From: an uncultured Eubacteriales bacterium
GTDB lineage: Bacteria > Bacillota > Clostridia > Oscillospirales > CAG-272
Direction of reading: 5' to 3'
DNA length: 64,000 nucleotides
Assembly: GCA_934373635.1 (NCBI GenBank)
Contig: CAKROZ010000002.1
Span: 123,540-187,539 of the forward strand
Shown here: positions 1 through 64,000 of the stretch, one piece after another
Layout of the letters: the number at the start of each line of letters is the position of its first letter
Numbering within the stretch: position 1 is the stretch's first letter
Made by a program: the position numbers and the translations under genes
Notes under the pieces: model-generated
The model's input: the letters and a program-made list of their open reading frames with translations, nothing else
What the model was told of the DNA's origin: nothing
The model's database searches: none

Positions 1-1423
1 CGAGGACGCGGTAACCGCCCGACGTATAGAATTCCGTCGGCTTTGTACGCAGGGTGCGCGGCGGGGTGTACCCTTTCATGCGGGAGGCATAACCGCTCTT
101 ATACAGCTCGTCGCGGATCTCGGCGAGCTCGTCCTCGCTCTCCGCGCGCATGAGGAATTCCCTGACGGTGGCAAGGTAGGAAAGCTCCCTCTCCCACTCG
201 GCAATGCAGGCGGTCAGATGCTCCTTTGCGTGCTTTTCCTTGGTATAGAGCTTATACATTTTCTGCGCGTTCTGCGCGGGGGTCAGGCGGGTATCGAGGG
301 GAATTTCGACCTCGGGCATGGCTTCGTCCGTGTAATCGACGACGGTGACGGAGGGCATCCCGCGACGGATCTTATAGAGATTGGCGGTGATGAGGTCGCC
401 GAATTTTTTATACTCTTCGGCGTTTTCGCTTTCGAGCAGGGCTTCACGCTGGAGGGCGAGCTTCTTCTCCGTGCGTGCCTCGGCATTCGAGAGAAGGGTC
501 AGCAGGTCTCTGCCGCGGCGATGAAGTTTTTCCACCCTGTCCCGCTCCTCATAGAAGGCGTCGAACATGGCGGCGAGGTCGGGATAATGCGTCACGGTGA
601 CGGCATCTCCGAGATAGGTGATGTCCATGTAGGATGTGTCTTTCGGCGTGCCGTCGGGCAAGGAGGCGACGGTGGGAAGGTAATCGTTCGACAAAAGCAG
701 GTTACGCCACGCGTCGAGGGTATCGAGCAGGGCTTCGGTCTCCGCATCGGCGAGAAGCGTATCGATACCGCCCGTGGCGCGGTAGCAGAGCTCGTGCGCG
801 ATCTGCGTCGCGACGCCGCCGAGGGTGGAGGTGATGAATTTCTCTACGGTCTTCTCCCGCGGGAATTCGGCGAGCTTCTGTGTAAGGAAGGTGCGGTCGG
901 CATCGAGGGGAGAGCGTTTCCCTGTATCGGCGGGCAGAGTATAGCGCATCCCGGGGAGAACCTGTCTCACCGTACTTGCCGAAAAGTCGACGAGCTTCAT
1001 GGCGCCGAGGATCTTCCCTTCCTTATCGGTGAGGATGAGGTTCGCATATTTGCCCATGATCTCGCAGATGAGGCGGCACTCGGAGGCGAAGCCCATCTCG
1101 TCATACGCCGAAAAACGGAAGACGGCAATGCGGTCGAAGTTCGGTTGCTCTACCCCGAGCAGGCGGGCGCCCGCAAGGTGCTTTCGCATCTGCATACAGA
1201 ACATCGGCGCTTTCAGGGGATTTTCCTTCGTCATATCGGAGAGCTGCATCCGCGGAGCATTCGGTCCGACGTTGAGGATCAGGCGGCGGGAGGTACGCTT
1301 CGCGTGGAGGATGAGATCAAGCTCGTCCCCCTGCGGTTCGAGCACCTTTTCCACCCGTGCGTCGGTATAGTCCCGTTCGATCTCGGTGAGGACGGCGCGC
1401 ATCATACAGGCATCGTATGCCAT
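1..1423 (-). CDS. rqcH: RqcH/FbpA-type NFACT ribosome quality-control protein (fibronectin-binding protein A family), C-terminal part lies beyond the left edge
   Basis: It is missing from the ORF track because no stop lies in the window. Hand translation of the minus strand from ATG 1423-1421 gives MAYDACMMRAVLTEIERDYTDARVEKVLEPQGDELDLILHAKRTSRRLILNVGPNAPRMQLS..., a typical NFACT-N terminus. The frame stays open to base 1. Confidence 0.8.
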   Translation of the reverse strand, partial: MAYDACMMRAVLTEIERDYTDARVEKVLEPQGDELDLILHAKRTSRRLILNVGPNAPRMQLSDMTKENPLKAPMFCMQMRKHLAGARLLGVEQPNFDRIAVFRFSAYDEMGFASECRLICEIMGKYANLILTDKEGKILGAMKLVDFSASTVRQVLPGMRYTLPADTGKRSPLDADRTFLTQKLAEFPREKTVEKFITSTLGGVATQIAHELCYRATGGIDTLLADAETEALLDTLDAWRNLLLSNDYLPTVASLPDGTPKDTSYMDITYLGDAVTVTHYPDLAAMFDAFYEERDRVEKLHRRGRDLLTLLSNAEARTEKKLALQREALLESENAEEYKKFGDLITANLYKIRRGMPSVTVVDYTDEAMPEVEIPLDTRLTPAQNAQKMYKLYTKEKHAKEHLTACIAEWERELSYLATVREFLMRAESEDELAEIRDELYKSGYASRMKGYTPPRTLRTKPTEFYTSGGYRVL

Positions 1424-1516
1424 TTTCTTTCCCTCCGTTCGTTTTTCTTCCGAAGGGTGCCCCCTCGGATCCCTTACCTTTTATTATATAGCAATCGAAA
1501 CGAAAAAGCAAGAGAG

Positions 1517-1551
1517 GAAAATTAAGAATTAAGAATTATGAATTATGAATT
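1517..1551 (+). repeat. AT-rich heptamer array (GAAAATT AAGAATT AAGAATT ATGAATT ATGAATT), copy a of a dispersed intergenic repeat family
   Basis: Five in-register 7-bp units read directly. The same RWGAATT periodic motif recurs at 18633, 52898, 60132 and, inverted, at 60327. Confidence 0.8.
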
Positions 1552-1819
1552 ATCTTAATCCATACGTTTTTTTCGTGAAGGGAGAGGGGGGCTTATTCGG
1601 AGGCGGTGGGGGCGAGCCCCCCGGTCGACAGAGACGACGGGGCTTTTCGGGTTGTCCGGCGTGACTTTGCCGGGGAAAGTGCTTTTTTGAAGGGCGAGGA
1701 GCGCCCCCCGTGCGAAGAGGATGCGCGGGGGCTTTTCGGAGTTTTCTCTCGGCTCTCGTTCACCCCGAGCGAAGGGTTTTCATAGACTGTGGAAGAAGGT
1801 CTCGGAAAGGAGAGATACC

Positions 1820-2695
1820 ATGCTTGTCACAAAGCCCTATGACAGAGAGCGCGCCGTCGCCTACGCGAAAAAGTGGGCGTTCTCGCAAAATCCTCTGTTC
1901 GCCAACTTCCGCGGAATCGGGGGCAACTGCACGAATTTCGTCTCGCAGGCGGTCTACGCCGGCTCCTGCCGCATGAATTACAAGCCGATCTACGGCTGGT
2001 ACTACATTTCTTTGAACGAGCGCTCCGCCTCTTGGGCGGGGGTGGACTATTTTTATAATTTCATCACGGGAAACACGGGAGAGGGGCCGTTCGGCGAGGA
2101 GGTCGGGCTTGACCGTCTCGAGATCGGGGACGTCATTCAGCTCGGCAGAGAGGCGGAGGGATATTATCACACCGTGCTTGTCGTAGGGTTCGAGGACGAG
2201 GATCCGCTGATCGCGGCGCAGACGAACGATGCGTACGAGCGCCCGCTTTCTACCTATGAATACGACTATGCGCGCTATATCAAAATTCTCGGCGTGAGAT
2301 TTCAGTTCCCTTCCTCGGACGACTGCTTCGACGGGGTGTACAACGGCACGGCGCTTCTTTCGGATGCGGGGACCGGAAACGGAGAAAAGCCGCCCATGAC
2401 GATCCCGCCCGAAAACACTCCGAGCACGGAAACGCCGCCCGAAGGAGGTACGACGACGCCCGAGGGAGCAAACGAAGGCGGCACGGCACCGCAGGCGGAA
2501 GGCGCGCAAAACGGCGGTACAGCGGCGCCCGAAGGAGGAAACACAAGCAATTCATCAGGCGAAGGTACAACGAACGGAGGAAACGCGGGCAACGCGTCGA
2601 GTGAAGGTGCGGCAAACGGAGGAAACGGAACGGCGGCCGCCTCACCGAACGGCATAGGCACGGAAAACGGCAGCGCGGGCACTCCCGCGACATAA
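1820..2695 (+). CDS. Putative amidase-domain protein with a low-complexity G/T/N/E/A-rich C-terminal tail
   Basis: ATG 1820 follows GGAAAGGAGAG. The sequence MLVTKPYDRERAVAYAKKWAFSQNPLFANFRGIGGNCTNFVSQAVYAG... resembles the 'putative amidase domain' family. The last ~100 aa are PEGG/NGG-type low complexity. The upstream part of ORF 1721 lacks an RBS. Confidence 0.6.
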   Translation: MLVTKPYDRERAVAYAKKWAFSQNPLFANFRGIGGNCTNFVSQAVYAGSCRMNYKPIYGWYYISLNERSASWAGVDYFYNFITGNTGEGPFGEEVGLDRLEIGDVIQLGREAEGYYHTVLVVGFEDEDPLIAAQTNDAYERPLSTYEYDYARYIKILGVRFQFPSSDDCFDGVYNGTALLSDAGTGNGEKPPMTIPPENTPSTETPPEGGTTTPEGANEGGTAPQAEGAQNGGTAAPEGGNTSNSSGEGTTNGGNAGNASSEGAANGGNGTAAASPNGIGTENGSAGTPAT

Positions 2696-2744
2696 TTTCA
2701 ATAAAGAGCTGTCGCATTAGGCATTTTCCCATACTAAAAATGCG

Positions 2745-2785
2745 AAATGACCGAGAATCATCTTGATTTCTTCGGTCATTTTTGC
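2745..2785. terminator. Bidirectional hairpin terminator between converging genes
   Basis: AAATGACCGA (2745-2754) pairs with TCGGTCATTT (2772-2781), with T/A runs on both sides. Confidence 0.6.
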
Positions 2786-2848
2786 ATATTCATTCAGAAT
2801 TCTTTGCTTTATGCGTTTAGTGCACACAGCCCTTTTTGCAAATAAAAT

Positions 2849-3499
2849 TCAGATAAGTCGGCGTGCGACATCCTCCACCGTTTCGGCGTAAGCGGTAAAG
2901 GGAGCGGCGGTAAGCTCCTCCCTGCTGCCGCACCCGTAGAAGACGCCGAGCGAGGCGATGTGCGAGAGGCGGGCGCCTTCGGCGTCGTATTTTCGGTCGC
3001 CGACGAGGATCGCCTCCTCTCGGGGAATGTCGGGAAAGTGCGCGAGAACGTGCTCGATGACCTCGCTCTTCTTCTCCCGCGAGCCGTCGAGGGTGGCGGC
3101 GCCGACGAAATCGAAGAAGTCGCGGATACCGAAGAGCGCGAGGATCTTCTCGGCGAAGAGCTCGGGCTTTGAGGTAGCGAGGGCGATCTTTTTGCCCGCC
3201 TCTCGGAGAGCGGAGAGCATTTCGGGGATCCCGTCGAACATGCGGTTATCACACCAACCCCGCTCGGCGAAGACCTCGCGGAAGAGATTCAGGGCGCGCT
3301 CCCCTTCCTCCTCCGAGAAGCCGAAGGTGCGGATCCATTCCTCCTTCAGCGGCGGTCCGATGAAGCGGGTGAGACTCTCCCTCTCGCCGTAATCGACCCC
3401 CATCGCATCGAGGGCGTAGGCAAAGGAAGAGACAAGCCCCGAGGTGGGGTCGGTCAATGTGCCGTCGAGATCAAACAGAATGAGGCGGTAGGTGCTCAC
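2849..3499 (-). CDS. HAD-superfamily hydrolase (phosphoglycolate phosphatase-like)
   Basis: STYRLILFDLDGTLTDP carries the DxDG(T) motif I, followed by ATSKP and a late GDRKYD motif. A GTG start at 3499 overlaps the upstream stop as GTGA. The longer 317-aa ORF reads through the upstream gene. Confidence 0.75.
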   Translation of the reverse strand: MSTYRLILFDLDGTLTDPTSGLVSSFAYALDAMGVDYGERESLTRFIGPPLKEEWIRTFGFSEEEGERALNLFREVFAERGWCDNRMFDGIPEMLSALREAGKKIALATSKPELFAEKILALFGIRDFFDFVGAATLDGSREKKSEVIEHVLAHFPDIPREEAILVGDRKYDAEGARLSHIASLGVFYGCGSREELTAAPFTAYAETVEDVARRLI

Positions 3500-4563
3500 G
3501 GTTCGGGATCTCCTTTCGAGGCGGTTTCGTTCGTTGCGGTTTCGTTCGCTTTGGTTTCGTTTTTCTCTTTCGGTGCTTTCGCATAGAGCGCCTGCACGCC
3601 CGTCAGGATACGGACGAATTCCGCCCTGACATCGGCGGGAGAAAGGATCTCTACCTGCGTACCGAAGCCGAGGACGAAGGAATAAAAATTCGGGCTGACC
3701 ATGACACGCAGGCTGACGCGGAAATATCCTTCCCCGTCGGGGAAAAAGGTAGGGGCATTTCCGAAGCGGTCGATCATCACGCCCGCGAGAGATTCGGCAC
3801 AACGAAGGGTGACGAGCTCTTCCCTTCCTCCGTACATCCCGAAGGTCTTCTCGGAGTAGTCCGCGGGGTTAAACCGCAGAAGCTCATGCGTAATTGTACG
3901 CTTTTGTTTGCAATTTTCGACATCCGTCAGCTTATCGACGCGAAAATGCTTGATCTTCTTATCCTCTTCGTCAAAGGCGATTAGGTAATAATTCTCATTG
4001 TTCCACACCATGGCATAGGGGCTGACCTCATAGCGTTTTCCGCCGTGGCGGAGGACTTTTTCCTTTTTTGCGTTGTATTCATAGTAGCAAAAGGAGAGCC
4101 TCATGCCCTCGCGGATGGCGGTATGAAGAAGGTCGACGTTCTGCATGGCGGACTCGCCCGTCGCCTTGACACGTCCCTCGACGTAGACCTGACGCGACAG
4201 CTCGGCGGCGCGGTGTCTGCCCGCGAAGCGTTCGAGCTTTCGGATCAGGGTGATGGACTCCTCCTTCGGGATGAATCGCGAGCTCTGGATGGCGTCGACA
4301 AGCATTTTTAACTCGGGGAGGGTGAAGATCCGTTCGGCGAGGCGGTAGCGCGGCGGGCTCGTGCGCATCCGCTCGACGGGGAACCCGAGGTTCGAGAGCA
4401 CGGCGAAATCGTCGTAAAGCCCCTTGCGCTCGGCACCGATGCCGCGCGAGGCGAGATGGACGCGGATCTCCTCGAGGGTGACGCCGTGCGTATCGTCGGT
4501 CTCGTCCAAAAGATATTCAAAGAGCGCGAAGAGCTTTTCCTTATGTCCCGCGGATCTCGGCAT
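3496..4563 (-). CDS. WYL-domain transcriptional regulator (N-terminal HTH plus WYL)
   Basis: The N-terminal wHTH-like region reads KLFALFEYLLDETDDTHGVTLEEIRVHL. The central segment RYEVSPYAMVWNNENYYLIAFD is typical of the WYL domain. Confidence 0.7.
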   Translation of the reverse strand: MPRSAGHKEKLFALFEYLLDETDDTHGVTLEEIRVHLASRGIGAERKGLYDDFAVLSNLGFPVERMRTSPPRYRLAERIFTLPELKMLVDAIQSSRFIPKEESITLIRKLERFAGRHRAAELSRQVYVEGRVKATGESAMQNVDLLHTAIREGMRLSFCYYEYNAKKEKVLRHGGKRYEVSPYAMVWNNENYYLIAFDEEDKKIKHFRVDKLTDVENCKQKRTITHELLRFNPADYSEKTFGMYGGREELVTLRCAESLAGVMIDRFGNAPTFFPDGEGYFRVSLRVMVSPNFYSFVLGFGTQVEILSPADVRAEFVRILTGVQALYAKAPKEKNETKANETATNETASKGDPEP

Positions 4564-4629
4564 GGTGACATCTCCTTCCCGTTTTCCGTTTTATTGTATC
4601 ACATTTTTTCTCTCTTGTAAAGGGACGTC

Positions 4630-4658
4630 TTGACTTTTTTCGCGTTTCCTATTATAAT
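4630..4658 (+). promoter_or_regulatory. SigmaA-type promoter (TTGACT-17-TATAAT)
   Basis: TTGACT at 4630-4635, a 17-nt spacer, and TATAAT at 4653-4658, upstream of the DMT transporter gene. Confidence 0.6.
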
Positions 4659-4710
4659 ATAGGTGTTTTCGGAAAGGAACTCGGCGCATGTCATGCCGAG
4701 AACGGAGTCT

Positions 4711-5649
4711 ATGAAAAAAATCCTATCGCCCGTCTATCTGTTTATCGCCGCGCTTATCTGGGGGCTTTCCTTCTCGGCACAGAAAAGTGCGGGTGCGCTC
4801 CCCGTCTTTGTACTCAACGCGCTGCGCGCCCTGACGGCGAGCCTGTTTCTCTTTTGTATGATCCCTCTGTTCGACCTCCTAACGAAGAGCGAACGGCGGC
4901 TTTTCTCGGGAAAGCACGGGCTTGACTTTACCCGCTCGGAGCTTGTCGGCGGCGTCATTTGCGGAGCGCTTCTCTTCCTTGCGAACGGCGCGCAGCAGCT
5001 CGGCATCAACGGCTCGGAGCTGTTCCCCGGCGCCACGGCGGGAAAGGCGGCGTTTCTCAGTGCGCTCTACGTGGTCATCGTTCCGCTGTACGGTATTTTC
5101 CTCGGACGGCACGTAGGCGGGCGCGTCTGGTGCTCGGTCGGGCTTGCCATTGTCGGCTCGTTTCTTCTCTGCTTCAACAAAGAAAGCGGCATCGGCGTTG
5201 CCGATCTGATCCTGCTCGGGTGTGCGGCATTCTACGCGCTTCACATCACGGTGATCGACCGCTTCTCCCCTTCGGTCGACGGCGTGCGGCTCTCCTGTAT
5301 TCAGTTTCTCACGGCGGGCGTGCTCTCGGCGTTCCTTGCCCTGATTCTCGGTTCGCCCTTCGACCTTCCTCTCATCGGGGAGAACATTTTCCCGATCCTC
5401 GTCCTCGGCATCGGGGCGAGCGGCATTGCCTACACCGCGCAGATCCTCGGGCAACGGGACACCCCGCCCGCCGTCGCGTCCCTGATCCTCTCCCTCGAGT
5501 CGGTCTTCGGCGTCATTGGTGCCGCCGTCTTCCTCGGTGAGAGCATGACGGCGCGCGAGATCGTCGGCTGCGCCGTGGTCTTCCTCTCGGTCCTGCTCGC
5601 CGAAACGGACATAAAAACGCTCTTCTCCAAGAAGAAAGGCCAAAAATGA
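4711..5649 (+). CDS. DMT/EamA-family transporter
   Basis: About ten hydrophobic segments, with the N-terminus MKKILSPVYLFIAALIWGLSFSAQK typical of EamA. ATG 4711 follows GGAG. Confidence 0.7.
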   Translation: MKKILSPVYLFIAALIWGLSFSAQKSAGALPVFVLNALRALTASLFLFCMIPLFDLLTKSERRLFSGKHGLDFTRSELVGGVICGALLFLANGAQQLGINGSELFPGATAGKAAFLSALYVVIVPLYGIFLGRHVGGRVWCSVGLAIVGSFLLCFNKESGIGVADLILLGCAAFYALHITVIDRFSPSVDGVRLSCIQFLTAGVLSAFLALILGSPFDLPLIGENIFPILVLGIGASGIAYTAQILGQRDTPPAVASLILSLESVFGVIGAAVFLGESMTAREIVGCAVVFLSVLLAETDIKTLFSKKKGQK

Positions 5650-5679
5650 CGCCCCCCGCCCCACTGAATTCAAAAAGCC

Positions 5680-5709
5680 CCCCGCAGGGCGGCTTGCCGC
5701 CCTGCGGGG
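5680..5709 (+). terminator. GC-rich hairpin after the transporter gene
   Basis: CCCCGCAGGGCGG-CTTG-CCGCCCTGCGGGG is a perfect 13-bp stem. The T tract is weak. Confidence 0.5.
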
Positions 5710-5997
5710 AATTGTTTCGCGAAAGAGAAAGAGGAAGCACACAAAGTATTCTCCCGTATCGTAAACGGAAAACGATCGGACATCTTTTTCATCTCCCCCG
5801 TCGCTTTCCATGGTCATTCGGATCTTCGTGTCCGACGCGTTTCCTATAAAACCCACGAGCTTCGCATCCTCGGAGCGCCCTTCCCGTGATATCTTGGGTC
5901 AAAAACGGTATTTCGTGGTTCGTGGGGAACAAATTCGCTGTTTATGGGGAAGACATTTTACAAAAAACGTGCTATCATTTTCTTCGAGGTGAGTAAA

Positions 5998-6549
5998 ATG
6001 GATCAGATAAAAATAGGAAAATTTATCGCCGCTTTGCGAAAAGAGAAAAGCATGACGCAGGAACAGCTCGGAGAAAGGCTCGGTGTTACAAACAAGACCG
6101 TTTCCCGTTGGGAAAACGGCAACTACATGCCCGACGTTGAAATGCTGTCACTCCTGTCCAAAGAATTCGGCGTGACGATCAACGAACTGATCGGCGGAGA
6201 ACGGCTCGGCACGGAAGACTTCAAAAAAGTCGCCGACAATAACCTACTCACCGCGCTGAATGACAGTGCTTTCACACAAAAAGAACGATTGGCATTTTTT
6301 AAGAAAAAATGGTTGCGCGAACATATCGCAACGATCGTTTTGTGCGTCGCGGCGTGGGTCGGTGTGGTAACGGCAATAACGTTAAAAACCTACGACGGCG
6401 ATATCTTCCCGCTGTCGGGTGCGATCGGAGAACTGCTTGCCGTACTCTTCTATATGGTGCTTCATAACCGCATGATGGCGTATGTGGAAGATCACACCTT
6501 TCCGACCCCCGACAAGAAAACCGAGGATAACGAGGAGAAAAAGAAGTAA
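5998..6549 (+). CDS. XRE-family HTH regulator with C-terminal transmembrane segments
   Basis: MDQIKIGKFIAALRKEKSMTQEQLGERLGVTNKTVSRWENG is a classic HTH_3. Two hydrophobic helices lie in the C-terminal half. ATG 5998 follows GAGGTGA. G+C is visibly lower than in the flanks. Confidence 0.75.
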   Translation: MDQIKIGKFIAALRKEKSMTQEQLGERLGVTNKTVSRWENGNYMPDVEMLSLLSKEFGVTINELIGGERLGTEDFKKVADNNLLTALNDSAFTQKERLAFFKKKWLREHIATIVLCVAAWVGVVTAITLKTYDGDIFPLSGAIGELLAVLFYMVLHNRMMAYVEDHTFPTPDKKTEDNEEKKK

Positions 6550-6590
6550 CGGTATCACGATTTCGGTAATCGGTCATGTTTTCGATAAGC

Positions 6591-6625
6591 AAAAAGGACT
6601 GCCCTTTCATTTGGCAGTCCTTTTT
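6591..6625. terminator. Bidirectional hairpin terminator
   Basis: AAAAAGGACTGCC-N9-GGCAGTCCTTTTT. Confidence 0.7.
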
Positions 6626-6671
6626 GCTGTTTTCCGATCGTCCCTTCTTCGGGTCGCGCGACCTTCCTTTA

Positions 6672-6878
6672 TTATGCCGGTTTCCGCGAGCTGATATAGG
6701 AATCGATGTCGTCGATCATATAATTCATTCCCATCGTGTGCAATGCGTCGTAGTATGTGCGAAGATACTCGCACACGGAATATCGGTTGAACAGATCCAT
6801 CACTTCACTTGCCGACATCCCTTTTCGGTTCTTGTACTCCTCCACGCAAAGTACGATAAAAAGCAATTCTTTGCTCAT
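6672..6878 (-). CDS. DUF3791-family small protein
   Basis: MSKELLFIVLCVEEYKNRKGMSASEVMDLFNRYSVCEYLRTYYDALHTMGMNYMIDDI matches my memory of DUF3791. There is an ATGA start/stop overlap with the upstream gene. Confidence 0.6.
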   Translation of the reverse strand: MSKELLFIVLCVEEYKNRKGMSASEVMDLFNRYSVCEYLRTYYDALHTMGMNYMIDDIDSYISSRKPA

Positions 6879-7123
6879 TCAGTCTCTTCCGGGAACAAAA
6901 GCTCTCCCGTCTCCTTTTCATGTTTCCACATTTCATATATGGTCAACGGACTGCAATGCCACAGCTTTGTTTCCTCCCGCGACAAACAATCATAAATCTT
7001 TGACCGATAGAACGCATTCATGGCGGCAAGCTCCCCGACGCCCTCTTTTTCCGCAATCAAGGCAATCGTTTGCGGCACGAGTGCTATGCTTAATATCGCG
7101 TTGAATTTTTCGTCCACGCTCAC
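6875..7123 (-). CDS. DUF3791-family small protein (second paralogue)
   Basis: A GTG at 7123 overlaps the DUF3990 stop as GTGA. The content (LWHCSPLTIYEMW) is DUF3791-like. The longer 96-aa ORF overlaps the upstream gene. Confidence 0.5.
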   Translation of the reverse strand: MSVDEKFNAILSIALVPQTIALIAEKEGVGELAAMNAFYRSKIYDCLSREETKLWHCSPLTIYEMWKHEKETGELLFPEETE

Positions 7124-7598
7124 ATCTCTTTCGCTTCGAGAAATTTCAAAAACGCGATGGCACACTCTGTCGCAAATACATATTGATCGAACAGCTTCCT
7201 GGTTTTCAGCGCCTCGAGTGCCTGTTCTTTCGTCAACAATCCGGCGCCGTAGATTTGAAGCGTTCGATACACATCATCATTTGCGACCGCGCCGACGATG
7301 ATGTCGTAAGATTCACCGTCGTAGGCGCCCGTGCGATGTGCCGTGACAAAATCCAACCATTCCTCGTCGGGAGAGGAAAATCGCTTGATCTTCAAAGATC
7401 CGCTTTTCACGGAATCGTCGAATTCGTATGAATTCAGAATCGGAGCGCCGCCTCTGCGAACGATGATCTTTTTAGCAAAGCTTTCTTCCTGTGCGCGATT
7501 GGCAGTGGTATAAAAACCATAGCCGAAGTCCAAAAATCTGTTTTGCCCGATCAACCCGGTCGGTCGACAATGACATTGCTTCCATGATACAAAATCAT
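7120..7598 (-). pseudogene. DUF3990-family gene interrupted by a 1-nt frameshift near its 5' end
   Basis: ATG 7598 lies 5 nt after GGAGG and encodes MILYHGSNVIVDRPG, then stops at TGA (7553-7551). The family-typical continuation LIGQNRFLDFGYGFYTTANRAQ... is in the -1 frame (the 179-aa track ORF). One extra G in the GGG run at 7555-7557 would restore a single frame. Confidence 0.6.
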
Positions 7599-7823
7599 AA
7601 GATTCCTCCGTGTCCTCCTCTGCCCGCTCTCCGAGCGCCCTTCGGCGAAACTCCTCCATGCGGGAAGGCAGACAAAGGACTATCGTCTCACATCTCTATT
7701 ACATCCCGAAAGCGTGCGGATGTCAACCGTCTTGTGCAACAATTCACATCTCGGTGAAAAAAGGAAAAACGGATGTCAGAGTGCCGACTTGCATCCTCTT
7801 ACATCCGTTTTTCATTTTCCGTA

Positions 7824-8984
7824 TCAAAGATCGCTTTCGCGGTTTTCGAGGGCGGCGAGGGCGATGCGGAAGGCGCGGGCGGCGGTGAGGCGCTCTTCCT
7901 CCGACTCGCTCTCGAGGAGGGGCAGAAGCTTGCGATAGACCTCGCCCGAGGCGGTCATGTCGCGCTCGAAATGCTCGGTGCCGTAGAGGGGCAGCGTCTT
8001 GTCGACAAGATCGAAGAAATAGAGTCCGAAGGCATCCGACTCGAGGTTCTTCTGCACGATGAAATCGGGGGCGATGTTACCGACCAGCTCGACGCGCAGG
8101 GCGGTGTCCATGCCGTACTTCTTATCGCTGATGAGGCGGCTGATGCGGCTGATGATCTCGTTGCCCGTATCGACGCCCGTGATGTCCATCTGCTCGGTGA
8201 CGAAGCGGAGATGCCCGAAGGACAGGCGCTTGACATCGATGGAAAGCTCACCCTCGTTGTGGTCGACGACAATCAGATTCGCGCCACCGATACCCGGCTC
8301 GGCAAAGCCCGTGCATTCGAGCGAGCCGCAATAGCTGTAAATGGAATCGCCGAGCTTCACGAAATCGCCCGCGGCGTGGCGGGAGCCGAGCGCGTAATAA
8401 TCGGCGCCGAACTTCTTCAGATCGCTCTCGGAGATCGGGCAACAGGTGGAATCGATCGTCCCGTCAAGGTCGGCATAGCCGCAGACAAGGTTGATGCGAG
8501 AGGGGTCGTCCACATGCTTTTCATAGAGGGGGCTCTCGGTGAGCGTCTCCCCACAGAATGCCCAACCGTAGACCGTGACGTTGTATTTTTCAAAGTCGAA
8601 GCGTTGGAGCTTATCCTCCGAAAAGACATAGACGTTCGCGGGGAGGCGTCCCGAGGTATAGATGGGGTTATTGCGGTAAAAATCGCTCTTGCCCGGGGAG
8701 ATGATGAAAACGGTGTCGGGGCAATTGCGGAACTCGCGGATCAGAACCTCTGCCGTCGTATTCGTCGCGAAGCGCACGTCAAAGAGGTCGCCGCTGATCA
8801 GAACGACGTTGACTCCGCGGTCGCGCACATACTGCATCGTGCGCATGAAGGAATCGCGCAGGGCGCGGCGGCGCTCGTCGCTCTTCTCCGCCGTGAGCCC
8901 CGAAAAGGGCGTATCGAGGTGGATATCGCTGCAATGCAAAAAGCGAAGGTGCGTATTCTTTTTCATTTCGCTCATGGCTGACAT
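7824..8984 (-). CDS. Calcineurin-like metallophosphoesterase (SbcD/YhaO-like DNA repair exonuclease family)
   Basis: LRFLHCSDIHLD and VLISGDLFD are metallophosphoesterase motifs I and II. The start is ambiguous among ATG 8984, 8975 and 8966. The 402-aa plus-strand ORF is antisense. Confidence 0.7.
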   Translation of the reverse strand: MSAMSEMKKNTHLRFLHCSDIHLDTPFSGLTAEKSDERRRALRDSFMRTMQYVRDRGVNVVLISGDLFDVRFATNTTAEVLIREFRNCPDTVFIISPGKSDFYRNNPIYTSGRLPANVYVFSEDKLQRFDFEKYNVTVYGWAFCGETLTESPLYEKHVDDPSRINLVCGYADLDGTIDSTCCPISESDLKKFGADYYALGSRHAAGDFVKLGDSIYSYCGSLECTGFAEPGIGGANLIVVDHNEGELSIDVKRLSFGHLRFVTEQMDITGVDTGNEIISRISRLISDKKYGMDTALRVELVGNIAPDFIVQKNLESDAFGLYFFDLVDKTLPLYGTEHFERDMTASGEVYRKLLPLLESESEEERLTAARAFRIALAALENRESDL

Positions 8985-9092
8985 TTCCTTTCCGATGAAT
9001 GGATGACGTTTGATTTTCTCTTCGTTTTCTATAAGTATAGCATCCTTTTTTTCTTTTTGCAATGATTTTGGCAAAAAAACTTGAAAAATGTC

Positions 9093-9121
9093 TTGAAACG
9101 GGAAAAGTTTTATGCTACAAT
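9093..9121 (+). promoter_or_regulatory. SigmaA-type promoter (TTGAAA-17-TACAAT, TG-extended)
   Basis: TTGAAA at 9093-9098 and TACAAT at 9116-9121. It lies ~245 nt upstream of the methyltransferase start. Confidence 0.55.
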
Positions 9122-9367
9122 ATAGTTAATAAATTCGGGCAGAATGAAAAGCGGCGGGAAGATCCCCCGCATTTCGGGAGAAATACCCCGTTTTGCCCCT
9201 TTTGAACATCTCCGAAAACAAAGCGCGGGACAGGGAGCGGAAGACATTTTTCCTCCGGCGGGAAGCGATGCGGGTCACGCTCGGCTCGTCCGACGAGAGG
9301 CTCTCTCCTTTGCGCACCGTTTTCGGCGGTGACCCCCTCGAATCTATCGGAAAGGTCGTGGCGAATC

Positions 9368-10891
9368 ATGCTCAATCTGACTTGCAGAAACACGGGAAAG
9401 CTCATCCGTGCGAAATCCGCGAGTGAAAATATCCGACTCGGCAGACTTTTTACAAAGAAAGAAACGGCGCGCCGCATGGCGTCGATGTTCACCCTCGACA
9501 AGGCGAAGACCGCCTATACGGTCCTCGACCCGGGCGCGGGTACGGGAATCCTCTCCGCCGCGGTGGTGGAACGGATCTGTCGCGAGGCGCCGAAGTGCCG
9601 TCAGATCTTCCTCACCTGTTATGAGACGGACGAGGCGTTTCTTCCGATGCTCGAAGACAATCTCGAGCGCATCCGCAAAAAGTGCCGTCACGATTACGGC
9701 GTCAAGCTCTTCATCACGGTCTACCCCGAGAATTATATCGTCGACGCGAAGCGGCATTACACCGTCACGCTGACCGAGACGGCGGAGGACACCTTTGACC
9801 TCATTCTCTGCAACCCGCCGACGGGACTCTGCGAAAAGCGCTCGGAGGAGGCATCCTCCGCGGGCGGCATCACGCAGGTGAAGATCTCGGAGGCGTATCT
9901 CTTCGCGAAGACCGCGATGCGCCATCTCGAGCCCGACGGACAGCTTGTCATTCTGCTTCCGACCGCGTTTGCCACGGCGGCGGCACTGACCCCCGTCAGA
10001 CGCGAGATCTTCTCACGCGTGGTGCTCGACGGGATCCATCTCTTCGTCGGCAAGCAAAAGAACGCGAAGCGGGCGATCCCCCTCAAAAAGAACATGATCC
10101 TCAAATTTCGCCGCGGCGACGCAAACGAGACGGTGGCGATCTCCACATCGACCGACGAGGGCTCCGAGCTCCTGACGGTCGCCCTGCCCCCTCTTCCCTA
10201 CGCGTTCGTGGTGGACGGACGGGACGGCTCACTGACCCTGCCGAAGAGCGTGGAGGACACGCGCATCGTCAAGTATATTTCGGATTTTCCAGAGACGCTC
10301 TCGACACTCGGTCTGAAGATGTCGACGGGTCTGATCCTTGACTCCCGCTGTGACGGGCTGCTCTTCTCCGAGCCGATCAAGGGGACGATCCCTCTGATCC
10401 GCCCCGCCGCGATCCGCGGAGGGCGGGTGGAATTCCCCCTGCCGATCCGCCGTCAGTACATCGCCCCCGTGCGGGACAACCTCTGCCAGCGGAACAAGAA
10501 CCTGATCGTGGTCAAGCGGGTGCCCGCGAAGAGCGACGAGCGCTTCTTCAACTGCGCGATCTACCTCGCGTCCCAGCTCCCGACCTACCCGCTCATCAGC
10601 ACGCACAACAAGATCAACTACATCGACACGAAGGACAAGGGGGGCGAGATCTGCGCGCGCTTCGCCTACGGGCTGTTCGCACTTCTCAACTCGACCATCT
10701 ACGACCGCTACATCTCCATCGTGACAAAATCGAAGCAGATCAACGCGAAGGAATTCCGCGATCTCCCTCTTCCGCCGCGAAATCTCATTGAGAATATGGG
10801 GATGCGTCTCATGGCGATGCGGACGCTGGATGTCAAGTCCTGCGACTCGGTTGTAAATCCGACTTTACATATCATTGATAAAACGCTCTAA
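9368..10891 (+). CDS. N6-adenine DNA methyltransferase-like protein (Eco57I/TaqI-like gamma class) with a variant motif IV
   Basis: Motif I is VLDPGAGTGIL. Motif IV reads LCNPPTG (NPPT rather than NPPY/F). There is a long C-terminal TRD-like region. The start is uncertain (ATG 9368 or GTG 9329). Confidence 0.65.
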   Translation: MLNLTCRNTGKLIRAKSASENIRLGRLFTKKETARRMASMFTLDKAKTAYTVLDPGAGTGILSAAVVERICREAPKCRQIFLTCYETDEAFLPMLEDNLERIRKKCRHDYGVKLFITVYPENYIVDAKRHYTVTLTETAEDTFDLILCNPPTGLCEKRSEEASSAGGITQVKISEAYLFAKTAMRHLEPDGQLVILLPTAFATAAALTPVRREIFSRVVLDGIHLFVGKQKNAKRAIPLKKNMILKFRRGDANETVAISTSTDEGSELLTVALPPLPYAFVVDGRDGSLTLPKSVEDTRIVKYISDFPETLSTLGLKMSTGLILDSRCDGLLFSEPIKGTIPLIRPAAIRGGRVEFPLPIRRQYIAPVRDNLCQRNKNLIVVKRVPAKSDERFFNCAIYLASQLPTYPLISTHNKINYIDTKDKGGEICARFAYGLFALLNSTIYDRYISIVTKSKQINAKEFRDLPLPPRNLIENMGMRLMAMRTLDVKSCDSVVNPTLHIIDKTL

Positions 10892-10905
10892 CTATTATGC
10901 AAAAA

Positions 10906-10951
10906 CCTCACGAAAGAGCTACATTGCGGCTCCTTCGTGAGGTCTTTTTTT
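10906..10951 (+). terminator. Rho-independent terminator
   Basis: CCTCACGAA...TTCGTGAGG followed by TCTTTTTTT. Confidence 0.7.
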
Positions 10952-11114
10952 CTTGAAAGTCCACTTTCGCTGCACCTCACCGCTTCTTTGTTTTTATAGA
11001 CTTCAGCAAAACAAGCGTGCGCATATTAAGACAAGTACACCCCAATCGTGGAAATTGCCATTTTCCACGAATTGTTTTCTCATTCATGGCATGAAAGCTA
11101 CCTTCCGGAGATGT

Positions 11115-12110
11115 CTAGACTTTTTCGGTAAGGATTGACGAGGTGGTTTTGCTTGCCATGTCCATGAGGGTCAGGGTCGCTTCGGTAAGGTCGAGGTAGG
11201 AGGTCGGAGAGCGCTTTCCTTCCGTCATTTCGAGAAAGGCTTCGATCTCGAAGCGCATGTTGTTTTCTTCCGCGGCAAAGGGGAGGGTGACGGGTTCCTT
11301 TCCGCGGGGAACATAGCGGAGTTCCTTCGGTTCGGTGAGCTTATCGATGCGAAGGGCGCCGTCCTCTCCTTCGATCACGCTCGCTTCCATGGCGTTATGA
11401 ACCTTGGAATAGGAAACGGTCGCCAAAAAGCCGCGGGACTTGTAGGAAAGCGCGAGATCGCCCGCCGCCTCAAAGCCGTTGTCGAGGAAGACCGCGCGGG
11501 CGCTCATCTCCTCGGGCATCCGGAAAAGGGAGAGACAGAGGTGCAACGGATAGACCCCGATATCGAGCAGGGCGCTGTTGCCGATGGAGGGGTCGAAGGC
11601 GTTCTTCACCTCCCCGCGGCGAAAGGCATCGTAGCGGGAGGAATACTGGCAAAAGACGAGGGAGACACGGCGGATGCGCCCGAGGGCGGGCAAGGTCTTT
11701 CGCACGATGTCATAGGCGGGATCAAAGTCGGGGCGCATCGCCTCAAGCAGGACGAGCCCCGTCCGCTCTGCCTCCTCCCGCATTTCCCGAAAGTCCGCTT
11801 CGGTGAGTGCCGCGCTCTTTTCCACCAGCACATGCCGTCCCGCGCGCAGGGCGCGGAGAGTCTGCTCTTTATGGCAAAAGTGCGGAGTGGCAATGTAAAC
11901 GCCGTGAACGGCGGGATCTTCGAGCATGCGGTCGTAATCGGTATAGACCGTAAGGCCGCCGTGGCGGGCGGCGAAGGCATTCCCCGTCTCTTCCTTTCGG
12001 GAAAAAAGGGCAACGGCGCGCGCCCCCTCGACATGAGATAGCGCGTCAAGGAAGCGATCGACGATGGCTCCCGTGCCGACGACGGCAAATCCGAACGTAT
12101 TCTTTCTCAT
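11115..12110 (-). CDS. Gfo/Idh/MocA-family NAD(P)-dependent oxidoreductase
   Basis: MRKNTFGFAVVGTGAIVDRFLDAL contains a Rossmann GxGxxg motif, and HVLVEKS matches the EKP-like motif. There is an ATGA overlap with the upstream gene. Confidence 0.75.
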   Translation of the reverse strand: MRKNTFGFAVVGTGAIVDRFLDALSHVEGARAVALFSRKEETGNAFAARHGGLTVYTDYDRMLEDPAVHGVYIATPHFCHKEQTLRALRAGRHVLVEKSAALTEADFREMREEAERTGLVLLEAMRPDFDPAYDIVRKTLPALGRIRRVSLVFCQYSSRYDAFRRGEVKNAFDPSIGNSALLDIGVYPLHLCLSLFRMPEEMSARAVFLDNGFEAAGDLALSYKSRGFLATVSYSKVHNAMEASVIEGEDGALRIDKLTEPKELRYVPRGKEPVTLPFAAEENNMRFEIEAFLEMTEGKRSPTSYLDLTEATLTLMDMASKTTSSILTEKV

Positions 12111-12589
12111 CTGCGGACCAACCACAAAACAAAGAGAACGACGGCGCAGATCGCGATGCCGATCCATGCGTAATTCAGGATGTGATCGAATTTTTTGTTC
12201 TTCTCCTCCTCCGCACGGTCAAGGGCGCGATCCTCCTCCGACTCGAGAAGCTCCTCGGGGATCTCGTCGAGTTCTCCCTCCTCTTTCTTTTCGTCCTCGG
12301 AGAAATCGTAGGTACCCGCGCGGATGCCCTCGGCGCGTGTCGCGGCGGTGTCGAGGATCTCCTTTACGGTCTCATAGGTCGCCTCGTCATCGGTGCCCGA
12401 AGCGGCAAGGTCGGCGGAGATTTTCTCTGCCGCGGCAGAGATCGCGTCGGGGTCGCGTCCCTCCGTGACGGTATCGAAGTGCTCCGCGCAGGCGGGACAG
12501 AGATAGCGGGGATGCCCGAAGCCTCCCATCGTCAGAATGGCGGGCGACTCCCCCTCGATCGGGGCGGAACATACGGCACAGCGGTTCAT
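12107..12589 (-). CDS. Hypothetical tail-anchored protein with an N-terminal CxxC...CxxC zinc ribbon and an acidic linker
   Basis: MNRCAVCSAP...YLCPACAEHF, an acidic middle region, and a C-terminal hydrophobic helix WIGIAICAVVLFVLWLV. ATGA overlaps occur on both sides. Confidence 0.5.
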   Translation of the reverse strand: MNRCAVCSAPIEGESPAILTMGGFGHPRYLCPACAEHFDTVTEGRDPDAISAAAEKISADLAASGTDDEATYETVKEILDTAATRAEGIRAGTYDFSEDEKKEEGELDEIPEELLESEEDRALDRAEEEKNKKFDHILNYAWIGIAICAVVLFVLWLVRR

Positions 12590-12753
12590 TGCTTTTTCTC
12601 TCCTTTTGTTTTTTCGCCGCGGATCTCGGCGCGAAACCATGCGAGGTACTCGGCACGCAGAAGGGTCTGCTCCCGCTTTTCCTCCTCGGTCAGATCGCGT
12701 GTTTTCATGAGCCTTCCGAGCTCGTTGATGCGGTCGATCTTCTCTTTTTCCAT
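12586..12753 (-). CDS. DUF896 (UPF0291/YnzC-like) small protein
   Basis: MEKEKIDRINELGRLMKTRDLTEEEKREQTLLRAEYLAWFRAEIRG follows GGAGGAA. Confidence 0.65.
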   Translation of the reverse strand: MEKEKIDRINELGRLMKTRDLTEEEKREQTLLRAEYLAWFRAEIRGEKTKGEKKQ

Positions 12754-12834
12754 CGGAAGTTCCTCCGTTTTTTCTTTTATTTTACCACAAGCGGATTTTT
12801 TTTGCAATCTTTTTTCCAAATTCCCGAAAAAATC

Positions 12835-12863
12835 TTGAAATTTCCGTTCGGATGCGCTATACT
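12835..12863 (+). promoter_or_regulatory. SigmaA-type promoter (TTGAAA-17-TATACT)
   Basis: Read directly, upstream of the PfkB kinase gene. Confidence 0.55.
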
Positions 12864-13003
12864 ATATAAAAAAGGTATACATTCGGAAAAACGGCATATC
12901 TGCGGGCGACAAAGGGGTTCTCCCGCGCGCCGCGTTTCCGATTCTTCCCTGCGAATTCCCTGCAAATTCTTTTGAGAAAAAACGATCAAAGGCGGACGGA
13001 TAT

Positions 13004-13957
13004 ATGAAATATACGACGGTCATCGGCGTTTCTTTTGTGGACGTGAAGGGATACCCGAAGGGGGTCTATGTGCCCGACGGACGAAATCTCGGCAGGATCG
13101 AGACGGTAGAAGGGGGCGTCGCGCGCAACATTGCGGAAAACTTCGCGGCGTGCGGGCTCCCCGTCCGCTTCGTGAGTTTATCCGACCTGTCGGCGTTCGG
13201 CGTCTCGGTGACGCGGCATCTTGCGGAGATCGGCGTCGACACCCGCTATCTGAAGGTGGTGCCCGACGGCGGCATCGGCATGTGGATGGTCGTCCTGAAC
13301 GAGACGGGAGACGCGGCGGGACAGATCTCCATGATGCCCGACACCGCGCCCCTCCTCTCCCTCGTCGACGAGGATGCGGAGCGGCTGATGGCGGAGGCGA
13401 AGAGCGTCATTCTCGAGATCGACCTCGGAGAGGAGATCGCCGAGCGGGTGATCCTCGCCGCCGAGCGGTACGGGGTGCCCGTCTATGCCATCGTGGGCAA
13501 TCTCTCGGTGATTGAAAAGCGTCCCGACCTGCTCTTCCGCACCGAATGTATCGTGTGTAACGCGGTGGAGTTCGGCAAGCTGTTCTCCGCCGACCTGCGA
13601 AAGAATTCGCCCGAGGAAATGGTCGCGTTTCTGCAAAAGGTGCGCACTCCCTCTCTGCCCTCCGTCATCGTAACGCTCGGCGCCGCGGGGTCTGTGACCT
13701 ACGACCGGAGGACAGGCTCCTTCGGCATCGTACCCGCCGAAAAGGTGCGGGTGGTGGACACGAGCGGAGCGGGCGACGCCTTCCTCTCGGGGGTGGTGAT
13801 GGGCAGAGATCACGCACTCTCCCTCACCGAGAGCGCCGCCATCGGCACACATCTCGCGGCACTCGCCATTGGGACGAACCGCAGTGCGGTGCAAAAAAAC
13901 GACGACATTTTGCATCTTCTCCGCTGTTTTATCAAAGAACCTGCGGAGATGCTATAA
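13004..13957 (+). CDS. PfkB-family carbohydrate/nucleoside kinase (pseudouridine-kinase-like)
   Basis: GGVARNIAEN near the N-terminus and DTSGAGDAF near the C-terminus are the PfkB signatures. Confidence 0.7.
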   Translation: MKYTTVIGVSFVDVKGYPKGVYVPDGRNLGRIETVEGGVARNIAENFAACGLPVRFVSLSDLSAFGVSVTRHLAEIGVDTRYLKVVPDGGIGMWMVVLNETGDAAGQISMMPDTAPLLSLVDEDAERLMAEAKSVILEIDLGEEIAERVILAAERYGVPVYAIVGNLSVIEKRPDLLFRTECIVCNAVEFGKLFSADLRKNSPEEMVAFLQKVRTPSLPSVIVTLGAAGSVTYDRRTGSFGIVPAEKVRVVDTSGAGDAFLSGVVMGRDHALSLTESAAIGTHLAALAIGTNRSAVQKNDDILHLLRCFIKEPAEML

Positions 13958-14053
13958 GTTATCCGATTTGAATTTCAATCTCTTTCGGGCGGGACACCGC
14001 GGGCTACATTCGCTCGACACCCCGCCGCAAGAACCATGGCAAGGAGGAACATC

Positions 14054-15112
14054 GTGAGTCTTTCTTTTTCCGACTATGAAAAATTCCGACGGCTTACCGC
14101 GACCTTCCGACGAAATTACCGTCTGACCTCTCTGTATGCCGCCTACCTCTCGCACTGTCCCGAGTGGATGGACGGGCGGGCGGTACGGACGCTCTGCGAG
14201 GACGGGAGACTCTCCGAGCGGGAGACGGTCGCCGCCCTGCTCGCCGAAGCGCTCGGCATCGACGCGGCGGGAGAGGCGGAGGAGCGGATTCTCTATCGCG
14301 ACTACCTGCTCCCCTCCGTGCGGATTCTCGACACGAAGGATTTTCTCGCCGACGATTACATACGCACGGTGCGCGTCTTGGACGCGGTACGCGGGCGCTT
14401 CGCGATCAGAAACGAGAAGTACCCCGCCTACCGTGCGGCGATCGCGGGGGACATGGAGGTTTCGGACGACTTTCGCGAGATCCCGCCGCTCGGCTTCTTC
14501 CGTGAGGAATTCCCCTTTCTCGCCGTGACGGAGGACGGCAACGAATGGATGACGCTGACCCCTGCGGACACGGTGACCTCCCGCGAGGCGATCGCGGCGG
14601 CGAGAGGGCGGGTCGTGACCTTCGGTCTCGGACTCGGGTACTACGCATTCCACGCGGCAAACAAGCCCTCGGTGGAGAGCGTCACGGTGATTGAAAAGAG
14701 TCCCGACGTCATCGGACTGTTCGAAGAGCGGCTTCTCCCTCTCTTCCCGCACCGAGAGAAGATTCGCATCCTCCGTGCCGACGCCTTCGATTACGCGGAG
14801 CACGACGCGCCGCGCGAAAGGTATGACGTCGCCTTCGTCGACACGTGGCGGGACGCGTCGGACGGATGTCCGATGTACTTGAGGATGAAGCCCCTCGAAA
14901 GGCGAAATTCGGGGACGGAATTTCACTATTGGATCGAGGGCTTTCTGCTCTCGAGACTCCGATCGCTCAGGCTGTCGGGGCTTGTCGAAAAAGAGGAAAA
15001 TTCCTCGCACGGGGTTCGCGGGGACGTGACGTTTTCCGAGCTTTCCGAAAGCCTTTCGGACGCGGCACTCCGCCGTGACGCGGCGAATGGAACCCTCGAA
15101 TTTTGTGTATAA
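14054..15112 (+). CDS. Hypothetical protein with a spermidine-synthase-like class I methyltransferase fold
   Basis: A GTG at 14054 lies 6 nt after AAGGAGG. VVTFGLGLGYYAF...VTVIEKSPDVIGLF...YDVAFVDTW resembles the polyamine aminopropyltransferase-like SAM-binding core. Confidence 0.45.
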   Translation: MSLSFSDYEKFRRLTATFRRNYRLTSLYAAYLSHCPEWMDGRAVRTLCEDGRLSERETVAALLAEALGIDAAGEAEERILYRDYLLPSVRILDTKDFLADDYIRTVRVLDAVRGRFAIRNEKYPAYRAAIAGDMEVSDDFREIPPLGFFREEFPFLAVTEDGNEWMTLTPADTVTSREAIAAARGRVVTFGLGLGYYAFHAANKPSVESVTVIEKSPDVIGLFEERLLPLFPHREKIRILRADAFDYAEHDAPRERYDVAFVDTWRDASDGCPMYLRMKPLERRNSGTEFHYWIEGFLLSRLRSLRLSGLVEKEENSSHGVRGDVTFSELSESLSDAALRRDAANGTLEFCV

Positions 15113-15131
15113 TGAAAACAGTTCTTTTCAT
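15112..15131 (+). promoter_or_regulatory. Perfect 7-6-7 inverted repeat (ATGAAAA-CAGTTC-TTTTCAT) between a TG-extended TATAAT and the copA RBS; possible operator
   Basis: Read directly. TGTGTATAAT lies at 15103-15112. No known CopY or CsoR box is matched. Confidence 0.3.
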
Positions 15132-15148
15132 TTAGAAAGGATTTTAGA

Positions 15149-17347
15149 ATGAAAACCAAATTCAAGATCACCGGTATGATGTGTGCGGCGTGCGCCGCGC
15201 ATGTGGAAAATGCCGTCCGTTCTCTCCCCGGGGTCTCCTCGGTGGCAGTCAGCCTTCTGACCGCCTCGATGGAGGTGGAGCATGAGGGGGACGTCGACGC
15301 CATCGTCGCGGCGGTACACCGCGCGGGGTACGGGGCAAAGCCGCTTGCCGAGGGGGAGGTCATCACCCTTGACGCGCCGACGAAGAAAAACCATCTGCCC
15401 CTGATCTTCTCTCTGATCCTCGCGGCACTTCTCATGTATGTGGCGATGGGAGACATGATGTCTCTTCCCTATCCCGAGTTTCTCTCGCATATGCACAACC
15501 CGCGGCTGAATCTCGCCGTGCAGTTTATCCTGACGATCCCGATCGTGATCCTCAACTACCGCTATTTCGTCGGAGGGACGCGCTCCCTTCTCGCGGGCGC
15601 GCCGAACATGGATTCCCTGATCGCGCTCGGCTCGGGGACGGCGATCCTTTACGGCACCGTGATCTTCGGAATGGTGCTCTTCGGCGAGCCGTCCCACTCG
15701 CTCGCGATGAAGGCGACCTTTGAGTCGGGGGGCATGATCCTCGCGCTCGTGACGCTCGGCAAGACGCTCGAGGGCGGGGCAAAGGATCGGACGGCGGGTG
15801 CCATTCGTGCGCTCTCCTCCCTGACGCCCGACACCGTGCGGGTCAGGCGCGGCGGAGAGGAGGTCTCGATCGGAACGGCGGAGCTGACGCTCGATGACAC
15901 GCTGATCCTCCGCGAAGGCGAACGAATCCCCTGCGACGGTGTGATCCTGTCGGGTTCTCTCTCGGTGGACGCGTCGGCGCTGACGGGCGAGAGTCTTCCC
16001 GTCGACAAAAAAGAGGGGGACGAGCTCTCCGCGGGATGCGTGGTCTTCGGCGGATATGCGGAGGTGCGTCCCCTGCGGATCGGGGCGAACACTTCTCTTT
16101 CGGAAACGGTGCGTATGGTGAGCGAGGCGGCGGCGACCAAGGCGCCGATCGCAAAGCTCGCCGACCGTGTGAGCTCCTTCTTTGTCCCCGCCGTGCTCGG
16201 AATCGCGGCGGGGACCTTCCTTATTTGGATTCTCGTGACGCACGACGTAACGGCATCGATCAACCATGCCATCAGCGTGCTCGTGATCTCCTGCCCCTGC
16301 GCGCTCGGACTCGCGACGCCGACCGCCATCATGTGTGCGATGGGCAAGGGTGCGGGACTCGGAATTCTCATCAAGAGCGCCGAGGCGCTCGAAGAGGTCG
16401 GACGGGTACGGCGCATTGCGTTTGACAAGACGGGCACGCTGACCGAAGGAAAAATGCGGGTGCTCGACTATGCGCTCGCCGACGGAAAAACCAAGGATGC
16501 GCTCTTCTCCGCGGCGGGAGCGGCGGAAAGAGAGTCGAAGCATCCGATCGCATCCGCCATCTCCGCCTTTACCGACGGAGCGGCGGTCTATGAGATCGAA
16601 AAGGTCTCCTCCGTCGTCGGTCGCGGGGTATATGTCAAATGTAAGGAAGGCTCCTTCGCGGTCGGAAACGCCGCGATGATGGAGGACTGCGACGCGGACA
16701 TTTCCCCTCTCGCCGACTTTGCCGCACGGGCGGAGGCGGAAGGTGCCGCCGTCATTTACACGGCGGATGAGGACGGATTGCTCGGCGCCTTTGCGGTAGC
16801 GGACACGCCGAGAGCCGAAAGCCGCGACGCCCTCGCGGAGCTGTCCCGTCTCGGGGTGCGCTCCGTCATGCTGACGGGAGATGCGGCACCCGCGGCAAAA
16901 CATGTGGCGGCAGAGGTCGGCGTGGACGAGTATTACGCTTCCCTCTCCCCTGCGGGAAAAGGAGAAAAAATCCGCGAGATCTCCGCGACGGAAAAGGTCG
17001 CCATGGTGGGCGACGGCATCAACGACGCGCTTCCTCTCGTTGCCGCCGATATCGGCATTGCGATGGGGCGGGGCAGCGATGTCGCCATCGAAAGCTGCGA
17101 CGTGGTGCTCCGCAGAGACAACATTCGCGACGTGGTGAAGCTCGTGCGTCTCGGTCGCCTGACGCTCCGCAAGGTGCGGGAGAACCTCTTCTGGGCGCTC
17201 ATTTACAACTGCATCTGTATTCCGATCGCGGCGGGCGCACTGACGGGGCTCGGCGTGACGCTCTCTCCGATGATGGCATCCGCCGCGATGGCGTTGTCCT
17301 CTCTGACCGTCGTTCTGAATGCTCTTACAATTCGTTATTTTCACTGA
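15149..17347 (+). CDS. copA: Copper-translocating P1B-type ATPase
   Basis: The N-terminal HMA domain carries GMMCAACAAHV. The CPC motif is VISCPCALGLATP. The phosphorylation site is DKTGTLT, and the hinge is GDGINDA. Confidence 0.9.
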   Translation: MKTKFKITGMMCAACAAHVENAVRSLPGVSSVAVSLLTASMEVEHEGDVDAIVAAVHRAGYGAKPLAEGEVITLDAPTKKNHLPLIFSLILAALLMYVAMGDMMSLPYPEFLSHMHNPRLNLAVQFILTIPIVILNYRYFVGGTRSLLAGAPNMDSLIALGSGTAILYGTVIFGMVLFGEPSHSLAMKATFESGGMILALVTLGKTLEGGAKDRTAGAIRALSSLTPDTVRVRRGGEEVSIGTAELTLDDTLILREGERIPCDGVILSGSLSVDASALTGESLPVDKKEGDELSAGCVVFGGYAEVRPLRIGANTSLSETVRMVSEAAATKAPIAKLADRVSSFFVPAVLGIAAGTFLIWILVTHDVTASINHAISVLVISCPCALGLATPTAIMCAMGKGAGLGILIKSAEALEEVGRVRRIAFDKTGTLTEGKMRVLDYALADGKTKDALFSAAGAAERESKHPIASAISAFTDGAAVYEIEKVSSVVGRGVYVKCKEGSFAVGNAAMMEDCDADISPLADFAARAEAEGAAVIYTADEDGLLGAFAVADTPRAESRDALAELSRLGVRSVMLTGDAAPAAKHVAAEVGVDEYYASLSPAGKGEKIREISATEKVAMVGDGINDALPLVAADIGIAMGRGSDVAIESCDVVLRRDNIRDVVKLVRLGRLTLRKVRENLFWALIYNCICIPIAAGALTGLGVTLSPMMASAAMALSSLTVVLNALTIRYFH

Positions 17348-17355
17348 AAATCCTC

Positions 17356-17384
17356 TTGACAAAGCGCATGTGATATGGTATACT
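17356..17384 (+). promoter_or_regulatory. SigmaA-type promoter (TTGACA-17-TATACT)
   Basis: Read directly. Confidence 0.6.
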
Positions 17385-17424
17385 TTAAGAAAATCAATGA
17401 TTTCCCGAAAAGGAGCTTTTTTCC

Positions 17425-18231
17425 ATGAAAGAATTCGGTATTCAGCTTTGGTCCATTCGTAAAGAGTTCACCACACCCGAGAGCACGCGCAATGCCTTCC
17501 AGAAAATACACGAGTACGGCTACACGCTTGCACAAACCGCCGGCACTTATGATTATATCTCCCCCGAGGAATTCAGAAAATATGCCGATGAGGCCAACGT
17601 TCGTCTTGTCTCCACCCATTATAATTTTCCTCGCATCTGCGAGGACGTGGAAGGCACCGCCAGATATCATAAGATTCTCGGCGCGACGGAAATCGGCATC
17701 GGTGGCTTTGCAACACCCGATTTCGAGTCACTGAAAAATTTCATCAAAAAATTCAACGAAATGGCAAAAATTTACTATAACAACTACGGCTACAAACTTG
17801 TCTACCACAACCATTCGGGCGAGTTCTCAAACCAATTTTTTGAAATTGAAGGCAAGCGCAAGTATGACTACCTCATGGAAGAATTCGACCCGGAGACAAC
17901 AGGCTTCAATGTCGATGCCTATTGGGCGCAGGTTGCCGGAATTGATGTACGCGCTCTTCTTGAACGCCTTTCCGGACGGGTAGATTGCCTTCACCTCAAG
18001 GACTGTGAGGCAAACCACGAATTTCACCTGGAAGACGGCAAAATTCTTCGCGGACCCGAATGTATTGAAATCGGACGGGGCACGATGAATTTCCCCGAGC
18101 TTATCAAGACAGCAGAAAAGATAGGTGTCAAATACTTCGTTGTCGAGGACGAAGTATATTCTACGGGAGTACCGCTTGAATCGGCGAAAATGAGCGCTGA
18201 CTATATCAAAGCACATCTCCTCGAAAAATAA
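17425..18231 (+). CDS. Sugar phosphate isomerase/epimerase (xylose isomerase-like TIM barrel)
   Basis: The length and motifs (YHNHSGEF, HLKD) are typical of the AP_endonuc_2 / xylose isomerase-like family. Confidence 0.65.
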   Translation: MKEFGIQLWSIRKEFTTPESTRNAFQKIHEYGYTLAQTAGTYDYISPEEFRKYADEANVRLVSTHYNFPRICEDVEGTARYHKILGATEIGIGGFATPDFESLKNFIKKFNEMAKIYYNNYGYKLVYHNHSGEFSNQFFEIEGKRKYDYLMEEFDPETTGFNVDAYWAQVAGIDVRALLERLSGRVDCLHLKDCEANHEFHLEDGKILRGPECIEIGRGTMNFPELIKTAEKIGVKYFVVEDEVYSTGVPLESAKMSADYIKAHLLEK

Positions 18232-18306
18232 TTCTTCTCGCAGTTGTAACCAACCCGTTACAGCACACATATGCTTTCAATGAAACGAGGTGAACGGATA
18301 TTTGAC

Positions 18307-18633
18307 ATGAAAATGATCACCGCAATTATCAACAAAAGAGATGCATCCTTCGTTTCTGATGCGTTGAAGGACGGCGGTTTTAGTTTTACTAAAATTGCTA
18401 CCTCGGGTGGCTTTCTCCAAGACGGAAATACTACACTGCTCATCGGAACACCCGATGACAAAGTGGACAACGCACTGTCGATCATTCGTCACAATTGTGC
18501 GAAGCGCACCGCGGCAATGCCCGCCGTGACGCCCGATGCACGCACTGCGGGCGGGACTGTAAGAGTTGCCGAAATAACTGTCGGCGGAGCAACAGTATTC
18601 GTGACCGATGTGTTGCACTTCGAGAAAATGTAG
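18307..18633 (+). CDS. darA: Cyclic-di-AMP receptor protein DarA/PstA (PII-like)
   Basis: MKMITAIINKRD...FTKIATSGGFLQDGNTTLLIG...VGGATVFV aligns closely with B. subtilis DarA (YaaQ) as I recall it. Confidence 0.8.
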   Translation: MKMITAIINKRDASFVSDALKDGGFSFTKIATSGGFLQDGNTTLLIGTPDDKVDNALSIIRHNCAKRTAAMPAVTPDARTAGGTVRVAEITVGGATVFVTDVLHFEKM

Positions 18634-18667
18634 AGAATTGTGAATCAAGAAGGATGAATTATGAATT
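18633..18667 (+). repeat. AT-rich heptamer array, copy b (GAGAATT GTGAATC AAGAAGG ATGAATT ATGAATT)
   Basis: It starts inside the darA stop codon, with five in-register 7-bp units. Confidence 0.7.
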
Positions 18668-18772
18668 TTGCTTTTTGCGGGAAGATTGCGCCTGTTTCCC
18701 GACATAAAGCGACGGAGATTTTCTTGATTCGATCCTTCTTTGATCTTGATGATCCTTCGCTATTTCCATTAC

Positions 18773-18829
18773 AAAAGGGGCTGTCGCAAATAGGTCTTTG
18801 AAATACCTATTTGCGACAGCCCCTTTTTT
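18773..18829. terminator. Long bidirectional hairpin terminator
   Basis: AAAAGGGGCTGTCGCAAATAGG-N11-CCTATTTGCGACAGCCCCTTTT is a 22-bp stem, lying 6 nt from the asnS stop. Confidence 0.85.
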
Positions 18830-18834
18830 CCAAA

Positions 18835-20229
18835 TCAATACTCGGCGTTACCCACTGTCCGCGGATACGGAATGACATCGCGAATATTCGACACACCTGT
18901 CAGATACATAATGATACGCTCAAAGCCGAGACCGTATCCCGCGTGTTTGGTTCCTCCGTACTTCCGCAGATTCAGATACCACCAATAATCCTCTTCCTTG
19001 AGGGAGAGCTCCGCCATGCGTGCCTTCAGAACGTCGAGACGCTCCTCACGCTGCGAGCCGCCGATGATCTCGCCGACGCCGGGCACCAGAAGGTCCATTG
19101 CCGCGACGGTCTTCCCATCATCGTTGAGACGCATATAGAATGCCTTGATCTCCTTCGGGTAATCCACGAGGAAGATCGGCTTTTTGTACACCTGTTCGGT
19201 CAGATACCGCTCATGCTCGGTCTGCAGGTCCACGCCCCAATAGACGGGGTATTTGAATTCCTGACCCGATTTCAACAGGATGTCGATCGCCTCGGTATAG
19301 GTAACCTTGGCGTACTCGGCGTTTTTCAGGGCGTTGAGCCTTGCGAGCAAACCGTTGTCGACGAATTTATCGAAGAAGGCAAGCTCTGCGGCGCATTTCT
19401 CCGTCACGTGCGTGATGATGTGACGGATCATATCCCATGCGAGCGCCATATCGTCGTCGAGGTCGGCAAAGGCGATCTCCGGTTCGATCATCCAGAATTC
19501 CGCGGCGTGGCGCGCGGTGTTGGAATTCTCCGCACGGAAGGTTGGACCGAAGGTGTAGATGTTGCCGAACGCCATGGCGTAAGTCTCACCCTCGAGCTGT
19601 CCCGAAACGGTGAGGTTCGTGCTCTTGCCGAAAAAGTCCTTCGAAAAATCGATATGTCCGTCCTCGGTGCGCGGCGGGTTCTCGAGATCCAGCGTGGTGA
19701 CGCGGAACATCTCGCCCGCGCCCTCACAGTCGGAGCCTGTAATCAGGGGGGTGTGCACATAGACGAAGCCGCGGGAGTGGAAGAAATCGTGAATGGCGAA
19801 GGCGACCTCACTGCGCACGCGGAAGACGGCGGAGAAAAGGTTCGTCCGCGGGCGAAGATACGCCTGCTCCCGCAGGAATTCCACGGTATGCCGTTTCGGC
19901 TGGAGGGGGTAATCGGGGGTCGAGGTGCCCTCTACGGCGATCTCCGTCGCTTTCAGCTCGAAGGACTGTTTTGCCCCCGGGGTCAGAGTCAGGATGCCCG
20001 TCACGACCAATGCCGCGCCGATGTTCTGTGCGGCGATCTCGTCGTAATTCTCTAATTTCTCCCTCTCGAACACGACCTGCAGGCTCTTGAAGCAGGAGCC
20101 GTCGTTCAGATCGATGAAGCCGAATGCCTTGGAATCTCTGAGATTCCGCACCCAACCGCCGAGCGTCACGCTCTTACCGCCGAAGCGCCCGGGCACCGCA
20201 TAGATGTGGGAGATCAATTCTCTTTCCAT
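18835..20229 (-). CDS. asnS: Asparagine--tRNA ligase
   Basis: Class IIb motifs are present ([38 protein letters not shown]), along with an N-terminal OB fold. Confidence 0.9.
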
Positions 20230-20313
20230 GTCTGTTTCCTTCCGACGCCGAAGTTTCCGGCGTCTTTTCCCTTTTTGTCATAGCATAACCGCATTTGATC
20301 GTTTATTACATAG

Positions 20314-20342
20314 AGTATACCATAACGCGCGCGTTTTTTCAA
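20314..20342 (-). promoter_or_regulatory. SigmaA-type promoter for asnS (TTGAAA-17-TATACT on the minus strand)
   Basis: The reverse complement was read directly. The leader is ~85 nt with one small hairpin, too short for a T-box. Confidence 0.55.
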
Positions 20343-20547
20343 TGCCTTCGGGAAATTTTTACAAATTTTTCAGAAAATCAACTTCGCAATCAATGCAGAG
20401 TAAGAAAACTGCGATACTGCCATTTTTCGGTGGTCGTAATTTGAGCGAACGAATTTGCTGCCACACATTTTATTTTCCTTAAATCAAAAAAGGGGGGCGG
20501 AAAATCCCGAGGAATTCCATCCCCCCTTCTGTTTTGATAGAAGTGTT

Positions 20548-22803
20548 TCAATAGTTTTCTTTGGTGATCCACGCAATTACGCCAACGATAGCCTTCGGGG
20601 CGGCGGCATAAGAGAGATCTAATGCGGCGTCGGTTTCACGCTCAAACATTTCATTCATCTGCGCGACGCCTTGGTTATATTCCATCACCGCCTGTACAAG
20701 ATAGGTCTCGGCGTCGATGACGCCTTCGTAAGTCTTATCCTGAAGGGAGGCAAGCGCGACGCGAGCGCGCATAATCAAGACCGCACGTTCAGAGAGATCG
20801 CTCGTCTTTTTCAAAATGGCGACAGAGGTCAAAACCAGCTTGCTGTTTCCTTCCCAAAGAACCACTTCTGCCTCAACGGACGAGAAGGCAATGTTCGCTT
20901 CCACAACCCCGTCGACGGTCAAAAGATCATCCGCGACGCGAAGCGCTCTCGTCTGTTCAAGAAGTTCCTTTTTCCCATGGATGGTACCTACCGCTTTCAA
21001 CTTGTTTACCGCTTTGATATATTCGGCGATCGCCATCCTATCTGCCTCGATCGATTGGCTCATTTCTTCAATTTTGTCGACAGCACACCTAACAGAATTT
21101 GTATAGTCAACGCTTTTATCAGGCGTCCCCGCGCGAATGTACTCAATTTCAAAAAGATTACCGTCGGTGCTCTTCATCAGCTTTTCCGCGCTCATAATAC
21201 ATCCGAGACGAGAGCTCCGCTCGGTAGCGTAAACGGCACGGGAAACAAATGAGAGAAAGGACTCATTATAAGCCACAATGTCATCAAAATATTGTGTCCG
21301 CGACATGTATAGCGCAATCGCATCGGCAACAGGGTGAATAATTTCGCCATCCTCGCCCACCACGAAATAAGAAAGATCGTCGTAATAAGAATTTCTTGCA
21401 GTAGTATATGCCGCATAACGGGTAGCAAAAGTTTTCTCTTCGTCGGCAAGAAGAAGAACAGCCGAGAGAAAAGCAGACGCCTTTTCTTGCGCATTATGTT
21501 TCAATGCGCAAATCCGATCATAAACGGGCACACAAGCTTCAACGCCCGGGTAGGTTTTATCCGGATGAACGCCTTCAAGAGTTTTCAAAATATCGGAATA
21601 GCCCGCGTAATCAAGCCTCGCGGGAACGATATCACACAGGGTGTGAAGAAAAAGCTCGGCATCGGTGTGAATTTTTTCCACCGCGGTGCTCTCGGCATGA
21701 TACTTTTTCAAAGCGATGCCATATTCGGAATCGTCATCGGGATCATCCATGCCTACCGCCAAAATGACGTCGTGGATGTCGTTCATCTCATTGACGAAAG
21801 CAAGGCGCTCTTCGTAGGATTTTTCTGTATCAATCTTCTCCACCGCACGGATCATCTTCTTTGTATAGAAGGTTACTGCAAAAGCGGTATAATGCTCTTT
21901 CTCTCCCATGGAAGCGCCTCCATAAAGCGCCTCATAGGCAAGGGTACCTTTCGTCAAGGTAAAAGCAGGAGAAAGAATAAGAGTGTGAAGAGTGGAAATA
22001 ATTGCTTCTTTCTCCGCGTCGGAGGTTGTCTCGGTATTATAACGATTCACGAGATCAAGGACGGCTTCTTCCGTCTTCATCTGTTTCTCTTCAAAAGTAC
22101 GAAGAAAGGTGCCGAAATAAACCTCGGCATAATCGAGAGTAACCGTAACGCCATTGTTCACCTTTGTCGGAAGACGAAGCGCCAATTCACTCGCTGACGT
22201 GAGATCCGGCGTCGAAATCGTGATCTCGCTTTCTGTCCCGCCGTCCGTTTCCTCGGTGAGTTTCAACGTCACGGTTCTTGCCTCTTTGTCGTAGAAAGTA
22301 GAAAGAGTATAAAAAGTCCCTGCGATAAGAATCATATCGGGAATCGTCGCGGTAATCGGCATGGCGTTCTTATCTGTCAGAGTGTATGTAGTCGTGCCTT
22401 CGGAAGAATCAAAGGCGAAGACGACGTGAGGTGTCTCGCTTTCATCTCCGATGTCAAGCAAGATTCGACCGACATTATCCCCATCAATGCGAAAACGAAA
22501 ATTCGCGCCGAAACTGTCCTTTAACGAGGGAACCACATAAGAAACGTTAGTGGAGGCTTGCATTGCAATGATAGCAGTTCCGTCGCGAAAATCAAACGAT
22601 TCCGGTCTCTGCACATTCAGCAGCTTTGCGTCCTCCGCGGAGTCGAAGGAATCGAAAGCGAAGGCTTTTGTCGTATCATAGTATTCGAGAATGTCGACAA
22701 TCTTCCCGTTCCCCACTTTAGCAAAAGACGTGACGCAAAAGCAGGAGATGAGGACAGTCATCGTCACGCACGCGAGGAAGAGCTTCTTCACCTTTTTTTT
22801 CAT
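20548..22803 (-). CDS. Secreted hypothetical protein (signal peptide, jelly-roll-like N-terminal part, helical C-terminal part), low G+C
   Basis: MKKKVKKLFLACVTMTVLISCFCVTSFAKV is a Sec signal, preceded by AAGGAG. I recognise no motifs. The codon composition is AT-richer than in the neighbours. Confidence 0.6.
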   Translation of the reverse strand: MKKKVKKLFLACVTMTVLISCFCVTSFAKVGNGKIVDILEYYDTTKAFAFDSFDSAEDAKLLNVQRPESFDFRDGTAIIAMQASTNVSYVVPSLKDSFGANFRFRIDGDNVGRILLDIGDESETPHVVFAFDSSEGTTTYTLTDKNAMPITATIPDMILIAGTFYTLSTFYDKEARTVTLKLTEETDGGTESEITISTPDLTSASELALRLPTKVNNGVTVTLDYAEVYFGTFLRTFEEKQMKTEEAVLDLVNRYNTETTSDAEKEAIISTLHTLILSPAFTLTKGTLAYEALYGGASMGEKEHYTAFAVTFYTKKMIRAVEKIDTEKSYEERLAFVNEMNDIHDVILAVGMDDPDDDSEYGIALKKYHAESTAVEKIHTDAELFLHTLCDIVPARLDYAGYSDILKTLEGVHPDKTYPGVEACVPVYDRICALKHNAQEKASAFLSAVLLLADEEKTFATRYAAYTTARNSYYDDLSYFVVGEDGEIIHPVADAIALYMSRTQYFDDIVAYNESFLSFVSRAVYATERSSRLGCIMSAEKLMKSTDGNLFEIEYIRAGTPDKSVDYTNSVRCAVDKIEEMSQSIEADRMAIAEYIKAVNKLKAVGTIHGKKELLEQTRALRVADDLLTVDGVVEANIAFSSVEAEVVLWEGNSKLVLTSVAILKKTSDLSERAVLIMRARVALASLQDKTYEGVIDAETYLVQAVMEYNQGVAQMNEMFERETDAALDLSYAAAPKAIVGVIAWITKENY

Positions 22804-23078
22804 GGCAGTCTCCTTGTGCACCCCCGAGGGGGAGATGTATATAAGTATATATATATTATATCATTCTGTTTTTCAAAAATCAACTTGGCAATATGGCAAA
22901 AAATCGGCAAAAAATTTGTTGCATTTGCACAATAAAAGTAACAGTTCGAAACATCAGAAAACTTGCAAAGACGCTCTGTGGTAACAAAAATATCCGACGG
23001 AAGTTCTTTCACAAAAGGCAAGGAGCAAACAGCCACCCGATGCGAAGGAGCGATATACGAGGCGACCTCACCGCAGGG

Positions 23079-23930
23079 TTAAGAGTTTTCTCTTGTCTTG
23101 ACGACGGCTTTGCCCTCGTCGCGGCGGTGCTCGTCGAAGATGATCTCCCCGATGCTGTCGGCGACGATCTTTCCGCAGAGGGGGTTCTTTACGCTGTCGA
23201 TGGTTCCCTTGACGTCGGCGTCGACCTCGGAATACTCGAAGGAGAGGTCACACCCTTCCATCGTGCAGTTCTCGAGGATCAAGCCCTTCGCATAGCAGAG
23301 GGGTTGCGTCCCGCCGATTTTACAGTTGACAAGGCGCAGATTCTTCGCGTACCATGCGAGATATTCGCCCTTGACGACGCTGTTATAGACTGTGACGTTC
23401 TCGGTCTCCCAAAAGGCATCCTTGGTATCGAGGACGCTATCGTAGATCGTGACGTTCTTACAATACTGGAAGGAATACTTTCCGTGGAGGGTGACATTGC
23501 GCAGGACAACGTTTTCACTATGGAGAAGGAAGTATTCTCCCGTGATCTCGGTATCCTCGATCGTCAGGTTGCGGCAAAACCAACCGAATTCCGGGCTGAC
23601 GGCGTGACTGCCCGAGATTGTGATGTTCTCACATTCCCGCACCGCCTTGATCCCGAGGAGGTCGGAATCCTTAATGCAGACATCCTTCGCATACCAGAGC
23701 GCGGCACGGCAGGTATCGCGCAGGGTGCAGTGCGAGATCTCGGCATTCGTCATATGCCAAAAGGGATAGCGCAGAGCGAAGTCCGAGGAGCGCACGGTGA
23801 CGTCGTGGCTCTCCTTCAGGGCAGATTCCCCGTCGGCAGGTCCCGCGAAGCGGCAATTCTCAACGGTGGCGTCGGAGAGTGCATAGAGGGCGCGCTCTTC
23901 GTCAAAGGTTGTTTCTCTGATCTGTTTCAT
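23079..23930 (-). CDS. DUF3737-family protein (parallel beta-helix repeats)
   Basis: MKQIRETTFDEERALYALSDATVENCRFAGPADGESALKES..., with repeated ~22-aa N/V/T-rich turns, matches my memory of DUF3737. Confidence 0.6.
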   Translation of the reverse strand: MKQIRETTFDEERALYALSDATVENCRFAGPADGESALKESHDVTVRSSDFALRYPFWHMTNAEISHCTLRDTCRAALWYAKDVCIKDSDLLGIKAVRECENITISGSHAVSPEFGWFCRNLTIEDTEITGEYFLLHSENVVLRNVTLHGKYSFQYCKNVTIYDSVLDTKDAFWETENVTVYNSVVKGEYLAWYAKNLRLVNCKIGGTQPLCYAKGLILENCTMEGCDLSFEYSEVDADVKGTIDSVKNPLCGKIVADSIGEIIFDEHRRDEGKAVVKTRENS

Positions 23931-24041
23931 GATTTCCTCGCATTTGTTATCAAACTATCCGAAGTATAGCACAGATCGGGGAGAAAATCAAGGCACTTTG
24001 CGAAAATCCGCGCGCTTTCGGAAAAATCTTCCCTGCCCCTC

Positions 24042-24070
24042 TTGTTTTTTTGTGTCCGCCGTGCTATACT
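24042..24070 (+). promoter_or_regulatory. SigmaA-type promoter (TTGTTT-17-TATACT) driving the THF riboswitch
   Basis: Read directly. The predicted transcription start lies ~12 nt before the aptamer. Confidence 0.5.
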
Positions 24071-24088
24071 GGTATCAACATTTCAAAA

Positions 24089-24196
24089 GCAGAGTAGGGT
24101 CACGAGCGTGAGTGCCGTGCGGACGGGGAGTTGCCGCACGGACGAATTGGGGAAGCTTTTTTCTTTCCCTGCGGTTCGTCACCCGCATCCCGCTGT
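24089..24196 (+). promoter_or_regulatory. THF (tetrahydrofolate) riboswitch aptamer
   Basis: AGAGUAGGGUCACGAGCGUGAGUGCCGUGCGGACGGGGAGUUGCCGCACGGACGAA...CCCUGCGGUUCGUCACCCGCAUCCCGCU matches the conserved GAGUAG / GCGUnAGUG / GGGA / ACGAA / GCGG / GCAUCCGCU blocks of the folT motif as I recall them. A hairpin with a short U tract (24220-24250) follows. The downstream gene is a folate transporter. Confidence 0.75.
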
Positions 24197-24292
24197 TTCT
24201 CGGTGGCACCTTTCATAAAAAACCGGCGATTTTTTCGTCGGTCTTTTCCCTCCGTGAACAGAGATGAATCTGTCGAAACGGAGGTATTTTTT

Positions 24293-26116
24293 ATGATTCG
24301 AAACAAACACAAACTTCCCCTCTTCCCTCTGATCTTCACCGCGGTCATGGTCGCGGCGAGCGTCATCCTCTGCCGATTTCTCGGCTTTTCCCCCTCGAAT
24401 TCGACGGTCAGATTCGACCTCGGATTTCTCCCGCTTGCCGTAGTGGGAGAGCTCTACGGTTTTCCGTACAGCGGCATCGGCTATCTGCTCGCGGACATCA
24501 TCGGTTCCCTCCTGCACGGCTATGCGCCGAACCCGTATATCAGTGCGTGCAAGCTGCTCACGGGGGTGTTCATGGGTGTAGGCTTTTACCGAAAGAAGGT
24601 GACACTGCTCCGCTCCTTCGTCGTCTTTTTCCTCAACGCCGTCATTGTCGGGGTGGGACTCATGCCGCCGATCTTCATTTTCGTCTATGCGTACACCCCC
24701 GAGGTGGCTTACGTCACGCGGGCGATCAATGCGGCGGTGACGATACCGGTACGGGTATTTACCTTCTATTTTCTTTGGAAAGCGTGCGGAGGAATGTTAA
24801 CAAATATGAAAAAAAGACAAGAATCCTTTACAAATCGCGAGAAAAACGGGCAGGCGGAGACGTTTCGCTCCTTTGCCAACAGCTTTCAGGCGGTGACGGT
24901 CCCGGGGCTTTCCCGCATCCGTGCGTTGCTCGACGCGCTCGGGAATCCCGAGAAGGGTCTCCGCTTCATCCACATTGCGGGGACGAACGGAAAGGGGTCG
25001 GTGGCGGCGGATGTCGCATCGATCTTGGATGTCGCAGGGTACCGTGTCGGCAAGTACACCTCACCGAACCTTCTGCGCGTGAACGAGCGCATCGCGGTGA
25101 ACGGTCGGGAGATCTCCGACGAAGCGCTCGAAGCGCTGCTCGAGAGGATCCGCCCGCTCGCCGACAAGGTACGGGCGGAGAGCGGGATTCCTCCGACACA
25201 GTTTGAGATCTGGACCGCCGCGGCATTCGTTTATTTTGCCGAGGAGAAATGCGACTATGTGGTGCTCGAGGTGGGGCTCGGCGGCGAGTTCGACGCGACG
25301 AACGTGATCCCCCGAAACGAGATCGCCGTGATCTCTCGTCTCGGGATGGATCATATGCAATACCTCGGCAACACGCTCTCCGACATTGCGCGCGCGAAGT
25401 GCGGAATTCTGAAAAGCGACTCGGCAACGCATCTTCTCGTCACGCCCGCGCAGGAACCCGAAGCGATGGCGGTCATCCGTGCGGCGTGTGAGGAAAAGGG
25501 TGTGACCTTGTGCGTGGCGGAGCCGATCTCCGAAGGCGCGGTGGGGTACCTTGAGCGCTTTTCGGTCGGGAAATACAAGCATCTGCTGACAGGAATTCCC
25601 GGGTATCATCAGGTCGAGAATGCGGCGATCGCCGTGACGGTGTGCGACGCGCTCGGCATCCCGGAGGAGGCGATCCGAAGCGGTCTTTCGAAGGCGAGGA
25701 ACCCCGCCCGCTTTGAGATCCTGCGGGAGAATCCGACAGTGATCTATGACGGCGGACACAACGAAAACGGAATCCGCGCGCTCGTCGCTTCCCTCTCCCG
25801 CTATTTTCCGGACGAGGAAAAGTCGGTGATCTTCGCCTGCATGGCGGACAAGGAGACCGACACCTCCCTCTCCCTTCTCTCCGAGGGGACGGCGCACTTT
25901 TTCTTCACCGAGGTGAAGGACAATCCGCGCGCGCTTTCGGCAGAGGGGCTCGCCGAACGGGCGGCGGCGCTCGGGATCCGCGGCACAGTGTGCAAGACGG
26001 TGGGCGAAGCCTACGAGGCGGCGGTCGCCGAGGGACGTCTGACCGTGATCTGCGGGTCGCTCTATCTCTACCGAGATCTGATGCTCTATCTGAACACAAA
26101 GCACCGCGGAAATTAA
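24293..26116 (+). CDS. folC: In-frame fusion of a folate-family ECF transporter S component (FolT) and folylpolyglutamate synthase/dihydrofolate synthase (FolC)
   Basis: ATG 24293 lies 9 nt after GGAGG. Residues ~1-170 are hydrophobic and FolT-like (RFDLGFLPLAVVGELYG...). From ~175 the sequence is FolC-like (GLSRIRALLDALGNPEKGLRFIHIAGTNGKGS, the Mur-ligase P-loop). No stop separates the two parts. Confidence 0.8.
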   Translation: MIRNKHKLPLFPLIFTAVMVAASVILCRFLGFSPSNSTVRFDLGFLPLAVVGELYGFPYSGIGYLLADIIGSLLHGYAPNPYISACKLLTGVFMGVGFYRKKVTLLRSFVVFFLNAVIVGVGLMPPIFIFVYAYTPEVAYVTRAINAAVTIPVRVFTFYFLWKACGGMLTNMKKRQESFTNREKNGQAETFRSFANSFQAVTVPGLSRIRALLDALGNPEKGLRFIHIAGTNGKGSVAADVASILDVAGYRVGKYTSPNLLRVNERIAVNGREISDEALEALLERIRPLADKVRAESGIPPTQFEIWTAAAFVYFAEEKCDYVVLEVGLGGEFDATNVIPRNEIAVISRLGMDHMQYLGNTLSDIARAKCGILKSDSATHLLVTPAQEPEAMAVIRAACEEKGVTLCVAEPISEGAVGYLERFSVGKYKHLLTGIPGYHQVENAAIAVTVCDALGIPEEAIRSGLSKARNPARFEILRENPTVIYDGGHNENGIRALVASLSRYFPDEEKSVIFACMADKETDTSLSLLSEGTAHFFFTEVKDNPRALSAEGLAERAAALGIRGTVCKTVGEAYEAAVAEGRLTVICGSLYLYRDLMLYLNTKHRGN

Positions 26117-26132
26117 CCCTTTTCAAAGTAAA

Positions 26133-26173
26133 AAAACGGCACCTGCGCACCCCGTGACAGGTTGCCGTTTTTG
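26133..26173 (+). terminator. Rho-independent terminator
   Basis: AACGGCACCTG...CAGGTTGCCGTT followed by a T run. Confidence 0.65.
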
Positions 26174-26283
26174 TTAAAATGCTGCTTTTATGATGTGAAG
26201 CGGGAGAGCGGGATTTTTCTTTTCTCATATACTGACGGTGGAGGGATTTTCTCTCCGAGAAAAGAAAAAACAAGGAGTGTTTT

Positions 26284-27138
26284 ATGGCAACCTTCACGAA
26301 TCAGGCTCAGCTCTCCTACGGCGGAAACGTCGTCAACTCCAACATCACGACGGGCGAGATCGTCAGTACGCTCTCCATGACGAAGACCGCGCTCACGCGC
26401 ACGTATCGTCCGGGCGAGAGGATCACCTACGTCCTCTCCGTCGTCAACAGCGGGATCGCCGCCGTCGACGGTGCGACGCTGACCGACGATCTCGGCGCTT
26501 ACACCTTCGGTACGGGGACGCTCGTCCCCCTCACCTATGTGGCGGGGTCTGCCCGCGCGTTCCTCAACGGGGTCCCCGCCGCCGACCCGACGGTCACTGC
26601 GGGTCCTCCGCTCGTGTTCAGCGGTCTCTCGATCCCTGCGGGCGGCAATCTGCTTCTTATCTATGAGGCGGAGGCGAACGAATTCGCACCGCTCGGCACG
26701 GGTGCCGGCACCGTCAATACGGCGACGCTCACCGCGGCGGGTATCACGACCCCCGTCACGGCAACCGAGACCGTCACGCCGAACACGGCGGCAAGCCTTG
26801 CAATCCGCAAGGATATCTCGCCCGTGCCCGTGAACGAAAACGGAACGCTGACTTACACCTTTACTCTGCTCAATTACGGCACGGTCGCCACCGATGCGGC
26901 AGACAATGTGACCCTGACCGACACCTTCAATCCCGCGCTTACGAATCTTGTCGCGACGCTTAACGGTGCGGCACTTGCCGCGACGACCGACTACACCTAC
27001 AACGAGGGAACCGGGCTCTTCGCCACCGTCCCCGGAAGAATCACGATCCCTGCCGCGACCTACGTGCAGAACCCGACGACGGGTGCCTACACGCTCACGC
27101 CCGGGACTGCGACGCTCGTCGTCAGCGGAACCATCTGA
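26284..27138 (+). CDS. DUF11 ('conserved repeat domain') protein without a recognisable signal peptide
   Basis: MATFTNQAQLSYGGNVV..., with two T/V/A/G-rich beta-sandwich-like repeats (LTYTFTLLNYGTVATDA...). AAGGAG precedes the ATG. Confidence 0.6.
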   Translation: MATFTNQAQLSYGGNVVNSNITTGEIVSTLSMTKTALTRTYRPGERITYVLSVVNSGIAAVDGATLTDDLGAYTFGTGTLVPLTYVAGSARAFLNGVPAADPTVTAGPPLVFSGLSIPAGGNLLLIYEAEANEFAPLGTGAGTVNTATLTAAGITTPVTATETVTPNTAASLAIRKDISPVPVNENGTLTYTFTLLNYGTVATDAADNVTLTDTFNPALTNLVATLNGAALAATTDYTYNEGTGLFATVPGRITIPAATYVQNPTTGAYTLTPGTATLVVSGTI

Positions 27139-27160
27139 CCTTTTCCTCTTTTTCCCGCTA

Positions 27161-27200
27161 AAAACCCCCGCCCGTCGGGAAACCGACGGGCGGGGGGTTT
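27161..27200. terminator. Strong hairpin terminator
   Basis: AACCCCCGCCCGTCGG-GAAA-CCGACGGGCGGGGGGTT. Confidence 0.85.
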
Positions 27201-27348
27201 AATTTCAACGATAGCAATACTTTTTCATCACGGACTCATGCGATGCTTCCGCACAGTCTTCGAGCCAATGTCTTTCATAGAGATACTACGAAAAATCATA
27301 AAAAGATCAAAATTCATATCTGCACGCGGAAATTCCGTGCGCCCGCGC

Positions 27349-27377
27349 TTGACTTTCGGCGGCGGGTGTGCTACAAT
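27349..27377 (+). promoter_or_regulatory. SigmaA-type promoter (TTGACT-17-TACAAT)
   Basis: Read directly. Confidence 0.6.
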
Positions 27378-27406
27378 GGGGAAAAAGCGCGGCGGAGGTG
27401 CGGAAG

Positions 27407-28690
27407 ATGAAATACGCGTTTTGCGGCGGAAAAATTCTGAGCGGCAAGCAGGATATGGTACCCGTAGAGGGGTACACGGTACTGGTGGACGGCGAGGTGA
27501 TCGCGGACATTGTTCCCGAAACGGAGGCGGTACCCGATGGCTATCGTCGGATCGACCTCGGCGGGAAGTATCTCATGCCGGGACTCATCAACATGCACGT
27601 CCATCTGGCGGGTAACGGCAAGCCGCAAAAGAAACAGAGAGACAACGAAAAACTGGTGAAGACCATCATGGGTTCCGCACTGACGCGGGCGGTCGCCTAT
27701 CGGATGGTGAGTGATTTCGCCAAAACGGAGCTGTACAGCGGCGTGACGACGATCCGCACGGTGGGCGGACTCGGCGACTTTGACACCCGCCTGCGGGACG
27801 AGATCGCCGCGGGACACAAGACGGGACCGCGGATCCTTGCCGCGGGGCGGGGCATTTCCGTGCCGGGCGGGCACATGGCAGGCTCGGTCGCCATGGCGGC
27901 GCACAACGTGGACGAAGCGCTCGCCCACCTCGCGGTATGCGAAAAGGAAAAGACGGATCTTATCAAGCTGATGATCACGGGCGGCGTTCTCGACGCGAAG
28001 GAAAAGGGCGTGCCCGGAGAGCTCAAGATGTCGCCCGAGATGGTGAAGGCGGTATGCGACAAGGCGCACGAAGCCGGGTACACGGTGGCGGCGCACGTGG
28101 AGTCGCCCGTCGGGGTGAAGGTGGCGCTGGAAAACGGCGTGAATTCGATCGAACACGGCGCCGCGCCCGACGCGGACATTCTCGCCCTGTTCAAAGAGCG
28201 CGGGGCTTATCTTTGCACGACGATTTCTCCTGCCCTGCCCTACGCGCTGTTTGACCGCGCGGTATCCTGCGCCTCGGAAGTGGAGCAATACAACGGGAAT
28301 GTTGTATTCGAGGGCATCATCGCCTGTGCCAAAGCCGCCATTGAAAACGGGATCCCCGTCGTGTTGGGCAACGATGTCGGCTGTCCGTGGATCACACAAT
28401 ACGACTTTTGGCGGGAGCTGTATTACTTCCACAAGTATGTCGGTGTATCGAACGCGTTCGCGCTCTACACCGCGACGGCGCGCAGTGCGAAGATTTCGGG
28501 TATCGGCGACGTGACGGGCACCGTTGAAAAGGGCAAATGTGCCGACATGATCGTAACGGACGAAAACCCGCTCGATGACCTGCGCGCACTGCGGCATGTG
28601 AGCACCGTGGTGGCAAGAGGACGCTTGTACGAGCACCCGAAGGTGAAGGTCAAAAAACGGGTGGCGGAAGAGCTGGACAAATTCCTTTGA
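27407..28690 (+). CDS. Metal-dependent amidohydrolase-family protein
   Basis: GLINMHVHL carries the HxH motif, and the length and later H/D motifs fit amidohydrolase_1. ATG 27407 follows GGAGGTG. The 500-aa minus-strand ORF is antisense. Confidence 0.7.
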   Translation: MKYAFCGGKILSGKQDMVPVEGYTVLVDGEVIADIVPETEAVPDGYRRIDLGGKYLMPGLINMHVHLAGNGKPQKKQRDNEKLVKTIMGSALTRAVAYRMVSDFAKTELYSGVTTIRTVGGLGDFDTRLRDEIAAGHKTGPRILAAGRGISVPGGHMAGSVAMAAHNVDEALAHLAVCEKEKTDLIKLMITGGVLDAKEKGVPGELKMSPEMVKAVCDKAHEAGYTVAAHVESPVGVKVALENGVNSIEHGAAPDADILALFKERGAYLCTTISPALPYALFDRAVSCASEVEQYNGNVVFEGIIACAKAAIENGIPVVLGNDVGCPWITQYDFWRELYYFHKYVGVSNAFALYTATARSAKISGIGDVTGTVEKGKCADMIVTDENPLDDLRALRHVSTVVARGRLYEHPKVKVKKRVAEELDKFL

Positions 28691-28695
28691 TTTGA

Positions 28696-28753
28696 AAAAG
28701 GGCTTGTCCGCAAACAGGCATTTCAAAGACCTGTTTGCGGGCAGCCCTTTTCT
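28696..28753 (+). terminator. Long imperfect hairpin terminator
   Basis: AAAGGGCTTGTCCGCAAACAGG...CCTGTTTGCGGGCAGCCCTTT. Confidence 0.7.
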
Positions 28754-28783
28754 TGCGGTACCTGCATCACTCGTCGCCGAGGC

Positions 28784-28827
28784 AAAAAAATCCGAACCCG
28801 GATCCACAAGGATCGAGTTCGGATTTT
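28784..28827 (-). terminator. Hairpin terminator directly downstream of tRNA-Leu
   Basis: AAATCCGAAC...GTTCGGATTT flanked by A/T runs. Confidence 0.7.
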
Positions 28828-28914
28828 TGGTGCGGGTGAAAGGACTTGAACCTTCACGAAGTTGCCCCCACAAGAACCTGAATCTTGCGCGTCTGCCAAT
28901 TCCGCCACACCCGC
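28828..28914 (-). tRNA. tRNA-Leu (anticodon CAG), CCA encoded
   Basis: The minus strand reads GCGGGTGTGGCGGAATTGGCAGACGCGCAAGATTCAGGTTCTTGTGGGGGCAACTTCGTGAAGGTTCAAGTCCTTTCACCCGCACCA. The acceptor stems pair, the anticodon loop is TTCAGGT, and the long variable arm and TTCAAGT T-loop are present. Confidence 0.9.
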
Positions 28915-28953
28915 GTAGCCTGCTTTTGCGTTCCCGCTTACAGGTACTGGATT

Positions 28954-28982
28954 ATTTTATCACAGGAAAACGGATTTGTCAA
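28954..28982 (-). promoter_or_regulatory. SigmaA-type promoter for tRNA-Leu (TTGACA-17-TAAAAT on the minus strand)
   Basis: The reverse complement was read directly. Confidence 0.6.
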
Positions 28983-29107
28983 GACGTTTTTGAAGATTTT
29001 TCGCTTTTCGGGTGAAAAAATGTTTTTTTCACCGTCCGTCCGAGCGCTCATATTTTCGCACTGCGGGAAGAGCGCGGCATGAAAACGGGGGCTTTTTTGC
29101 TTTCGTA

Positions 29108-29136
29108 TTGAAAAGCGTGGAAAACTATGCTACAAT
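29108..29136 (+). promoter_or_regulatory. SigmaA-type promoter (TTGAAA-17-TACAAT)
   Basis: Read directly. Confidence 0.6.
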
Positions 29137-29207
29137 AGACGAAAAGGTCACAGGTGAGGAATGGTAGGACACATGAGAGATCTGTTTTATTTTTGCGGCA
29201 ATCCAAC

Positions 29208-29671
29208 ATGCCGGGGGCGTCGGTCTTCCCTGCCGTCGGAGTGCCGAAGGTCAAGGAGGCGGAGGAATACAAATACGCGCCGATCTACCGTGACGGCAAG
29301 CCGCACGGCGAATTTCTGCCCGTGAGCTACGATGCGGGAGAATTCCTCTACATCGACAATGCCGCGGCATACGCAAGGACGGATGCCGCGGGAAAATCCC
29401 TGCTGACGGAGTATCAGAAAAACTGCTACTCAACGACCGCGCTGTGTACGACGCCGCCGAGCGGCGCCTTCGACTCGATCGAATGCCGCCCGAGGAGTAC
29501 CGCCATTGCCGCGACAACTTCGCGGGGTTTGAAAATCAGCACATCAATGCGGCGGGATTCCGCATCGTCGCCCGGGGGACGGCGAAAAAACTCTACCGCA
29601 TTTTGCGGGAAGAAAAGCCCCCGATCCTCGAAGAAGAGCTCGTTCCGTTTGGGGACGCGGCGGGGGTGTGA
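29208..29671 (+). pseudogene. Hypothetical protein gene apparently split by a frameshift in an A5 run
   Basis: Frame 0 reads ...YIDNAAAYARTDAAGKSLLTEYQK, then degenerates into R/S/A-rich text. The +2 frame continues sensibly (LLLNDRAVYDAAERRLRLDRMPPEEYRHCRDNFAGFENQHINAAGFRIVARG...) to a stop at 29671. The junction is GAAAAAC at 29417-29423. The start is uncertain (ATG 29208, or GTG 29154 after AAAGG). Confidence 0.4.
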
Positions 29672-29678
29672 GCGCTGC

Positions 29679-29717
29679 AAAAAAACCGGACGTTCTTTGA
29701 AGGACGTCCGGTTTTTT
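29679..29717. terminator. Bidirectional hairpin terminator
   Basis: AACCGGACGT-N10-ACGTCCGGTT with an A run before and a T run after. Confidence 0.8.
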
Positions 29718-29769
29718 GCGTTTGTGAGGGCAAGGCGGATCTCGTTACGGATCCGCCCGCGCCTTTTTG

Positions 29770-30237
29770 CTAACGACAGGTTTCGTGCAGGGTGCCGTCC
29801 CCTCCCATCAGGGCGGTCATCTCTTCGATGCGCTCGATGGGAAAGGGTGGCTCGCAGAGGGGCTTCATCGCGATGCTCATGAGCTTCATGGGGTTATCGT
29901 CCGCGGCGACGCGGTTCGACGACAGGGCGCCGCACCGACGGCAACGGTGAATGATCGCCCATTCCCCGCCCTTTCGCACCCAGACGGCGATCGGCTCCAT
30001 GATGCCGCCGCAGTCGCTCTGTCTGTCTCCCGGCTCGATGTCGAGGTGGAGGCTAGACAGACAATTCGGGCAATGGTTGCGGTGATCGCTCCCCGCCCCG
30101 ACGGGCGTGACGAGCCTTCCGCAGGTCTTACAAGTGAAGCTATCGTTACAGGGATGTGTTTTGTAGTAGCCTTTTTCAAAGGTTTTCCGTTTGTTTTCAC
30201 GGTTCAAGGTTTTTCCTCCCGATGGTGATTTTATCAC
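29770..30237 (-). CDS. RNHCP-domain zinc-ribbon protein
   Basis: It contains the eponymous HRNHCPNCLSSLH motif plus CKTCG and CRRCG pairs. The true start may be internal. Confidence 0.65.
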   Translation of the reverse strand: MIKSPSGGKTLNRENKRKTFEKGYYKTHPCNDSFTCKTCGRLVTPVGAGSDHRNHCPNCLSSLHLDIEPGDRQSDCGGIMEPIAVWVRKGGEWAIIHRCRRCGALSSNRVAADDNPMKLMSIAMKPLCEPPFPIERIEEMTALMGGDGTLHETCR

Positions 30238-30566
30238 GTCTCCGAGAGGTATGGCGATGTGGATTTGCCGAACCTCTCGGTCAAATCACACAATCCGAAG
30301 CATTAGAAATAGATTTCAAACAGTTCTCCTATATTGATTTGGTAATTATAGGATAGCACGCGGGAGAGGATTTGTCAAGAGGGAGACGCAAATTCTTGAT
30401 CTTTTCTCCCATAAAGCAAGAAAGGCGCGCCTTCAAAAAAGGGCGAAAATGTCCAATGGAGTATCGCCCGTATAGATCTTCCCGCTCCCCGCTTCCCTTA
30501 CGGCGGATTTCTTTCCGATCTTTTGTTTTTTGACATCCGCTTGCCGATCTCGGCGCGGACGGTTTT

Positions 30567-31097
30567 TTACGTATTTTGAGCGTCCGTGTGGGCTTCTCCG
30601 AGGCAGGGGAGCTTTACGAGGTGCACCTCGTTTCCGTGTTCTTCAAGGAGGGTCACGAGGTCTTTTGCCGACAGATAGACCGTCGCGGTGTTGTCGTTCG
30701 GGTGGACGCCGATCTTCCCTTCTCCGCAAAGCAGATCTTCGTCGAGCCATACGGCGACCCGCCGCTCCGTGTCGTTCAGGATGCCGAGGGGTGAGACGGC
30801 GCCGCGCGTCAGGGCGAGGAAGGAGGAAAGCTCCTCCTCCGAGGCGAAGGTGAGGGGGCGGGTGCCGTATGCGCGCCGAAGGGCTTTGAGGTCGATCCGC
30901 TTCTCTCCCTTCATGACGATGAGGAGGTACGTCCGATGCTTATCGTCGCGGACGAAGAGATTCTTTGCCTCTGCGTCGGGATAGGGGAGCTCGACCTCTG
31001 CAAGCGCTTCCATGGTATAGACCGCGCGGTGCTCCACCGCTTCATAGGGGATCCCACGCTCGCGAAAGAGCGCGTAGATCTCTTCCTTTTTTATCAT
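30567..31097 (-). CDS. YbaK/ProX-type aminoacyl-tRNA deacylase (prolyl-tRNA editing protein)
   Basis: MIKKEEIYALFRERGIPYEAVEH...KNLFVRDDK...GAVSPLG are typical ProX/YbaK motifs. Confidence 0.7.
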   Translation of the reverse strand: MIKKEEIYALFRERGIPYEAVEHRAVYTMEALAEVELPYPDAEAKNLFVRDDKHRTYLLIVMKGEKRIDLKALRRAYGTRPLTFASEEELSSFLALTRGAVSPLGILNDTERRVAVWLDEDLLCGEGKIGVHPNDNTATVYLSAKDLVTLLEEHGNEVHLVKLPCLGEAHTDAQNT

Positions 31098-31160
31098 GCA
31101 AAAATCTGTTCCTTCCCTCATATTGGCGGGAATATCGGCTATATTGTACGGTTTTGTTTG

Positions 31161-31541
31161 CTATTCTGTTTCTTCCCGCGTGTTTTCATCCTCTTCGTCG
31201 TCGGCGACGATGTTTTTCAAAATGAATTCATTCCCGCGGAGGAGGACGGTGCGATCGCTCCCGCAATGCGGGCATATCTTCCCGTGCTCGACGGTCGTGT
31301 AGGTCTTGCCGCACGCCTCACAGAGGGTGACGGCGGGGATCTTCTCGAGGATCAGCTCGGCGTCCTTCATGACCGTCTCCTTGGAGACTGCCCAACGCCA
31401 GCAATCGAGAAGATAGTCGGGCAGGACCGCCGAGACCTCTCCGAGCTCGACCGTTACGGCGCGCACATGCGAGACGCCGTTGTCCGCCGCGATGCGGTTG
31501 ACGCTTTTGATAACATGAAAGACGACTCCGAGCTCGTGCAT
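31161..31541 (-). CDS. hypA: Hydrogenase/urease nickel-incorporation metallochaperone HypA
   Basis: The N-terminal MHELGV contains the MHE nickel site, and the CEACG...CPHCG zinc site is present. Confidence 0.85.
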   Translation of the reverse strand: MHELGVVFHVIKSVNRIAADNGVSHVRAVTVELGEVSAVLPDYLLDCWRWAVSKETVMKDAELILEKIPAVTLCEACGKTYTTVEHGKICPHCGSDRTVLLRGNEFILKNIVADDEEDENTREETE

Positions 31542-31641
31542 GGTTCCTCCGTCAATTCGAGCCTTCGATCGGAAAGACGCTTTTCCCCCGCGCTTTTTCG
31601 GCGCGGGGGTGCGTTCTTTCATCGAAGGGGTATTTCAGATC

Positions 31642-34497
31642 TTACTTTGCCGATCTTTCGGCTTTCTTTTTCTTGCCGACGTTGTTTTTGTTGCGCAGGA
31701 TGCGGAAGCCGCGCTTGACGGCATAGGGCAGAAGGACGCCGACCTTCTTCTCCGCGACGGTCATACGGCTCGCCTCGGGGAGGTCGCGCGAGAGATGAAT
31801 GGCGTCGAAGGCGCACTTCGTCGTGCAGATGCCGCAACCGATGCAACGGTTCGTATCGACGATCGACGCGCCGCAACCGAGACAGCGCGAGGTCTCGATC
31901 TTCACCTGTTCTTCGGTCAGGGTACCGTGCGTATCGGCAAAGGCGTCCTTCCCCGCCGCGGAGAGGCTCTCCGCCTCCTGTCTGCCTGCGGTATCATAGC
32001 TTCCCACGAGGATGTCGTCGGTATCCATTTTTGCGAATTCCCTGCGGTTTCTGCCGATGGTCATATGTCCGTGCTGAACGTAGCGATGCAGGCTCTCCGA
32101 CGCGGCGTGTCCCGCGGCGATGGCATCGATCGCGAATTTCGGTCCCGTGAGCAAGTCACCGCCGACGAAAATGTCGGGCTCGGCGGTCTGATAGGTGAGG
32201 GGATCCGCCTTCGGCGCGTTGCCTCTGCCGAGCTCCACACGGCTGCCCTTCAGAAGGTCGCCGAGCAGGACGCTCTGACCGATGGCGAAAATGACGGTCT
32301 CGGCGGGAAGGGTGATCGTCTCGGCATCGTCGTACACGGGGGCAAAGCGCCCGTCCTTATCATAAACCGAAAGGCAACGGCGGAAGCTCACGCCCGTAAC
32401 GTGTCCGTCCTCCGTCAAAACGCGGGTCGGTCCGAAGGACGGGAAGATGCGAACGCCGTCTGCCTCTGCCTCGCGCACCTCCTCGGCGCTCGCGGGCATG
32501 GCATCCTTTTCTTCAAGGCACACCATACTGACGGTATCGGCGCCCGATCTTGCGGCGACGCGCGCCGCGTCGATGGCGACGTTGCCGCCGCCGACCACGA
32601 CGACTCTGCCCGACAGGCTCTTTCCGCCGCAGTTCGTCTCGCGGAGGAAGTCCACCGCACTGACGGCGCCCGCCGCATTTTCCCCTTCAATGTCCGGGAG
32701 TCTGCCTCCCTGACAACCGATGGCAATATAGAAGGCGCGGTAGCCCTCGGCGCGAAGGTCATCGAGCGTGACGTCGCGTCCGACTTCGACGCCGCAACGG
32801 ATGTCGACGCCCATTTCGCGGAGGACGTCGACCTCGGCGTCGATGATCTCTTTTTCGAGCTTATAAGAGGGGATGCCGTAGGTCAGCATACCGCCGGGGC
32901 GCTCATTCTTTTCGAAGACGGTGGGATAATAGCCCTTTTGGGCAAGGTAGAAGGCGCAGGAAAGACCCGCGGGACCCGCGCCGATCACGGCGATCTTCTC
33001 CTTCCAGCGTCCGAGGTTCGAGGCGACGACGATCTCGGGGACGAAGCGGTGCTCTGCCGTGAGATCCTGCTCGGCGATGAATTTCTTCACCGCGTCGATG
33101 GCGACCGAGCGATCCACGGTGCCGCGGGTGCAGGCTTCCTCACAGCGGCGGTTACAGATTCTGCCGCAGACGGCGGGAAAGGGATTTTCCCGTTTGATGA
33201 GTTCAAGCGCCTCGCGGTATTTTCCTTGGGCGGCGAGTTTCAGATACCCCTGCACCGCGATGTGGGCGGGGCAGGTCGCCTTACAGGGGGAGGTACCGCT
33301 CTCGTGGGTATTGATGCGGTTTTTGTCGCGGTAATCCTCGCTCCACATATGCTCGCCCCAGCTGTTGTTATCGGGGAGGGGTTGTTTCGGATATTCGACC
33401 TCCGAGCCGTCGGCGTGGCAGAGCTTCTGTCCGAGCTTGACGGCGCCCGCGGGGCAATATTCGACGCATCTGCCGCAGGCGACGCACTTTTCTTTATCGA
33501 CGTGCGCGATGTAGGCGGAACGGGACATATTCGGGGTATTGAAAAGCTGAGAGGTGCGCAGGGCGTTGCAGATATTGACGTTACAGTTACAGATGGCGAA
33601 GATCTTTCCCTCGCCGTCGATGTTCGTGATCTGGTGGACGAAGCCGTTGTCCTCGGCGCGGCGGAGGATCTCCATCGCCTCGTCGTAGGTGATGTCCTTT
33701 CCCTTCCCCGTCTCGCGGCAATAATCCGCCATATCGCCGACGCCGATACACCACATTTCGGCATCGTCGGCGCATCCTTCGTCAAGAAGCTTCCGCCCGT
33801 AGCGGCAGGAGCAGACACTCGCGCCGATGTGACCTTCATAGCGTTTCAGCCAATAGGAGATGTGCTCGATGTCGAGCGACTCGTTCTCCATCGAGATGGC
33901 GCGCTCGACGGGGATGACGTGCATTCCGACGCCCGCGCCTCCGGGAGGCACCATGGCGGTGACATGTTCGAGGGGCAGGAAGGTCATGCGCTCGAAGAAC
34001 ATGGCAAGCTCGGGATGGCGCTGCATAAGACCCTTGTTCATATTCGTATATTCGGCAGAGCCGGGGACGAAGAGCGGGATCCAATACTCGCGGTTCTCCT
34101 TCTCACGCGGGACGTTCGGCACGGGACCGTCCGCCGTGTAGTGATCGCCGTAGTCGTACTCGAGCATTCCGAGAACGCCGAGGCGGGAGAGAAGGTCGTC
34201 GAGCGACGCGCGGGAGGCGTCGTCCGTGACCTTCGAAAGACGGCAGAGGTCGGCATAGGTATATTTGCGTCTGACCTTCATGGAAAGAAGGAGGTCGAGC
34301 GCGCGCTCCGACTCGTCCTTTGTCAGCTCGTCCTCAAAAATGCAGGCAAAGCCCCAATACTCGGGATCCTTTGTCGTAATGCCCGAAATCTTTGCGGGGA
34401 TGCGGTCGGTGATCTTGCGCACGAGCTTCAAAAGCTTCGGGTTCGGGTTCTCGTCCCCGTAGTGCGCGGGCGTGTACTTTTTGCTCATTTCCGGCAT
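31642..34497 (-). CDS. 951-aa Fe-S flavoprotein: Cys-rich N-terminal domain, GltD-like FAD/NAD(P)H oxidoreductase and a C-terminal 2x[4Fe-4S] ferredoxin domain
   Basis: CVACGRCVEYCP is a ferredoxin-type motif. PCKATCPAHIAVQGYL...NPFPAVCGRICNRRCEEACTRG matches the GltD/SudA N-terminal Fe-S domain. IAVIGAGPAGL and VVVVGGGNVAID are dinucleotide folds, and CLGCGASIVDTNRCIGCGICTTKC lies at the C-terminus. The 1190-aa plus-strand ORF is antisense. Confidence 0.75.
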   Translation of the reverse strand: MPEMSKKYTPAHYGDENPNPKLLKLVRKITDRIPAKISGITTKDPEYWGFACIFEDELTKDESERALDLLLSMKVRRKYTYADLCRLSKVTDDASRASLDDLLSRLGVLGMLEYDYGDHYTADGPVPNVPREKENREYWIPLFVPGSAEYTNMNKGLMQRHPELAMFFERMTFLPLEHVTAMVPPGGAGVGMHVIPVERAISMENESLDIEHISYWLKRYEGHIGASVCSCRYGRKLLDEGCADDAEMWCIGVGDMADYCRETGKGKDITYDEAMEILRRAEDNGFVHQITNIDGEGKIFAICNCNVNICNALRTSQLFNTPNMSRSAYIAHVDKEKCVACGRCVEYCPAGAVKLGQKLCHADGSEVEYPKQPLPDNNSWGEHMWSEDYRDKNRINTHESGTSPCKATCPAHIAVQGYLKLAAQGKYREALELIKRENPFPAVCGRICNRRCEEACTRGTVDRSVAIDAVKKFIAEQDLTAEHRFVPEIVVASNLGRWKEKIAVIGAGPAGLSCAFYLAQKGYYPTVFEKNERPGGMLTYGIPSYKLEKEIIDAEVDVLREMGVDIRCGVEVGRDVTLDDLRAEGYRAFYIAIGCQGGRLPDIEGENAAGAVSAVDFLRETNCGGKSLSGRVVVVGGGNVAIDAARVAARSGADTVSMVCLEEKDAMPASAEEVREAEADGVRIFPSFGPTRVLTEDGHVTGVSFRRCLSVYDKDGRFAPVYDDAETITLPAETVIFAIGQSVLLGDLLKGSRVELGRGNAPKADPLTYQTAEPDIFVGGDLLTGPKFAIDAIAAGHAASESLHRYVQHGHMTIGRNRREFAKMDTDDILVGSYDTAGRQEAESLSAAGKDAFADTHGTLTEEQVKIETSRCLGCGASIVDTNRCIGCGICTTKCAFDAIHLSRDLPEASRMTVAEKKVGVLLPYAVKRGFRILRNKNNVGKKKKAERSAK

Positions 34498-34545
34498 GGT
34501 CTCTTCCTCTTTTCGTCGTTTTTGTCGAATTTTGTAAAGATTCGT

Positions 34546-35229
34546 TTATCTTTTGCTTGCTTTCCACGCATCGATCTCGGCGGAGAGCCAATCGGCAAAC
34601 GCGCCGACGCCCTCACCGTTCTTCTTTGCGGCGACGGGAAAGATCTTCGCGTTCGGATTGCGCATTTTGATATTTTCCCTGCAACGGTCGAGGTCGAAAT
34701 CGAAGGCGGCGAGGGTATCCGTCTTGCTGATCACGACGGCGTCCGAGACGCGGAAGATGAGGGGATATTTGAGGGGTTTATCGTCCCCTTCGGGCACGGA
34801 GAGGAGCATCGCGCACTTCACGGCGCCCGTATCGAATTCGGCGGGACAGACGAGATTGCCGACGTTTTCGAGAATGACGAGATCCAGCCCGTCGAGTCCG
34901 AGCTCGGTAAGTCCCTGTCTTGTCATATCGGCGTCGAGGTGGCACATGCCGCCCGTATGGAGCTGTATCGTCTTTGCCCCCGTCCGCTCGGCGACCGTCT
35001 TTGCGTCGATGTCGCCGTCGATATCCGCCTCCATGACGCCGATCTTATATTTTTTCGCGAGGAGGGGGATCAGGGCGGTGAGGAAGGTGGTCTTCCCGCT
35101 CCCCGGGCTTGACATCAGGTTCAGAAGGAAAACGCCCTTTTCGCGCAGGGTGTCCCGCAGGCGGTCGGCGTCGCGGTCGTTGTCCGCAAAGACGCTCTCC
35201 TTGATCTCAATGATCCGTATCGCATCCAT
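34546..35229 (-). CDS. hypB: Nickel-incorporation GTPase HypB
   Basis: The P-loop is SSPGSGKTT, GGMCHLDA carries the CH metal site, and ENVGNLVCPA is present. ATG 35229 follows GGAGGAA. Confidence 0.85.
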   Translation of the reverse strand: MDAIRIIEIKESVFADNDRDADRLRDTLREKGVFLLNLMSSPGSGKTTFLTALIPLLAKKYKIGVMEADIDGDIDAKTVAERTGAKTIQLHTGGMCHLDADMTRQGLTELGLDGLDLVILENVGNLVCPAEFDTGAVKCAMLLSVPEGDDKPLKYPLIFRVSDAVVISKTDTLAAFDFDLDRCRENIKMRNPNAKIFPVAAKKNGEGVGAFADWLSAEIDAWKASKR

Positions 35230-35440
35230 AGTTGGTTCCTCCGGCAAGATTTGATCGATTTCAGTATACTATATTCCGCGCGCAAAGTCAACACCCCATA
35301 TTTTAACTTTTTTCGCGCTTATGCGGGCGGGAAAATGCGGGAAATGTAAAAATTTTCCTCCGCTCCTTGCACAAACGAAAAAAATATGCTATCATAAAAC
35401 CATAAAGCAAAAAAGCCGCGCTCGGCGGCGGGAGGGTGCT

Positions 35441-36334
35441 ATGTTTGAGCGTTTGATCCGCGGGCAGATCGGAAAGCAGGAGGAAAAACTCGACCGCTTT
35501 CTTTCAAAGCATGAAAAGGAGCATCCCTTCCCCGAGGATGTCACGCTCGTCGCGGACCTCGACTGTCAAAGTGACGGAGTGGCACGGCACAGGATCGACG
35601 TCCTCCGTCCGACGGGCGTCGATGGGGTGCTTCCTGTCGTGCTCGACATTCACGGCGGCGGGTTCCTGCTCGGGAGCAAGGAGGTCAACCGCCTTTTCTG
35701 CGCCGATCTCTGCAAGCGGGGCTTTCTCGTCCTTTCGGCGGAATATCCGCTCGCGCCGGATGCCGATATTTTCACGATCCTTCGCGGGCTGTGCGACCTG
35801 CTACGGAAGGTTCCCGAGGTCGCCGCGAGGTTTTGCGGGGACGTGAGCCGCTTCTTCCTCGTCGGAGACAGTGCGGGCGCGTGGCTTGCCCTCTATCTTG
35901 CCGCCATGCAAAAGAGCGAAGCGCTCGCCGCGGCGGCCGGCGTCGACCCGCCGGACACGCCGCGCGTCTGCGCGCTCGGGTTGCAGAGCGGCATGTTCTA
36001 CACGCAGAAGCTCGACAACATCGGTCTGTTTCTTCCCTCTCTCATTTACGGCAAGGGCTTCCGCCGGCATCCCTTCTTCCCTTACGCGAACCCCGAGCAT
36101 ACGGAGATCCTCTCGCACCTGCCGCCCGTCTTTCTCGTGACGGGATGGGGAGATTTCCTCCGTCATTACAGTCGGGCGTATGCAAAGGCGCTATGTGCCT
36201 TCGGCGTTCCGACGCACTTTCTCGATCTGAAGATGTCGAAGCGGCTCCCGCACGCGTACCCCGCCATTTTACCCGAGCTTCCCGCTTCGAAAGAGGCAAA
36301 CGATGCGATGGCAGACTTCTTCAAAAACGTGTGA
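35441..36334 (+). CDS. Alpha/beta hydrolase (HSL-like family IV esterase)
   Basis: The HGGGF oxyanion motif and the GDSAG nucleophile elbow are both present. ATG 35441 follows GGGAGGGTG. Confidence 0.75.
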   Translation: MFERLIRGQIGKQEEKLDRFLSKHEKEHPFPEDVTLVADLDCQSDGVARHRIDVLRPTGVDGVLPVVLDIHGGGFLLGSKEVNRLFCADLCKRGFLVLSAEYPLAPDADIFTILRGLCDLLRKVPEVAARFCGDVSRFFLVGDSAGAWLALYLAAMQKSEALAAAAGVDPPDTPRVCALGLQSGMFYTQKLDNIGLFLPSLIYGKGFRRHPFFPYANPEHTEILSHLPPVFLVTGWGDFLRHYSRAYAKALCAFGVPTHFLDLKMSKRLPHAYPAILPELPASKEANDAMADFFKNV

Positions 36335-36351
36335 AGCAAGGATGATTTGAC

Positions 36352-36855
36352 ATGTATACTTTACATTATAAGACACCGGACGGTTTTTCCGACATGGAGA
36401 TGCAGAGCGACGGTGAGGTGCTGACGCGGCTCGTGTTCCTCGATTCAAAGGATGAAGGAAAGCTCTTTTCACGCGAGGCGGGGGCTGCGTCTCTCCCGAT
36501 CTTTCGTGAGACGGTGAAGTATCTCGACCTGTATTTTCGCGGGGAGGTGCCGAATTTTCTCCCGCGCTACCGACTCGAGGGGGCGACGCCCTTTCGCCTT
36601 GCGGTCTCGAAGTTGATGCTCGATATTCCCTACGGGGAGACGGTGACCTACGGGGCGCTCGCGCACGAGCTTGCCCGTATGACGGGAAAGGAAAGGATGT
36701 CCGCGCAGGCGGTGGGGGGCGCCGTGGGATGGAATCCGATCTGTATCCTGATCCCCTGCCATCGGGTGGTCGGTGCGAGCGGGGCGCTCGTCGGCTACGG
36801 CGGCGGGATCGAAAACAAGCGCCGTCTGCTCGCCCTCGAAGCGGCACACAGATGA
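36352..36855 (+). CDS. ogt: Methylated-DNA--protein-cysteine methyltransferase
   Basis: The active-site motif is ILIPCHRVVGASGALVGYGGG. Confidence 0.85.
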   Translation: MYTLHYKTPDGFSDMEMQSDGEVLTRLVFLDSKDEGKLFSREAGAASLPIFRETVKYLDLYFRGEVPNFLPRYRLEGATPFRLAVSKLMLDIPYGETVTYGALAHELARMTGKERMSAQAVGGAVGWNPICILIPCHRVVGASGALVGYGGGIENKRRLLALEAAHR

Positions 36856-36857
36856 TC

Positions 36858-36909
36858 CGATACAAAACGCAAAGGACTGCCCGAAAGCAGTCCTTTGCGT
36901 TTTGTATCG
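36858..36909. terminator. Very long (23-bp stem) bidirectional hairpin
   Basis: CGATACAAAACGCAAAGGACTGC-CCGAAA-GCAGTCCTTTGCGTTTTGTATCG. Confidence 0.85.
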
Positions 36910-36924
36910 ATGAACCGTCGTTTT

Positions 36925-37419
36925 TTATCCGACGAGGGGCTTTCGGAAAAAGGTGACGCCGAGGGAGCGCCCGAATTTCACGGCAACGTCGTGCAGAGTG
37001 CCTTCGGGGAGGAAGCCGTGCTTTTCGTGAAAGCGGACGGAGGGTTCGTTTTCCGACGTGACGAGCGAGATGAGAGTGCGGATGCCGTAGTCTCCCGCGG
37101 CGGATTCGATCGCGGAAAGAAGCGCGTCGCCGATGCCGCCCCGCCGTGCGTTTTGGGCGACGTAGATCGAGAGGTCGGCGCTCACGCGGTAGGCGCTCCG
37201 CTCATTGAAAGCGGAGAGGTACGCGTAGCCGACGGTCTCTCCCCTCTCGTCCTTCGCGACGAGGAAGGGATAGGATGCCGTGATCTTCCGCACCCGCGCG
37301 CGGAAGGCGGGGAGGGAGAGTGGTTCTTCCTCAAGAGTATAGGTGGTCTGCTCGATATAGCCGTTGTAGATCGCGAGGCAGGCGGCGACGTCCTCCTCCC
37401 GCAGTGTTTCGACCATCAT
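36925..37419 (-). CDS. GNAT-family N-acetyltransferase (phosphinothricin-acetyltransferase-like)
   Basis: RRGGIGDALL is the acetyl-CoA motif, and the overall layout is PAT-like. Confidence 0.7.
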   Translation of the reverse strand: MMVETLREEDVAACLAIYNGYIEQTTYTLEEEPLSLPAFRARVRKITASYPFLVAKDERGETVGYAYLSAFNERSAYRVSADLSIYVAQNARRGGIGDALLSAIESAAGDYGIRTLISLVTSENEPSVRFHEKHGFLPEGTLHDVAVKFGRSLGVTFFRKPLVG

Positions 37420-37847
37420 GCGGTCTCCTCCTCATCCTTTGCGGCGCCCTTCGCGCTGTCCATGCTTCCGCCGAAGACGAAGAAGCGCTGATAGAGGTAC
37501 TCGGTGATGAAATTGAGCAGCATATTGATGCCCGTCACGAGGTACTCGTTCCAAAGTAAGGACACCGTGAGATATTGCCCGAGCAGGGTGGAAAGGGGGG
37601 TGAACACGGCGTAGTATGCGAGTACCTTTGCCATGGCGACGGGGACATTGCTCGCAGAGCGGAAGGTAAACTTCCGATTGAGCGTAAAATTCCAGAGGAC
37701 GGACAGGGCAAGTGCAATCAGGTAGCAGGGCCAATACGGAAGGTGGCAAAGCTCATTGAGCAGAGCGAACGAGCCGAGCTGAATCGCGCCCGCACTGACG
37801 GAAAACGCGACGAAGGACAGCATACGAAAGAATTCCTTGCGGTTCAT
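37416..37847 (-). CDS. GtrA-family membrane protein
   Basis: Four TM helices are present, and WNFTLNRKFTFRS is the GtrA signature. There is an ATGA overlap with the GNAT gene. Confidence 0.7.
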   Translation of the reverse strand: MNRKEFFRMLSFVAFSVSAGAIQLGSFALLNELCHLPYWPCYLIALALSVLWNFTLNRKFTFRSASNVPVAMAKVLAYYAVFTPLSTLLGQYLTVSLLWNEYLVTGINMLLNFITEYLYQRFFVFGGSMDSAKGAAKDEEETA

Positions 37848-38170
37848 ATCGATCTCCCTAATAAAAATAAAATTCGGAGAAAAACGGATAGGGGCAGTAT
37901 AGCACAATCGGCGGGATTTGTCAAGTGGGAGCGGGCTTCCGTACCGATGCGCGGCGCGTGATTGCGGCGGGGGGGTGCTTTTTCTTTTCCGTTTCCGAAC
38001 GGTGCCGCTTTCCGTTTTTCTCTTGTTCCCTGCTTCATCGGCGCTCTGCCCCTCGATCTCCCTTTTGACAAAGGGAGGATTGCACGAAGCAAAAAAAGCA
38101 AACCAATCGAAAACCTATAAAAAATGGCCGAGAAAGACAAATGATTCCCGGTCATTTTCTGTTTTTTGTT

Positions 38171-38220
38171 AAAAAGCTCTCGCAAACCGGGGTTGAAAAC
38201 CGTTCTGCGAGAGCTTTTTT
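38171..38220. terminator. Hairpin terminator (13-bp stem, 21-nt loop) ending the mscL 3' repeat array
   Basis: AAAAGCTCTCGCA...TGCGAGAGCTTTT. Confidence 0.75.
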
Positions 38221-38336
38221 GTTTTATGCGGGGTTTGAAAACCGATTTGCAAGAGCCTTTTGCTTTATGCGTGGGGCGAAAACCGATTTGCGAGAGTCTT
38301 TTGCCTTATGCGGGGTTTGGAGCCTTCTCTTTATGC
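38185..38336. repeat. ~41-bp degenerate tandem repeat (3.5 units) between the mscL stop codon and its terminator
   Basis: The units end in TTATGC at 38229, 38270, 38311 and 38336. The last TTATGC is the mscL stop plus its final Ala codon. Each unit copies one terminator arm plus the loop. Confidence 0.8.
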
Positions 38337-38921
38337 GTCTTTTTTCAGAAGGTCGCGGATCTCGGTGAGGAGCTCGATCTCGCGCTTCAGCCTGTCGGCT
38401 TCGGCACGGGCTTCTTCCGCTTTTTGCTCGGCTTCGAGTCTTGCTTTTTCTGCCGCCGCTTCGGCTTCCGCCTTCGCTTTCGCGTCTGCTTCTTCCTTTG
38501 CCTTCTTCGCAGCTTCCGCCTCTTCGACACCGATGCCTGCCATCGTCTTCAGATCGTTTGTCAGGCGGGACGCACGGGCAGACAGCCGATTTGCGACGCG
38601 CATCATGACAAAGAGGATGAAGGCAATGAGCAGAAAGTCGAGAATCGCCTGCAAAAAGCCGCCCCACATGATGGCGACTTCGGCACGGGTCACGACGACC
38701 TGTCCGTCGGCGCCGAGCTCGGTCAGCTCGGGGCGAATGACCCATTTTGCCTCGGCGAGCTCCGCATCACTCGTGAGGAGGGCGAGGATCGGGGAGATGA
38801 ATCCCTTCGTAAACGCCGAGACGATGGCGGTGAACGCGGTGGCAACGGTCACACCGACCGCCATATCCACGACGTTGCCGCGGGTGATAAACTTTTTGAA
38901 TTCCGACCAGAATTTTTTCAT
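38331..38921 (-). CDS. mscL: Large-conductance mechanosensitive channel MscL with an enlarged loop and a KAE-rich insert
   Basis: MKKFWSEFKKFITRGNVVDMAVGV matches the MscL N-terminus, and the C-terminal LLTEIRDLLKK matches E. coli MscL. About 60 aa of EAK-rich helix are inserted before it. Confidence 0.85.
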   Translation of the reverse strand: MKKFWSEFKKFITRGNVVDMAVGVTVATAFTAIVSAFTKGFISPILALLTSDAELAEAKWVIRPELTELGADGQVVVTRAEVAIMWGGFLQAILDFLLIAFILFVMMRVANRLSARASRLTNDLKTMAGIGVEEAEAAKKAKEEADAKAKAEAEAAAEKARLEAEQKAEEARAEADRLKREIELLTEIRDLLKKDA

Positions 38922-38949
38922 ATCTTTTCCTTCTTTATGTATTTGATTT

Positions 38950-41130
38950 TTATTCTTCAAAAAGAGAGTCCTCCGACGGACGTTCACGCGTGCCGACCGT
39001 GCTTTCGTCACGGAAGAGATCATACACGCTCCGATAGGAGAAATCGCGGATCAGCGCCTCCGCCGCGGCGTTCGATCTTGTTGTAAAGGGGATGCGGATC
39101 GGCGCTTCCTTTACAAGATCGACGTAGTTGTCCGACCACTCGACCTCTATATTTTGAAAATCAAACTTTACATATTTTGCAAAAGCGGCGGCGGACACCG
39201 TCAAAACGAAGTCTCTGCCGCTTCCCTTGATCTCATAGGTGATGTCGGGATAGGAGAAGCGGAAGCTCCGCGGCGGGACCAAGAGCGCGGTGTCCGAAAA
39301 GACGGTATTCTGCCCGTCGGAGAGTGTGAAGGAGAGGTAAAACTCCTTCTCGTGTCCCTGCACCCATTCCGTAAGGTCGAGGCGGAGCGCCGCCGCGCAC
39401 GAGACGGGAGGCGCCGCGACGGGAGAGGTAAACTCCTTTTGCACGCGGTTATACGCATCGGAGAGGAGGCAGGTCGCGTTTCCTCGGAAGGGGGCGGGCG
39501 AAAGGTTCGACAATGTGACGGTCAGGAAGCCGTCCTCGATCGTCGGGATCAGAACGGTCGGTGCCGTCGCACGGCGGAAGCCGTACCACGCCGCCTTCTT
39601 CTTCCCCGTCGAGTCGATGAGGGAGGAGGAGGTGCGCGTCTTCGCATCCGAAAGAGAGCCGAACATCAGGGGGGGCGAGATGCCGTCCTTCCCGCGCTTT
39701 TTGTAGATCTCCGTCTTTAACCTATCCGCCTGCACGATGCCCGAGAGGTAGACGAGCTTTTCCACCCCGTTCGCGTACGGGTAGGAAAGGCTACCCGCGT
39801 TCAGGATCCTCAGAAGGTCACCTTCGTGTTCCTCCGAGGAGATCATCGCATCGGAGAAGTAGTTCCACCCGTCGGCGGGAAGGTAGGTGCGCAGGGTGCT
39901 CATCGCGGGAAGCGAGGGGAAGGAGGCAAGAGGCAATTCCTTCACGAAGACGCAGGAGAGCGTCGGGTCGTACTCCTTCACACAGGCATCAAGCGGCTCG
40001 ACAATGGATTCCTTGTCCGTATAATAACATAGGAGAGAAGGATGATGTGCGGTGCGTGCGATGAGGTCGTATGCCGCCCGCACGGCGTCCTCCTCCGCGG
40101 AGGGTGCGCACAGCTCCTGAAACACCGCGATTCCAAGGCGATCGCAGGACTCGTAGAAGGGTTCGGGGGGATAAACGCCGACGTCGGGAACGAAGAAGGC
40201 ATTGACACCCGCCGCGGACGCCGCCTCCGTGCGGGCACGAACGCGGGCGGGCGTTTCGCGCGCGAGGATGGCGGTCGTCGGAAGGTACGCCGTCCCGCAC
40301 GGGACAAAGCGGGTGCCGTCCGCCGCGAAGGCGAAGGAATCCTCTCCCCCGTCATCCATCGGAGCGAGCGCGCGGACGCCAACGGAGAGCCGCGTCGCAT
40401 CGATCGCCTCGGCGTCACGGTAAAGCGTGACCGTCAGGTGATAGCACGCCGCCTCACCGAGACCCGCAGGGTACCAACGGGTAGCGCGGCGGACATTGAC
40501 TTCCCCGCAAAAATCGGGAAGTCCCGCATAAAAATACTGTCCCGACGGGGATTCCACCGTCGCGACGGCGCGCGTTCCTCTTCCCTCTCCGAGAAGCTCG
40601 ACGCGCACGCGGAGAAAGGTATCCTCTCCCCTCGTCTCGGCGACGACCCCGACGTTTTCGATCGCCACCTCGTCGGTCGTGATGCACTCGACGGAGCGAA
40701 AGATGCCCACGTCATCGAAGAAGGGGCGCCCGTGCGCGGCGGAATCCTTCTCCCTCGGCGGGAAGGTGACGGTCAGGCGATGCTCCCCGGGGGTCAGGTA
40801 GTTCCGCAGTTCGACGGTCGTGACGGCGTGCAGGTCGCAGGCGTCCGCAATCGTGCGTCCGTCGATGCCGATCTGTGCGGGGGCGAAGAGCCCGTGAAAA
40901 CGGAGAAACACGTACCGATGCGAGAGCAACAGCTCGTCCGCCGTCAACGTGGCGGAAAAGGTCGCGCCGTGTGCGAGGATCTCGGCAATGCGCTCGTCGT
41001 CACCCGCCGCGCGCGGGGTCGGAGCCTCTCCGATCGCGGCGAGGGCGCTGACGAGCGAGCAGGGCGCCTTTACGTCGATCGGCGGCATGTCGCGATACTC
41101 GATCTGAAAGTCTGTCAGTTCCTTTCGCAT
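38950..41130 (-). CDS. Glycoside hydrolase family 2-like protein (beta-mannosidase-like)
   Basis: YVFLRFHGLFAPAQIGIDGR resembles the GH2 sugar-binding domain. The GIAVFQEL, HHPSLL...KE and FVKELPLASFPS segments align with the GH2 TIM-barrel motifs as I recall them. Confidence 0.55.
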   Translation of the reverse strand: MRKELTDFQIEYRDMPPIDVKAPCSLVSALAAIGEAPTPRAAGDDERIAEILAHGATFSATLTADELLLSHRYVFLRFHGLFAPAQIGIDGRTIADACDLHAVTTVELRNYLTPGEHRLTVTFPPREKDSAAHGRPFFDDVGIFRSVECITTDEVAIENVGVVAETRGEDTFLRVRVELLGEGRGTRAVATVESPSGQYFYAGLPDFCGEVNVRRATRWYPAGLGEAACYHLTVTLYRDAEAIDATRLSVGVRALAPMDDGGEDSFAFAADGTRFVPCGTAYLPTTAILARETPARVRARTEAASAAGVNAFFVPDVGVYPPEPFYESCDRLGIAVFQELCAPSAEEDAVRAAYDLIARTAHHPSLLCYYTDKESIVEPLDACVKEYDPTLSCVFVKELPLASFPSLPAMSTLRTYLPADGWNYFSDAMISSEEHEGDLLRILNAGSLSYPYANGVEKLVYLSGIVQADRLKTEIYKKRGKDGISPPLMFGSLSDAKTRTSSSLIDSTGKKKAAWYGFRRATAPTVLIPTIEDGFLTVTLSNLSPAPFRGNATCLLSDAYNRVQKEFTSPVAAPPVSCAAALRLDLTEWVQGHEKEFYLSFTLSDGQNTVFSDTALLVPPRSFRFSYPDITYEIKGSGRDFVLTVSAAAFAKYVKFDFQNIEVEWSDNYVDLVKEAPIRIPFTTRSNAAAEALIRDFSYRSVYDLFRDESTVGTRERPSEDSLFEE

Positions 41131-41172
41131 ACAGTCTCCTTTCAATTTTATGTTATTTGTAATGTATTGTTT

Positions 41173-42045
41173 TTATTTTGAGAGAATTTCATGCCCGGTT
41201 TCGGTGATCAGGACTTCGTACTCGATCTGTGCCGAGAGGCGTCCGTCCGCCGTGCGGATCGTCCAGCCGTCGCGCACGTCCTCATAGACGCGGGCGGTGC
41301 CGGCATTGATCATCGGCTCGATCGTGAAGATCATGCCCGGGACGAGGAGCAGTCCGCGTCCCTTGAGCCCCGTATGGGCGACGAAGGGATCCTCGTGCAT
41401 CTCGAGCCCGACGCCGTGCCCGCCGATCTCGCGGACGACGCGGAAGCCGTGACGGTGCGCGAGGGTGGAGATGTCATAGCCGATGTCGCCGAGGTGCGAG
41501 GTATAGGGAGCGAGGTGAGAGACGGCAAGTTTCACCGCCTCCTCGGTCACCGAGATCAGCGTCCTTGCCTCCTCGGACACCCGACCGATGGCGTACATAC
41601 GCGAGGCGTCTCCGAAATAGCCGTCATAGATCGTCGTGCAATCCACGTTGACGATATCCCCCTCTTTCAGCACGCACCGCTCGGAGGGGATGCCGTGACA
41701 GACGACCTCGTTGACCGAGGTGCACACCGCCTTCGGAAATCCCTCGAAGCCGAGGCAGGCGGGCTTCCCTCCGAGGGCGCGGGTCTCCCGCATGACAACA
41801 TCGTCGATCTCGGCGGTGGTGATGCCTTCGGCAACGACCTTTGACACCGCGTCGAGGACGGCGGAATTGACCGCGCCCGCCTTGCGGCAACCCTCGATCT
41901 GTGCGGGGGTCTTTCTCATGCGGCGCGGAGGGACGTGCTCCCCGCGGGCGCGGTAGGGGGCTAATGCAAGGTCGGAGGCTTTATGGCAGGCGGCATAGGA
42001 AAGTCCGCTGCCGCAGGGACAGGCTTCATCGTCTTCGGGTATCAT
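41173..42045 (-). CDS. map: Type I methionine aminopeptidase with an N-terminal SEC-C zinc motif
   Basis: The CPCGSGLSYAACH SEC-C motif is present, along with MetAP motifs (VCHGIP, DCTTIYDGYFGD, GHGVG, EPM). Confidence 0.9.
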   Translation of the reverse strand: MIPEDDEACPCGSGLSYAACHKASDLALAPYRARGEHVPPRRMRKTPAQIEGCRKAGAVNSAVLDAVSKVVAEGITTAEIDDVVMRETRALGGKPACLGFEGFPKAVCTSVNEVVCHGIPSERCVLKEGDIVNVDCTTIYDGYFGDASRMYAIGRVSEEARTLISVTEEAVKLAVSHLAPYTSHLGDIGYDISTLAHRHGFRVVREIGGHGVGLEMHEDPFVAHTGLKGRGLLLVPGMIFTIEPMINAGTARVYEDVRDGWTIRTADGRLSAQIEYEVLITETGHEILSK

Positions 42046-42209
42046 GACGGCTCCTTTTTTGAATGTAGGTTTCTTTCTTATTCATTATACCACCGTTTGC
42101 GCGTTTTTTCAACTCCTTTTTTTATGTGAATTTTCACAAAGCCGCTTTTCTCTTTTTGTGCATGTTTATAAAAGAATTTATTTTTTTAGCGAAAAAAGAC
42201 CAGACTCCC

Positions 42210-42238
42210 TTGCAAACGAATAAAGAATATGATAAAAT
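42210..42238 (+). promoter_or_regulatory. SigmaA-type promoter (TTGCAA-17-TAAAAT) of the Cys-rich lipoprotein gene
   Basis: Read directly. A strong RBS, GGAGGAGG, lies 6 nt before ATG 42271. Confidence 0.55.
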
Positions 42239-42270
42239 ATTTTTTGCAAATATTATAGGAGGAGGTTTTC

Positions 42271-45200
42271 ATGAAGAAGAAAATCCTGTTGTTTCTCGCG
42301 GTGTTATGCCTGCTTCTCGGGTTGACCGCCTGCTCTCTCGTCGGTGCGGATCCCTCGACCTGCGAGCATGTTTACACCAACGAGTGCGACGACACCTGTA
42401 ACAAATGCGGCGCGGTGCGCGAAGCCCCGCACGCATATGAGAACGGTTGCTCCACAAAGTGCCCGAAATGCGGCAAGGAGAGAGTCACCGAGCACAAGTA
42501 CGACAACGACTGCGATCCGACCTGCAACGTCTGCGGTGCGGAGAGAATCGTCGAAGGACACAAGTACGATAACGTGTGCGACGCGGTGTGCAACATCTGC
42601 GGTGCGACGCGCGACGTGCCCGATCATGTCTACGCGACGAAGTGCTCTCCGACCTGCACGGTGTGCGGACACGTCCGTCAGGTCAATCATACATATGCGT
42701 CCGCGTGTGCCGAGAAATGTTCGGTCTGCGGCGAGACGCGCGAACCGACCGTCGCGCACGAGTATTCGAGCGAATGCGACACAACCTGCGACAAGTGCGG
42801 AAAGGTGCGCACGACCGAGGTTGCCCACGAATACTTCGGCGAGTGCGCCACCAAGTGCAAGTGGTGCGGCGAGGTGCGTGCGAATAACACCGCACATCGC
42901 TGGTCGGGCGACTGCGACAGCGAGTGCAACGTCTGCCACGAAACAAGAGAGACCACCGTCGAGCATAACTATGACGGCAAAGACTGCCGCGAGACCTGCA
43001 CGGTCTGCGGTGCGCGCCGCGTGTTTGATCCCGACAAGGAACAGCCGGAGCACACCTACGCCGGTCCCTGCTCTGACAGATGCTCGGTGTGCGGAGAGGC
43101 GCGCGAGGTCATCCCTCACAAGTTCTCCTCCGACTGCGACACGACCTGCGACAACTGCGGTGCCACCCGCACGGGAACGCCCGCGCACACCTTCCTCCAC
43201 GACTGCCAGACGAAGTGCGAGTATTGTGACGGTGTGCGGGAGATGCCCGAGGGAATGAGCCACAATTTCGAGTTCGAATGCTCCGAGTTTTGCTCGGTCT
43301 GCAAAGAGGCGAACCCCGACCACAAGGCTCACGACTACGGCAACCTCCCGAATTGTAACGCGGAGTGCGAGAGATGCGGCGCGACGAGAATTCCCCCGCA
43401 CCGCTATCTGTCCGCCTGCGCGGAATTCTGTGCCGACTGCGGTGCCGAACGTCCCAAGGATCAGATTAAGGAAGAGCACAATTATGGCGACCATGCGTGC
43501 CGGGAAACCTGCCTTAACTGCGGAAAGCATCGCTCCGCCTCGGGGAGTCACAACTATGCCAAACCCTCCTGCGACGAAGAGTGCAGTGTGTGCGGCGAGC
43601 TTCGCGAAGCGCCCCATATTTACTCAAGTGACTGCGACGAGGAATGCAATGTTTGCGGTCACAAGCGCAAGGCTCCGCATGGTCACACCTACTCGGGCGG
43701 TTCCGAGAGTTGTGACACGATCTGTAACGTATGCGGTGCCGAAAGAACCACCAAGACGCCACACATCCGCGAACATGTCTGCGACGACATCTGCAAGGTC
43801 TGCGGTGTAAGCATCGGACAGGAAAAGCCCCACATCTACCCTGCGGGCGAAGTGCGTTGCGATACGAAGTGCACGGTCTGCGGCAAGGAAAAGGGCGATC
43901 ACGTCTACGGCGAGAGCGGTCTTGCCGAGGAGTGCGATACCACCTGTAACGAGTGCGGTGCGGTGCGAGAGGCTCCTCACTCCTATCTGAACGACTGCGC
44001 CACCGACTGTCAGCTCTGCGGACAGCGGACGCGCGAGAATCCTCCTCACAACTTCACCTACCGTTGCCAGACGAAGTGCGCGGATTGCGACTACACACGG
44101 GAAGCGGAGGCACATTCCTTCACCTACGAGTGCGATACCGAATGCCCCGTTTGCCACGAGACGCGCGAGGCGCATCACGAGTACGACAGCAACTGCACGC
44201 AGGAGTGCAAGTTCTGTCACAGAATTACCCGCGCGGCGGAGGACGTTCCTCATGAATTTGCGCATCCCGAGTGCGACGAGGTCTGCCCCACCTGCGGTGC
44301 GCCGAATCTCCACGCCGAGGGGCACGACTACAACGGCAGCCCAAGCTGTGACGCGGTCTGCAAATACTGCGGAAGAAAGCAAGGCAACCACACCTACGGC
44401 GATCCCAACATCGGTCTTGCCCCCGAGTGCGACGATGAGTGCAACGTGTGCGGCGACAAGAGGAAAGCTCCGCACTTCTTCGACCATCCGTGCGACGAGA
44501 CCTGCAAGGAATGCGGTAAGGAAAGACTCGACAGAGACGAGCACAAGTACGCAGATGACTGCACCAAGATCTGCGAGGTCTGCGAAAAAGAGACGAGAGA
44601 GAACCCGCCTCACGTGTTCTCCTCCGACTGTGACGAGACCTGTAACGTGTGTGGCTACGTCCGCAAGGGCGGCAAAGGCGGAGAAAAAAATCCCTCGCCT
44701 CACAACTACATCCACAAGTGTCAGACGCACTGCGAGGACTGTGACCACGTTCGCGAAGCGGCGGAAGTAGATCACACCTACACGGCGGGACGCGAGCTTT
44801 GCGACACGGAGTGCCTTGTCTGCCATGAGACGAGAATTCCTCCTCACAAGTATGCAAGCAACTGCGACGAGAAATGCGATATCTGCCTCAAAGAGAGAAC
44901 CCCGACGGAAGGTCACCACTACATCGAGCCCTGCGGAACCATTTGTACCGAATGTAACCAGAGAAGAGCGAGCGGTACTGCGCACTCCTACGACAAGGAA
45001 TACTGCGACACGCAGTGCAAGATCTGCGGCGAAAGGAGAACCCCGACGCACTTCTACAAGACCGATTGCAGCGAAGAGTGCATGTACTGTGACAACGGTA
45101 AGCGCACGCATCTGAAGGATCACACCTATTCGGGCGACTGCGACGTCGTGTGCAACGAGTGCGGAGAAAAGAGAGTCTTAAACGATCCTCATCACGTATA

Positions 45201-45504
45201 CGACAACGACTGCGATCCGACCTGTAACGTCTGCGGTGAGGAGAGAACACCACAGCCGCACGACTACAAGCACACGTGCTCCGAGATCTGCTCTGTCTGC
45301 GGCTACCACCGCACCGACGGTGCCGATCATAAGTACGGCGATCACAGCTGTGCAACGAAGTGCTCCGTGTGCGGGGAGAAGACGAGAAAAGACCCGCCCG
45401 AAAAGCACAAGGACGACAACAAGGACGGAATCTGCGATGAGTGCGGCGAACGCACTTCCACCGGCGATTCCGGCAACATGACCGAGGAGCATCCCTTCTC
45501 CTGA
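42271..45504 (+). CDS. 1077-aa predicted lipoprotein built of 43 tandem H-x-[YF]...C-x3-C-x2-C modules (unassigned family)
   Basis: The signal peptide MKKKILLFLAVLCLLLGLTAC carries an L-T-A-C lipobox. It is followed by 43 consecutive modules, e.g. HKYDNDCDPTCNVCGAERIVEG, all with exact C-x3-C-x2-C spacing, plus a C-x2-C remnant at the end. The gene has its own promoter and terminator. Confidence 0.85.
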   Translation: MKKKILLFLAVLCLLLGLTACSLVGADPSTCEHVYTNECDDTCNKCGAVREAPHAYENGCSTKCPKCGKERVTEHKYDNDCDPTCNVCGAERIVEGHKYDNVCDAVCNICGATRDVPDHVYATKCSPTCTVCGHVRQVNHTYASACAEKCSVCGETREPTVAHEYSSECDTTCDKCGKVRTTEVAHEYFGECATKCKWCGEVRANNTAHRWSGDCDSECNVCHETRETTVEHNYDGKDCRETCTVCGARRVFDPDKEQPEHTYAGPCSDRCSVCGEAREVIPHKFSSDCDTTCDNCGATRTGTPAHTFLHDCQTKCEYCDGVREMPEGMSHNFEFECSEFCSVCKEANPDHKAHDYGNLPNCNAECERCGATRIPPHRYLSACAEFCADCGAERPKDQIKEEHNYGDHACRETCLNCGKHRSASGSHNYAKPSCDEECSVCGELREAPHIYSSDCDEECNVCGHKRKAPHGHTYSGGSESCDTICNVCGAERTTKTPHIREHVCDDICKVCGVSIGQEKPHIYPAGEVRCDTKCTVCGKEKGDHVYGESGLAEECDTTCNECGAVREAPHSYLNDCATDCQLCGQRTRENPPHNFTYRCQTKCADCDYTREAEAHSFTYECDTECPVCHETREAHHEYDSNCTQECKFCHRITRAAEDVPHEFAHPECDEVCPTCGAPNLHAEGHDYNGSPSCDAVCKYCGRKQGNHTYGDPNIGLAPECDDECNVCGDKRKAPHFFDHPCDETCKECGKERLDRDEHKYADDCTKICEVCEKETRENPPHVFSSDCDETCNVCGYVRKGGKGGEKNPSPHNYIHKCQTHCEDCDHVREAAEVDHTYTAGRELCDTECLVCHETRIPPHKYASNCDEKCDICLKERTPTEGHHYIEPCGTICTECNQRRASGTAHSYDKEYCDTQCKICGERRTPTHFYKTDCSEECMYCDNGKRTHLKDHTYSGDCDVVCNECGEKRVLNDPHHVYDNDCDPTCNVCGEERTPQPHDYKHTCSEICSVCGYHRTDGADHKYGDHSCATKCSVCGEKTRKDPPEKHKDDNKDGICDECGERTSTGDSGNMTEEHPFS
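42367..45405 (+). repeat. Coding tandem repeat: 43 diverged units of ~63-90 nt
   Basis: I segmented the units by hand from the translated sequence. The units have diverged at the DNA level, except for one near-identical pair (42499-42546 and 45199-45246). Confidence 0.85.
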
Positions 45505-45520
45505 TCGATCTTTCATTCAC

Positions 45521-45556
45521 GAGGACTGTCCCGCGGGTGACTGCGGGACAGTCCTC
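45521..45556 (+). terminator. Hairpin terminator of the Cys-rich lipoprotein gene
   Basis: GAGGACTGTCCCGC-GGGTGACT-GCGGGACAGTCCTC is a perfect 14-bp stem. Confidence 0.75.
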
Positions 45557-45762
45557 CCCGTTTGTAGATCTGCCGCGCGGCGGCGGGTTCGCTTCAGGAT
45601 CCCGCGCTTGCGGTATGCTTCTTTGGAAATGCCGCTTCGGCGGCGCCGGTTTCTTTCGTTTTCCGAACCGACGGAGCGATCTTTTCGCATTTTGAACCGA
45701 CGGAGCGATTTTCTTCCTCCCGAATGTCCGAAGGCTAAGGCTCCGAAAACTTTCCGATCTAA

Positions 45763-45798
45763 CACCGAATTTATCACCGAATTTATCACCGAATTTAT
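45763..45798 (+). repeat. Perfect 12-bp x3 tandem repeat (CACCGAATTTAT) upstream of the purine permease gene
   Basis: Read directly. Other CCGAA-containing motifs and a 16-bp direct repeat (GAACCGACGGAGCGAT at 45665 and 45694) lie nearby. Confidence 0.8.
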
Positions 45799-45842
45799 AA
45801 AAGAAAGGCTTTCCGACGCGACGCGTCGAAAAAAACAAGACA

Positions 45843-47237
45843 ATGAATTCCATCAAAAAGTTTTTCAAACTGGAAGAACACGGCACGACCGTGAAAACAG
45901 AGCTTCTCGCAGGTCTGACGACCTTCTTCGCCATGGTATACATCCTGATGGTCAACGCGGGCATGTTCACCGCGACGGGCGTATCCTACGGCGCCATCTA
46001 CATTGCGACAGCCATCTCTGCCGTCATCGGTACGGTGCTGATCGGTCTGCTTTCCAACCTTCCCTTGGCGCAGGCGAGCGGCATGGGGCTGAACGCATTC
46101 TTCGTTTACACCGTTTGCATCGGCTTCGGATTTACCTATGCGAACGCGCTCGTGCTCGTGCTGATCGACGGTCTCGTCTTCATTGCGCTGACGCTGACGG
46201 GACTTCGCAAGAAGATCTTCGAGGCGATTCCCGACGCGGTGCGCGTCGCCATCCCGGCGGGTATCGGTCTGTTCATCGCGTTCCTCGGTCTTCAGAATGC
46301 GAAGATCGTGATCCCGAGCACCTCGACGGGTGTCACGCTCGGCTCCTTCAACCTTCTCTCCCAGCCTTGGGGCAACGTCATGCCGATGCTCGTCACCATC
46401 GCGGCATTCCTTGCCATCGCCATCATGGCGAAGAAAAATGTCAAGGGTGCGGTGCTTTACGGCATTCTCGGCGGTGCGGCGCTCTATTACCTGCTCGGTC
46501 TGACCGTTCCCGATTTCTATGCGAACCTCGGAATTACGCTTTCGAGCCCGTTTGACGCGTTCGGCGAATTCTTCAACGAGTCTTTCTTCAAGGTCTTCAC
46601 CGAGGGCTTTGACTTCTCGGCTTACGCCGCGGCAAACGGCACGGCGAACCTCATCCTGATGATCCTGACCACCTCCCTTGCCTTCTGCATGGTCGACATG
46701 TTCGACACCATCGGCACGCTGTACGGCGCCTGCGCGAGAGGCAACCTGCTGACCAAAGAGGGAGAGGTCCCGAACATGGATCGCGCCATGCTCGCCGATG
46801 CTATCGCAACGACGACGGGTGCCATCTGCGGTACCTCCACGGTCACGACCTTCGTCGAGTCCTCCGCGGGTGTTGCCGAGGGCGGACGCACGGGTCTCTC
46901 CTCCATGGCGACCGCGTTCTTCTTCCTTGTGGCGATGTTCCTCTCCCCGATCGCACAGCTGATTCCCTCCTGCGCGACGGCGGCGGCGCTCATCTACGTC
47001 GGCGTCCTCATGATGTCCTGCGTGACGAAGATCGACTGGCAGTCGCCCGAGAGCGCGATCCCCGCGTTCCTCACGCTTGCCATGATGCCCTTCTCCTACA
47101 ACATCTCCTACGGTATCGCCTTCGGTCTGATTTCCTATGTCGTGCTTCACGCCTTCACGGGCAAAATCCGTGAAATCAAGGTCGGGACATGGGTCATTAC
47201 CCTGCTCTTCCTTGCGATGCTTCTCATGACGCACTGA
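45843..47237 (+). CDS. NCS2/AzgA-family purine (adenine/guanine/hypoxanthine) permease
   Basis: MNSIKKFFKLEEHGTTVKTELLAGLTTFFAMVYILMVN is the hallmark N-terminus of AzgA/PbuG-type permeases. About 12 TM segments are present. Confidence 0.85.
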   Translation: MNSIKKFFKLEEHGTTVKTELLAGLTTFFAMVYILMVNAGMFTATGVSYGAIYIATAISAVIGTVLIGLLSNLPLAQASGMGLNAFFVYTVCIGFGFTYANALVLVLIDGLVFIALTLTGLRKKIFEAIPDAVRVAIPAGIGLFIAFLGLQNAKIVIPSTSTGVTLGSFNLLSQPWGNVMPMLVTIAAFLAIAIMAKKNVKGAVLYGILGGAALYYLLGLTVPDFYANLGITLSSPFDAFGEFFNESFFKVFTEGFDFSAYAAANGTANLILMILTTSLAFCMVDMFDTIGTLYGACARGNLLTKEGEVPNMDRAMLADAIATTTGAICGTSTVTTFVESSAGVAEGGRTGLSSMATAFFFLVAMFLSPIAQLIPSCATAAALIYVGVLMMSCVTKIDWQSPESAIPAFLTLAMMPFSYNISYGIAFGLISYVVLHAFTGKIREIKVGTWVITLLFLAMLLMTH

Positions 47238-47254
47238 TCGGCGAAACAATCATC

Positions 47255-47306
47255 AAAAAGGACAGCCGCAAATCGTTTTTCGGGCGATTTGCGGCTGTCC
47301 TTTTTC
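47255..47306 (+). terminator. Long hairpin terminator
   Basis: AAAAGGACAGCCGCAAATCG-N9-CGATTTGCGGCTGTCCTTTT. Confidence 0.85.
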
Positions 47307-47434
47307 TGCGCTCGTGCGATAAAACGGGACGTGTATCGGGGCGGTGTGCGTATCGGGTGGCGCGTGCGACACGGAACACAATCCGTTAAGAATGGAGAAA
47401 GAGGCGTTATCATAACAAATATAGAAAGAAACAG

Positions 47435-47562
47435 AAAATGAGCACCCGACCATAGAAAAAAAACAAAAAATGAGTGCCTGACCGTAGGAAGAAGTAAAGG
47501 CGGGCGTCCGACCGTTGGAAGAAGTAAAAGGCGGGTGTCCAAACGTTGGAAGAAACAAAAAG
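47435..47562. repeat. ~31-bp degenerate tandem repeat (4 units) immediately downstream of the groEL terminator
   Basis: The units start near 47435, 47467, 47498 and 47529. Each resembles one arm of the terminator hairpin plus its T/A tract (e.g. GGCGGGCGTCCGACCGTTGGAAGAAGTAAA). Confidence 0.7.
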
Positions 47563-47591
47563 CGGGCACCCGACAATTTGTCGGGTGCCCG
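47563..47591 (-). terminator. groEL rho-independent terminator
   Basis: CGGGCACCCGACA-ATT-TGTCGGGTGCCCG, followed on the minus strand by CTTTTT. Confidence 0.85.
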
Positions 47592-47604
47592 TGTGTGTGT
47601 TCGA

Positions 47605-49544
<1,940 letters not shown>

Positions 49545-49573
49545 TGTGATTTCCTCCGTTTGTTTTGTTTGAT

Positions 49574-49600
49574 TTAGCACTCAATAATTGTGAGTGCTAA
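49574..49600. promoter_or_regulatory. CIRCE operator (HrcA binding site)
   Basis: TTAGCACTC-N9-GAGTGCTAA is a perfect consensus match, located between the groES promoter and the start codon. Confidence 0.95.
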
Positions 49601-49614
49601 CCCTTACAGCTTAT

Positions 49615-49643
49615 ATTGTATACTAAGCGACCCGAAAAATCAA
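49615..49643 (-). promoter_or_regulatory. SigmaA-type groESL promoter (TTGATT-17-TACAAT on the minus strand)
   Basis: The reverse complement was read directly. Confidence 0.65.
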
Positions 49644-49683
49644 TAGTTTTCCCGATATTTCACAATTTGTTAACATTTTCTTA

Positions 49684-50421
49684 TCACACGAGGTCACGGC
49701 GTAAGATTTCGAGAATTTTTTTCTCTTCTCGCGAGACCTTGACCTGCGTGAGTCCCAAGGCCGCCGCTGTGCGCGACTGGGAAAAATCGCGGAAGTAGCG
49801 GAGGAGGATCAGCTGTTTTTGCTTCTCGGGCAGTTTTTCAAGCGCCATGCGAAGGGCGAGGCGGTCGAAGTCGCGGCGGGGAGCATCCTCGTCGAAGACG
49901 GTACCGCCGAGGGTGGTGGGGTCATCGTCGTCGTAGGCGTGCTCATCGAGGGAGCGGACGGGTCCCGAGGCGAAGATCGCGCCCGCGGCATCCTCACGGC
50001 TGACACCGACCGCGGCGGCGATGTCATCGATCGCGGTGCTCTCCCCCGTGTTCATTCTGCGCTCGCGCTCGGCGTTCAGGATGGCGGAGAGGCGCTTTTC
50101 CTCTCTCGACACCTTGATCAGCCCGTCGTCCCGCAGAAAGCGGCGGATCTCCCCGAAGATCAGGGGGACGGCGTAGGTGGAGAAGGCGCACTCGCGGGAA
50201 AAATCGAAGGTATTCATCGCCTTGACAAGTCCGACATTCCCCGTATCGACGAGCTCCTCGATGTCGCGGTAGCGTCCCGCGAATTTCCCCACTATGTGGT
50301 AGACGAGCGGACGGTTCAAGAGGACGAGCTCTTCCCCCGCCTCTCTGTCCCCCGCTCTGTACGCCTTCAGAAGGGGGATATTTTTATCGTAGCCGCTGTT
50401 TTTTTCCGTCGGGTGACTCAT
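49684..50421 (-). CDS. sigF: Sporulation sigma factor SigF
   Basis: It has sigma-70 regions 2-4 (VYHIVGKF, GNVGLVKAMNTFD, FSTYAVPLIFGEIRRFLRD) and follows spoIIAB in the operon. Confidence 0.9.
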   Translation of the reverse strand: MSHPTEKNSGYDKNIPLLKAYRAGDREAGEELVLLNRPLVYHIVGKFAGRYRDIEELVDTGNVGLVKAMNTFDFSRECAFSTYAVPLIFGEIRRFLRDDGLIKVSREEKRLSAILNAERERRMNTGESTAIDDIAAAVGVSREDAAGAIFASGPVRSLDEHAYDDDDPTTLGGTVFDEDAPRRDFDRLALRMALEKLPEKQKQLILLRYFRDFSQSRTAAALGLTQVKVSREEKKILEILRRDLV

Positions 50422-50437
50422 GCTTCCTCACGTCAGG

Positions 50438-50881
50438 TCACGGGTGAAGAATTTTTCTCATCAAGACGGTTGTCCCTTTTCCGATCCTCGACTTGACCGT
50501 CAGGGAATCGGTAAAGCTCTCCATCACGAGAAATCCCATGCCGCACCGTTCGCCCTCCGACCCCGTGGTATAAAAGGGCGTGCGTGCACGCTCCACATCG
50601 GGGATGCCGCACCCGTTGTCCGAGATCTCCACCGAGACCTCGCGCACGTCGTACAAGCGAACGGATATGTAGATGTAGCCGCACTCCCCTTCGGGAAGGT
50701 CGCGGTAGGCGTGGACGATGCAGTTCGTCACCGCCTCACTGACCGCGCACCGCAGGTCGGCAAGCTCCTCTACCGTGGGATTCAGTCCCGCCGCGAAGGC
50801 GGAGACGATGCTCCGCGCGACGCTCTCGTTTTCGCTTCGTGCGTCAAGGCGCACTTTCATTTCGTTGATGACCCGTTTCAT
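50438..50881 (-). CDS. spoIIAB: Anti-sigma F factor (serine kinase) SpoIIAB
   Basis: SENESVARSIVSAFA, EAVTNCIVHAY and DNGCGI are HATPase_c motifs. Confidence 0.9.
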   Translation of the reverse strand: MKRVINEMKVRLDARSENESVARSIVSAFAAGLNPTVEELADLRCAVSEAVTNCIVHAYRDLPEGECGYIYISVRLYDVREVSVEISDNGCGIPDVERARTPFYTTGSEGERCGMGFLVMESFTDSLTVKSRIGKGTTVLMRKILHP

Positions 50882-50913
50882 TTCGGATTCCTTCCTTTTT
50901 TCTTTCTGCGCTT

Positions 50914-51234
50914 TCAGCGTCTGACGGTCACGTTCTTCATCCTCTCGACGCCCGAGAGAAGGATCAGGCGCTCGAGCCGCGGGGAAAGTCCCGTGACCTG
51001 TACCGAGGCGCCCATCTCGAGCGCGATCTGTGCCCGCCCGAGGATCAGCCCGATGCCCGAGCTGTCCATGAATTTCACCTCGGAAAAATCGAGGAGAAGC
51101 ACCTCGGGATGCTGCTCAAACATTTTTTTATCGATCTTCTCCCGCAAAAAACGGGCGGCGTGGTGGTCGATCTCCCCCGGCAGCACTGCCCGCAGTTTAT
51201 GTTCCTCTTCGAACATGCGGATCTCTTCATTCAT
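50914..51234 (-). CDS. spoIIAA: Anti-sigma F factor antagonist SpoIIAA (STAS domain)
   Basis: The STAS motif is DFSEVKFMDSSGIGLILG. Confidence 0.85.
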   Translation of the reverse strand: MNEEIRMFEEEHKLRAVLPGEIDHHAARFLREKIDKKMFEQHPEVLLLDFSEVKFMDSSGIGLILGRAQIALEMGASVQVTGLSPRLERLILLSGVERMKNVTVRR

Positions 51235-51295
51235 ATTCCTTGCCTTTCGAAAGCCTTTTTTCCTTTATTATAACAATCGGAAAGCGTAAAAGTTG

Positions 51296-51658
51296 TCATT
51301 TTGTGGCAGGGGGGAAAATTTTCCCGTCTTCCGCGTCGATGAGATGGAGCTTTTTCAGGATGTTTTGACGGATCCTTTGTTTTTTTCGCTTATAGGTGCT
51401 CTCGGAACATACGGCGCGGCTGTTCGCGTAGCCGATCTTTGCGCCGATCTCCTCGAGATAAAGGCGCGTCTCCTCGTCGTCGGCACATTCCTCGCGTGCT
51501 GCCTCGTAGACACGGGCGTTCAGGTATGCGTATTCCATCCGCACGCGGAAATTCCCTTCCCCTGTGCGGAGGATCTCCTCCCTGCGCGGAAAATCGAGAC
51601 AGAGCCCCGTCAGGAGCGTATCGAGACCCGTGGGGAGCTTCAAAAGAGTATCCGACAT
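51296..51658 (-). CDS. Hypothetical 120-aa protein with a C-terminal sigma-region-4-like HTH
   Basis: EEIGAKIGYANSRAVCSESTYKRKKQRIRQNILKKL resembles an HTH. It overlaps the upstream ORF by 19 nt. Confidence 0.4.
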   Translation of the reverse strand: MSDTLLKLPTGLDTLLTGLCLDFPRREEILRTGEGNFRVRMEYAYLNARVYEAAREECADDEETRLYLEEIGAKIGYANSRAVCSESTYKRKKQRIRQNILKKLHLIDAEDGKIFPPATK

Positions 51659-51939
51659 CTGCTCTCCTCCAATTCCGTGCGGAGCTCGTCCAGCTTGGTT
51701 TCGAGTTCGCCGAGATGCTCGAGCGCCGCGCGGGATTCCTCCACCAGCTCCTCGAGGGAGGCGACAAGCTTCTTCGGCTCACCGCCCGTCGTACAGAGCG
51801 TTTCTACCACCATATCGCGAATGTTCAATTTTCTGTCCGTCTCGCGGATCTGCTCGGCGATGCGACGGATGTCCGTCCGTATCTCCCCCGGCGTGCGATA
51901 CAGGGCGCCGTATGGGTATGCAAACTCTTCGTTTCTCAT
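51640..51939 (-). CDS. Hypothetical 99-aa coiled-coil protein
   Basis: It is an open frame with plausible codon usage and a helical, E/L/R-rich C-terminal half. I recognise no family. Confidence 0.35.
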   Translation of the reverse strand: MRNEEFAYPYGALYRTPGEIRTDIRRIAEQIRETDRKLNIRDMVVETLCTTGGEPKKLVASLEELVEESRAALEHLGELETKLDELRTELEESRCRILF

Positions 51940-52161
51940 GTTTTCTTTCCTTCTTTTTTATAGTACCGTTTTCCGCTTTCGCAGTGTTTTTCCGTGTCGG
52001 TACCGTCTCCTCCCCGAAACGGATGCCGTCACTTTCTGTCGTAAAGTCACTTAGCCCGTGAATTTTCGTGAATAAGTAACTTGTTACGTGACTATAATAG
52101 CAGAAGAAAAGTCACTTGTCAAGTGATTTTTCGAAAAAAATAAGAAATTTTCGAAAAACTA

Positions 52162-52190
52162 TTGCACATTGAGTGACTTTATGCTACAAT
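52162..52190 (+). promoter_or_regulatory. SigmaA-type promoter (TTGCAC-17-TACAAT) overlapping GTGACTT operator-like motifs
   Basis: Read directly. Confidence 0.55.
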
Positions 52191-52269
52191 ATATTTTACA
52201 AAGTAACATGATACGTGATTTTTCGACAAAACACGAAGCATCACGACTTCGCACGGAAAGGAGTGTGCT

Positions 52270-52893
52270 ATGCTATCCAATAATCTTCACAAGTTTCGTC
52301 GGCAATCCGGGCTTACCCTTGAGGAGGTCGCCGAAAAGATCGGGACGAGCAAGCAGACCATACACCGATACGAAAACGGTGTCATCTCCAACGTCCCCGC
52401 GGACAAGGTAGAGGCACTCGCCCGCGTGTTCGGTACCACGCCGTCGGAGCTCATGGGCTGGCGGGCGGACGGCGGCTTTTCCTATGAAAATCTCATGCCG
52501 GTCAAAGCAAAAAAGCTTCCGATTCTCGGACGAATTGCCTGCGGAAAGCCGATTTACGCCGAGGAGGAGCATGAAAGCTACGTTTTGAGCGATACGGTGC
52601 CGAACGCGGACTTCTGCCTCAAGGCAGTCGGTGACTCGATGATCGGGGCGCGCATTTACGACGGGGACATCGTCTTCATCCGCTCGCAGGAGAGCGTCGA
52701 CAACGGAGAGATTGCCGCCGTCATCATTGACGACGAGGCGACACTCAAGCGTGTTTATTTTTACCCCGAAAAACAAAAACTGATTCTTTCCCCCGAAAAT
52801 CCGCATTACGAGCCGCTTGTCTACCTTGGCGGGGAGCTCGACCATATCAAGATCATCGGGAAAGCGGTGGCGTTTCAGAGTGTTGTAAGATGA
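52270..52893 (+). CDS. LexA-like repressor: XRE-type HTH fused to an S24 self-cleaving peptidase domain
   Basis: The HTH_3 is LTLEEVAEKIGTSKQTIHRYENG. The S24 core has GDSM (catalytic Ser) and AAVIIDDEATLKRV (Lys). It lacks the canonical LexA winged-helix N-terminus. Confidence 0.75.
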   Translation: MLSNNLHKFRRQSGLTLEEVAEKIGTSKQTIHRYENGVISNVPADKVEALARVFGTTPSELMGWRADGGFSYENLMPVKAKKLPILGRIACGKPIYAEEEHESYVLSDTVPNADFCLKAVGDSMIGARIYDGDIVFIRSQESVDNGEIAAVIIDDEATLKRVYFYPEKQKLILSPENPHYEPLVYLGGELDHIKIIGKAVAFQSVVR

Positions 52894-52897
52894 TTTG

Positions 52898-52918
52898 GAT
52901 AATTATGAATTATGAATT
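52898..52918 (+). repeat. AT-rich heptamer array, copy c (GATAATT ATGAATT ATGAATT)
   Basis: It starts 5 nt after the stop codon and is followed by GGTGCGGAG...GAGAGTTTA, as in copy d. Confidence 0.7.
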
Positions 52919-52956
52919 AGGTGCGGAGTCGGGCGATTGCGGGTTGAGAGTTTATA

Positions 52957-52986
52957 AAAGGCGCGGAGGGGACCGCGCCTTTTTGC
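52957..52986 (+). terminator. Rho-independent terminator
   Basis: AAGGCGCGG-AGGGGA-CCGCGCCTT followed by TTTGCTTTTT. Confidence 0.75.
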
Positions 52987-53110
52987 TTTTTCGGTGATGA
53001 TGGTTGCTTTCGATGTTTTGCGATTTTCTCTTCCCCAACGATTGGCAGAAAGCCGATAAAAAAGCGCAGGGTTCCTTGGAACCTTGCGCTCTTTTGTTTG
53101 TCATTGGGTT

Positions 53111-53142
53111 CTTGCCGTCCCCGGGGGTACGGGGACGGCAAG
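53111..53142. terminator. GC-rich hairpin 5 nt from the stop of the giant gene
   Basis: CTTGCCGTCCCC-N8-GGGGACGGCAAG. A T tract is present only on the plus strand. Confidence 0.55.
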
Positions 53143-53146
53143 GTTT

Positions 53147-56100
53147 TTACAGGTCGGAGGGGGCAATCGGCTTGCCTGCTTTAACATAATCTTCCGCCGA
53201 GGCGGCGTAGGCGTAGAGTCTCGCGGCGAAGTCGGGGATGAAGTCCGCCTTGATACCTACGACGTAGGTATCGAGATCGTAGGAGCCTTTGGCAATGACG
53301 GTCGAACCGTCGGTATCCTTCGCGGTCAGGGTGAGGGGCTTTCTCATATCGGCAACCGACATGGTGACGAGGATGTACGCGTCACCGCCTTCGGTATAGT
53401 TGAAGTTATGGGAGACTTCCTTTCCGCTGTTGTCCGTATAGGAGACCGTCAGTATGCCGCGGAAGTCACTCTTGACACGGAAGGCGAAGGCGGGCGTGTC
53501 GTCAAGGCTCAGGCTCGCGCCGAAGAGGACCTTCGAGAGCGTGCCGAGATCTGCTACCTGTTCGCTGTAGTCCGGCGTTGAGGGCGTTCTGCCTTCGAGG
53601 AGGGCATCCACTCTCGCGGTGTCGCGATCTGCGGCAGGGGTGAAGTAGCAATATGCCGCGCGGATGTAGGCGAGCATATCTACGACGAGCTGTTCCGTCT
53701 CTTTGCTCGGGTCACCCGCGAGGAGCTTCTCCGCGTAAGCACAGACGGAAAGCGTCATGGTCTTCTCATACTCCGTTCCGTCACTCGACTTCGCGGAAAT
53801 CACAAGGGAAATGTCGTTTGCCGCGTCCCTCGGGGTCATATCGGCGTAAGAAATCACGTAGTAGGACTTGCCGTCGCTCAGGGTAACGGTACTGTCGAGC
53901 GTGTATTCCTTGCCACCGAGCGTGACACCCGTAATCACCGTTGCATCCGCGGGGATGTACAGGTTGTAGGTGAAGTTTGCGGTGAGGGTAAGATTCTCCT
54001 TCATGGGAAGCAGGAAGACGAAAGTCGGAGATATCGCAACGTCACCCGTCAGAGGCGTATCGTACCGGTAAATGCCCGTGATGTACTTATCACCCGTCGG
54101 GATCTCGGTATCGTTCGTCGGGATCTCGCCCTTCTTCCAGAGCTCCTTCGTCTCGCTTGTACCGTTCTTCCACGTGACGGTCGCGGTATCCGCGCTCGCG
54201 CAGGTCTCATAGAGAAGTGTGCCGCGATAGGTAGTGTTGAAAATGGTGATCGCCATTTCGGTAGGAGCAACGCGAGCGTAGACCAAATCGTCGGAGGCAA
54301 AGGTCGTGTTGGCAACCTTCGCATCGGTCACGAAGCGACAACCCGCCCCGAAGGTAACGGGAAACTGAGCATGTACGTTGAATTTGCCTGTTTCCGCGAA
54401 GATCAGGGTGTTCTCGATGGTTGCGGTACCCGAGCTTGCCGTTTCGTTGTCCTTATGGTACTCGTCTGTAAGAGCAAAACCGCCTTTGATGTAGATCTCA
54501 CTGTTCTTGATGGTTGCCGTGAAGCCGTTGCCAGAACGTGCGCCGAGGATGGCCTTGACTTCCGACGCGATAAAGCAATTGTCAATTGTCAGTTTTCCGA
54601 TGCTGTGCTTGAATTGGAAGAGACCGGTGTTATCGCTGACATCGGCAAGGTAGGTAATGTTCGAGAAGTACGCCGTACCGTTCAGTACAAGAATTGCACA
54701 CGTGCCCGACAGACGGAAATTCTCCCTGTCGTAGACGGTACCCTTGGCGTCCGTACCGACTTTCAGCGTGGAATTCTCCGACACCATCATCGCAAATCCG
54801 CCCGTATTGGAGCGAAGGTATGCGCCGGGCTTCGAGGAATAGACATACGCGGTCTTGCCGGATGCCACATCGATCAGGTTGCCGCGGCCTTCGACCTTGG
54901 TCGAGGTGGTGTAGGTGTGTCCGTTGATGTCAAGCTCGATACCGTTGCCGTTGAGGTAAAGCTCCGCATTCGGGATGTCGTAGTCGGTGTGCATGATGAC
55001 ACGGGAGGCATCGGTGATGGCTTCCACAGCCTTCTTAAAGGTTGCGAAGTCGGTCTCGGTGTACGCCTCGATCTTTCCGTCGGGGCGAATGACGACAAAA
55101 GACATTCTGACACGATTCACACGCGCGGTCGCTACGATGCCGGCGCCCGCCATGTAATCTTCTACCGCGAGGTTCGTAATGATGCCGCCGTTCATGACGT
55201 AGATCCACTCGCCGTTCGGGATGAAGGCATAGCGATCGTCCGATGTGTCAATGCTTGCGAAAACCACCGGGTTCGCACAGGTGATCGTCGTACCGGGGAG
55301 CCAGTAATCCTTCGAGGACACGGCGCCGCTCTTCCACTCGACGGTGACAACATCGGTCAGCTTCGCCGTGCGGTATGCTACGGTGTAGGTATGCGTCTTG
55401 CCGTTTCCGTCGGTGAAGGTCACCGTCGGTGCGTGAGCCACGCAGAGCTCGTTCCCTGTCGTAAAGCCGGAGGGCATATGAGTGAGTGAAACATTGCCCG
55501 AAAGGTTCAGGATAAAGCTACCCGCTTTTCCTACCGCGGCACCGTAAACAAGGGAGTCGGAGATATTCAGGCTACCCGTGCCCTCATCCGTGCCGACAAA
55601 GGAAGCGTCCATGCTGAGGTAAATTTTACATTTCGATGCCGTCAAATTGCCTGTGCACTCAGACTTCACGTTCATTACGCATCCGTTTGTAAAAATCGTC
55701 GCGTTCTCTAATGTGATATTGACAGAGCCGTAATCATTCATCGCGGTTATCGCACTTTTTACGTAGTAGATCCCACCGTCAACATGAAGATTGTACGTGT
55801 ATATCGTCCCCTGTGACTTGCCATTGTCATAGAGGCGTGCAGCGTATATCGTCAGGTTGTCACCGACGTAAATGTTACCGTCGAGTGCCTTAACGGTACC
55901 GATGTACACGTGACTGCCCCCGCGACTGTAGTTTAGAATGAGATTACCGTCAGCATTAATTGCGGCGCCCTTTTTGCTTGAATAGATATAATAACTTTTC
56001 GTTCCTTTGAAGCTATAAAAATAATTTGACGTCGTTATACTATGTCCGTTTAAATCGATATATATATCGACAACATTTTCTTTATTGCTGGTATTGATGC

Positions 56101-59100
56101 CGACCGTGCCCGTCATATTCCTGCAAAAAGTAACAGTGATTCTCCCGTTTGCTTTGTTGGCGCCCAGTATCTCCAATCGTTTCCCGATTTCAGAAAAGCT
56201 CTCCGAACAGATATACTCTACCGTAGAGAAATAGGAAATGGTAGCGTAAACTTCTTTCTCTCTTTCCCCGATATGGTTCGCCTCGGCATAGATGGTAGCG
56301 CCCTTCAGAGAATCGGGAATCGCATCGAATGTGAGAAGATTACCTTTCGCATCCTTAAAAATCCATTTATCGTCCGTCGAAAAAAGCCAACCTTCAATGA
56401 CAAGCCCATTGCGCGTTGGGACAGTGCCTACAAGCCACTTGCCAATCGTTCCATCCTGCCAGATGACAGTAACAAAATTTCTTTCGAATTCGGTATAGAT
56501 GCTTGAGGTAGCGTCAATAGTCTTACCGAGGAATTTCGTCAGTTCTTCCGAAGGAACGAAATGCGTGGTTTTTGTCATGGTTATCAAACCATCGACAAGT
56601 TTTGTATTCGACGAACCGATTGCGGGAATCAGGCACCCTTCACCGATGACAATGCGTCCCTTCGCACCGGCGACGTTGACGTTACCGTCGTACACTTCGG
56701 TATTTGTCATATAAACCGTGCCCGAAGGGTCGGCACCTGTGGCACCCGGATCTTTTGTTACGAAACTTGCTCCTTTTCCGCCCATATGAATACGGCAATT
56801 CTTTATATGGATTTCCGCACCGTTTGCATTCTGGAAAGAGATAAAGGAACGTGTTGTGTAAATTTCCGCGTTAAGAATTCTGAAATCCTTCAGCCCGGTT
56901 CGTGTAATAATTGGCGCCTTAAAGTCGTTGAGGGTAGCGAAATAATGACCGCCGTCAATCGTAACGGGGTAGTCAAATTCCGAATTGATCAGACAACCAC
57001 CCGACATAGTGAGATTTTCGCCCTTAAAAGTTTTGTCCAGCGTCGGATTATAAACGGTACCGAGGATAAGTTCGCCTTTCATCTTATCAAAGATGGCCGG
57101 AGTTGTTTTATCTTTGGCTGCGTAGCTCTGTTCTTTCCCGTCAATGACAACGGGAACAATGCGCAAGTAACCGCCCTTCTTCGAGGAATAAAGGCGCGTG
57201 GTCGCGGTGATCTGGAATGGAGAATACTTTGCTACGTCGGCATTTCCGTTCGATGTGATTGTATGTCCGTTCAAATCAATGTAAACATTGCCGACACTGA
57301 TCGACGCCTCAACATAGTAATCACAAGCGAAAACAAAGGTTGTGTCATTCCTGGCACCCGTAAGAGCAGCAGGAATCTGTGATTCTTCTTTCAAAACGGT
57401 GACCTTCCCGTCCCTGCTATACAAGTATGCGCAATAGTCCCTCACCGTCTCGCTCTCCGGATAAACATCAAAATGTCTATCGATGTCTGCGGCAGTAACC
57501 TTTGTCAGCGGGATGCCGTGGATGCGGTCACGCACCCATTCCTTAAAGATGTGAAGTGTGCCGTCCGATAATTCCACCGCTGCCGTAAATCCAATGCCCG
57601 GGGAGGGCATCGAGCCATAGAGGGCAGGAACGTCTTTCACAAGGACGGTACCATCCAAGTTATAGAAGGTGTAGTATGCCTTTCTGACCGTTCTCGTGAA
57701 GACGTAAGTGCCGTTGCCCTTATCCTCCGCATCAAACCCCTCATGAGTGAAATCGCCGGTAAATCCGTTCATGACAAGGGTCATCGGACGATCAATGACA
57801 AGCACATTCGTAAGGTTTCGAAGAAGTTCTAAGGTCCCGCCCTCCCGAAGTACTGCGAGTGCCTCGGTGACACTGCCATACTCGACACCGTTCACGCGAG
57901 CCGCGGGCGACTTCGGAAGCTCATACTCAGTGCTCCACATAACGTCACGGTACATCTTCTGATTGAGATTGGTCATCTGATTGTCAAAGAGCTCGGAGAG
58001 AGAACCGTTATACGCCTTATCAAAAGTCTGAAGGGTGACGTTATCAAAGCAGAGCGTCGCGCCCTCGGGATTATTGCTCGCGGGAATGAAGCGGTAATCG
58101 TCGATCTTGACAATCGAAGGATTTCTTATCTCATTCCAGTAGTTTTGGCTCAGCGTAACGATACGTTCCCCGTTGATGAAGAGAGCGGTAGACAAATCGG
58201 TACCCGTTTTCCCCCTTGATTGTGACACGAGGGTGACATGCGCCCATTCTCCCGCGCCAAATTCAACGGATCTGCCACCCATAGAGAGTACCATTTTTCC
58301 GTTCTTGCGTGCAACGGTAAGAAGCGTTGAATAATAAGAGTTACCACCACTGTTTCTGCCAATCTGGTTGAATGATCCTTCCGCAACCACGTCCTCAAAA
58401 GAAATGTCGAATTCAACGGCAAAGTAAGAAAGGTTCTCGAGCATCGACTGACCGAACGGCATCGACATGTAACCTCCGGATCCTTTAGGATTGGAGTTGC
58501 CGGACGCATCAAGTGTAGCATAGTAACGATAATAGCCGTTGCCGTTCGCAAAAGCAATTCCTGACTTGCCGTAAGTTGCATCAGCCCCGCCCGGATGAGA
58601 CATTCCGTCGCTTTCGCAGTCGTTCGAATAAACAATTTTTCCTGTAGTTGGCGCTTTTTTCTCTACATACGAGGGGTAAAGGTCAAAATGAGAATAGATC
58701 TCTCCCGCAGTAACGGCAGTCAGGGGAGATTCACCAAACACCAGCCATTCCTTGAAAACATGATACCCGTTTGCATCATCAAAAACAAGCTGCAATCTCG
58801 TTCCCTCGTAAATCGGAAGGGCACCGATGGGAACGGGAATGTCCTCACCTTCCGGTTCACCGTAGGGACCGTCCGGGTAGAAGGTGAAATACGCAAAGCG
58901 ATCGGTCTTTCGGAAGGAATAAATGGTGTTTCCGTCCCGATCGAAGGTTGACAAAGCGAAATCCCCCGGCTTCCATGTGAATCTGTGGCCGTTGGCATTC
59001 ACGGTAACCGCACTCGTAATTGTCACGTTTGAGGCATCATCGTAAAGCTTTACCTCATAGCCGTCCTTCGCGGCATCAAACGCCGCCTGTACGCTGTCAT

Positions 59101-59950
59101 AGGCGGTCTCATAGCCTGCAAGATTATAAACACCTGCACGCGTCCTGCCATAGGGGAATTTATAGCCTTTGTGATAGGCGACATCGTATTCCGCCTCCTC
59201 GAGAGAATGTTCGTTTCCGTCAAAAAGTCCCGTGAGGTTACCGTCATAATCTTTTCCGTAAATCGCCATCTTTACGTTGTCGATGCACACGGTCGCATCG
59301 CTTACGGCCTGTTTGAAAGACTGAATGCGGAAGCCGACAAGGTTCAGCGACCCTTTATAAAGCACGGACTTCTGTGTAAAAGCGAGCTTTCCGTTCACGT
59401 AAGTCAGAAGAACCGAATTATCCTCTTCAACGACATTCTTATTGTCGACTTTACAATCGATCTGCAAAACGTATGTGATATGTACCCACGAATAGCTATC
59501 GCCGGGAATCTCGAAGGTTTCGTTCGTCGTTATGGCGGTAAGTTGTGCGATACCGTCCGCATTAGACGAAACGGACATGGTATGAGTTCCCCTTGCCGAA
59601 CCACCCTCGCCACGCGTCATAAAGTATAGGTTTGTTCCCTTCCCCGACTCGTAGGTCGTTTCGGTCATCAGGTCGAAGTCAAGCGTCAAATATGCCCACG
59701 TACCATCGAACGCGTCACCCTGCGTTGCTCCGAAGTCATAGTAATTACGCGACGCCGTATAGATGTACGACAAGTAAGAGTTCCCGTCCATTTCGTTGGT
59801 ATGAATTCTGCCGGATGCCGTTTCGCCGGTGTCACAATTGTCATCTATCAGGATTTTCTTTGAGTAATCTGCCGACGAAGCCACCGCAAAGACGCCGCAA
59901 AGCATCGCGAGGACAAGAAACAATATCACAAGTTTGCCCGTTTTTTTCAT
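53147..59950 (-). CDS. 2267-aa secreted modular protein (2x LamG/jelly-roll-like modules, Listeria-Bacteroides-repeat-like units, 3x right-handed beta-helix-like modules, unknown C-terminal region)
   Basis: The signal peptide is MKKTGKLVILFLVLAMLCGVFAVASSA, preceded by GAGGAG. Duplicated N-terminal modules end in CIDNVKMAIYGKDYDGNLTGLFDG and CFDNVTLQTFDKAYNGSLSELFDN. Three modules open with VYIDLNGHTIT (~57286), IYIDLNGHSIT (~56072) and IELDINGHTYT (~54950). I see no LPXTG, SLH or choline-binding motif. Confidence 0.8.
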   Translation of the reverse strand: MKKTGKLVILFLVLAMLCGVFAVASSADYSKKILIDDNCDTGETASGRIHTNEMDGNSYLSYIYTASRNYYDFGATQGDAFDGTWAYLTLDFDLMTETTYESGKGTNLYFMTRGEGGSARGTHTMSVSSNADGIAQLTAITTNETFEIPGDSYSWVHITYVLQIDCKVDNKNVVEEDNSVLLTYVNGKLAFTQKSVLYKGSLNLVGFRIQSFKQAVSDATVCIDNVKMAIYGKDYDGNLTGLFDGNEHSLEEAEYDVAYHKGYKFPYGRTRAGVYNLAGYETAYDSVQAAFDAAKDGYEVKLYDDASNVTITSAVTVNANGHRFTWKPGDFALSTFDRDGNTIYSFRKTDRFAYFTFYPDGPYGEPEGEDIPVPIGALPIYEGTRLQLVFDDANGYHVFKEWLVFGESPLTAVTAGEIYSHFDLYPSYVEKKAPTTGKIVYSNDCESDGMSHPGGADATYGKSGIAFANGNGYYRYYATLDASGNSNPKGSGGYMSMPFGQSMLENLSYFAVEFDISFEDVVAEGSFNQIGRNSGGNSYYSTLLTVARKNGKMVLSMGGRSVEFGAGEWAHVTLVSQSRGKTGTDLSTALFINGERIVTLSQNYWNEIRNPSIVKIDDYRFIPASNNPEGATLCFDNVTLQTFDKAYNGSLSELFDNQMTNLNQKMYRDVMWSTEYELPKSPAARVNGVEYGSVTEALAVLREGGTLELLRNLTNVLVIDRPMTLVMNGFTGDFTHEGFDAEDKGNGTYVFTRTVRKAYYTFYNLDGTVLVKDVPALYGSMPSPGIGFTAAVELSDGTLHIFKEWVRDRIHGIPLTKVTAADIDRHFDVYPESETVRDYCAYLYSRDGKVTVLKEESQIPAALTGARNDTTFVFACDYYVEASISVGNVYIDLNGHTITSNGNADVAKYSPFQITATTRLYSSKKGGYLRIVPVVIDGKEQSYAAKDKTTPAIFDKMKGELILGTVYNPTLDKTFKGENLTMSGGCLINSEFDYPVTIDGGHYFATLNDFKAPIITRTGLKDFRILNAEIYTTRSFISFQNANGAEIHIKNCRIHMGGKGASFVTKDPGATGADPSGTVYMTNTEVYDGNVNVAGAKGRIVIGEGCLIPAIGSSNTKLVDGLITMTKTTHFVPSEELTKFLGKTIDATSSIYTEFERNFVTVIWQDGTIGKWLVGTVPTRNGLVIEGWLFSTDDKWIFKDAKGNLLTFDAIPDSLKGATIYAEANHIGEREKEVYATISYFSTVEYICSESFSEIGKRLEILGANKANGRITVTFCRNMTGTVGINTSNKENVVDIYIDLNGHSITTSNYFYSFKGTKSYYIYSSKKGAAINADGNLILNYSRGGSHVYIGTVKALDGNIYVGDNLTIYAARLYDNGKSQGTIYTYNLHVDGGIYYVKSAITAMNDYGSVNITLENATIFTNGCVMNVKSECTGNLTASKCKIYLSMDASFVGTDEGTGSLNISDSLVYGAAVGKAGSFILNLSGNVSLTHMPSGFTTGNELCVAHAPTVTFTDGNGKTHTYTVAYRTAKLTDVVTVEWKSGAVSSKDYWLPGTTITCANPVVFASIDTSDDRYAFIPNGEWIYVMNGGIITNLAVEDYMAGAGIVATARVNRVRMSFVVIRPDGKIEAYTETDFATFKKAVEAITDASRVIMHTDYDIPNAELYLNGNGIELDINGHTYTTSTKVEGRGNLIDVASGKTAYVYSSKPGAYLRSNTGGFAMMVSENSTLKVGTDAKGTVYDRENFRLSGTCAILVLNGTAYFSNITYLADVSDNTGLFQFKHSIGKLTIDNCFIASEVKAILGARSGNGFTATIKNSEIYIKGGFALTDEYHKDNETASSGTATIENTLIFAETGKFNVHAQFPVTFGAGCRFVTDAKVANTTFASDDLVYARVAPTEMAITIFNTTYRGTLLYETCASADTATVTWKNGTSETKELWKKGEIPTNDTEIPTGDKYITGIYRYDTPLTGDVAISPTFVFLLPMKENLTLTANFTYNLYIPADATVITGVTLGGKEYTLDSTVTLSDGKSYYVISYADMTPRDAANDISLVISAKSSDGTEYEKTMTLSVCAYAEKLLAGDPSKETEQLVVDMLAYIRAAYCYFTPAADRDTARVDALLEGRTPSTPDYSEQVADLGTLSKVLFGASLSLDDTPAFAFRVKSDFRGILTVSYTDNSGKEVSHNFNYTEGGDAYILVTMSVADMRKPLTLTAKDTDGSTVIAKGSYDLDTYVVGIKADFIPDFAARLYAYAASAEDYVKAGKPIAPSDL

Positions 59951-60131
59951 AAATCTCTCCTCTTCATAGAAAAATTCATCTATTTGCCCTATTTGCCACC
60001 GTACCGAAGACGTCTTCTTCGAGAAAGCGGCAGACTTATAGTTTTATATATATTATAGCAGATATAAAAAGAAAATTCCATAGGCAAAAGGACGATTTTC
60101 GCTCGCGTTTTATATGCAAAATATACAAAAG

Positions 60132-60152
60132 AAGAATTATGAATTAAGAATT
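60132..60152 (+). repeat. AT-rich heptamer array, copy d (AAGAATT ATGAATT AAGAATT); left arm of a 20-bp inverted repeat
   Basis: Read directly. Positions 60133-60152 are the exact reverse complement of 60327-60346. Confidence 0.8.
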
Positions 60153-60326
60153 GGTGCGGGGCTATGCGAGAGTTTACGGACGAGGGGTCGGCTTTTTTCA
60201 GGTTCACTTTGCAAAGAAAAAAAAAGAGCGTCGCTTTCGCTTCGCTCTTTTTTCGCTATTTTGTGAGGGGTCGGAGAATTCTTTCGAAGCCTTCTCGGCT
60301 TTCGAGCGGCGCAATGTCTCGCGCCA

Positions 60327-60361
60327 AATTCTTAATTCATAATTCTGAATTCTGAATTATC
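60327..60361 (-). repeat. AT-rich heptamer array, copy e (inverted orientation; five units), right arm of the inverted repeat
   Basis: The plus strand reads AATTCTT AATTCAT AATTCTG AATTCTG AATTATC. The array ends 4 nt from the GH88 stop codon. Confidence 0.8.
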
Positions 60362-60364
60362 CCC

Positions 60365-61528
60365 TTACCAGATGAAGAAAGTCTCTCCGAGGAGCTTCAG
60401 AATGGCTTCGGTATAAAAGAAGTCGGCGTAGATAAGGTTCACGTGCACGCCCGCTTTTTCTTCCGACATGCCGGCCGGATAACGAATCGTACCATAACGA
60501 AGAACGCAATCGTTTGCAACGTCAAAGTTTGCAAAGCGATCGGTCATGGCGTGAAGGAGGTTCAATGCGGCGTGCATGTACATGCCGCCCTCGCCCTCGG
60601 GAAGGAGTCTCGCGAGCTCGAGCAGACCGCAGGCGGCGCAGGCGCCCGCCGTGGAGTCGTAATAGACGGGTTCTGCAGGAGCACGGAAGTCGACGCGGGG
60701 GAGCCAATCGTCACAGCAGTTCGCGATGAAGTAATGGGCAACGCGCTTCGCGGTATCGAGGTACTTCTCTTCCCCGGTATGGATGTAAGAGATGACGAAG
60801 CCGTAGAGCGCCCATGCCTGGCCACGCGACCACGAGGAACCGACAGCGCATCCCTGTCCGCCATAGGTGGCGACAACATCGCCCGTGTCTCTGTCATGTT
60901 CTACGATATGAACAACCGAACCGTCCGGACGGATATGCGTGCGCATCGCGTTATCGGCATGTGCCATGGCAATGCGCTTGAAGCGGTCGTCCTGAATTTC
61001 CTCGGAAGCAAAATAGAGAAGCGGGAGGTTCATCATGCAGTCGATGATCGTCCAGTTCTCGGTTTTTTTGTCTCCGAAATCCCATGCGCGGATATAGTCG
61101 CCGCCAAGAACGAAACGGGAAGCGAGGGTTGCCGCCGCGAACATTTCACGAGTACGAGAAGCCTTGTCTCCGGTCAGACGATAGGAAGCGCCCGACATGA
61201 GATGCCAAAGGAAGCCGACGTCATGATTCAAGCGATTATACTGTGCGAGGGCAACGTCCATCTTCTCTTCAATACGACGCGCGGTTTTCAAGTATTCTTC
61301 GTTCTTCGTATGGTTGTAGAGCATGTAGTTCATGCCGGCATAAAAGCCTGCCGTCCAGTCGTTCGGATAGGTCTCCGTCACGTCGTTATGGATTCCGTTC
61401 TCATCGGCAACAGTGGGAATCTTGTCGCGGGAGCGGACTGCCGTGGCGGCGAATTTTTTGTCAAGTTTTTCGAATATGTCTTTTGCCCACGCGGCGTTTT
61501 CATTCAAAAGCTGCTGATAATTTTTCAT
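60365..61528 (-). CDS. Glycoside hydrolase family 88 (unsaturated glucuronyl/rhamnogalacturonyl hydrolase)
   Basis: ATG 61528 follows AAAGGA. DWTAGFYAGM, HDVGFLW and SRGQAWALYGF are GH88 motifs. The 523-aa track ORF extends spuriously into kduD. Confidence 0.8.
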   Translation of the reverse strand: MKNYQQLLNENAAWAKDIFEKLDKKFAATAVRSRDKIPTVADENGIHNDVTETYPNDWTAGFYAGMNYMLYNHTKNEEYLKTARRIEEKMDVALAQYNRLNHDVGFLWHLMSGASYRLTGDKASRTREMFAAATLASRFVLGGDYIRAWDFGDKKTENWTIIDCMMNLPLLYFASEEIQDDRFKRIAMAHADNAMRTHIRPDGSVVHIVEHDRDTGDVVATYGGQGCAVGSSWSRGQAWALYGFVISYIHTGEEKYLDTAKRVAHYFIANCCDDWLPRVDFRAPAEPVYYDSTAGACAACGLLELARLLPEGEGGMYMHAALNLLHAMTDRFANFDVANDCVLRYGTIRYPAGMSEEKAGVHVNLIYADFFYTEAILKLLGETFFIW

Positions 61529-61610
61529 TGGGATTCCTTTCAAAATCATGTTTTTTGCATAGGGAAAGCCCCCCTCGTACAATGTATACGAGAGGGTATT
61601 TTCGATAATC

Positions 61611-62414
61611 TTACTTCGGTTGCTTGCCGATATAGGCGAGAATACCGCCGTCGACATAGAGGATTTGTCCGTTGACGAAATCCGACGCCTCGGAGGCAAG
61701 GAAGACGGCAGGTCCGCCGAGGTCGTCGGCGTCGCCCCATCTGCCCGCGGGGGTCTTCGACACAATGAAGCTGTCGAAGGGATGGCGGGAGCCATCGGGC
61801 TGTCTTTCGCGCAGGGGCGCGGTCTGGGGCGTTGCGATATAGCCCGGGCCGATGCCGTTGCACTGGATGTTGTACTCGCCGTACTCGGAGGCGATGTTAC
61901 GGGTGAGCATCTTGAGTCCGCCCTTTGCCGCGGCATAGGCGGAGACGGTCTCGCGTCCGAGCTCGCTCATCATGGAGCAGATATTGATAATCTTTCCGTG
62001 ACCCATTTTAATCATCGTGGGAATGACTGCCTTTGCGACAATGAAGGGGGCGTTCAGGTCAACGTCGATCACGGCGCGGAAGTCCGCCGCGCTCATCTCG
62101 ATCATGGGAATTCTCTTGATGATGCCCGCGTTGTTGACGAGGATGTCGATGTTTCCGACCTCACGCTCGATCTTCGCGACCATCTCGTTCACCGCGGTCT
62201 CGTCGGTGACGTCGCAGACGTAGCCCTTCGCGTCGATGCCCGCCTCTTTATACGAAGCGAGTCCGCGCTCGACGAATTCGGGTTTGATATCGTTGAAGAC
62301 GATCTTTGCGCCCGCGTTTGCCATCGCCTTCGCGATCGCGAAGCCGATGCCGTAGGAAGCGCCCGTGACGAGGGCGATCTTGCCCTCCAAACTAAAGCTC
62401 TGTTTGTTGCTCAT
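61611..62414 (-). CDS. kduD: 2-dehydro-3-deoxy-D-gluconate 5-dehydrogenase / gluconate 5-dehydrogenase (SDR)
   Basis: TGASYGIG, NNAG and YAAAKGG are SDR motifs, and the gene lies next to kduI. Confidence 0.75.
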   Translation of the reverse strand: MSNKQSFSLEGKIALVTGASYGIGFAIAKAMANAGAKIVFNDIKPEFVERGLASYKEAGIDAKGYVCDVTDETAVNEMVAKIEREVGNIDILVNNAGIIKRIPMIEMSAADFRAVIDVDLNAPFIVAKAVIPTMIKMGHGKIINICSMMSELGRETVSAYAAAKGGLKMLTRNIASEYGEYNIQCNGIGPGYIATPQTAPLRERQPDGSRHPFDSFIVSKTPAGRWGDADDLGGPAVFLASEASDFVNGQILYVDGGILAYIGKQPK

Positions 62415-62450
62415 GTTTCTATCTCCTTAGATTTTATTTTCGAAAAAGGG

Positions 62451-64000
62451 TCAGCGAAGCTCCTTGGTCTCGATATGATCCATATCGTCAAACTCCTGAT
62501 TTTCGCCGCACATTGCCCAGATGAAGGAATAATTCTTCGTGCCGACGCCGCTGTGGATCGACCACGAGGGAGAGATCACCGCCTCCTCGTTGTGCATGAG
62601 GATATGGCGGGTCTCCTTCGGCTCGCCCATCATATGGAAGACGGCATCGTTCGGTCCCATGTCGAGGTAAAGATAGACCTCCATGCGGCGGTCATGGGTA
62701 TGGCAGGGCATGGTATTCCAGTTCGAGCCGACCTCAAGTTGTGTCAGACCCATGGCGAGCTGACAGGACTGCATGACCTCGGGATGGATGTACTGGTTGA
62801 TGACTCTCTTGTTGCAATCCTCGACCGAGCCGCAGGGCACCTTGCGCGCCTTGGTGATGTCGATCTTGACGGTGGGGTACTCTTTATGTGCGGGGCAGGA
62901 GGTGATGTAGAATTTCGCGGGGTTCGTCTCATCGACACTGCGGAAGCGGAGGTCACGATGACCGCGCCCGACGTAAATGCCGTCGCGGGGATTCATCTCA
63001 TAGGTTTCGCCGTCGACGGTAATGACGCCGGCGCCGCCGATGTTGATGCAACCGAGCTCGCGGCGCTCGAGGAAGTAATCCGCGGCAAGCTCCTTGCCCG
63101 CCTCGAGCTTCAGCTCAAGCTTCACGGGCATCATACCGATCACGATGATGCGGTCGGTGTGGCTGTAGACCATGCGGATATTGTCCTTTGTAAAGAGGTT
63201 CGCGATGTGGAATTCCTCTCTCAGTCTGTCGGTGGTATAGTATTTTACGTCCTTTGCATTGGATGCGTCTCTGACTTCCATGCCTTTTTTCTCCTCTTTG
63301 ATATAATTTCCGTAAATTTCGATCTGTGACAGGGCGGCAAAGGACAAAGAGCCGTCCTCAAGCCGCATCTGACGGAAGGCGGTGAGCTTCACCGTTCTCG
63401 TCTTTTTCTTCGGGAATTCGAAGGTCTGCCCTTCCTTTGTCCCGAGGAGGGTCAGGGGGATGCGCGACTTGTCCGAAAACTCGAGCGCCGCCTCCTTCCA
63501 ATAGGTATCGTGGGGAAAATCCGCGCGAAGGTAGATCGTGACGTGTGAGACCTCGACCTCGCGACCGAAGTCGACCTCGTATTCAAGATCCTCGCGGAGT
63601 CCGCCGCCCCACGAATGGTAGGGGTAGTTCCCGTGTCCCGTGTTCTCGGTGATGCCATCGATGGCATTGCGCTCGAAGAAGCAGGGATCCTCACGCGTGA
63701 CGAAGTTTGCCACGGCGTGGGGAAAATATTTCGCGACGTTGTGGCGGTCATGCGAGTTTAAGGAGATCAGGCGTTCCCCGTAGATCTCGGCATCGGAGAG
63801 CTCCCATGCCCGCACGCGATGATCCGCCCCGTCGAAGGTCCCGGGGGCATAGCACGCCACCCGTTCACGGTCAAAGGGAATCTCAAACTCGAATACACCG
63901 TCGGGAAGATAGACAACGGAGGGGGCAAGCGTCTCGGCAAACGCGAGCTTCACAAACTCGGCGCCGTCCGTCTCGAGACGGAGGCGGTCGCCGTGCTCGT
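62451..64000 (-). CDS. kduI: 5-dehydro-4-deoxy-D-glucuronate isomerase (KduI) fused in frame to an upstream discoidin/F5-8-type-C-like domain; N-terminus lies beyond the right edge
   Basis: The region 62451-63281 (MEVRDASNAKDV...WNTMPCHTHDRRMEVYLY...ISPSWSIHSGVGT) aligns along its full length with E. coli KduI as I recall it. The frame stays open upstream through NAIDGITENTGHGNYPYHSWGGG...VDFGREVEVSHVTIYLRAD to base 64000. An internal GAGGAG lies 9 nt before ATG 63281. Confidence 0.8.
   Translation of the reverse strand, partial: EHGDRLRLETDGAEFVKLAFAETLAPSVVYLPDGVFEFEIPFDRERVACYAPGTFDGADHRVRAWELSDAEIYGERLISLNSHDRHNVAKYFPHAVANFVTREDPCFFERNAIDGITENTGHGNYPYHSWGGGLREDLEYEVDFGREVEVSHVTIYLRADFPHDTYWKEAALEFSDKSRIPLTLLGTKEGQTFEFPKKKTRTVKLTAFRQMRLEDGSLSFAALSQIEIYGNYIKEEKKGMEVRDASNAKDVKYYTTDRLREEFHIANLFTKDNIRMVYSHTDRIIVIGMMPVKLELKLEAGKELAADYFLERRELGCINIGGAGVITVDGETYEMNPRDGIYVGRGHRDLRFRSVDETNPAKFYITSCPAHKEYPTVKIDITKARKVPCGSVEDCNKRVINQYIHPEVMQSCQLAMGLTQLEVGSNWNTMPCHTHDRRMEVYLYLDMGPNDAVFHMMGEPKETRHILMHNEEAVISPSWSIHSGVGTKNYSFIWAMCGENQEFDDMDHIETKELR

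Follow-up and report, generated by a model that had tools for sequence, protein, structure and literature searches.

A 43-module Cys3His array in a predicted clostridial surface lipoprotein: a possible metal-stapled stalk

What can a surface protein do that consists of almost nothing but short cysteine- and histidine-bearing modules? The question is raised by a gene for a 1077-aa lipoprotein (positions 42271–45504) in a 64,000-nt stretch of DNA, called the window here; this and all other features below are on the plus strand. An earlier note on the same DNA had suggested extracellular metal buffering or storage, a metal-stabilised spacer or fibre, or a redox-active thiol surface. The evidence gives, in our judgement, slightly better than an even chance to a zinc-stapled stalk of fixed length, which would be lipid-anchored and present a conserved C-terminal tip.

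Counting of the motifs showed exactly 43 copies of C-x3-C-x2-C, spaced by 21–30 aa, and a total of 134 Cys, both numbers being identical to those of the earlier note; approximately two such motifs would be expected from the composition (1070 positions x 0.124^3, with Cys making up 12.4% of the residues). The tandem modules, with the motif H-x-[YF]-x3-C-x3-C-x2-C-G-x2-R, extend from Cys39 to Cys1034 (42385–45375). A His is present within 14 residues upstream of the first Cys in all 43 modules and exactly six residues upstream in 30 of them, while Tyr or Phe follows two residues past the module His in 28, Gly stands directly after the third Cys in 31 and Arg four residues past the third Cys in 33, so that the invariant His with its usual aromatic neighbour, the Gly count and the usual Arg near the knuckle were all recovered as previously described. 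The same was true for the C-x2-C-H variant, found in 4/43 modules, and for the example peptide HKYDNDCDPTCNVCGAERIVEG, which corresponds to residues 75–96. Only five Cys are located outside the motif: C13, C21 of the lipobox, C31, C1055 and C1058. The third of these belongs to an N-terminal cap, C31-E-H33 (42361–42369), and is a proposed stand-in for the Cys of a preceding module at site 1, while the last two are part of a terminal half-module, H1046-x8-C1055-x2-C1058-G-E-R (45406–45453), which lacks the first Cys and, with the help of Cys1027, would complete site 44. Beyond the array there is only a 16-aa tail, TSTGDSGNMTEEHPFS (45454–45501), the predicted membrane-distal tip, and no head domain (0 Pfam families). 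The module motif is absent from the other frames and ORFs of the window, where it thus occurs in a single copy, and no tandem repeat was found in the gene at the DNA level, which suggests that the modules are old and diverged.

The N-terminus, MKKKILLFLAVLCLLLGLTAC, has all the elements of an SPII-processed bacterial lipoprotein, i.e., a positive n-region (KKK), a hydrophobic h-region and a lipobox [LVI][ASTVI][GAS]-C within the first ~35 residues. It fits the PROSITE PS51257-type pattern with the lipobox L-T-A-C, placing the predicted signal peptide at 42271–42333 with Cys21 as the putative lipid-modified first mature residue. Residues 1–23 are nearly invariant across the alleles (five full-length), and no twin-arginine motif is present in the signal peptide. 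This supports the previous prediction of a Sec-exported, lipid-anchored surface lipoprotein.

The gene appears to be an independent and native transcription unit, as claimed earlier. A promoter scan detected a promoter-like site (TTGCAA, 17-nt spacer, TG-extended TAAAAT; 42210–42238) with 9/12 consensus matches, for which the former description as near-consensus was slightly generous; the syntenic genes of L003, L011, L012 and L013 share both hexamers and the TG, while the flanking bases vary. The ribosome-binding site read from the sequence, GGAGGAGG (42258–42265), is located 5 nt upstream of the ATG, and its GGAGG core is kept in relatives. Directly downstream of the stop codon there is a hairpin with a 16-bp stem (45521–45556; -40.7 kcal/mol, z-score -6.8), also kept in relatives, whose changes on both arms look paired in the aligned sequences. 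A clear U-run is lacking, for which reason a simple terminator scan missed it; the claimed terminator is a hairpin that likely serves either as a terminator or as an mRNA-stabilising element. The G+C content of the gene (0.566) is inside the range of the window, and two independent assemblies contain the gene for exactly this protein.

Syntenic copies, flanked by methionine aminopeptidase and purine-permease genes, are present in at least three related lineages. The orthologues are only ~62% identical overall, yet all of them have 134 Cys and 43 modules, and on this comparative evidence the gene is real and under selection. The alignment of six alleles from three lineages preserves every one of the 134 Cys columns, and each of the 44 proposed sites has at least one His in every allele; C31 and the terminal half-module are conserved in all alleles, and the modules correspond one to one with no change in copy number seen. 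The sequence SGNMTEEHPF in the tail is 10/10 identical across the three lineages with synonymous differences in its codons, indicating that selection acts on the protein at this place. The rest of the exterior is much less stable: the lipoprotein is 62–86% identical between genomes whose GroEL is 98.9–99.6% identical, and its dN (0.30) exceeds that of three neighbouring genes (0.007–0.09) 3–40 times, with dS also raised (1.15 vs 0.52–0.82). Together with a dN/dS of 0.37 outside Cys and His and an acidic mature protein (196 Asp+Glu vs 118 Lys+Arg), this could be expected from a variable surface coat or decoy, in which a metal-stapled scaffold would mainly display a dense, fast-changing and highly acidic surface as protection against host immunity, phages or proteases, analogous to the Cys-rich variant surface proteins of Giardia, with length and tip being secondary. 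We regard such a coat as unlikely. The dN/dS of the whole gene (0.26–0.30) is well below 1, so that diversifying selection is no better an explanation of the data than relaxed constraint; furthermore, neither the strict module number nor the one-to-one correspondence is required of a coat, and the window contains one copy rather than a switchable paralogue family.

The module is not a one-off but belongs to a large unnamed family. With the window protein as a query, 651 proteins were matched, and the profile search proposed by the earlier note, using six-module segments with the window protein as the first row, recovered at least 2,407 protein clusters at E<=1e-3 (531 at E<=1e-30), all extracellular and mostly from Clostridia. 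The family is defined here by secretion and by tandem modules of ~22 aa with an invariant His, three Cys and the Gly and Arg after the knuckle, all of which the window protein possesses. Sec-like N-termini were recognized in 195/219 relatives, and an RR motif in a single one. Searches of Pfam, NCBIfam (the copies searched) and PDB gave no named family covering the module, and the window protein had no Pfam family above threshold, in line with the previous failure to place it. Ten multidomain homologues were mapped, and in them the arrays are located next to or between head domains (LRR_5, endonuclease, CAP, transglutaminase, 5'-nucleotidase, CBM_4_9, cohesin) and anchors (dockerin, SLH, choline-binding repeats, lipobox). 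The module is, therefore, most likely a stalk of cell-surface proteins in gut Clostridia, judging from these domain arrangements, and among the roles suggested earlier the structural spacer is better supported than buffering, storage or a redox surface.

The same architecture bears on the possibility of an extracellular metal buffer or store, whose 44 sites would capture, hold or release zinc or another thiophilic metal, or detoxify metals such as Cd or Cu. Such a function would suit a head-less protein consisting solely of predicted high-affinity sites, and a gene for a COG0523/CobW-type GTPase is present ~7 kb upstream. Its probability is nevertheless low, somewhat below that of the coat, since the examined multidomain homologues have the module as a spacer between their domains, a strict module number is not expected of a sponge, and Cys3His structural sites are normally slow in metal exchange. 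Moreover, no metal transporter gene adjoins the lipoprotein gene and no Zur-box-like site was found near it (four weak matches elsewhere were no more than chance).

Several known protein types were considered and rejected. The zinc ribbon Zn_Ribbon_1 (PF13240), one of several weak sub-threshold Pfam matches, reached 20.9 bits at best against a cut-off of 25 and covered 9/23 profile positions of a model that consists of two C-x2-C knuckles. The 72-position ATE_N model (PF04376) did not match the window protein; some homologous arrays reached 28–31 bits with it at profile positions 36–63 only, summed across repeats, and these matches were judged to be repeat-driven and false. Metallothioneins are small proteins with a very high Cys content in C-C, C-x-C and C-x-x-C clusters and with few aromatic residues or His, whereas the Cys spacings within the modules are only x3 and x2, without C-C or C-x-C, and the protein has 70 His and 42 Tyr.

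The assignment of ligands was approached by comparative bookkeeping of array ends and of rare or compensatory substitutions in 219 homologues. Among 1,671 modules 96.2% have the module His, and where it is replaced the commonest substitute is Cys. A Cys two residues before this His occurs in 38 of 84 true first modules (45%) compared to 2/2032 internal ones (0.1%), and a further 20% of the true first modules have a His at or beside this position. At the opposite end, the first Cys is missing at its usual position in 98 of 141 true last modules, but only in 127/1843 internal modules. When a module lacks its first Cys, the next one is of the C-x-H type in 32/174 cases, compared with 2/2229 after modules that have it (odds ratio 251, p 1e-35). 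Of 53 internal modules without a Cys near the first-Cys position 42 were compensated, in 26 cases by His. The rule has exceptions, with no obvious extra ligand in 30% of the true first modules and the first Cys kept in 30% of the last ones. With the lipid-modified Cys21 set aside, its application to the window protein consumed all 132 remaining mature Cys together with 44 His, leaving none orphaned. The pattern indicates that the Cys3His modules very probably form four-ligand metal sites, as the earlier note had assumed, and that the first Cys of each module probably belongs to the site of the next module; this would explain the extra C31 and the C-terminal C-x2-C. The triad is thus probably not one self-contained site, and instead of ~43 sites, one per module, the comparison gives 44 interleaved ones. 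Zinc would be the most likely metal; the conservation of the ligands and the interchange of Cys and His lend indirect support to S3N coordination.

Taken alone, the end effects would also be explained if the first Cys were bonded to a Cys in the module that follows, and the 132 mature Cys are an even number; a metal-free scaffold was considered in which each junction would carry a single inter-module disulfide and every module would keep one free thiol, with the His otherwise employed. It appears quite improbable, because a missing Cys is often replaced by His, which is incapable of forming a disulfide, while the module His itself is mainly replaced by Cys. The C-x2-C-G hairpin, in addition, is the usual signature of a metal knuckle, and stable extracellular disulfides would be unlikely in a reducing gut setting for the host, a spore-forming Clostridia bacterium of the anaerobic type.

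A redox chain, in which the Cys3His sets would bind Fe-S clusters or haem as an extracellular electron conduit, has precedents in the Cys3His-ligated clusters of the mitoNEET type and the distal clusters of hydrogenases. The sites may lie close together along the chain, and the C-x3-C-x2-C spacing equals that of radical-SAM enzymes. No extracytoplasmic system for Fe-S assembly is known, however, and export is by a Sec/SPII signal, with no Tat motif in this protein or in 218/219 relatives. The modules have a polar, acidic composition (LIVMFW only 11%), the triad is apparently divided between two sites, and the relatives include dockerin, LRR and SLH proteins without a redox role. In radical-SAM enzymes (PF04055) the three Cys of the motif bind one [4Fe-4S] cluster in the cytoplasm. 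Such an enzyme was rejected, since an exported lipoprotein with 43 copies of the motif, no radical-SAM or Fer4 Pfam match and a first Cys that the comparative evidence separates from its two companions shares only the spacing with it. Neither are the four C-x2-C-H modules compatible with a c-type cytochrome: at three of them one or more orthologous alleles have Gly, Asn or Glu in place of the His, and for this lack of conservation they are not haem sites. The absence of a radical-SAM, haem or Tat context noted earlier was thereby confirmed. The redox chain is very improbable, and the same low probability applies to its boldest variant, 44 closely spaced Fe-S or other redox centres crossing the Gram-positive wall as a haem-free conduit of an undescribed kind. 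The metal-storage, Fe-S and haem readings are unsupported.

The AlphaFold2 model of six modules (residues 28–159), a prediction also proposed in the earlier note, had a mean pLDDT of 93 and almost no regular secondary structure. A bridge pair was present across each C-x2-C-G turn, and the final two of the six also had a bridge residue at the Tyr that follows the His; these bridges fit the proposed interleaved geometry. Structure searches gave no solved relative and no structural match, so the predicted fold has no experimental anchor.

Taken as a stalk, the protein would be exported via Sec by an uncultured spore-forming Clostridia bacterium, lipid-anchored at the surface and folded outside the cell into a continuous rod by 44 tetrahedral Cys3His sites. 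Module k-1 would contribute its first Cys to site k, and module k its His and both Cys of its C-x2-C-G knuckle, with the cap residue Cys31 replacing the missing preceding Cys at site 1. Since the four-residue stretch from the first to the second Cys would link two neighbouring metal sites, the array is proposed to be one continuous, serially cross-braced rod rather than beads on a string. In the multidomain relatives the array stands between a working head and the wall or membrane anchor, as a stalk. The window protein has only an anchor, a 43-module stalk in every allele and an invariant C-terminal peptide, for which reason we infer a spacer of fixed length keeping the tip away from the membrane, with the exposed non-ligand residues changing fast; the stalk logic of the relatives may not carry over to a protein without a head domain.

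Similar features are known from other systems. Zinc knuckles, ribbons and RING-type fingers also have the C-x2-C-G turn with a flanking beta-bridge, four Cys/His per metal and an interchange of His and Cys at ligand positions, and the RING cross-brace uses its ligands in an interleaved fashion. In contrast to these intracellular fingers, the window protein is Sec-exported and extracellular, no Pfam zinc-finger model reaches threshold, and the interleaved sites in series would number 44 instead of two. The stalks of Myxococcus TraA and similar surface proteins likewise consist of Cys-rich tandem repeats, but these are thought to be disulfide-based, come from an aerobic diderm and have no invariant His, and TraA has no sequence similarity to the window protein. 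The Giardia variant surface proteins resemble it in surface location, Cys content (~12%), regular C-x2-C motifs, origin from an anaerobic gut organism and a variable exterior on a fixed Cys framework. The two are unrelated in sequence, however, and those proteins form a switchable multigene family with a C-terminal transmembrane anchor ending in CRGKA and a reported zinc binding that is only sub-stoichiometric (PMC2996952), in contrast to the N-terminal lipid anchor, strict periodicity and single copy in the window found here. The mapped homologues resemble bacterial fibrillar adhesins and other anchored surface proteins in having tandem small domains between an anchor and a functional head, in fast evolution and in copy number setting the reach. 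The survey of 82 stalk families of such adhesins (Ig-like, Rib, SpaA etc.) mentions neither cysteine nor zinc in its text (Monzon et al., 2021; PMC8286594). Those families are presumably autonomous folded domains, whereas the present unit has ~22 aa, few hydrophobic residues and hardly any regular secondary structure, its fold apparently being maintained by metal ligands that neighbouring units share. According to the definition of a fibrillar-adhesin-like protein in the same work (tandem stalk domains plus at least one adhesive domain), several homologues qualify, but the window protein, with a stalk-like array and an anchor and without an adhesive or head domain, does not.

If the proposed structure is right, stalks of metal-stapled mini-modules would occur in no fewer than 2,400 surface-protein clusters, mostly from uncultured Clostridia and including cellulosome-type (dockerin/cohesin), LRR-containing and enzyme-bearing members. 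Naming of the module would improve the annotation of many 'hypothetical' gut surface proteins and end the false ATE_N and C1 labels, and a rigid metal-dependent repeat of 22 aa might serve as a spacer in protein engineering. With 44 metal ions possible per protein copy, the array may matter for the zinc economy at the cell surface. Zinc-finger-like chemistry would then be used by bacteria extracellularly, giving strict anaerobes a plausible way to stiffen very small extracellular domains without disulfides, and the serially cross-braced zinc chain would represent a new building principle for the extracellular stalks of anaerobes.

The ORF on the + strand at positions 42271–45504 of the window encodes 1077 aa with 134 Cys residues and exactly 43 C-x3-C-x2-C motifs spaced 21–30 residues apart, confirming the giant Cys array of the earlier note, compared to approximately 2 such motifs expected by chance from an arithmetic based on composition. 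All 43 modules had a His not more than 14 residues upstream of the first Cys, in agreement with the invariant His proposed before, and in 30 of them it was positioned exactly six residues ahead. The other module features were also reproduced, with Tyr or Phe two residues past the His in 28/43 modules, Gly after the third Cys in 31/43 (counted per module, anchored on the first Cys), Arg four residues past the third Cys in 33/43, and C-x2-C-H occurring four times. Only five Cys were located outside the motif: C13 within the signal peptide, C21 in the lipobox L-T-A-C, C31 two residues ahead of the His of the first module, and C1055 together with C1058 in a C-terminal half-module C-x2-C-G-E-R. The N-terminus matched a lipoprotein signal pattern and, as noted before, had no twin-arginine motif. 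The C-x3-C-x2-C motif was found in no other frame or ORF of the window, and no DNA-level tandem repeats were found in the gene, the latter indicating that the modules are old and maintained by selection on the protein.

Searches of Pfam, NCBIfam and PDB sequences with the whole protein, six-module segments and a profile produced nothing above threshold, so that the module matched no named domain, in line with the earlier note, and a literature search, peptide strings included, found no description of it. A profile search of the kind suggested in the earlier note, performed with six-module segments against 1.84 billion representatives clustered at 50% identity, revealed that the family exists, with 2,407 clusters at E ≤ 1e-3 and 531 at E ≤ 1e-30; the window protein as query gave 651 relatives. 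Their named sources were Clostridia, Lachnospiraceae and Oscillospiraceae MAGs. Among the N-termini of 219 retrieved members, 195 were Sec-like, 46 lipobox-like and a single one had an RR motif. In homologues with recognised domains the array was usually placed between a head and an anchor, the observed combinations being LRR_5-array-dockerin (P0004), LRR_5-array-SLH (P0083), SLH-array-transglutaminase (P0039), endonuclease-array (P0032), cohesin-array (P0037), CAP-array (P0024), lipobox-array-5'-nucleotidase (P0043) and seven CBM_4_9 followed by 35 modules and choline-binding repeats (P0121). The typical array in the relatives consisted of about 13 strict modules and none of the 219 proteins reached 43 or more; the array made up 88% of the window protein in contrast to at most 58% of the other retrieved proteins.

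The giant relatives P0122 (5,478 aa, 463 Cys), P0123 and P0129 contained several hundred Cys and mixed three module variants with a distance of 3, 5 or 10 residues between the first and the second Cys: type A with the C-x3-C form of the window protein, and types B and C with C-x5-C and C-x10-C (examples of the variants are ALGHTWVDATCTTPKTCSVCG and H...PTCTETGLTEGKxCxxCG). Each type keeps one His and three Cys and none is covered by a Pfam, NCBIfam or PDB entry. The ATE_N identity was rejected, albeit some arrays scored 31.2 bits against a threshold of 27, because the match covered 28 of 72 profile positions and was summed over repeats. Likewise, C1_1 scored above threshold with the C-x5-C/C-x10-C variants, but through short partial matches summed over repeats, and the DUF5834 and DUF4363 matches were dismissed as partial. 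Automatic annotation is likely to mislabel such arrays because of the ATE_N and C1_1 matches.

The composition of a single site was deduced from the array ends and from modules lacking a ligand, using 219 proteins with 3,356 modules. The C-x-H arrangement, with a Cys at position -2 relative to the His, was present in 38 of the 84 true first modules, compared to 2 of 2,032 internal modules, and a further 17 of the 84 had a His at or beside this position. At the opposite end, the first Cys was missing from its usual position in 98/141 true last modules vs 127/1,843 internal ones. The same two positions were coupled inside the arrays: C-x-H appeared in 32 of 174 modules following an internal one without the first Cys, compared to 2 of 2,229 otherwise (OR 251, p 1e-35), and a junction in P0122 obeyed the same rule. 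Out of 53 internal modules without any Cys near the first-Cys position, 42 were compensated, and His was the substitute in 26 of these: the next module was C-x-H in 16 cases, had an additional His immediately ahead of its own in 19 (H-x-H in the examples seen), and a His was found at or near the missing position in 7. In the simplest reading, one ligand of site k would come either from the first Cys of module k-1 or from position -2 relative to the His of module k. Because of these end effects and compensation, the sites appear to be interleaved, with module k contributing its His and knuckle Cys pair (C-x2-C) to site k, and module k-1 its first Cys. The self-contained site of the earlier note, combining the His with its own triad, had to be abandoned, since it leaves C31 unexplained, does not predict that last modules lose their first Cys, and fails at both ends. 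A triad combined with the following His also failed at both array ends, with neither the first His nor C31 having a partner. For the window protein, the interleaved rule gave 44 putative sites, from C31/H33/C43/C46 (site 1) and C39/H54/C64/C67 (site 2) to C1027/H1046/C1055/C1058 (site 44), which used 132/132 mature Cys besides the lipidated C21, with none left.

The structure prediction proposed in the earlier note was made with AlphaFold2 for six modules (residues 28–159) from an alignment of 65 six-module segments and reached a mean pLDDT of 93. The predicted fold had almost no regular secondary structure, except for one bridge pair per modelled module, which joins the residue ahead of the second Cys to the third residue past the third Cys and makes a tight hairpin around C-x2-C-G in the model; modules 5–6 had further bridge residues at the second Cys and at the Tyr that follows the His. 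The register of this hairpin fits the interleaved assignment: pairing extended from the knuckle bridge would bring the first Cys across from the sixth residue past the third Cys, and with the shortest linker that residue occupies position -2 relative to the next His. Foldseek against the PDB gave no match at E ≤ 0.001, and the weak matches (best E about 1) were mostly zinc-finger-type proteins with poor rmsd.

The earlier note had argued from the odd Cys number that disulfides inside a module cannot use every Cys; with three per repeat, a periodic pattern leaves some Cys unpaired, and an all-disulfide pattern of this kind was rejected on this parity ground. The family comparison also showed that ligand positions swap between Cys and His in both directions, and this interchange, together with parity, argues against disulfides. 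The argument of the earlier note against Fe-S or haem cofactors was supported by predicted Sec/SPII export of the protein and Sec-type export in the family, by the polar nature of the modules, by the lack of conservation of C-x2-C-H and by the co-occurrence of ordinary secreted domains. The LIVMFW share in the modules was 11%. Structural Cys3His sites usually hold zinc, and zinc can bind after export. We infer metal sites, with zinc rather than Fe-S as the probable occupant.

The exact window protein was encoded on two independent assemblies and a full-length orthologue with 86% identity was present in a GTDB representative genome; a metagenome contig scan found no relative and an exact-sequence cluster look-up did not find the protein. 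Four further syntenic loci were fetched via GroEL variants. Identity of the protein across three lineages was about 62%, and each full-length allele had 134 Cys and 43 strict modules, except for one with 42 modules. Among the alleles, 134/134 Cys columns were conserved and 44/44 proposed sites kept a His in every allele. Comparison of the gene with the related locus L011 gave dN 0.30, dS 1.15 and dN/dS 0.26 (0.37 with Cys/His codons left out), and the dN of its neighbours was 0.007 for GroEL, 0.037 for the permease and 0.094 for the aminopeptidase. Against the closer L003, dN/dS was 0.30 and 10 Cys codons showed synonymous change. Length differences were confined to the loops between knuckle and His or between His and first Cys, never occurring inside C-x3-C-x2-C. 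Conservation was highest in the signal peptide, modules 1–4, the terminal half-module and the tail, whose SGNMTEEHPF was identical in all lineages with synonymous changes there. The pattern suggests fixed ligands and a fast-changing surface. Fast evolution and strong negative charge would also fit a protective or variable coat.

The gene is preceded by a promoter-like site on the + strand (TTGCAA-17-TG-n-TAAAAT, promoter scan) and by GGAGGAGG 5 nt ahead of its ATG, in line with the RBS reported previously. The claim of its own terminator was borne out in part: the hairpin found directly downstream of the stop codon has a 16-bp stem (-40.7 kcal/mol, z -6.8) and no clear U-run. Promoter-like site, RBS and hairpin were all kept in related genomes, and base changes in the hairpin seem, as read by eye, to be paired on both arms. 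Rfam gave no real match around the gene and no riboswitch at 41900–46000 of the window. A palindrome, TGTGAATTTTCACA (TGTGAA-nn-TTCACA), was located at 42125–42138 in the divergent promoter region that separates the aminopeptidase and Cys3His genes, within a block of about 60 nt almost invariant across related genomes; it resembles an unusually spaced operator of the CRP/FNR or Rex type. Just upstream of the purine-permease gene is a perfect 3 x 12-bp tandem repeat (CACCGAATTTAT, 45763–45798), which related genomes lack at this place.

The position of the Cys3His gene was constant across syntenic loci, with a methionine aminopeptidase gene on one side (41173–42045, - strand, divergent, with a faint low-confidence Pfam SEC-C match) and the purine-permease gene on the other. 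A zinc reservoir is a conceivable role, albeit the neighbours are unrelated housekeeping genes and the Zur-box pattern gave 4 weak matches, no more than chance, with none near the gene. A CobW/COG0523-type GTPase gene is located about 7 kb upstream (approximately 34546–35247, - strand); this GTPase and the aminopeptidase are both zinc-related by family, and no functional link was found. In some related genomes, groEL and the permease gene were separated by an inserted type IIS restriction-modification pair of FokI-like type, with D12 methyltransferase and FokI domains (L008 9931–13626; L009 5292–8989), and L012 had a different 572-aa insert at the same spot, so that this interval looks like a small variable hotspot beside the Cys3His gene.

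Several metagenomic GroELs matched that of the window at 98–100% identity, the named relatives of the window GroEL being 'Clostridiales', 'Oscillospiraceae/Ruminococcaceae' and 'Clostridia' bacteria, and a spoIIAA-spoIIAB-sigma-factor-like operon adjoins groES in relatives; this kinship and operon point to an uncultured spore-forming Clostridia bacterium as the host. The GroEL of L003 (CAVEOF010000042.1), the record of the full-length orthologue, titled 'Coriobacteriaceae bacterium', was 99.6% identical to that of the window, and its label is probably a binning or naming error. Two further secreted proteins were encoded in low-GC patches of the window: one of 2,267 aa (53147–59950, - strand; GC 0.47–0.49) that carries a signal peptide at its N-terminus, has just 24 Cys and contains large internal repeats, whose counterparts in relatives had 2,250–2,271 aa and no Pfam domain on record, and one of 757 aa (20548–22821, - strand; GC 0.477–0.50), possibly a lipoprotein, without obvious repeats.

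By analogy to its relatives, the array may be regarded as a stalk. Beyond it, the window protein has only a predicted lipid anchor and a 16-residue tail, and the module number is fixed across species while exposed residues drift. This stalk-only composition, fixed module number and drifting surface favor a spacer of fixed length, which would expose the invariant tip SGNMTEEHPF at a distance from the membrane and may pass through the wall. Functionally, the closest known counterparts are the stalk domains of fibrillar adhesins, a survey of 82 families of which mentions neither cysteine nor zinc (Monzon et al., 2021; PMC8286594). Chemically, the modules are closest to zinc knuckles and cross-braced zinc fingers, and a biological analogy is provided by the variable surface proteins of Giardia, which are rich in Cys and bind zinc (PMC2996952). 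The window protein is a member of none of these groups by sequence or fold. We infer its metal, geometry and surface location computationally. The modules would represent a new and widespread type of metal-based stalk with an unusual interleaved arrangement of sites.

Follow-up and report, generated by a model that had tools for sequence, protein, structure and literature searches.

The surface protein SlpA of Clostridioides difficile occurs in cassette types that combine a conserved wall-binding part with a variable exposed part, and it is a phage receptor (PMC10100898). Ruminococcus albus has a lineage-specific C-terminal module, CBM37, through which enzymes of many kinds are attached to its cell surface (PMC4081043). 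Here we consider a modular protein that is secreted by an uncultured Clostridia bacterium of the gut and resembles both systems. It is encoded by the giant gene of the window, the whole stretch of 64,000 nucleotides that was analysed. With about even confidence, we read it as a Sec-exported, surface-displayed, glycan-binding fibre under diversifying selection.

Architecture of the giant protein

The giant gene (Table 1) starts with ATG and is the largest ORF in the window, the runner-up encoding 1077 aa. There are eight full-length orthologues of 2254-2271 aa, and all relatives are metagenomic proteins. The N-terminus, MKKTGKLVILFLVLAMLCGVFAVASSA followed by DY, shows the n-, h- and c-regions of a signal peptide together with an AxA site; the eight orthologues do not vary at residues 1-7 and 25-29. 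The signal peptide is the sole hydrophobic segment, the maximum Kyte-Doolittle 19-mer score elsewhere being 1.2. No LPXTG motif was observed near the C-terminus, no SLH, CWB or choline-binding domains were found in a domain search, and no part of the protein matched any Pfam, NCBIfam or PDB sequence family. These observations agree with an earlier sequence-only reading, which described a secreted protein with no recognisable anchor, built of internally duplicated modules. Indeed, the homology within A1/A2 and within B1/B2/B3 is far above chance.

Table 1. Features of the giant gene and its surroundings
Feature	Position	Strand	Basis or remark
Hypervariable island	52100..60400		Sliding nucleotide identity against L003, L007, L002; protein identities
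Two hairpins past the stop codon	53057..53143	-	Second at 53063-53090, then TTTTTT on the gene's strand
Giant gene	53147..59950	-	2267 aa, order SP-A1-A2-B1-B2-B3-C
C module, aa ~1975-2260	53171..54028	-	Exhaustive HMMER search, position/anchor statistics, cargo diversity, hhalign
C2 unit	53171-53524	-	Second of the tandem pair
C1 unit	53639-54001	-	First of the tandem pair
Module B3, aa 1616-1962	54065..55105	-	Predicted structure, Foldseek
Module B2, aa 1233-1615	55106..56254	-	Paralogue of B1 and B3; most variable module
Recombination breakpoint inside B2	55478..55531		Maximum chi-square change points, dS
Module B1, aa 838-1232	56255..57439	-	HMM homology to B3, alignment, conservation
Module A2, aa 433-837	57440..58654	-	Paralogue of A1; model, Foldseek, homology
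Module A1, aa 28-432	58655..59869	-	Predicted structure, Foldseek against PDB, A1/A2 homology
Sec signal peptide, aa 1-27	59870..59950	-	Predicted cleavage after ASSA; read from sequence
Conserved ~95-nt leader	59951..60046	-	Alignment
Extended -10 element TGCTATAAT	60052..60060	-	Sequence and alignment; invariant in 7 alleles
Terminator-like hairpin and T-run	60216..60248	-	3' of the GH88-like gene, upstream of the giant-gene promoter

In the model of A1, a short alpha/beta linker containing a VNANGH turn lies between a ConA/LamG-like jelly roll (aa ~28-245) and a small beta unit with the pattern YFTFY...FKEW. A2 is similar to A1 both in BLASTP (E 4e-13) and in HMM cross-matches (E 1e-25 to 1e-39). 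In Foldseek searches of the PDB, the A models matched lectin, LNS and LG domains (lectin wings of V. cholerae neuraminidase, neurexin LNS, laminin LG, toxin Hc, legume lectin) and a jelly-roll alginate lyase, with E 1e-5 to 7e-8; the lyase, Aly36B, is the best compact single-domain match (TM 0.47-0.49). The models support the two LamG-like jelly rolls proposed earlier, whose most likely role is glycan binding. Both motifs ascribed to these modules, C[IF]DNV...Y[DN]G[NS]L..LFD and Y[FY]TFY...FKEW, are present in the translation. However, the second had been likened to a degenerate Listeria-Bacteroides repeat, and this resemblance is not supported: a Pfam search with five small beta units gave no match at E<=1, neither to Flg_new nor to another family. 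The only weak Pfam match here is Ybfg_C (E 0.045).

B3 is modelled as an alpha/beta cap, a right-handed beta-helix of approximately eight rungs and a four-stranded beta unit, with pLDDT 80-95 over residues 1-325 of the modelled segment. Foldseek matches in a viral structure library are pectate-lyase-domain, pre-neck appendage and depolymerase proteins (probability up to 1.00), and the PDB contains a weak polygalacturonase match. This supports a pectate-lyase-like right-handed beta-helix in B3. For its paralogues B1 and B2 the same fold is predicted from HMM homology (pairwise cross-matches among the three, E 1e-6 to 1e-25; B1 against B3, E 1e-13 to 1e-22). B1 carries DLNGH and YSSKKGG motifs and, by homology to B3, would consist of an N-terminal cap, a beta-helix and a C-terminal small beta unit. 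The motif [IL]D[LI]NGH[TS][IY]T is present as reported earlier.

The sequence-only reading left the C-terminal approximately 400 residues unassigned, and neither Pfam, NCBIfam nor PDB contains a match to the C module in this region. However, the module can be recognised as common to hundreds of secreted proteins. It consists of two tandem copies of a ~125-aa unit, which comprises a beta-sandwich and an aromatic-rich helix (C1 against C2, hhalign probability 96.7%, E 3.8e-10). Exhaustive HMMER search yielded at least 448 cluster representatives at E<=1e-3. Position and anchor statistics were collected for 157 proteins, that is, 150 listed matches and the seven other orthologues of the giant protein; the module was detected in 141 of them. 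It lies at most 15 residues from the C-terminus in 96 of these carriers and is non-terminal in 45. Neither LPXTG nor a TM segment at the C-terminus occurs in any of the 141 carriers, and SLH, CWB and Gram_pos_anchor are absent from the carriers examined. Outside the C module the carriers are secreted proteins unrelated to one another, among them lyases, esterases, GH95, LamG and LRR proteins, with domains such as Hepar_II_III_C, GH95, SASA, Polysacc_deac_1, Metallophos, LRR_5, Laminin_G_3, Flg_new and others. Relatives of the giant protein shuffle its modules in the orders B-C, B-B-C, A-B-C and A-C. The C part of the structural model mostly has pLDDT below 60, with generic Ig/FnIII fold matches. 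Judging by sequence comparison, the C module is a widespread, previously undescribed C-terminal module. The missing attachment device is best sought in this module, which may retain proteins at the surface; alternatively, it could be a carbohydrate-binding, oligomerisation or secretion-related domain.

A conserved promoter and a hypervariable locus

The giant gene appears to form its own transcription unit, with a conserved promoter. The leader contains a CUGCCG...CGGCGG hairpin, a pyrimidine tract and a Shine-Dalgarno sequence GGAGAG/GGGGAG, the latter invariant across seven alleles. Covariation in the hairpin is modest, with two pairs changed on both sides.

The gene occupies the same syntenic slot in all relatives, with a highly divergent sequence. 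The island formed by the gene, the flanking intergenic DNA and a LexA-like gene lies in a background of 96-99% nucleotide identity to the sister genome L003. The proteins of flanking genes are 82-100% identical overall and 92-100% identical to those of L003. The giant proteins of closely related genomes are 50-65% identical, and the promoter and leader are conserved. Among orthologues, the C module is the most conserved part (63-92% identity), B1 is the best conserved B module, and the first 258 residues of B2 retain 36-60% identity. The nearest-neighbour alleles for B3 and for C are incongruent. Piecewise allele exchange by recombination explains the large strain differences, and relaxed constraint could account for part of the divergence.

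The recombination breakpoint within B2

The 5' two-thirds of the gene had been described as AT-richer than its surroundings, and this is correct. The GC content of the gene is 0.509 against 0.559 in the window; the 5' 4.5 kb have GC 0.481 and GC3 0.545, the 3' 2.3 kb have GC 0.564 and GC3 0.732. The 5' part is atypical against the 41 other ORFs of the window, which have mean GC3 0.71 (sd 0.09), most being at 0.70-0.80. However, the quoted contrast of 35-50% to ~60% was overstated: the low-G+C part has 48% against ~57%, and ends sharply at aa ~1475-1490. The window also holds three further low-GC islands, at 5944-7659, 17425-18705 and 20548-22821.

The maximum chi-square method places the change point of GC3 at 55478 (from 0.54 to 0.73) and that of nucleotide identity at 55531 (from 0.67 to 0.87). 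The 5' side has low GC3 and is highly diverged, and the 3' side has host-like GC3 and is close to allele P0002. The dS relative to the closest allele is saturated in the 5' part (1.8-2.6) and drops to 0.24-0.38 in the 3' part, an approximately 7-fold change coinciding with the GC3 shift. Since dS falls from saturation to ~0.3 at the edge of the low-G+C part, we place a recombination breakpoint at aa ~1475-1490. The G+C anomaly is a single recombinant 5' segment and not a foreign gene as a whole. In the unsaturated part dN/dS is 0.23-0.34, and no positive selection was observed at the level of whole modules, dN/dS being below 1.

Candidate functions and comparison with known systems

A glycan-binding fibre could work as follows. 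Firstly, the signal peptide would be cleaved, and the two tandem C units would hold the protein at the envelope; in what is apparently one bacterial group, secreted enzymes and binding proteins of many kinds carry that module. Secondly, three beta-helix modules, each capped and each followed by a small beta unit, would form an extended body, with the two jelly rolls at its distal end, most likely binding glycans. Finally, diversifying pressure would act on the body because it is exposed, perhaps from phage, host antibody or competitors, and alleles would be replaced piecewise by homologous recombination anchored in the promoter/signal-peptide region and the C module, both conserved. The 4.5-kb 5' segment of the window copy would derive from an unsampled allele with lower GC3, hence its low G+C.

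On the other hand, both jelly rolls and beta-helices also occur as the folds of enzymes. One possibility, which we consider unlikely, is an extracellular multi-catalytic depolymerase, whose beta-helices or jelly rolls cleave a uronate-containing glycan and whose unsaturated products are handled by the adjacent enzymes. The neighbourhood noted earlier as a GH88-kduD-kduI cluster is confirmed for KduI (E 8e-31), the SDR/KduD-like protein (E 6e-62) and a GH88-like protein, whose assignment is borderline (27.8 bits, with the cut-off at 26.6). In all five genomes with upstream DNA, the giant gene lies directly downstream of kduI, SDR and GH88-like genes on one strand. However, these are very close relatives, and thus the adjacency carries little independent weight. 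The link to the cluster, from which a glycan function had been surmised, is positional only, and a functional link is unproven. The giant gene has its own conserved promoter, and a terminator-like hairpin separates it from the GH88-like gene.

Enzymes of PL1/3/6/9 and GH28 have the beta-helix fold, the fold matches include a rhamnogalacturonase/pectate-lyase-domain protein and EPS depolymerases besides polygalacturonase and Aly36B, and the C module is common on CAZymes. However, searches with the PL, GH and Beta_helix models of Pfam gave no match at E<=1-10 in the giant protein or in B-bearing relatives. B1 has seven invariant charged residues approximately one rung apart (H1002, D1009, R1017, K1021, E1029, R1034, E1046), but no charged constellation is kept across B1, B2 and B3 or across 19 B-like modules, where structural motifs alone are conserved. 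Of the adhesin or polysaccharide-lyase folds suggested earlier the beta-helix stands, and the enzymatic role is unproven. Moreover, a metabolic enzyme would not usually show 35-50% protein divergence among genomes that are nearly identical, the neighbouring catabolic genes being 89-99% identical, and a heparinase II/III-like lyase ~10 kb upstream in L002 could serve the pathway.

It is doubtful that the protein is a major S-layer-like envelope protein, abundant, lattice- or coat-forming, anchored by the C module and, as the principal phage receptor, subject to serotype-like cassette variation. The monocistronic gene has an invariant strong extended -10 element, a strong Shine-Dalgarno sequence, a structured conserved leader and its own terminator. 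Between conserved flanks it is hypervariable in the manner of a cassette, and it varies least on the anchor side, which repeats the pattern of SlpA (PMC10100898). There is also a weak Foldseek match to the B. anthracis S-layer protein Sap (E 4e-3), but its probability is only 0.47 and it falls in the low-confidence part of the model. At 250 kDa the protein would be a large S-layer subunit, lectin domains and beta-helices suggest an adhesin- or fibre-like architecture, and the atypical codons of the 5' two-thirds (GC3 0.54 against ~0.75) are unexpected at very high expression, although they could be recent.

A wholly foreign gene, recently transferred or of phage or plasmid origin, as the composition (GC 0.48 and GC3 0.54 in the 5' 4.5 kb, like the other low-GC islands) and the fold resemblance to phage appendage proteins might suggest, is highly improbable and largely refuted by the single syntenic slot in all relatives, the uniform host-like GC3 of orthologues (0.71-0.77 throughout) and the host-like 3' third of the window copy; in tblastn, residues 1616-2267 (B3 and C) matched none of 50,697 phage records and none of 72,556 plasmid records, and no mobility genes adjoin.

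The glycan-binding fibre that we favour can be compared with four known systems. The A modules share with the Laminin_G_3/ConA-like lectin-glucanase superfamily the jelly-roll fold, an xDNV-type motif in the C-terminal strand and, as in bacterial surface proteins, a place at the N-terminus of a multidomain protein that is secreted; however, the Pfam Laminin_G_3 model is silent on the giant protein and its A-bearing relatives. The B modules resemble the pectate-lyase-like beta-helices of adhesins and of phage appendages (such as the adhesive domain PF20585 Pectate_lyase_5, the pre-neck appendage of phi29 type and tailspike depolymerases) in the right-handed helix with an N-terminal cap and, by fold matches, in a possible role as extended surface modules for binding or depolymerising. 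However, they are not members of PF20585 by sequence (best match E 1.1, in 1 of 15 modules), have no recognised trimerisation domain, and stand three in series in a single bacterial chromosomal protein.

The likeness of the C module to CBM37 is one of distribution and architecture. CBM37 is lineage-restricted, as the C module appears to be; both are usually C-terminal and sometimes tandem, and are borne by many GH, PL and CE enzymes and non-catalytic proteins, seemingly replacing dockerins or other anchors; the C module differs in that its ~125-aa beta-sandwich-plus-helix units form a fixed pair, and it is a candidate attachment device only. SlpA has a CWB2 anchor, is cleaved into two subunits, forms a lattice and serves as a phage receptor (PMC10100898), whereas the giant protein is a 250-kDa chain of lectin jelly rolls and beta-helices without CWB2. 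Nevertheless, both are encoded in a conserved chromosomal slot by divergent alleles swapped through recombination, and in both the exposed part is variable and the wall-proximal part, here the candidate anchor C, is conserved.

Module architecture and predicted folds

The sequence-only reading had described the largest gene of the window as coding for a 2267-aa Sec-secreted protein with internally duplicated modules and no recognisable anchor. This observation was confirmed, and the interpretation placed on it is partly supported. The ORF list and translation give an ORF with an ATG start and the expected length, larger than any other in the window. The N-terminus, MKKTGKLVILFLVLAMLCGVFAVASSA|DY, carries the parts of a Sec signal peptide and is the sole hydrophobic segment of the protein. 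The motifs quoted earlier were all found as written. Self-comparison bears out the duplications: modules A1 and A2 match each other in BLASTP (E 4e-13) and with profile HMMs built from the orthologues (E 1e-25 to 1e-39), and modules B1, B2 and B3, with mutual identity of just 19-25%, cross-match as HMMs at E 1e-6 to 1e-25. No further gene with an A, B or C module turned up when the window and the related loci were searched with module HMMs. The gene is not a pseudogene, as the ORF is intact in eight lineages with dN/dS of 0.1-0.3.

Positions and base composition of the features discussed (window nucleotides, protein residues, or nucleotides of the related loci L002 and L007)
Feature	Sequence	Position	Strand	GC	GC3
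Whole window	window			0.559	
Other window ORFs (41)	window				mean 0.71, most 0.70-0.80
Giant gene	window	53147-59950	-	0.509	
Giant gene, 5' 4.5 kb	window			0.481	0.545
Giant gene, 3' 2.3 kb	window			0.564	0.732
Shift in GC3	window	55478			
Shift in identity	window	55531			
Conserved leader	window	59951-60046	-		
LexA-like gene	window	52270-52893	+		
GH88-like gene	window	60365-61528	-		
KduI homologue	window	62451-63953	-		
KduI homologue	L002	5995-7641			
KduI homologue	L007	5814-7460			
757-aa signal-peptide protein	window	20548-22821	-	0.48	0.53
1077-aa predicted lipoprotein	window	42271-45504	+		
7-bp unit arrays	window	1519-1551, 18635-18667, 52900-52918, 60134-60152, 60327-60358			
Cu_amine_oxidN1 + Hepar_II_III_C protein	L002	1-121 (gene continues beyond locus)			
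Restriction-modification genes	L007	23166-26816			
A1	protein	~28-432			
A2	protein	~433-837			
B1	protein	838-1232			
B2	protein	1233-1615			
B3	protein	1616-1962			
C1	protein	~1984-2104			
C2	protein	~2143-2260			

Pfam and NCBIfam gave nothing above noise across the whole protein and nothing usable on the separated B modules, the small beta units, the C region or distant A- or B-bearing relatives. PDB sequence searches with three profiles returned chance-level matches only.

An AlphaFold2 model of residues 28-837 (8-sequence alignment, mean pLDDT 76) had 293 Foldseek matches in PDB at E<=1e-3. The top ones (E 1e-5 to 7e-8) were the lectin wings of V. cholerae neuraminidase, neurexin LNS and laminin LG domains, with clostridial neurotoxin Hc, calreticulin and a legume lectin in the same range; the best compact match was the jelly-roll alginate lyase Aly36B (TM 0.47-0.49 on the target). 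The A modules are placed by this model in the ConA-like lectin/glucanase (LamG) jelly-roll class, as had been proposed. No curated sequence model (Pfam Laminin_G_3 or similar) matched them at E<=1 except Ybfg_C (E 0.045, 14 bits against a cut-off of 27), and the A-bearing relatives likewise have no Laminin_G_3-type sequence match. The proposed degenerate Listeria-Bacteroides repeats found no support: the five small beta units, scanned singly against Flg_new (PF09479) and Flg_new_2, gave no family at E<=1, and the whole protein was negative.

The model of residues 1616-2267, built with an 8-sequence alignment, has a mean pLDDT of 69, with values of 80-95 in B3 and mostly below 60 in the C region. 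Foldseek matches of B3 to PDB were weak (polygalacturonase, E 0.048). Against a viral structure library, probability reached 1.00 for several beta-helix proteins, including a Leuconostoc phage protein with a rhamnogalacturonase/pectate-lyase domain and phi29-type pre-neck appendage proteins; pectate-lyase-superfamily proteins, EPS depolymerases and tailspikes followed lower in the list. The B3 model has a regular pattern of three-stranded rungs, as in solenoids with rungs of ~22-25 residues. Since the viral-library matches and the rung pattern agree, B3 is accepted as a predicted right-handed parallel beta-helix, and B1 and B2 are assigned to the same fold by homology to it, which upholds the beta-helix proposal.

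An enzymatic role is conceivable, as both the jelly roll and the beta-helix also occur as catalytic folds, and B1 carries a ladder of invariant charged residues spaced by about one rung. However, the B modules match no PL or GH family in Pfam or NCBIfam; a charged constellation like that of B1 is conserved neither across B1-B3 nor across 19 B-like modules; and neither a shared catalytic signature nor conservation of the metabolic-enzyme type speaks for such a role. The best-supported role of the giant protein is that of a surface-displayed fibre.

The C-terminal module

The absence of a recognisable anchor was borne out. There is no LPXTG near the C-terminus, no C-terminal TM segment and no hydrophobic segment past the signal peptide, and Pfam and NCBIfam found no SLH, CWB2, choline-binding, LysM, GW, WxL or Cu_amine_oxidN1 domains. 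A dockerin or cohesin was ruled out by the lack of Ca-binding repeats and of a Pfam match, and a lipoprotein by the residue at -1 of Cys, which is Leu. A predicted lipoprotein of 1077 aa is encoded elsewhere in the window; its signal ends in LGLTAC, it has dozens of Cys-rich repeats H.Y.N.CD..C..CG..R, and it has no Pfam match.

When 1.84 billion cluster representatives were searched exhaustively with a B2+B3+C profile (HMMER), 448 proteins passed E<=1e-3 and 283 passed E<=1e-10, the majority of matches covering only the last ~275 profile positions. A C-only HMM, applied to 157 proteins (150 matches listed and the remaining seven orthologues), detected the C module in 141. It ends at most 15 residues from the C-terminus in 96 of the 141. 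LPXTG motifs and C-terminal TM segments are absent from all 141 carriers. By a crude rule, about 100 have signal-peptide-like N-termini. The cargo of 32 carriers scanned with Pfam is unrelated (heparinase II/III-like lyase, GH95, sialate O-acetylesterase, polysaccharide deacetylase, metallophosphatase, BspA-type LRR, Laminin_G_3, Flg_new, F5/8 type C, sialidase N-domain among others), with no family in common and no classical anchor. Modules are shuffled in the relatives, in the orders B-C, B-B-C, A-B-C, A-B-B-C and A-C and in runs of three to six B modules. Some short 'stand-alone' C proteins are encoded on 1-2 kb contigs and are probably truncated calls.

Profile-profile comparison of C1 and C2 (hhalign probability 96.7%, E 3.8e-10) identifies the C module as a tandem duplication. 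Each unit consists of a beta-sandwich and then a helix with conserved aromatics (L..AL..Y...A..Y), in agreement with the secondary structure of the model. No other region is as well conserved among the orthologues as C, at 63-92% identity; the first 258 residues of B2 reach 36-60%.

C is a widespread, previously undescribed C-terminal module. One and the same module ends many unrelated, anchorless secreted proteins, a pattern like that of shared surface-attachment modules, and on this likeness we propose it as the missing attachment device, the likely anchor, of the giant protein. Should the anchor role be borne out, the sequence of the module could be used to predict which proteins (CAZymes, adhesins) the group displays, and the module itself would be a portable surface-display tag.

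A 1772-aa relative combines Cu_amine_oxidN1 and Hepar_II_III_C domains with the C module. In the related locus L002, the gene for a 1090-aa protein with the same two domains lies ~10 kb upstream of that locus's giant gene. This protein is a candidate for the role of extracellular lyase in the uronate pathway.

Genomic setting and recombination

Only eight full-length relatives were found among 5.8 billion proteins (2254-2271 aa, 50-100% identical), none with a precomputed Pfam domain. A scan of one genome per species matched three MAGs, labelled Clostridia or, in one case, Coriobacteriaceae, the latter probably by mis-binning. A metagenome locus scan with the C-module pattern gave no confirmed relative. 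The locus is syntenic: in the direction of giant-gene transcription it contains kduI, an SDR gene, the GH88-like gene and the giant gene, followed by a convergent LexA-like gene, two small ORFs, spoIIAA/spoIIAB/sigF and groES/groEL. The giant gene is therefore vertically inherited in the clade, not an insertion. A wholly foreign origin is rejected by this synteny, by the host-like orthologues and by the lack of B3+C-related matches in phage or plasmid records (tblastn). Downstream of groEL, the related locus L007 has genes for a D12-class methyltransferase and a FokI-like type IIS endonuclease, where the window has a xanthine/uracil permease gene; this restriction-modification system looks like an insertion specific to that strain.

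In the spacer between the GH88-like and giant genes (414 nt, 40% GC), a terminator-like hairpin and its T-run precede an extended -10 element, TGCTATAAT. About 150 nt 5' of the ATG are strongly conserved in all seven alleles, with the -10, the leader hairpin and the SD invariant or nearly so. The ~95-nt leader has a CUGCCG/CGGCGG stem, whose apical length varies among the alleles, and an invariant pyrimidine tract, UUUUUUCUAU, that could pair with the SD. Covariation is modest, and an Rfam scan of 52-61 kb gave nothing meaningful and no family on the leader. The leader may serve to control stability or translation. The stop codon of the giant gene is followed by a hairpin with a T-run. Given the upstream hairpin, the conserved -10 and SD and this 3' hairpin, the giant gene is probably a separate transcription unit.

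The position beside a GH88-kduD-kduI cluster, taken earlier as a hint of a glycan-related function, is correct; the genes lie on the same strand and their adjacency is conserved in close relatives. However, the functional hint is weakened by the terminator-like hairpin and separate conserved promoter between them, and by the fact that conserved adjacency is known only among very close genomes. The GH88 assignment itself barely clears its threshold (27.8 bits, cut-off 26.6), and other (alpha/alpha)6-barrel families match more weakly. The GH88-like protein has no signal peptide, and its gene always shows the lowest conservation among the three catabolic genes (89-90%; the other two 92-99%), with GC3 of 0.64-0.65, below the 0.75 of the L007 orthologue. 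In the KduI homologues (500-548 aa) the KduI domain is confined to the C-terminal half, and the N-terminal extension of ~250 aa matches F5/8 type C weakly (E 2.7e-4).

The claim that the 5' two-thirds of the giant gene are AT-rich holds for the first 4.5 kb. However, the anomaly does not extend to the whole gene: its 3' part has host-like GC3, and the orthologous genes have uniform GC3 of 0.71-0.77, the same as their flanks, and therefore the anomaly is limited to the window copy. Compared with the closest allele (P0002), nucleotide identity is 0.60-0.77 up to residue ~1500 and 0.80-0.94 beyond; dS (Nei-Gojobori) is 1.8-2.6, that is, saturated, in A1, A2, B1 and the first part of B2, and 0.24-0.38 in the remainder. 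Maximum chi-square change points for identity and GC3 fall 53 nt apart, at what is by this analysis a recombination breakpoint. The mosaic mapped in this way explains the low G+C. In the 5' part the pairwise matrix is star-like (51-67%, all pairs). The nearest neighbour of P0002 is the window copy in B3 (85%) and another orthologous allele, P0003, in C (92%); thus mosaicism is a family-wide property.

The flanking genes have diverged far less than the giant protein. In comparison with the sister locus L003, flanking proteins are 92-100% identical (GroEL 100%, SigF 99%, permease 98%) and the giant protein 65%; flanking DNA is 96-99% identical, most of the giant gene 56-83%, and its conserved 3' end 0.90. 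Upstream, identity falls at the stop codon of the GH88-like gene. At the other side, the LexA-like gene (HTH_3 + Peptidase_S24) lies inside the divergent island, with 78-88% nucleotide identity to L003 against 96-99% farther out. In the unsaturated part of the giant gene dN/dS is 0.23-0.34, pointing to selection that is purifying overall with many accepted changes. Diversification of the DGR type was ruled out, as the variation is kilobases wide and not adenine-focused.

The window has three other low-GC islands, one of which holds the gene for the 757-aa signal-peptide protein; that protein matches no Pfam family and lacks modules of the A, B and C types. Arrays of 7-bp units (AATTCAT / AATTCTT / AATTCAG; 2-4 tandem copies in a single orientation) occur in intergenic regions, often right after stop codons, on both sides of the giant gene. 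Similar arrays stand upstream of the giant-gene alleles of L003 and another related locus, L005.

Proposed role and comparison with known systems

Large modular surface proteins are a familiar kind in Gram-positive bacteria. In this one, none of the modules belongs to a curated family, and the hosts, uncultured gut Clostridia, have a surface biology that is virtually uncharted. The proposed fibre would be held by the C module, with three beta-helices as its body and two lectin-like domains at its tip, and recombination would diversify the gene under pressure on exposed surfaces. The within-species hypervariability and the mapped breakpoint mark the locus out as a likely target of phage or antibody pressure, and so a useful strain-typing marker in metagenomes. 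For genome scanning it is a caution, as the compositional anomaly reflects allelic recombination in a vertically inherited locus and not a foreign gene. A broader reading, which we hold to be less likely than not, is that C is a new envelope-anchoring or surface-sorting device of this lineage, displaying dozens of enzymes and adhesins. The 250-kDa protein would then be its foremost client and would act as a major surface antigen or phage receptor, shuffled by recombination into serotype-like variants.

The distribution of the C module is like that of CBM37 of R. albus, a documented shared surface-attachment module (PMC4081043). The population pattern of the giant gene, with divergent alleles, conserved flanks and recombination, is that of a cassette-type hypervariable surface-antigen locus, and its closest known parallel is the SlpA cassette system of C. 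difficile (PMC10100898).
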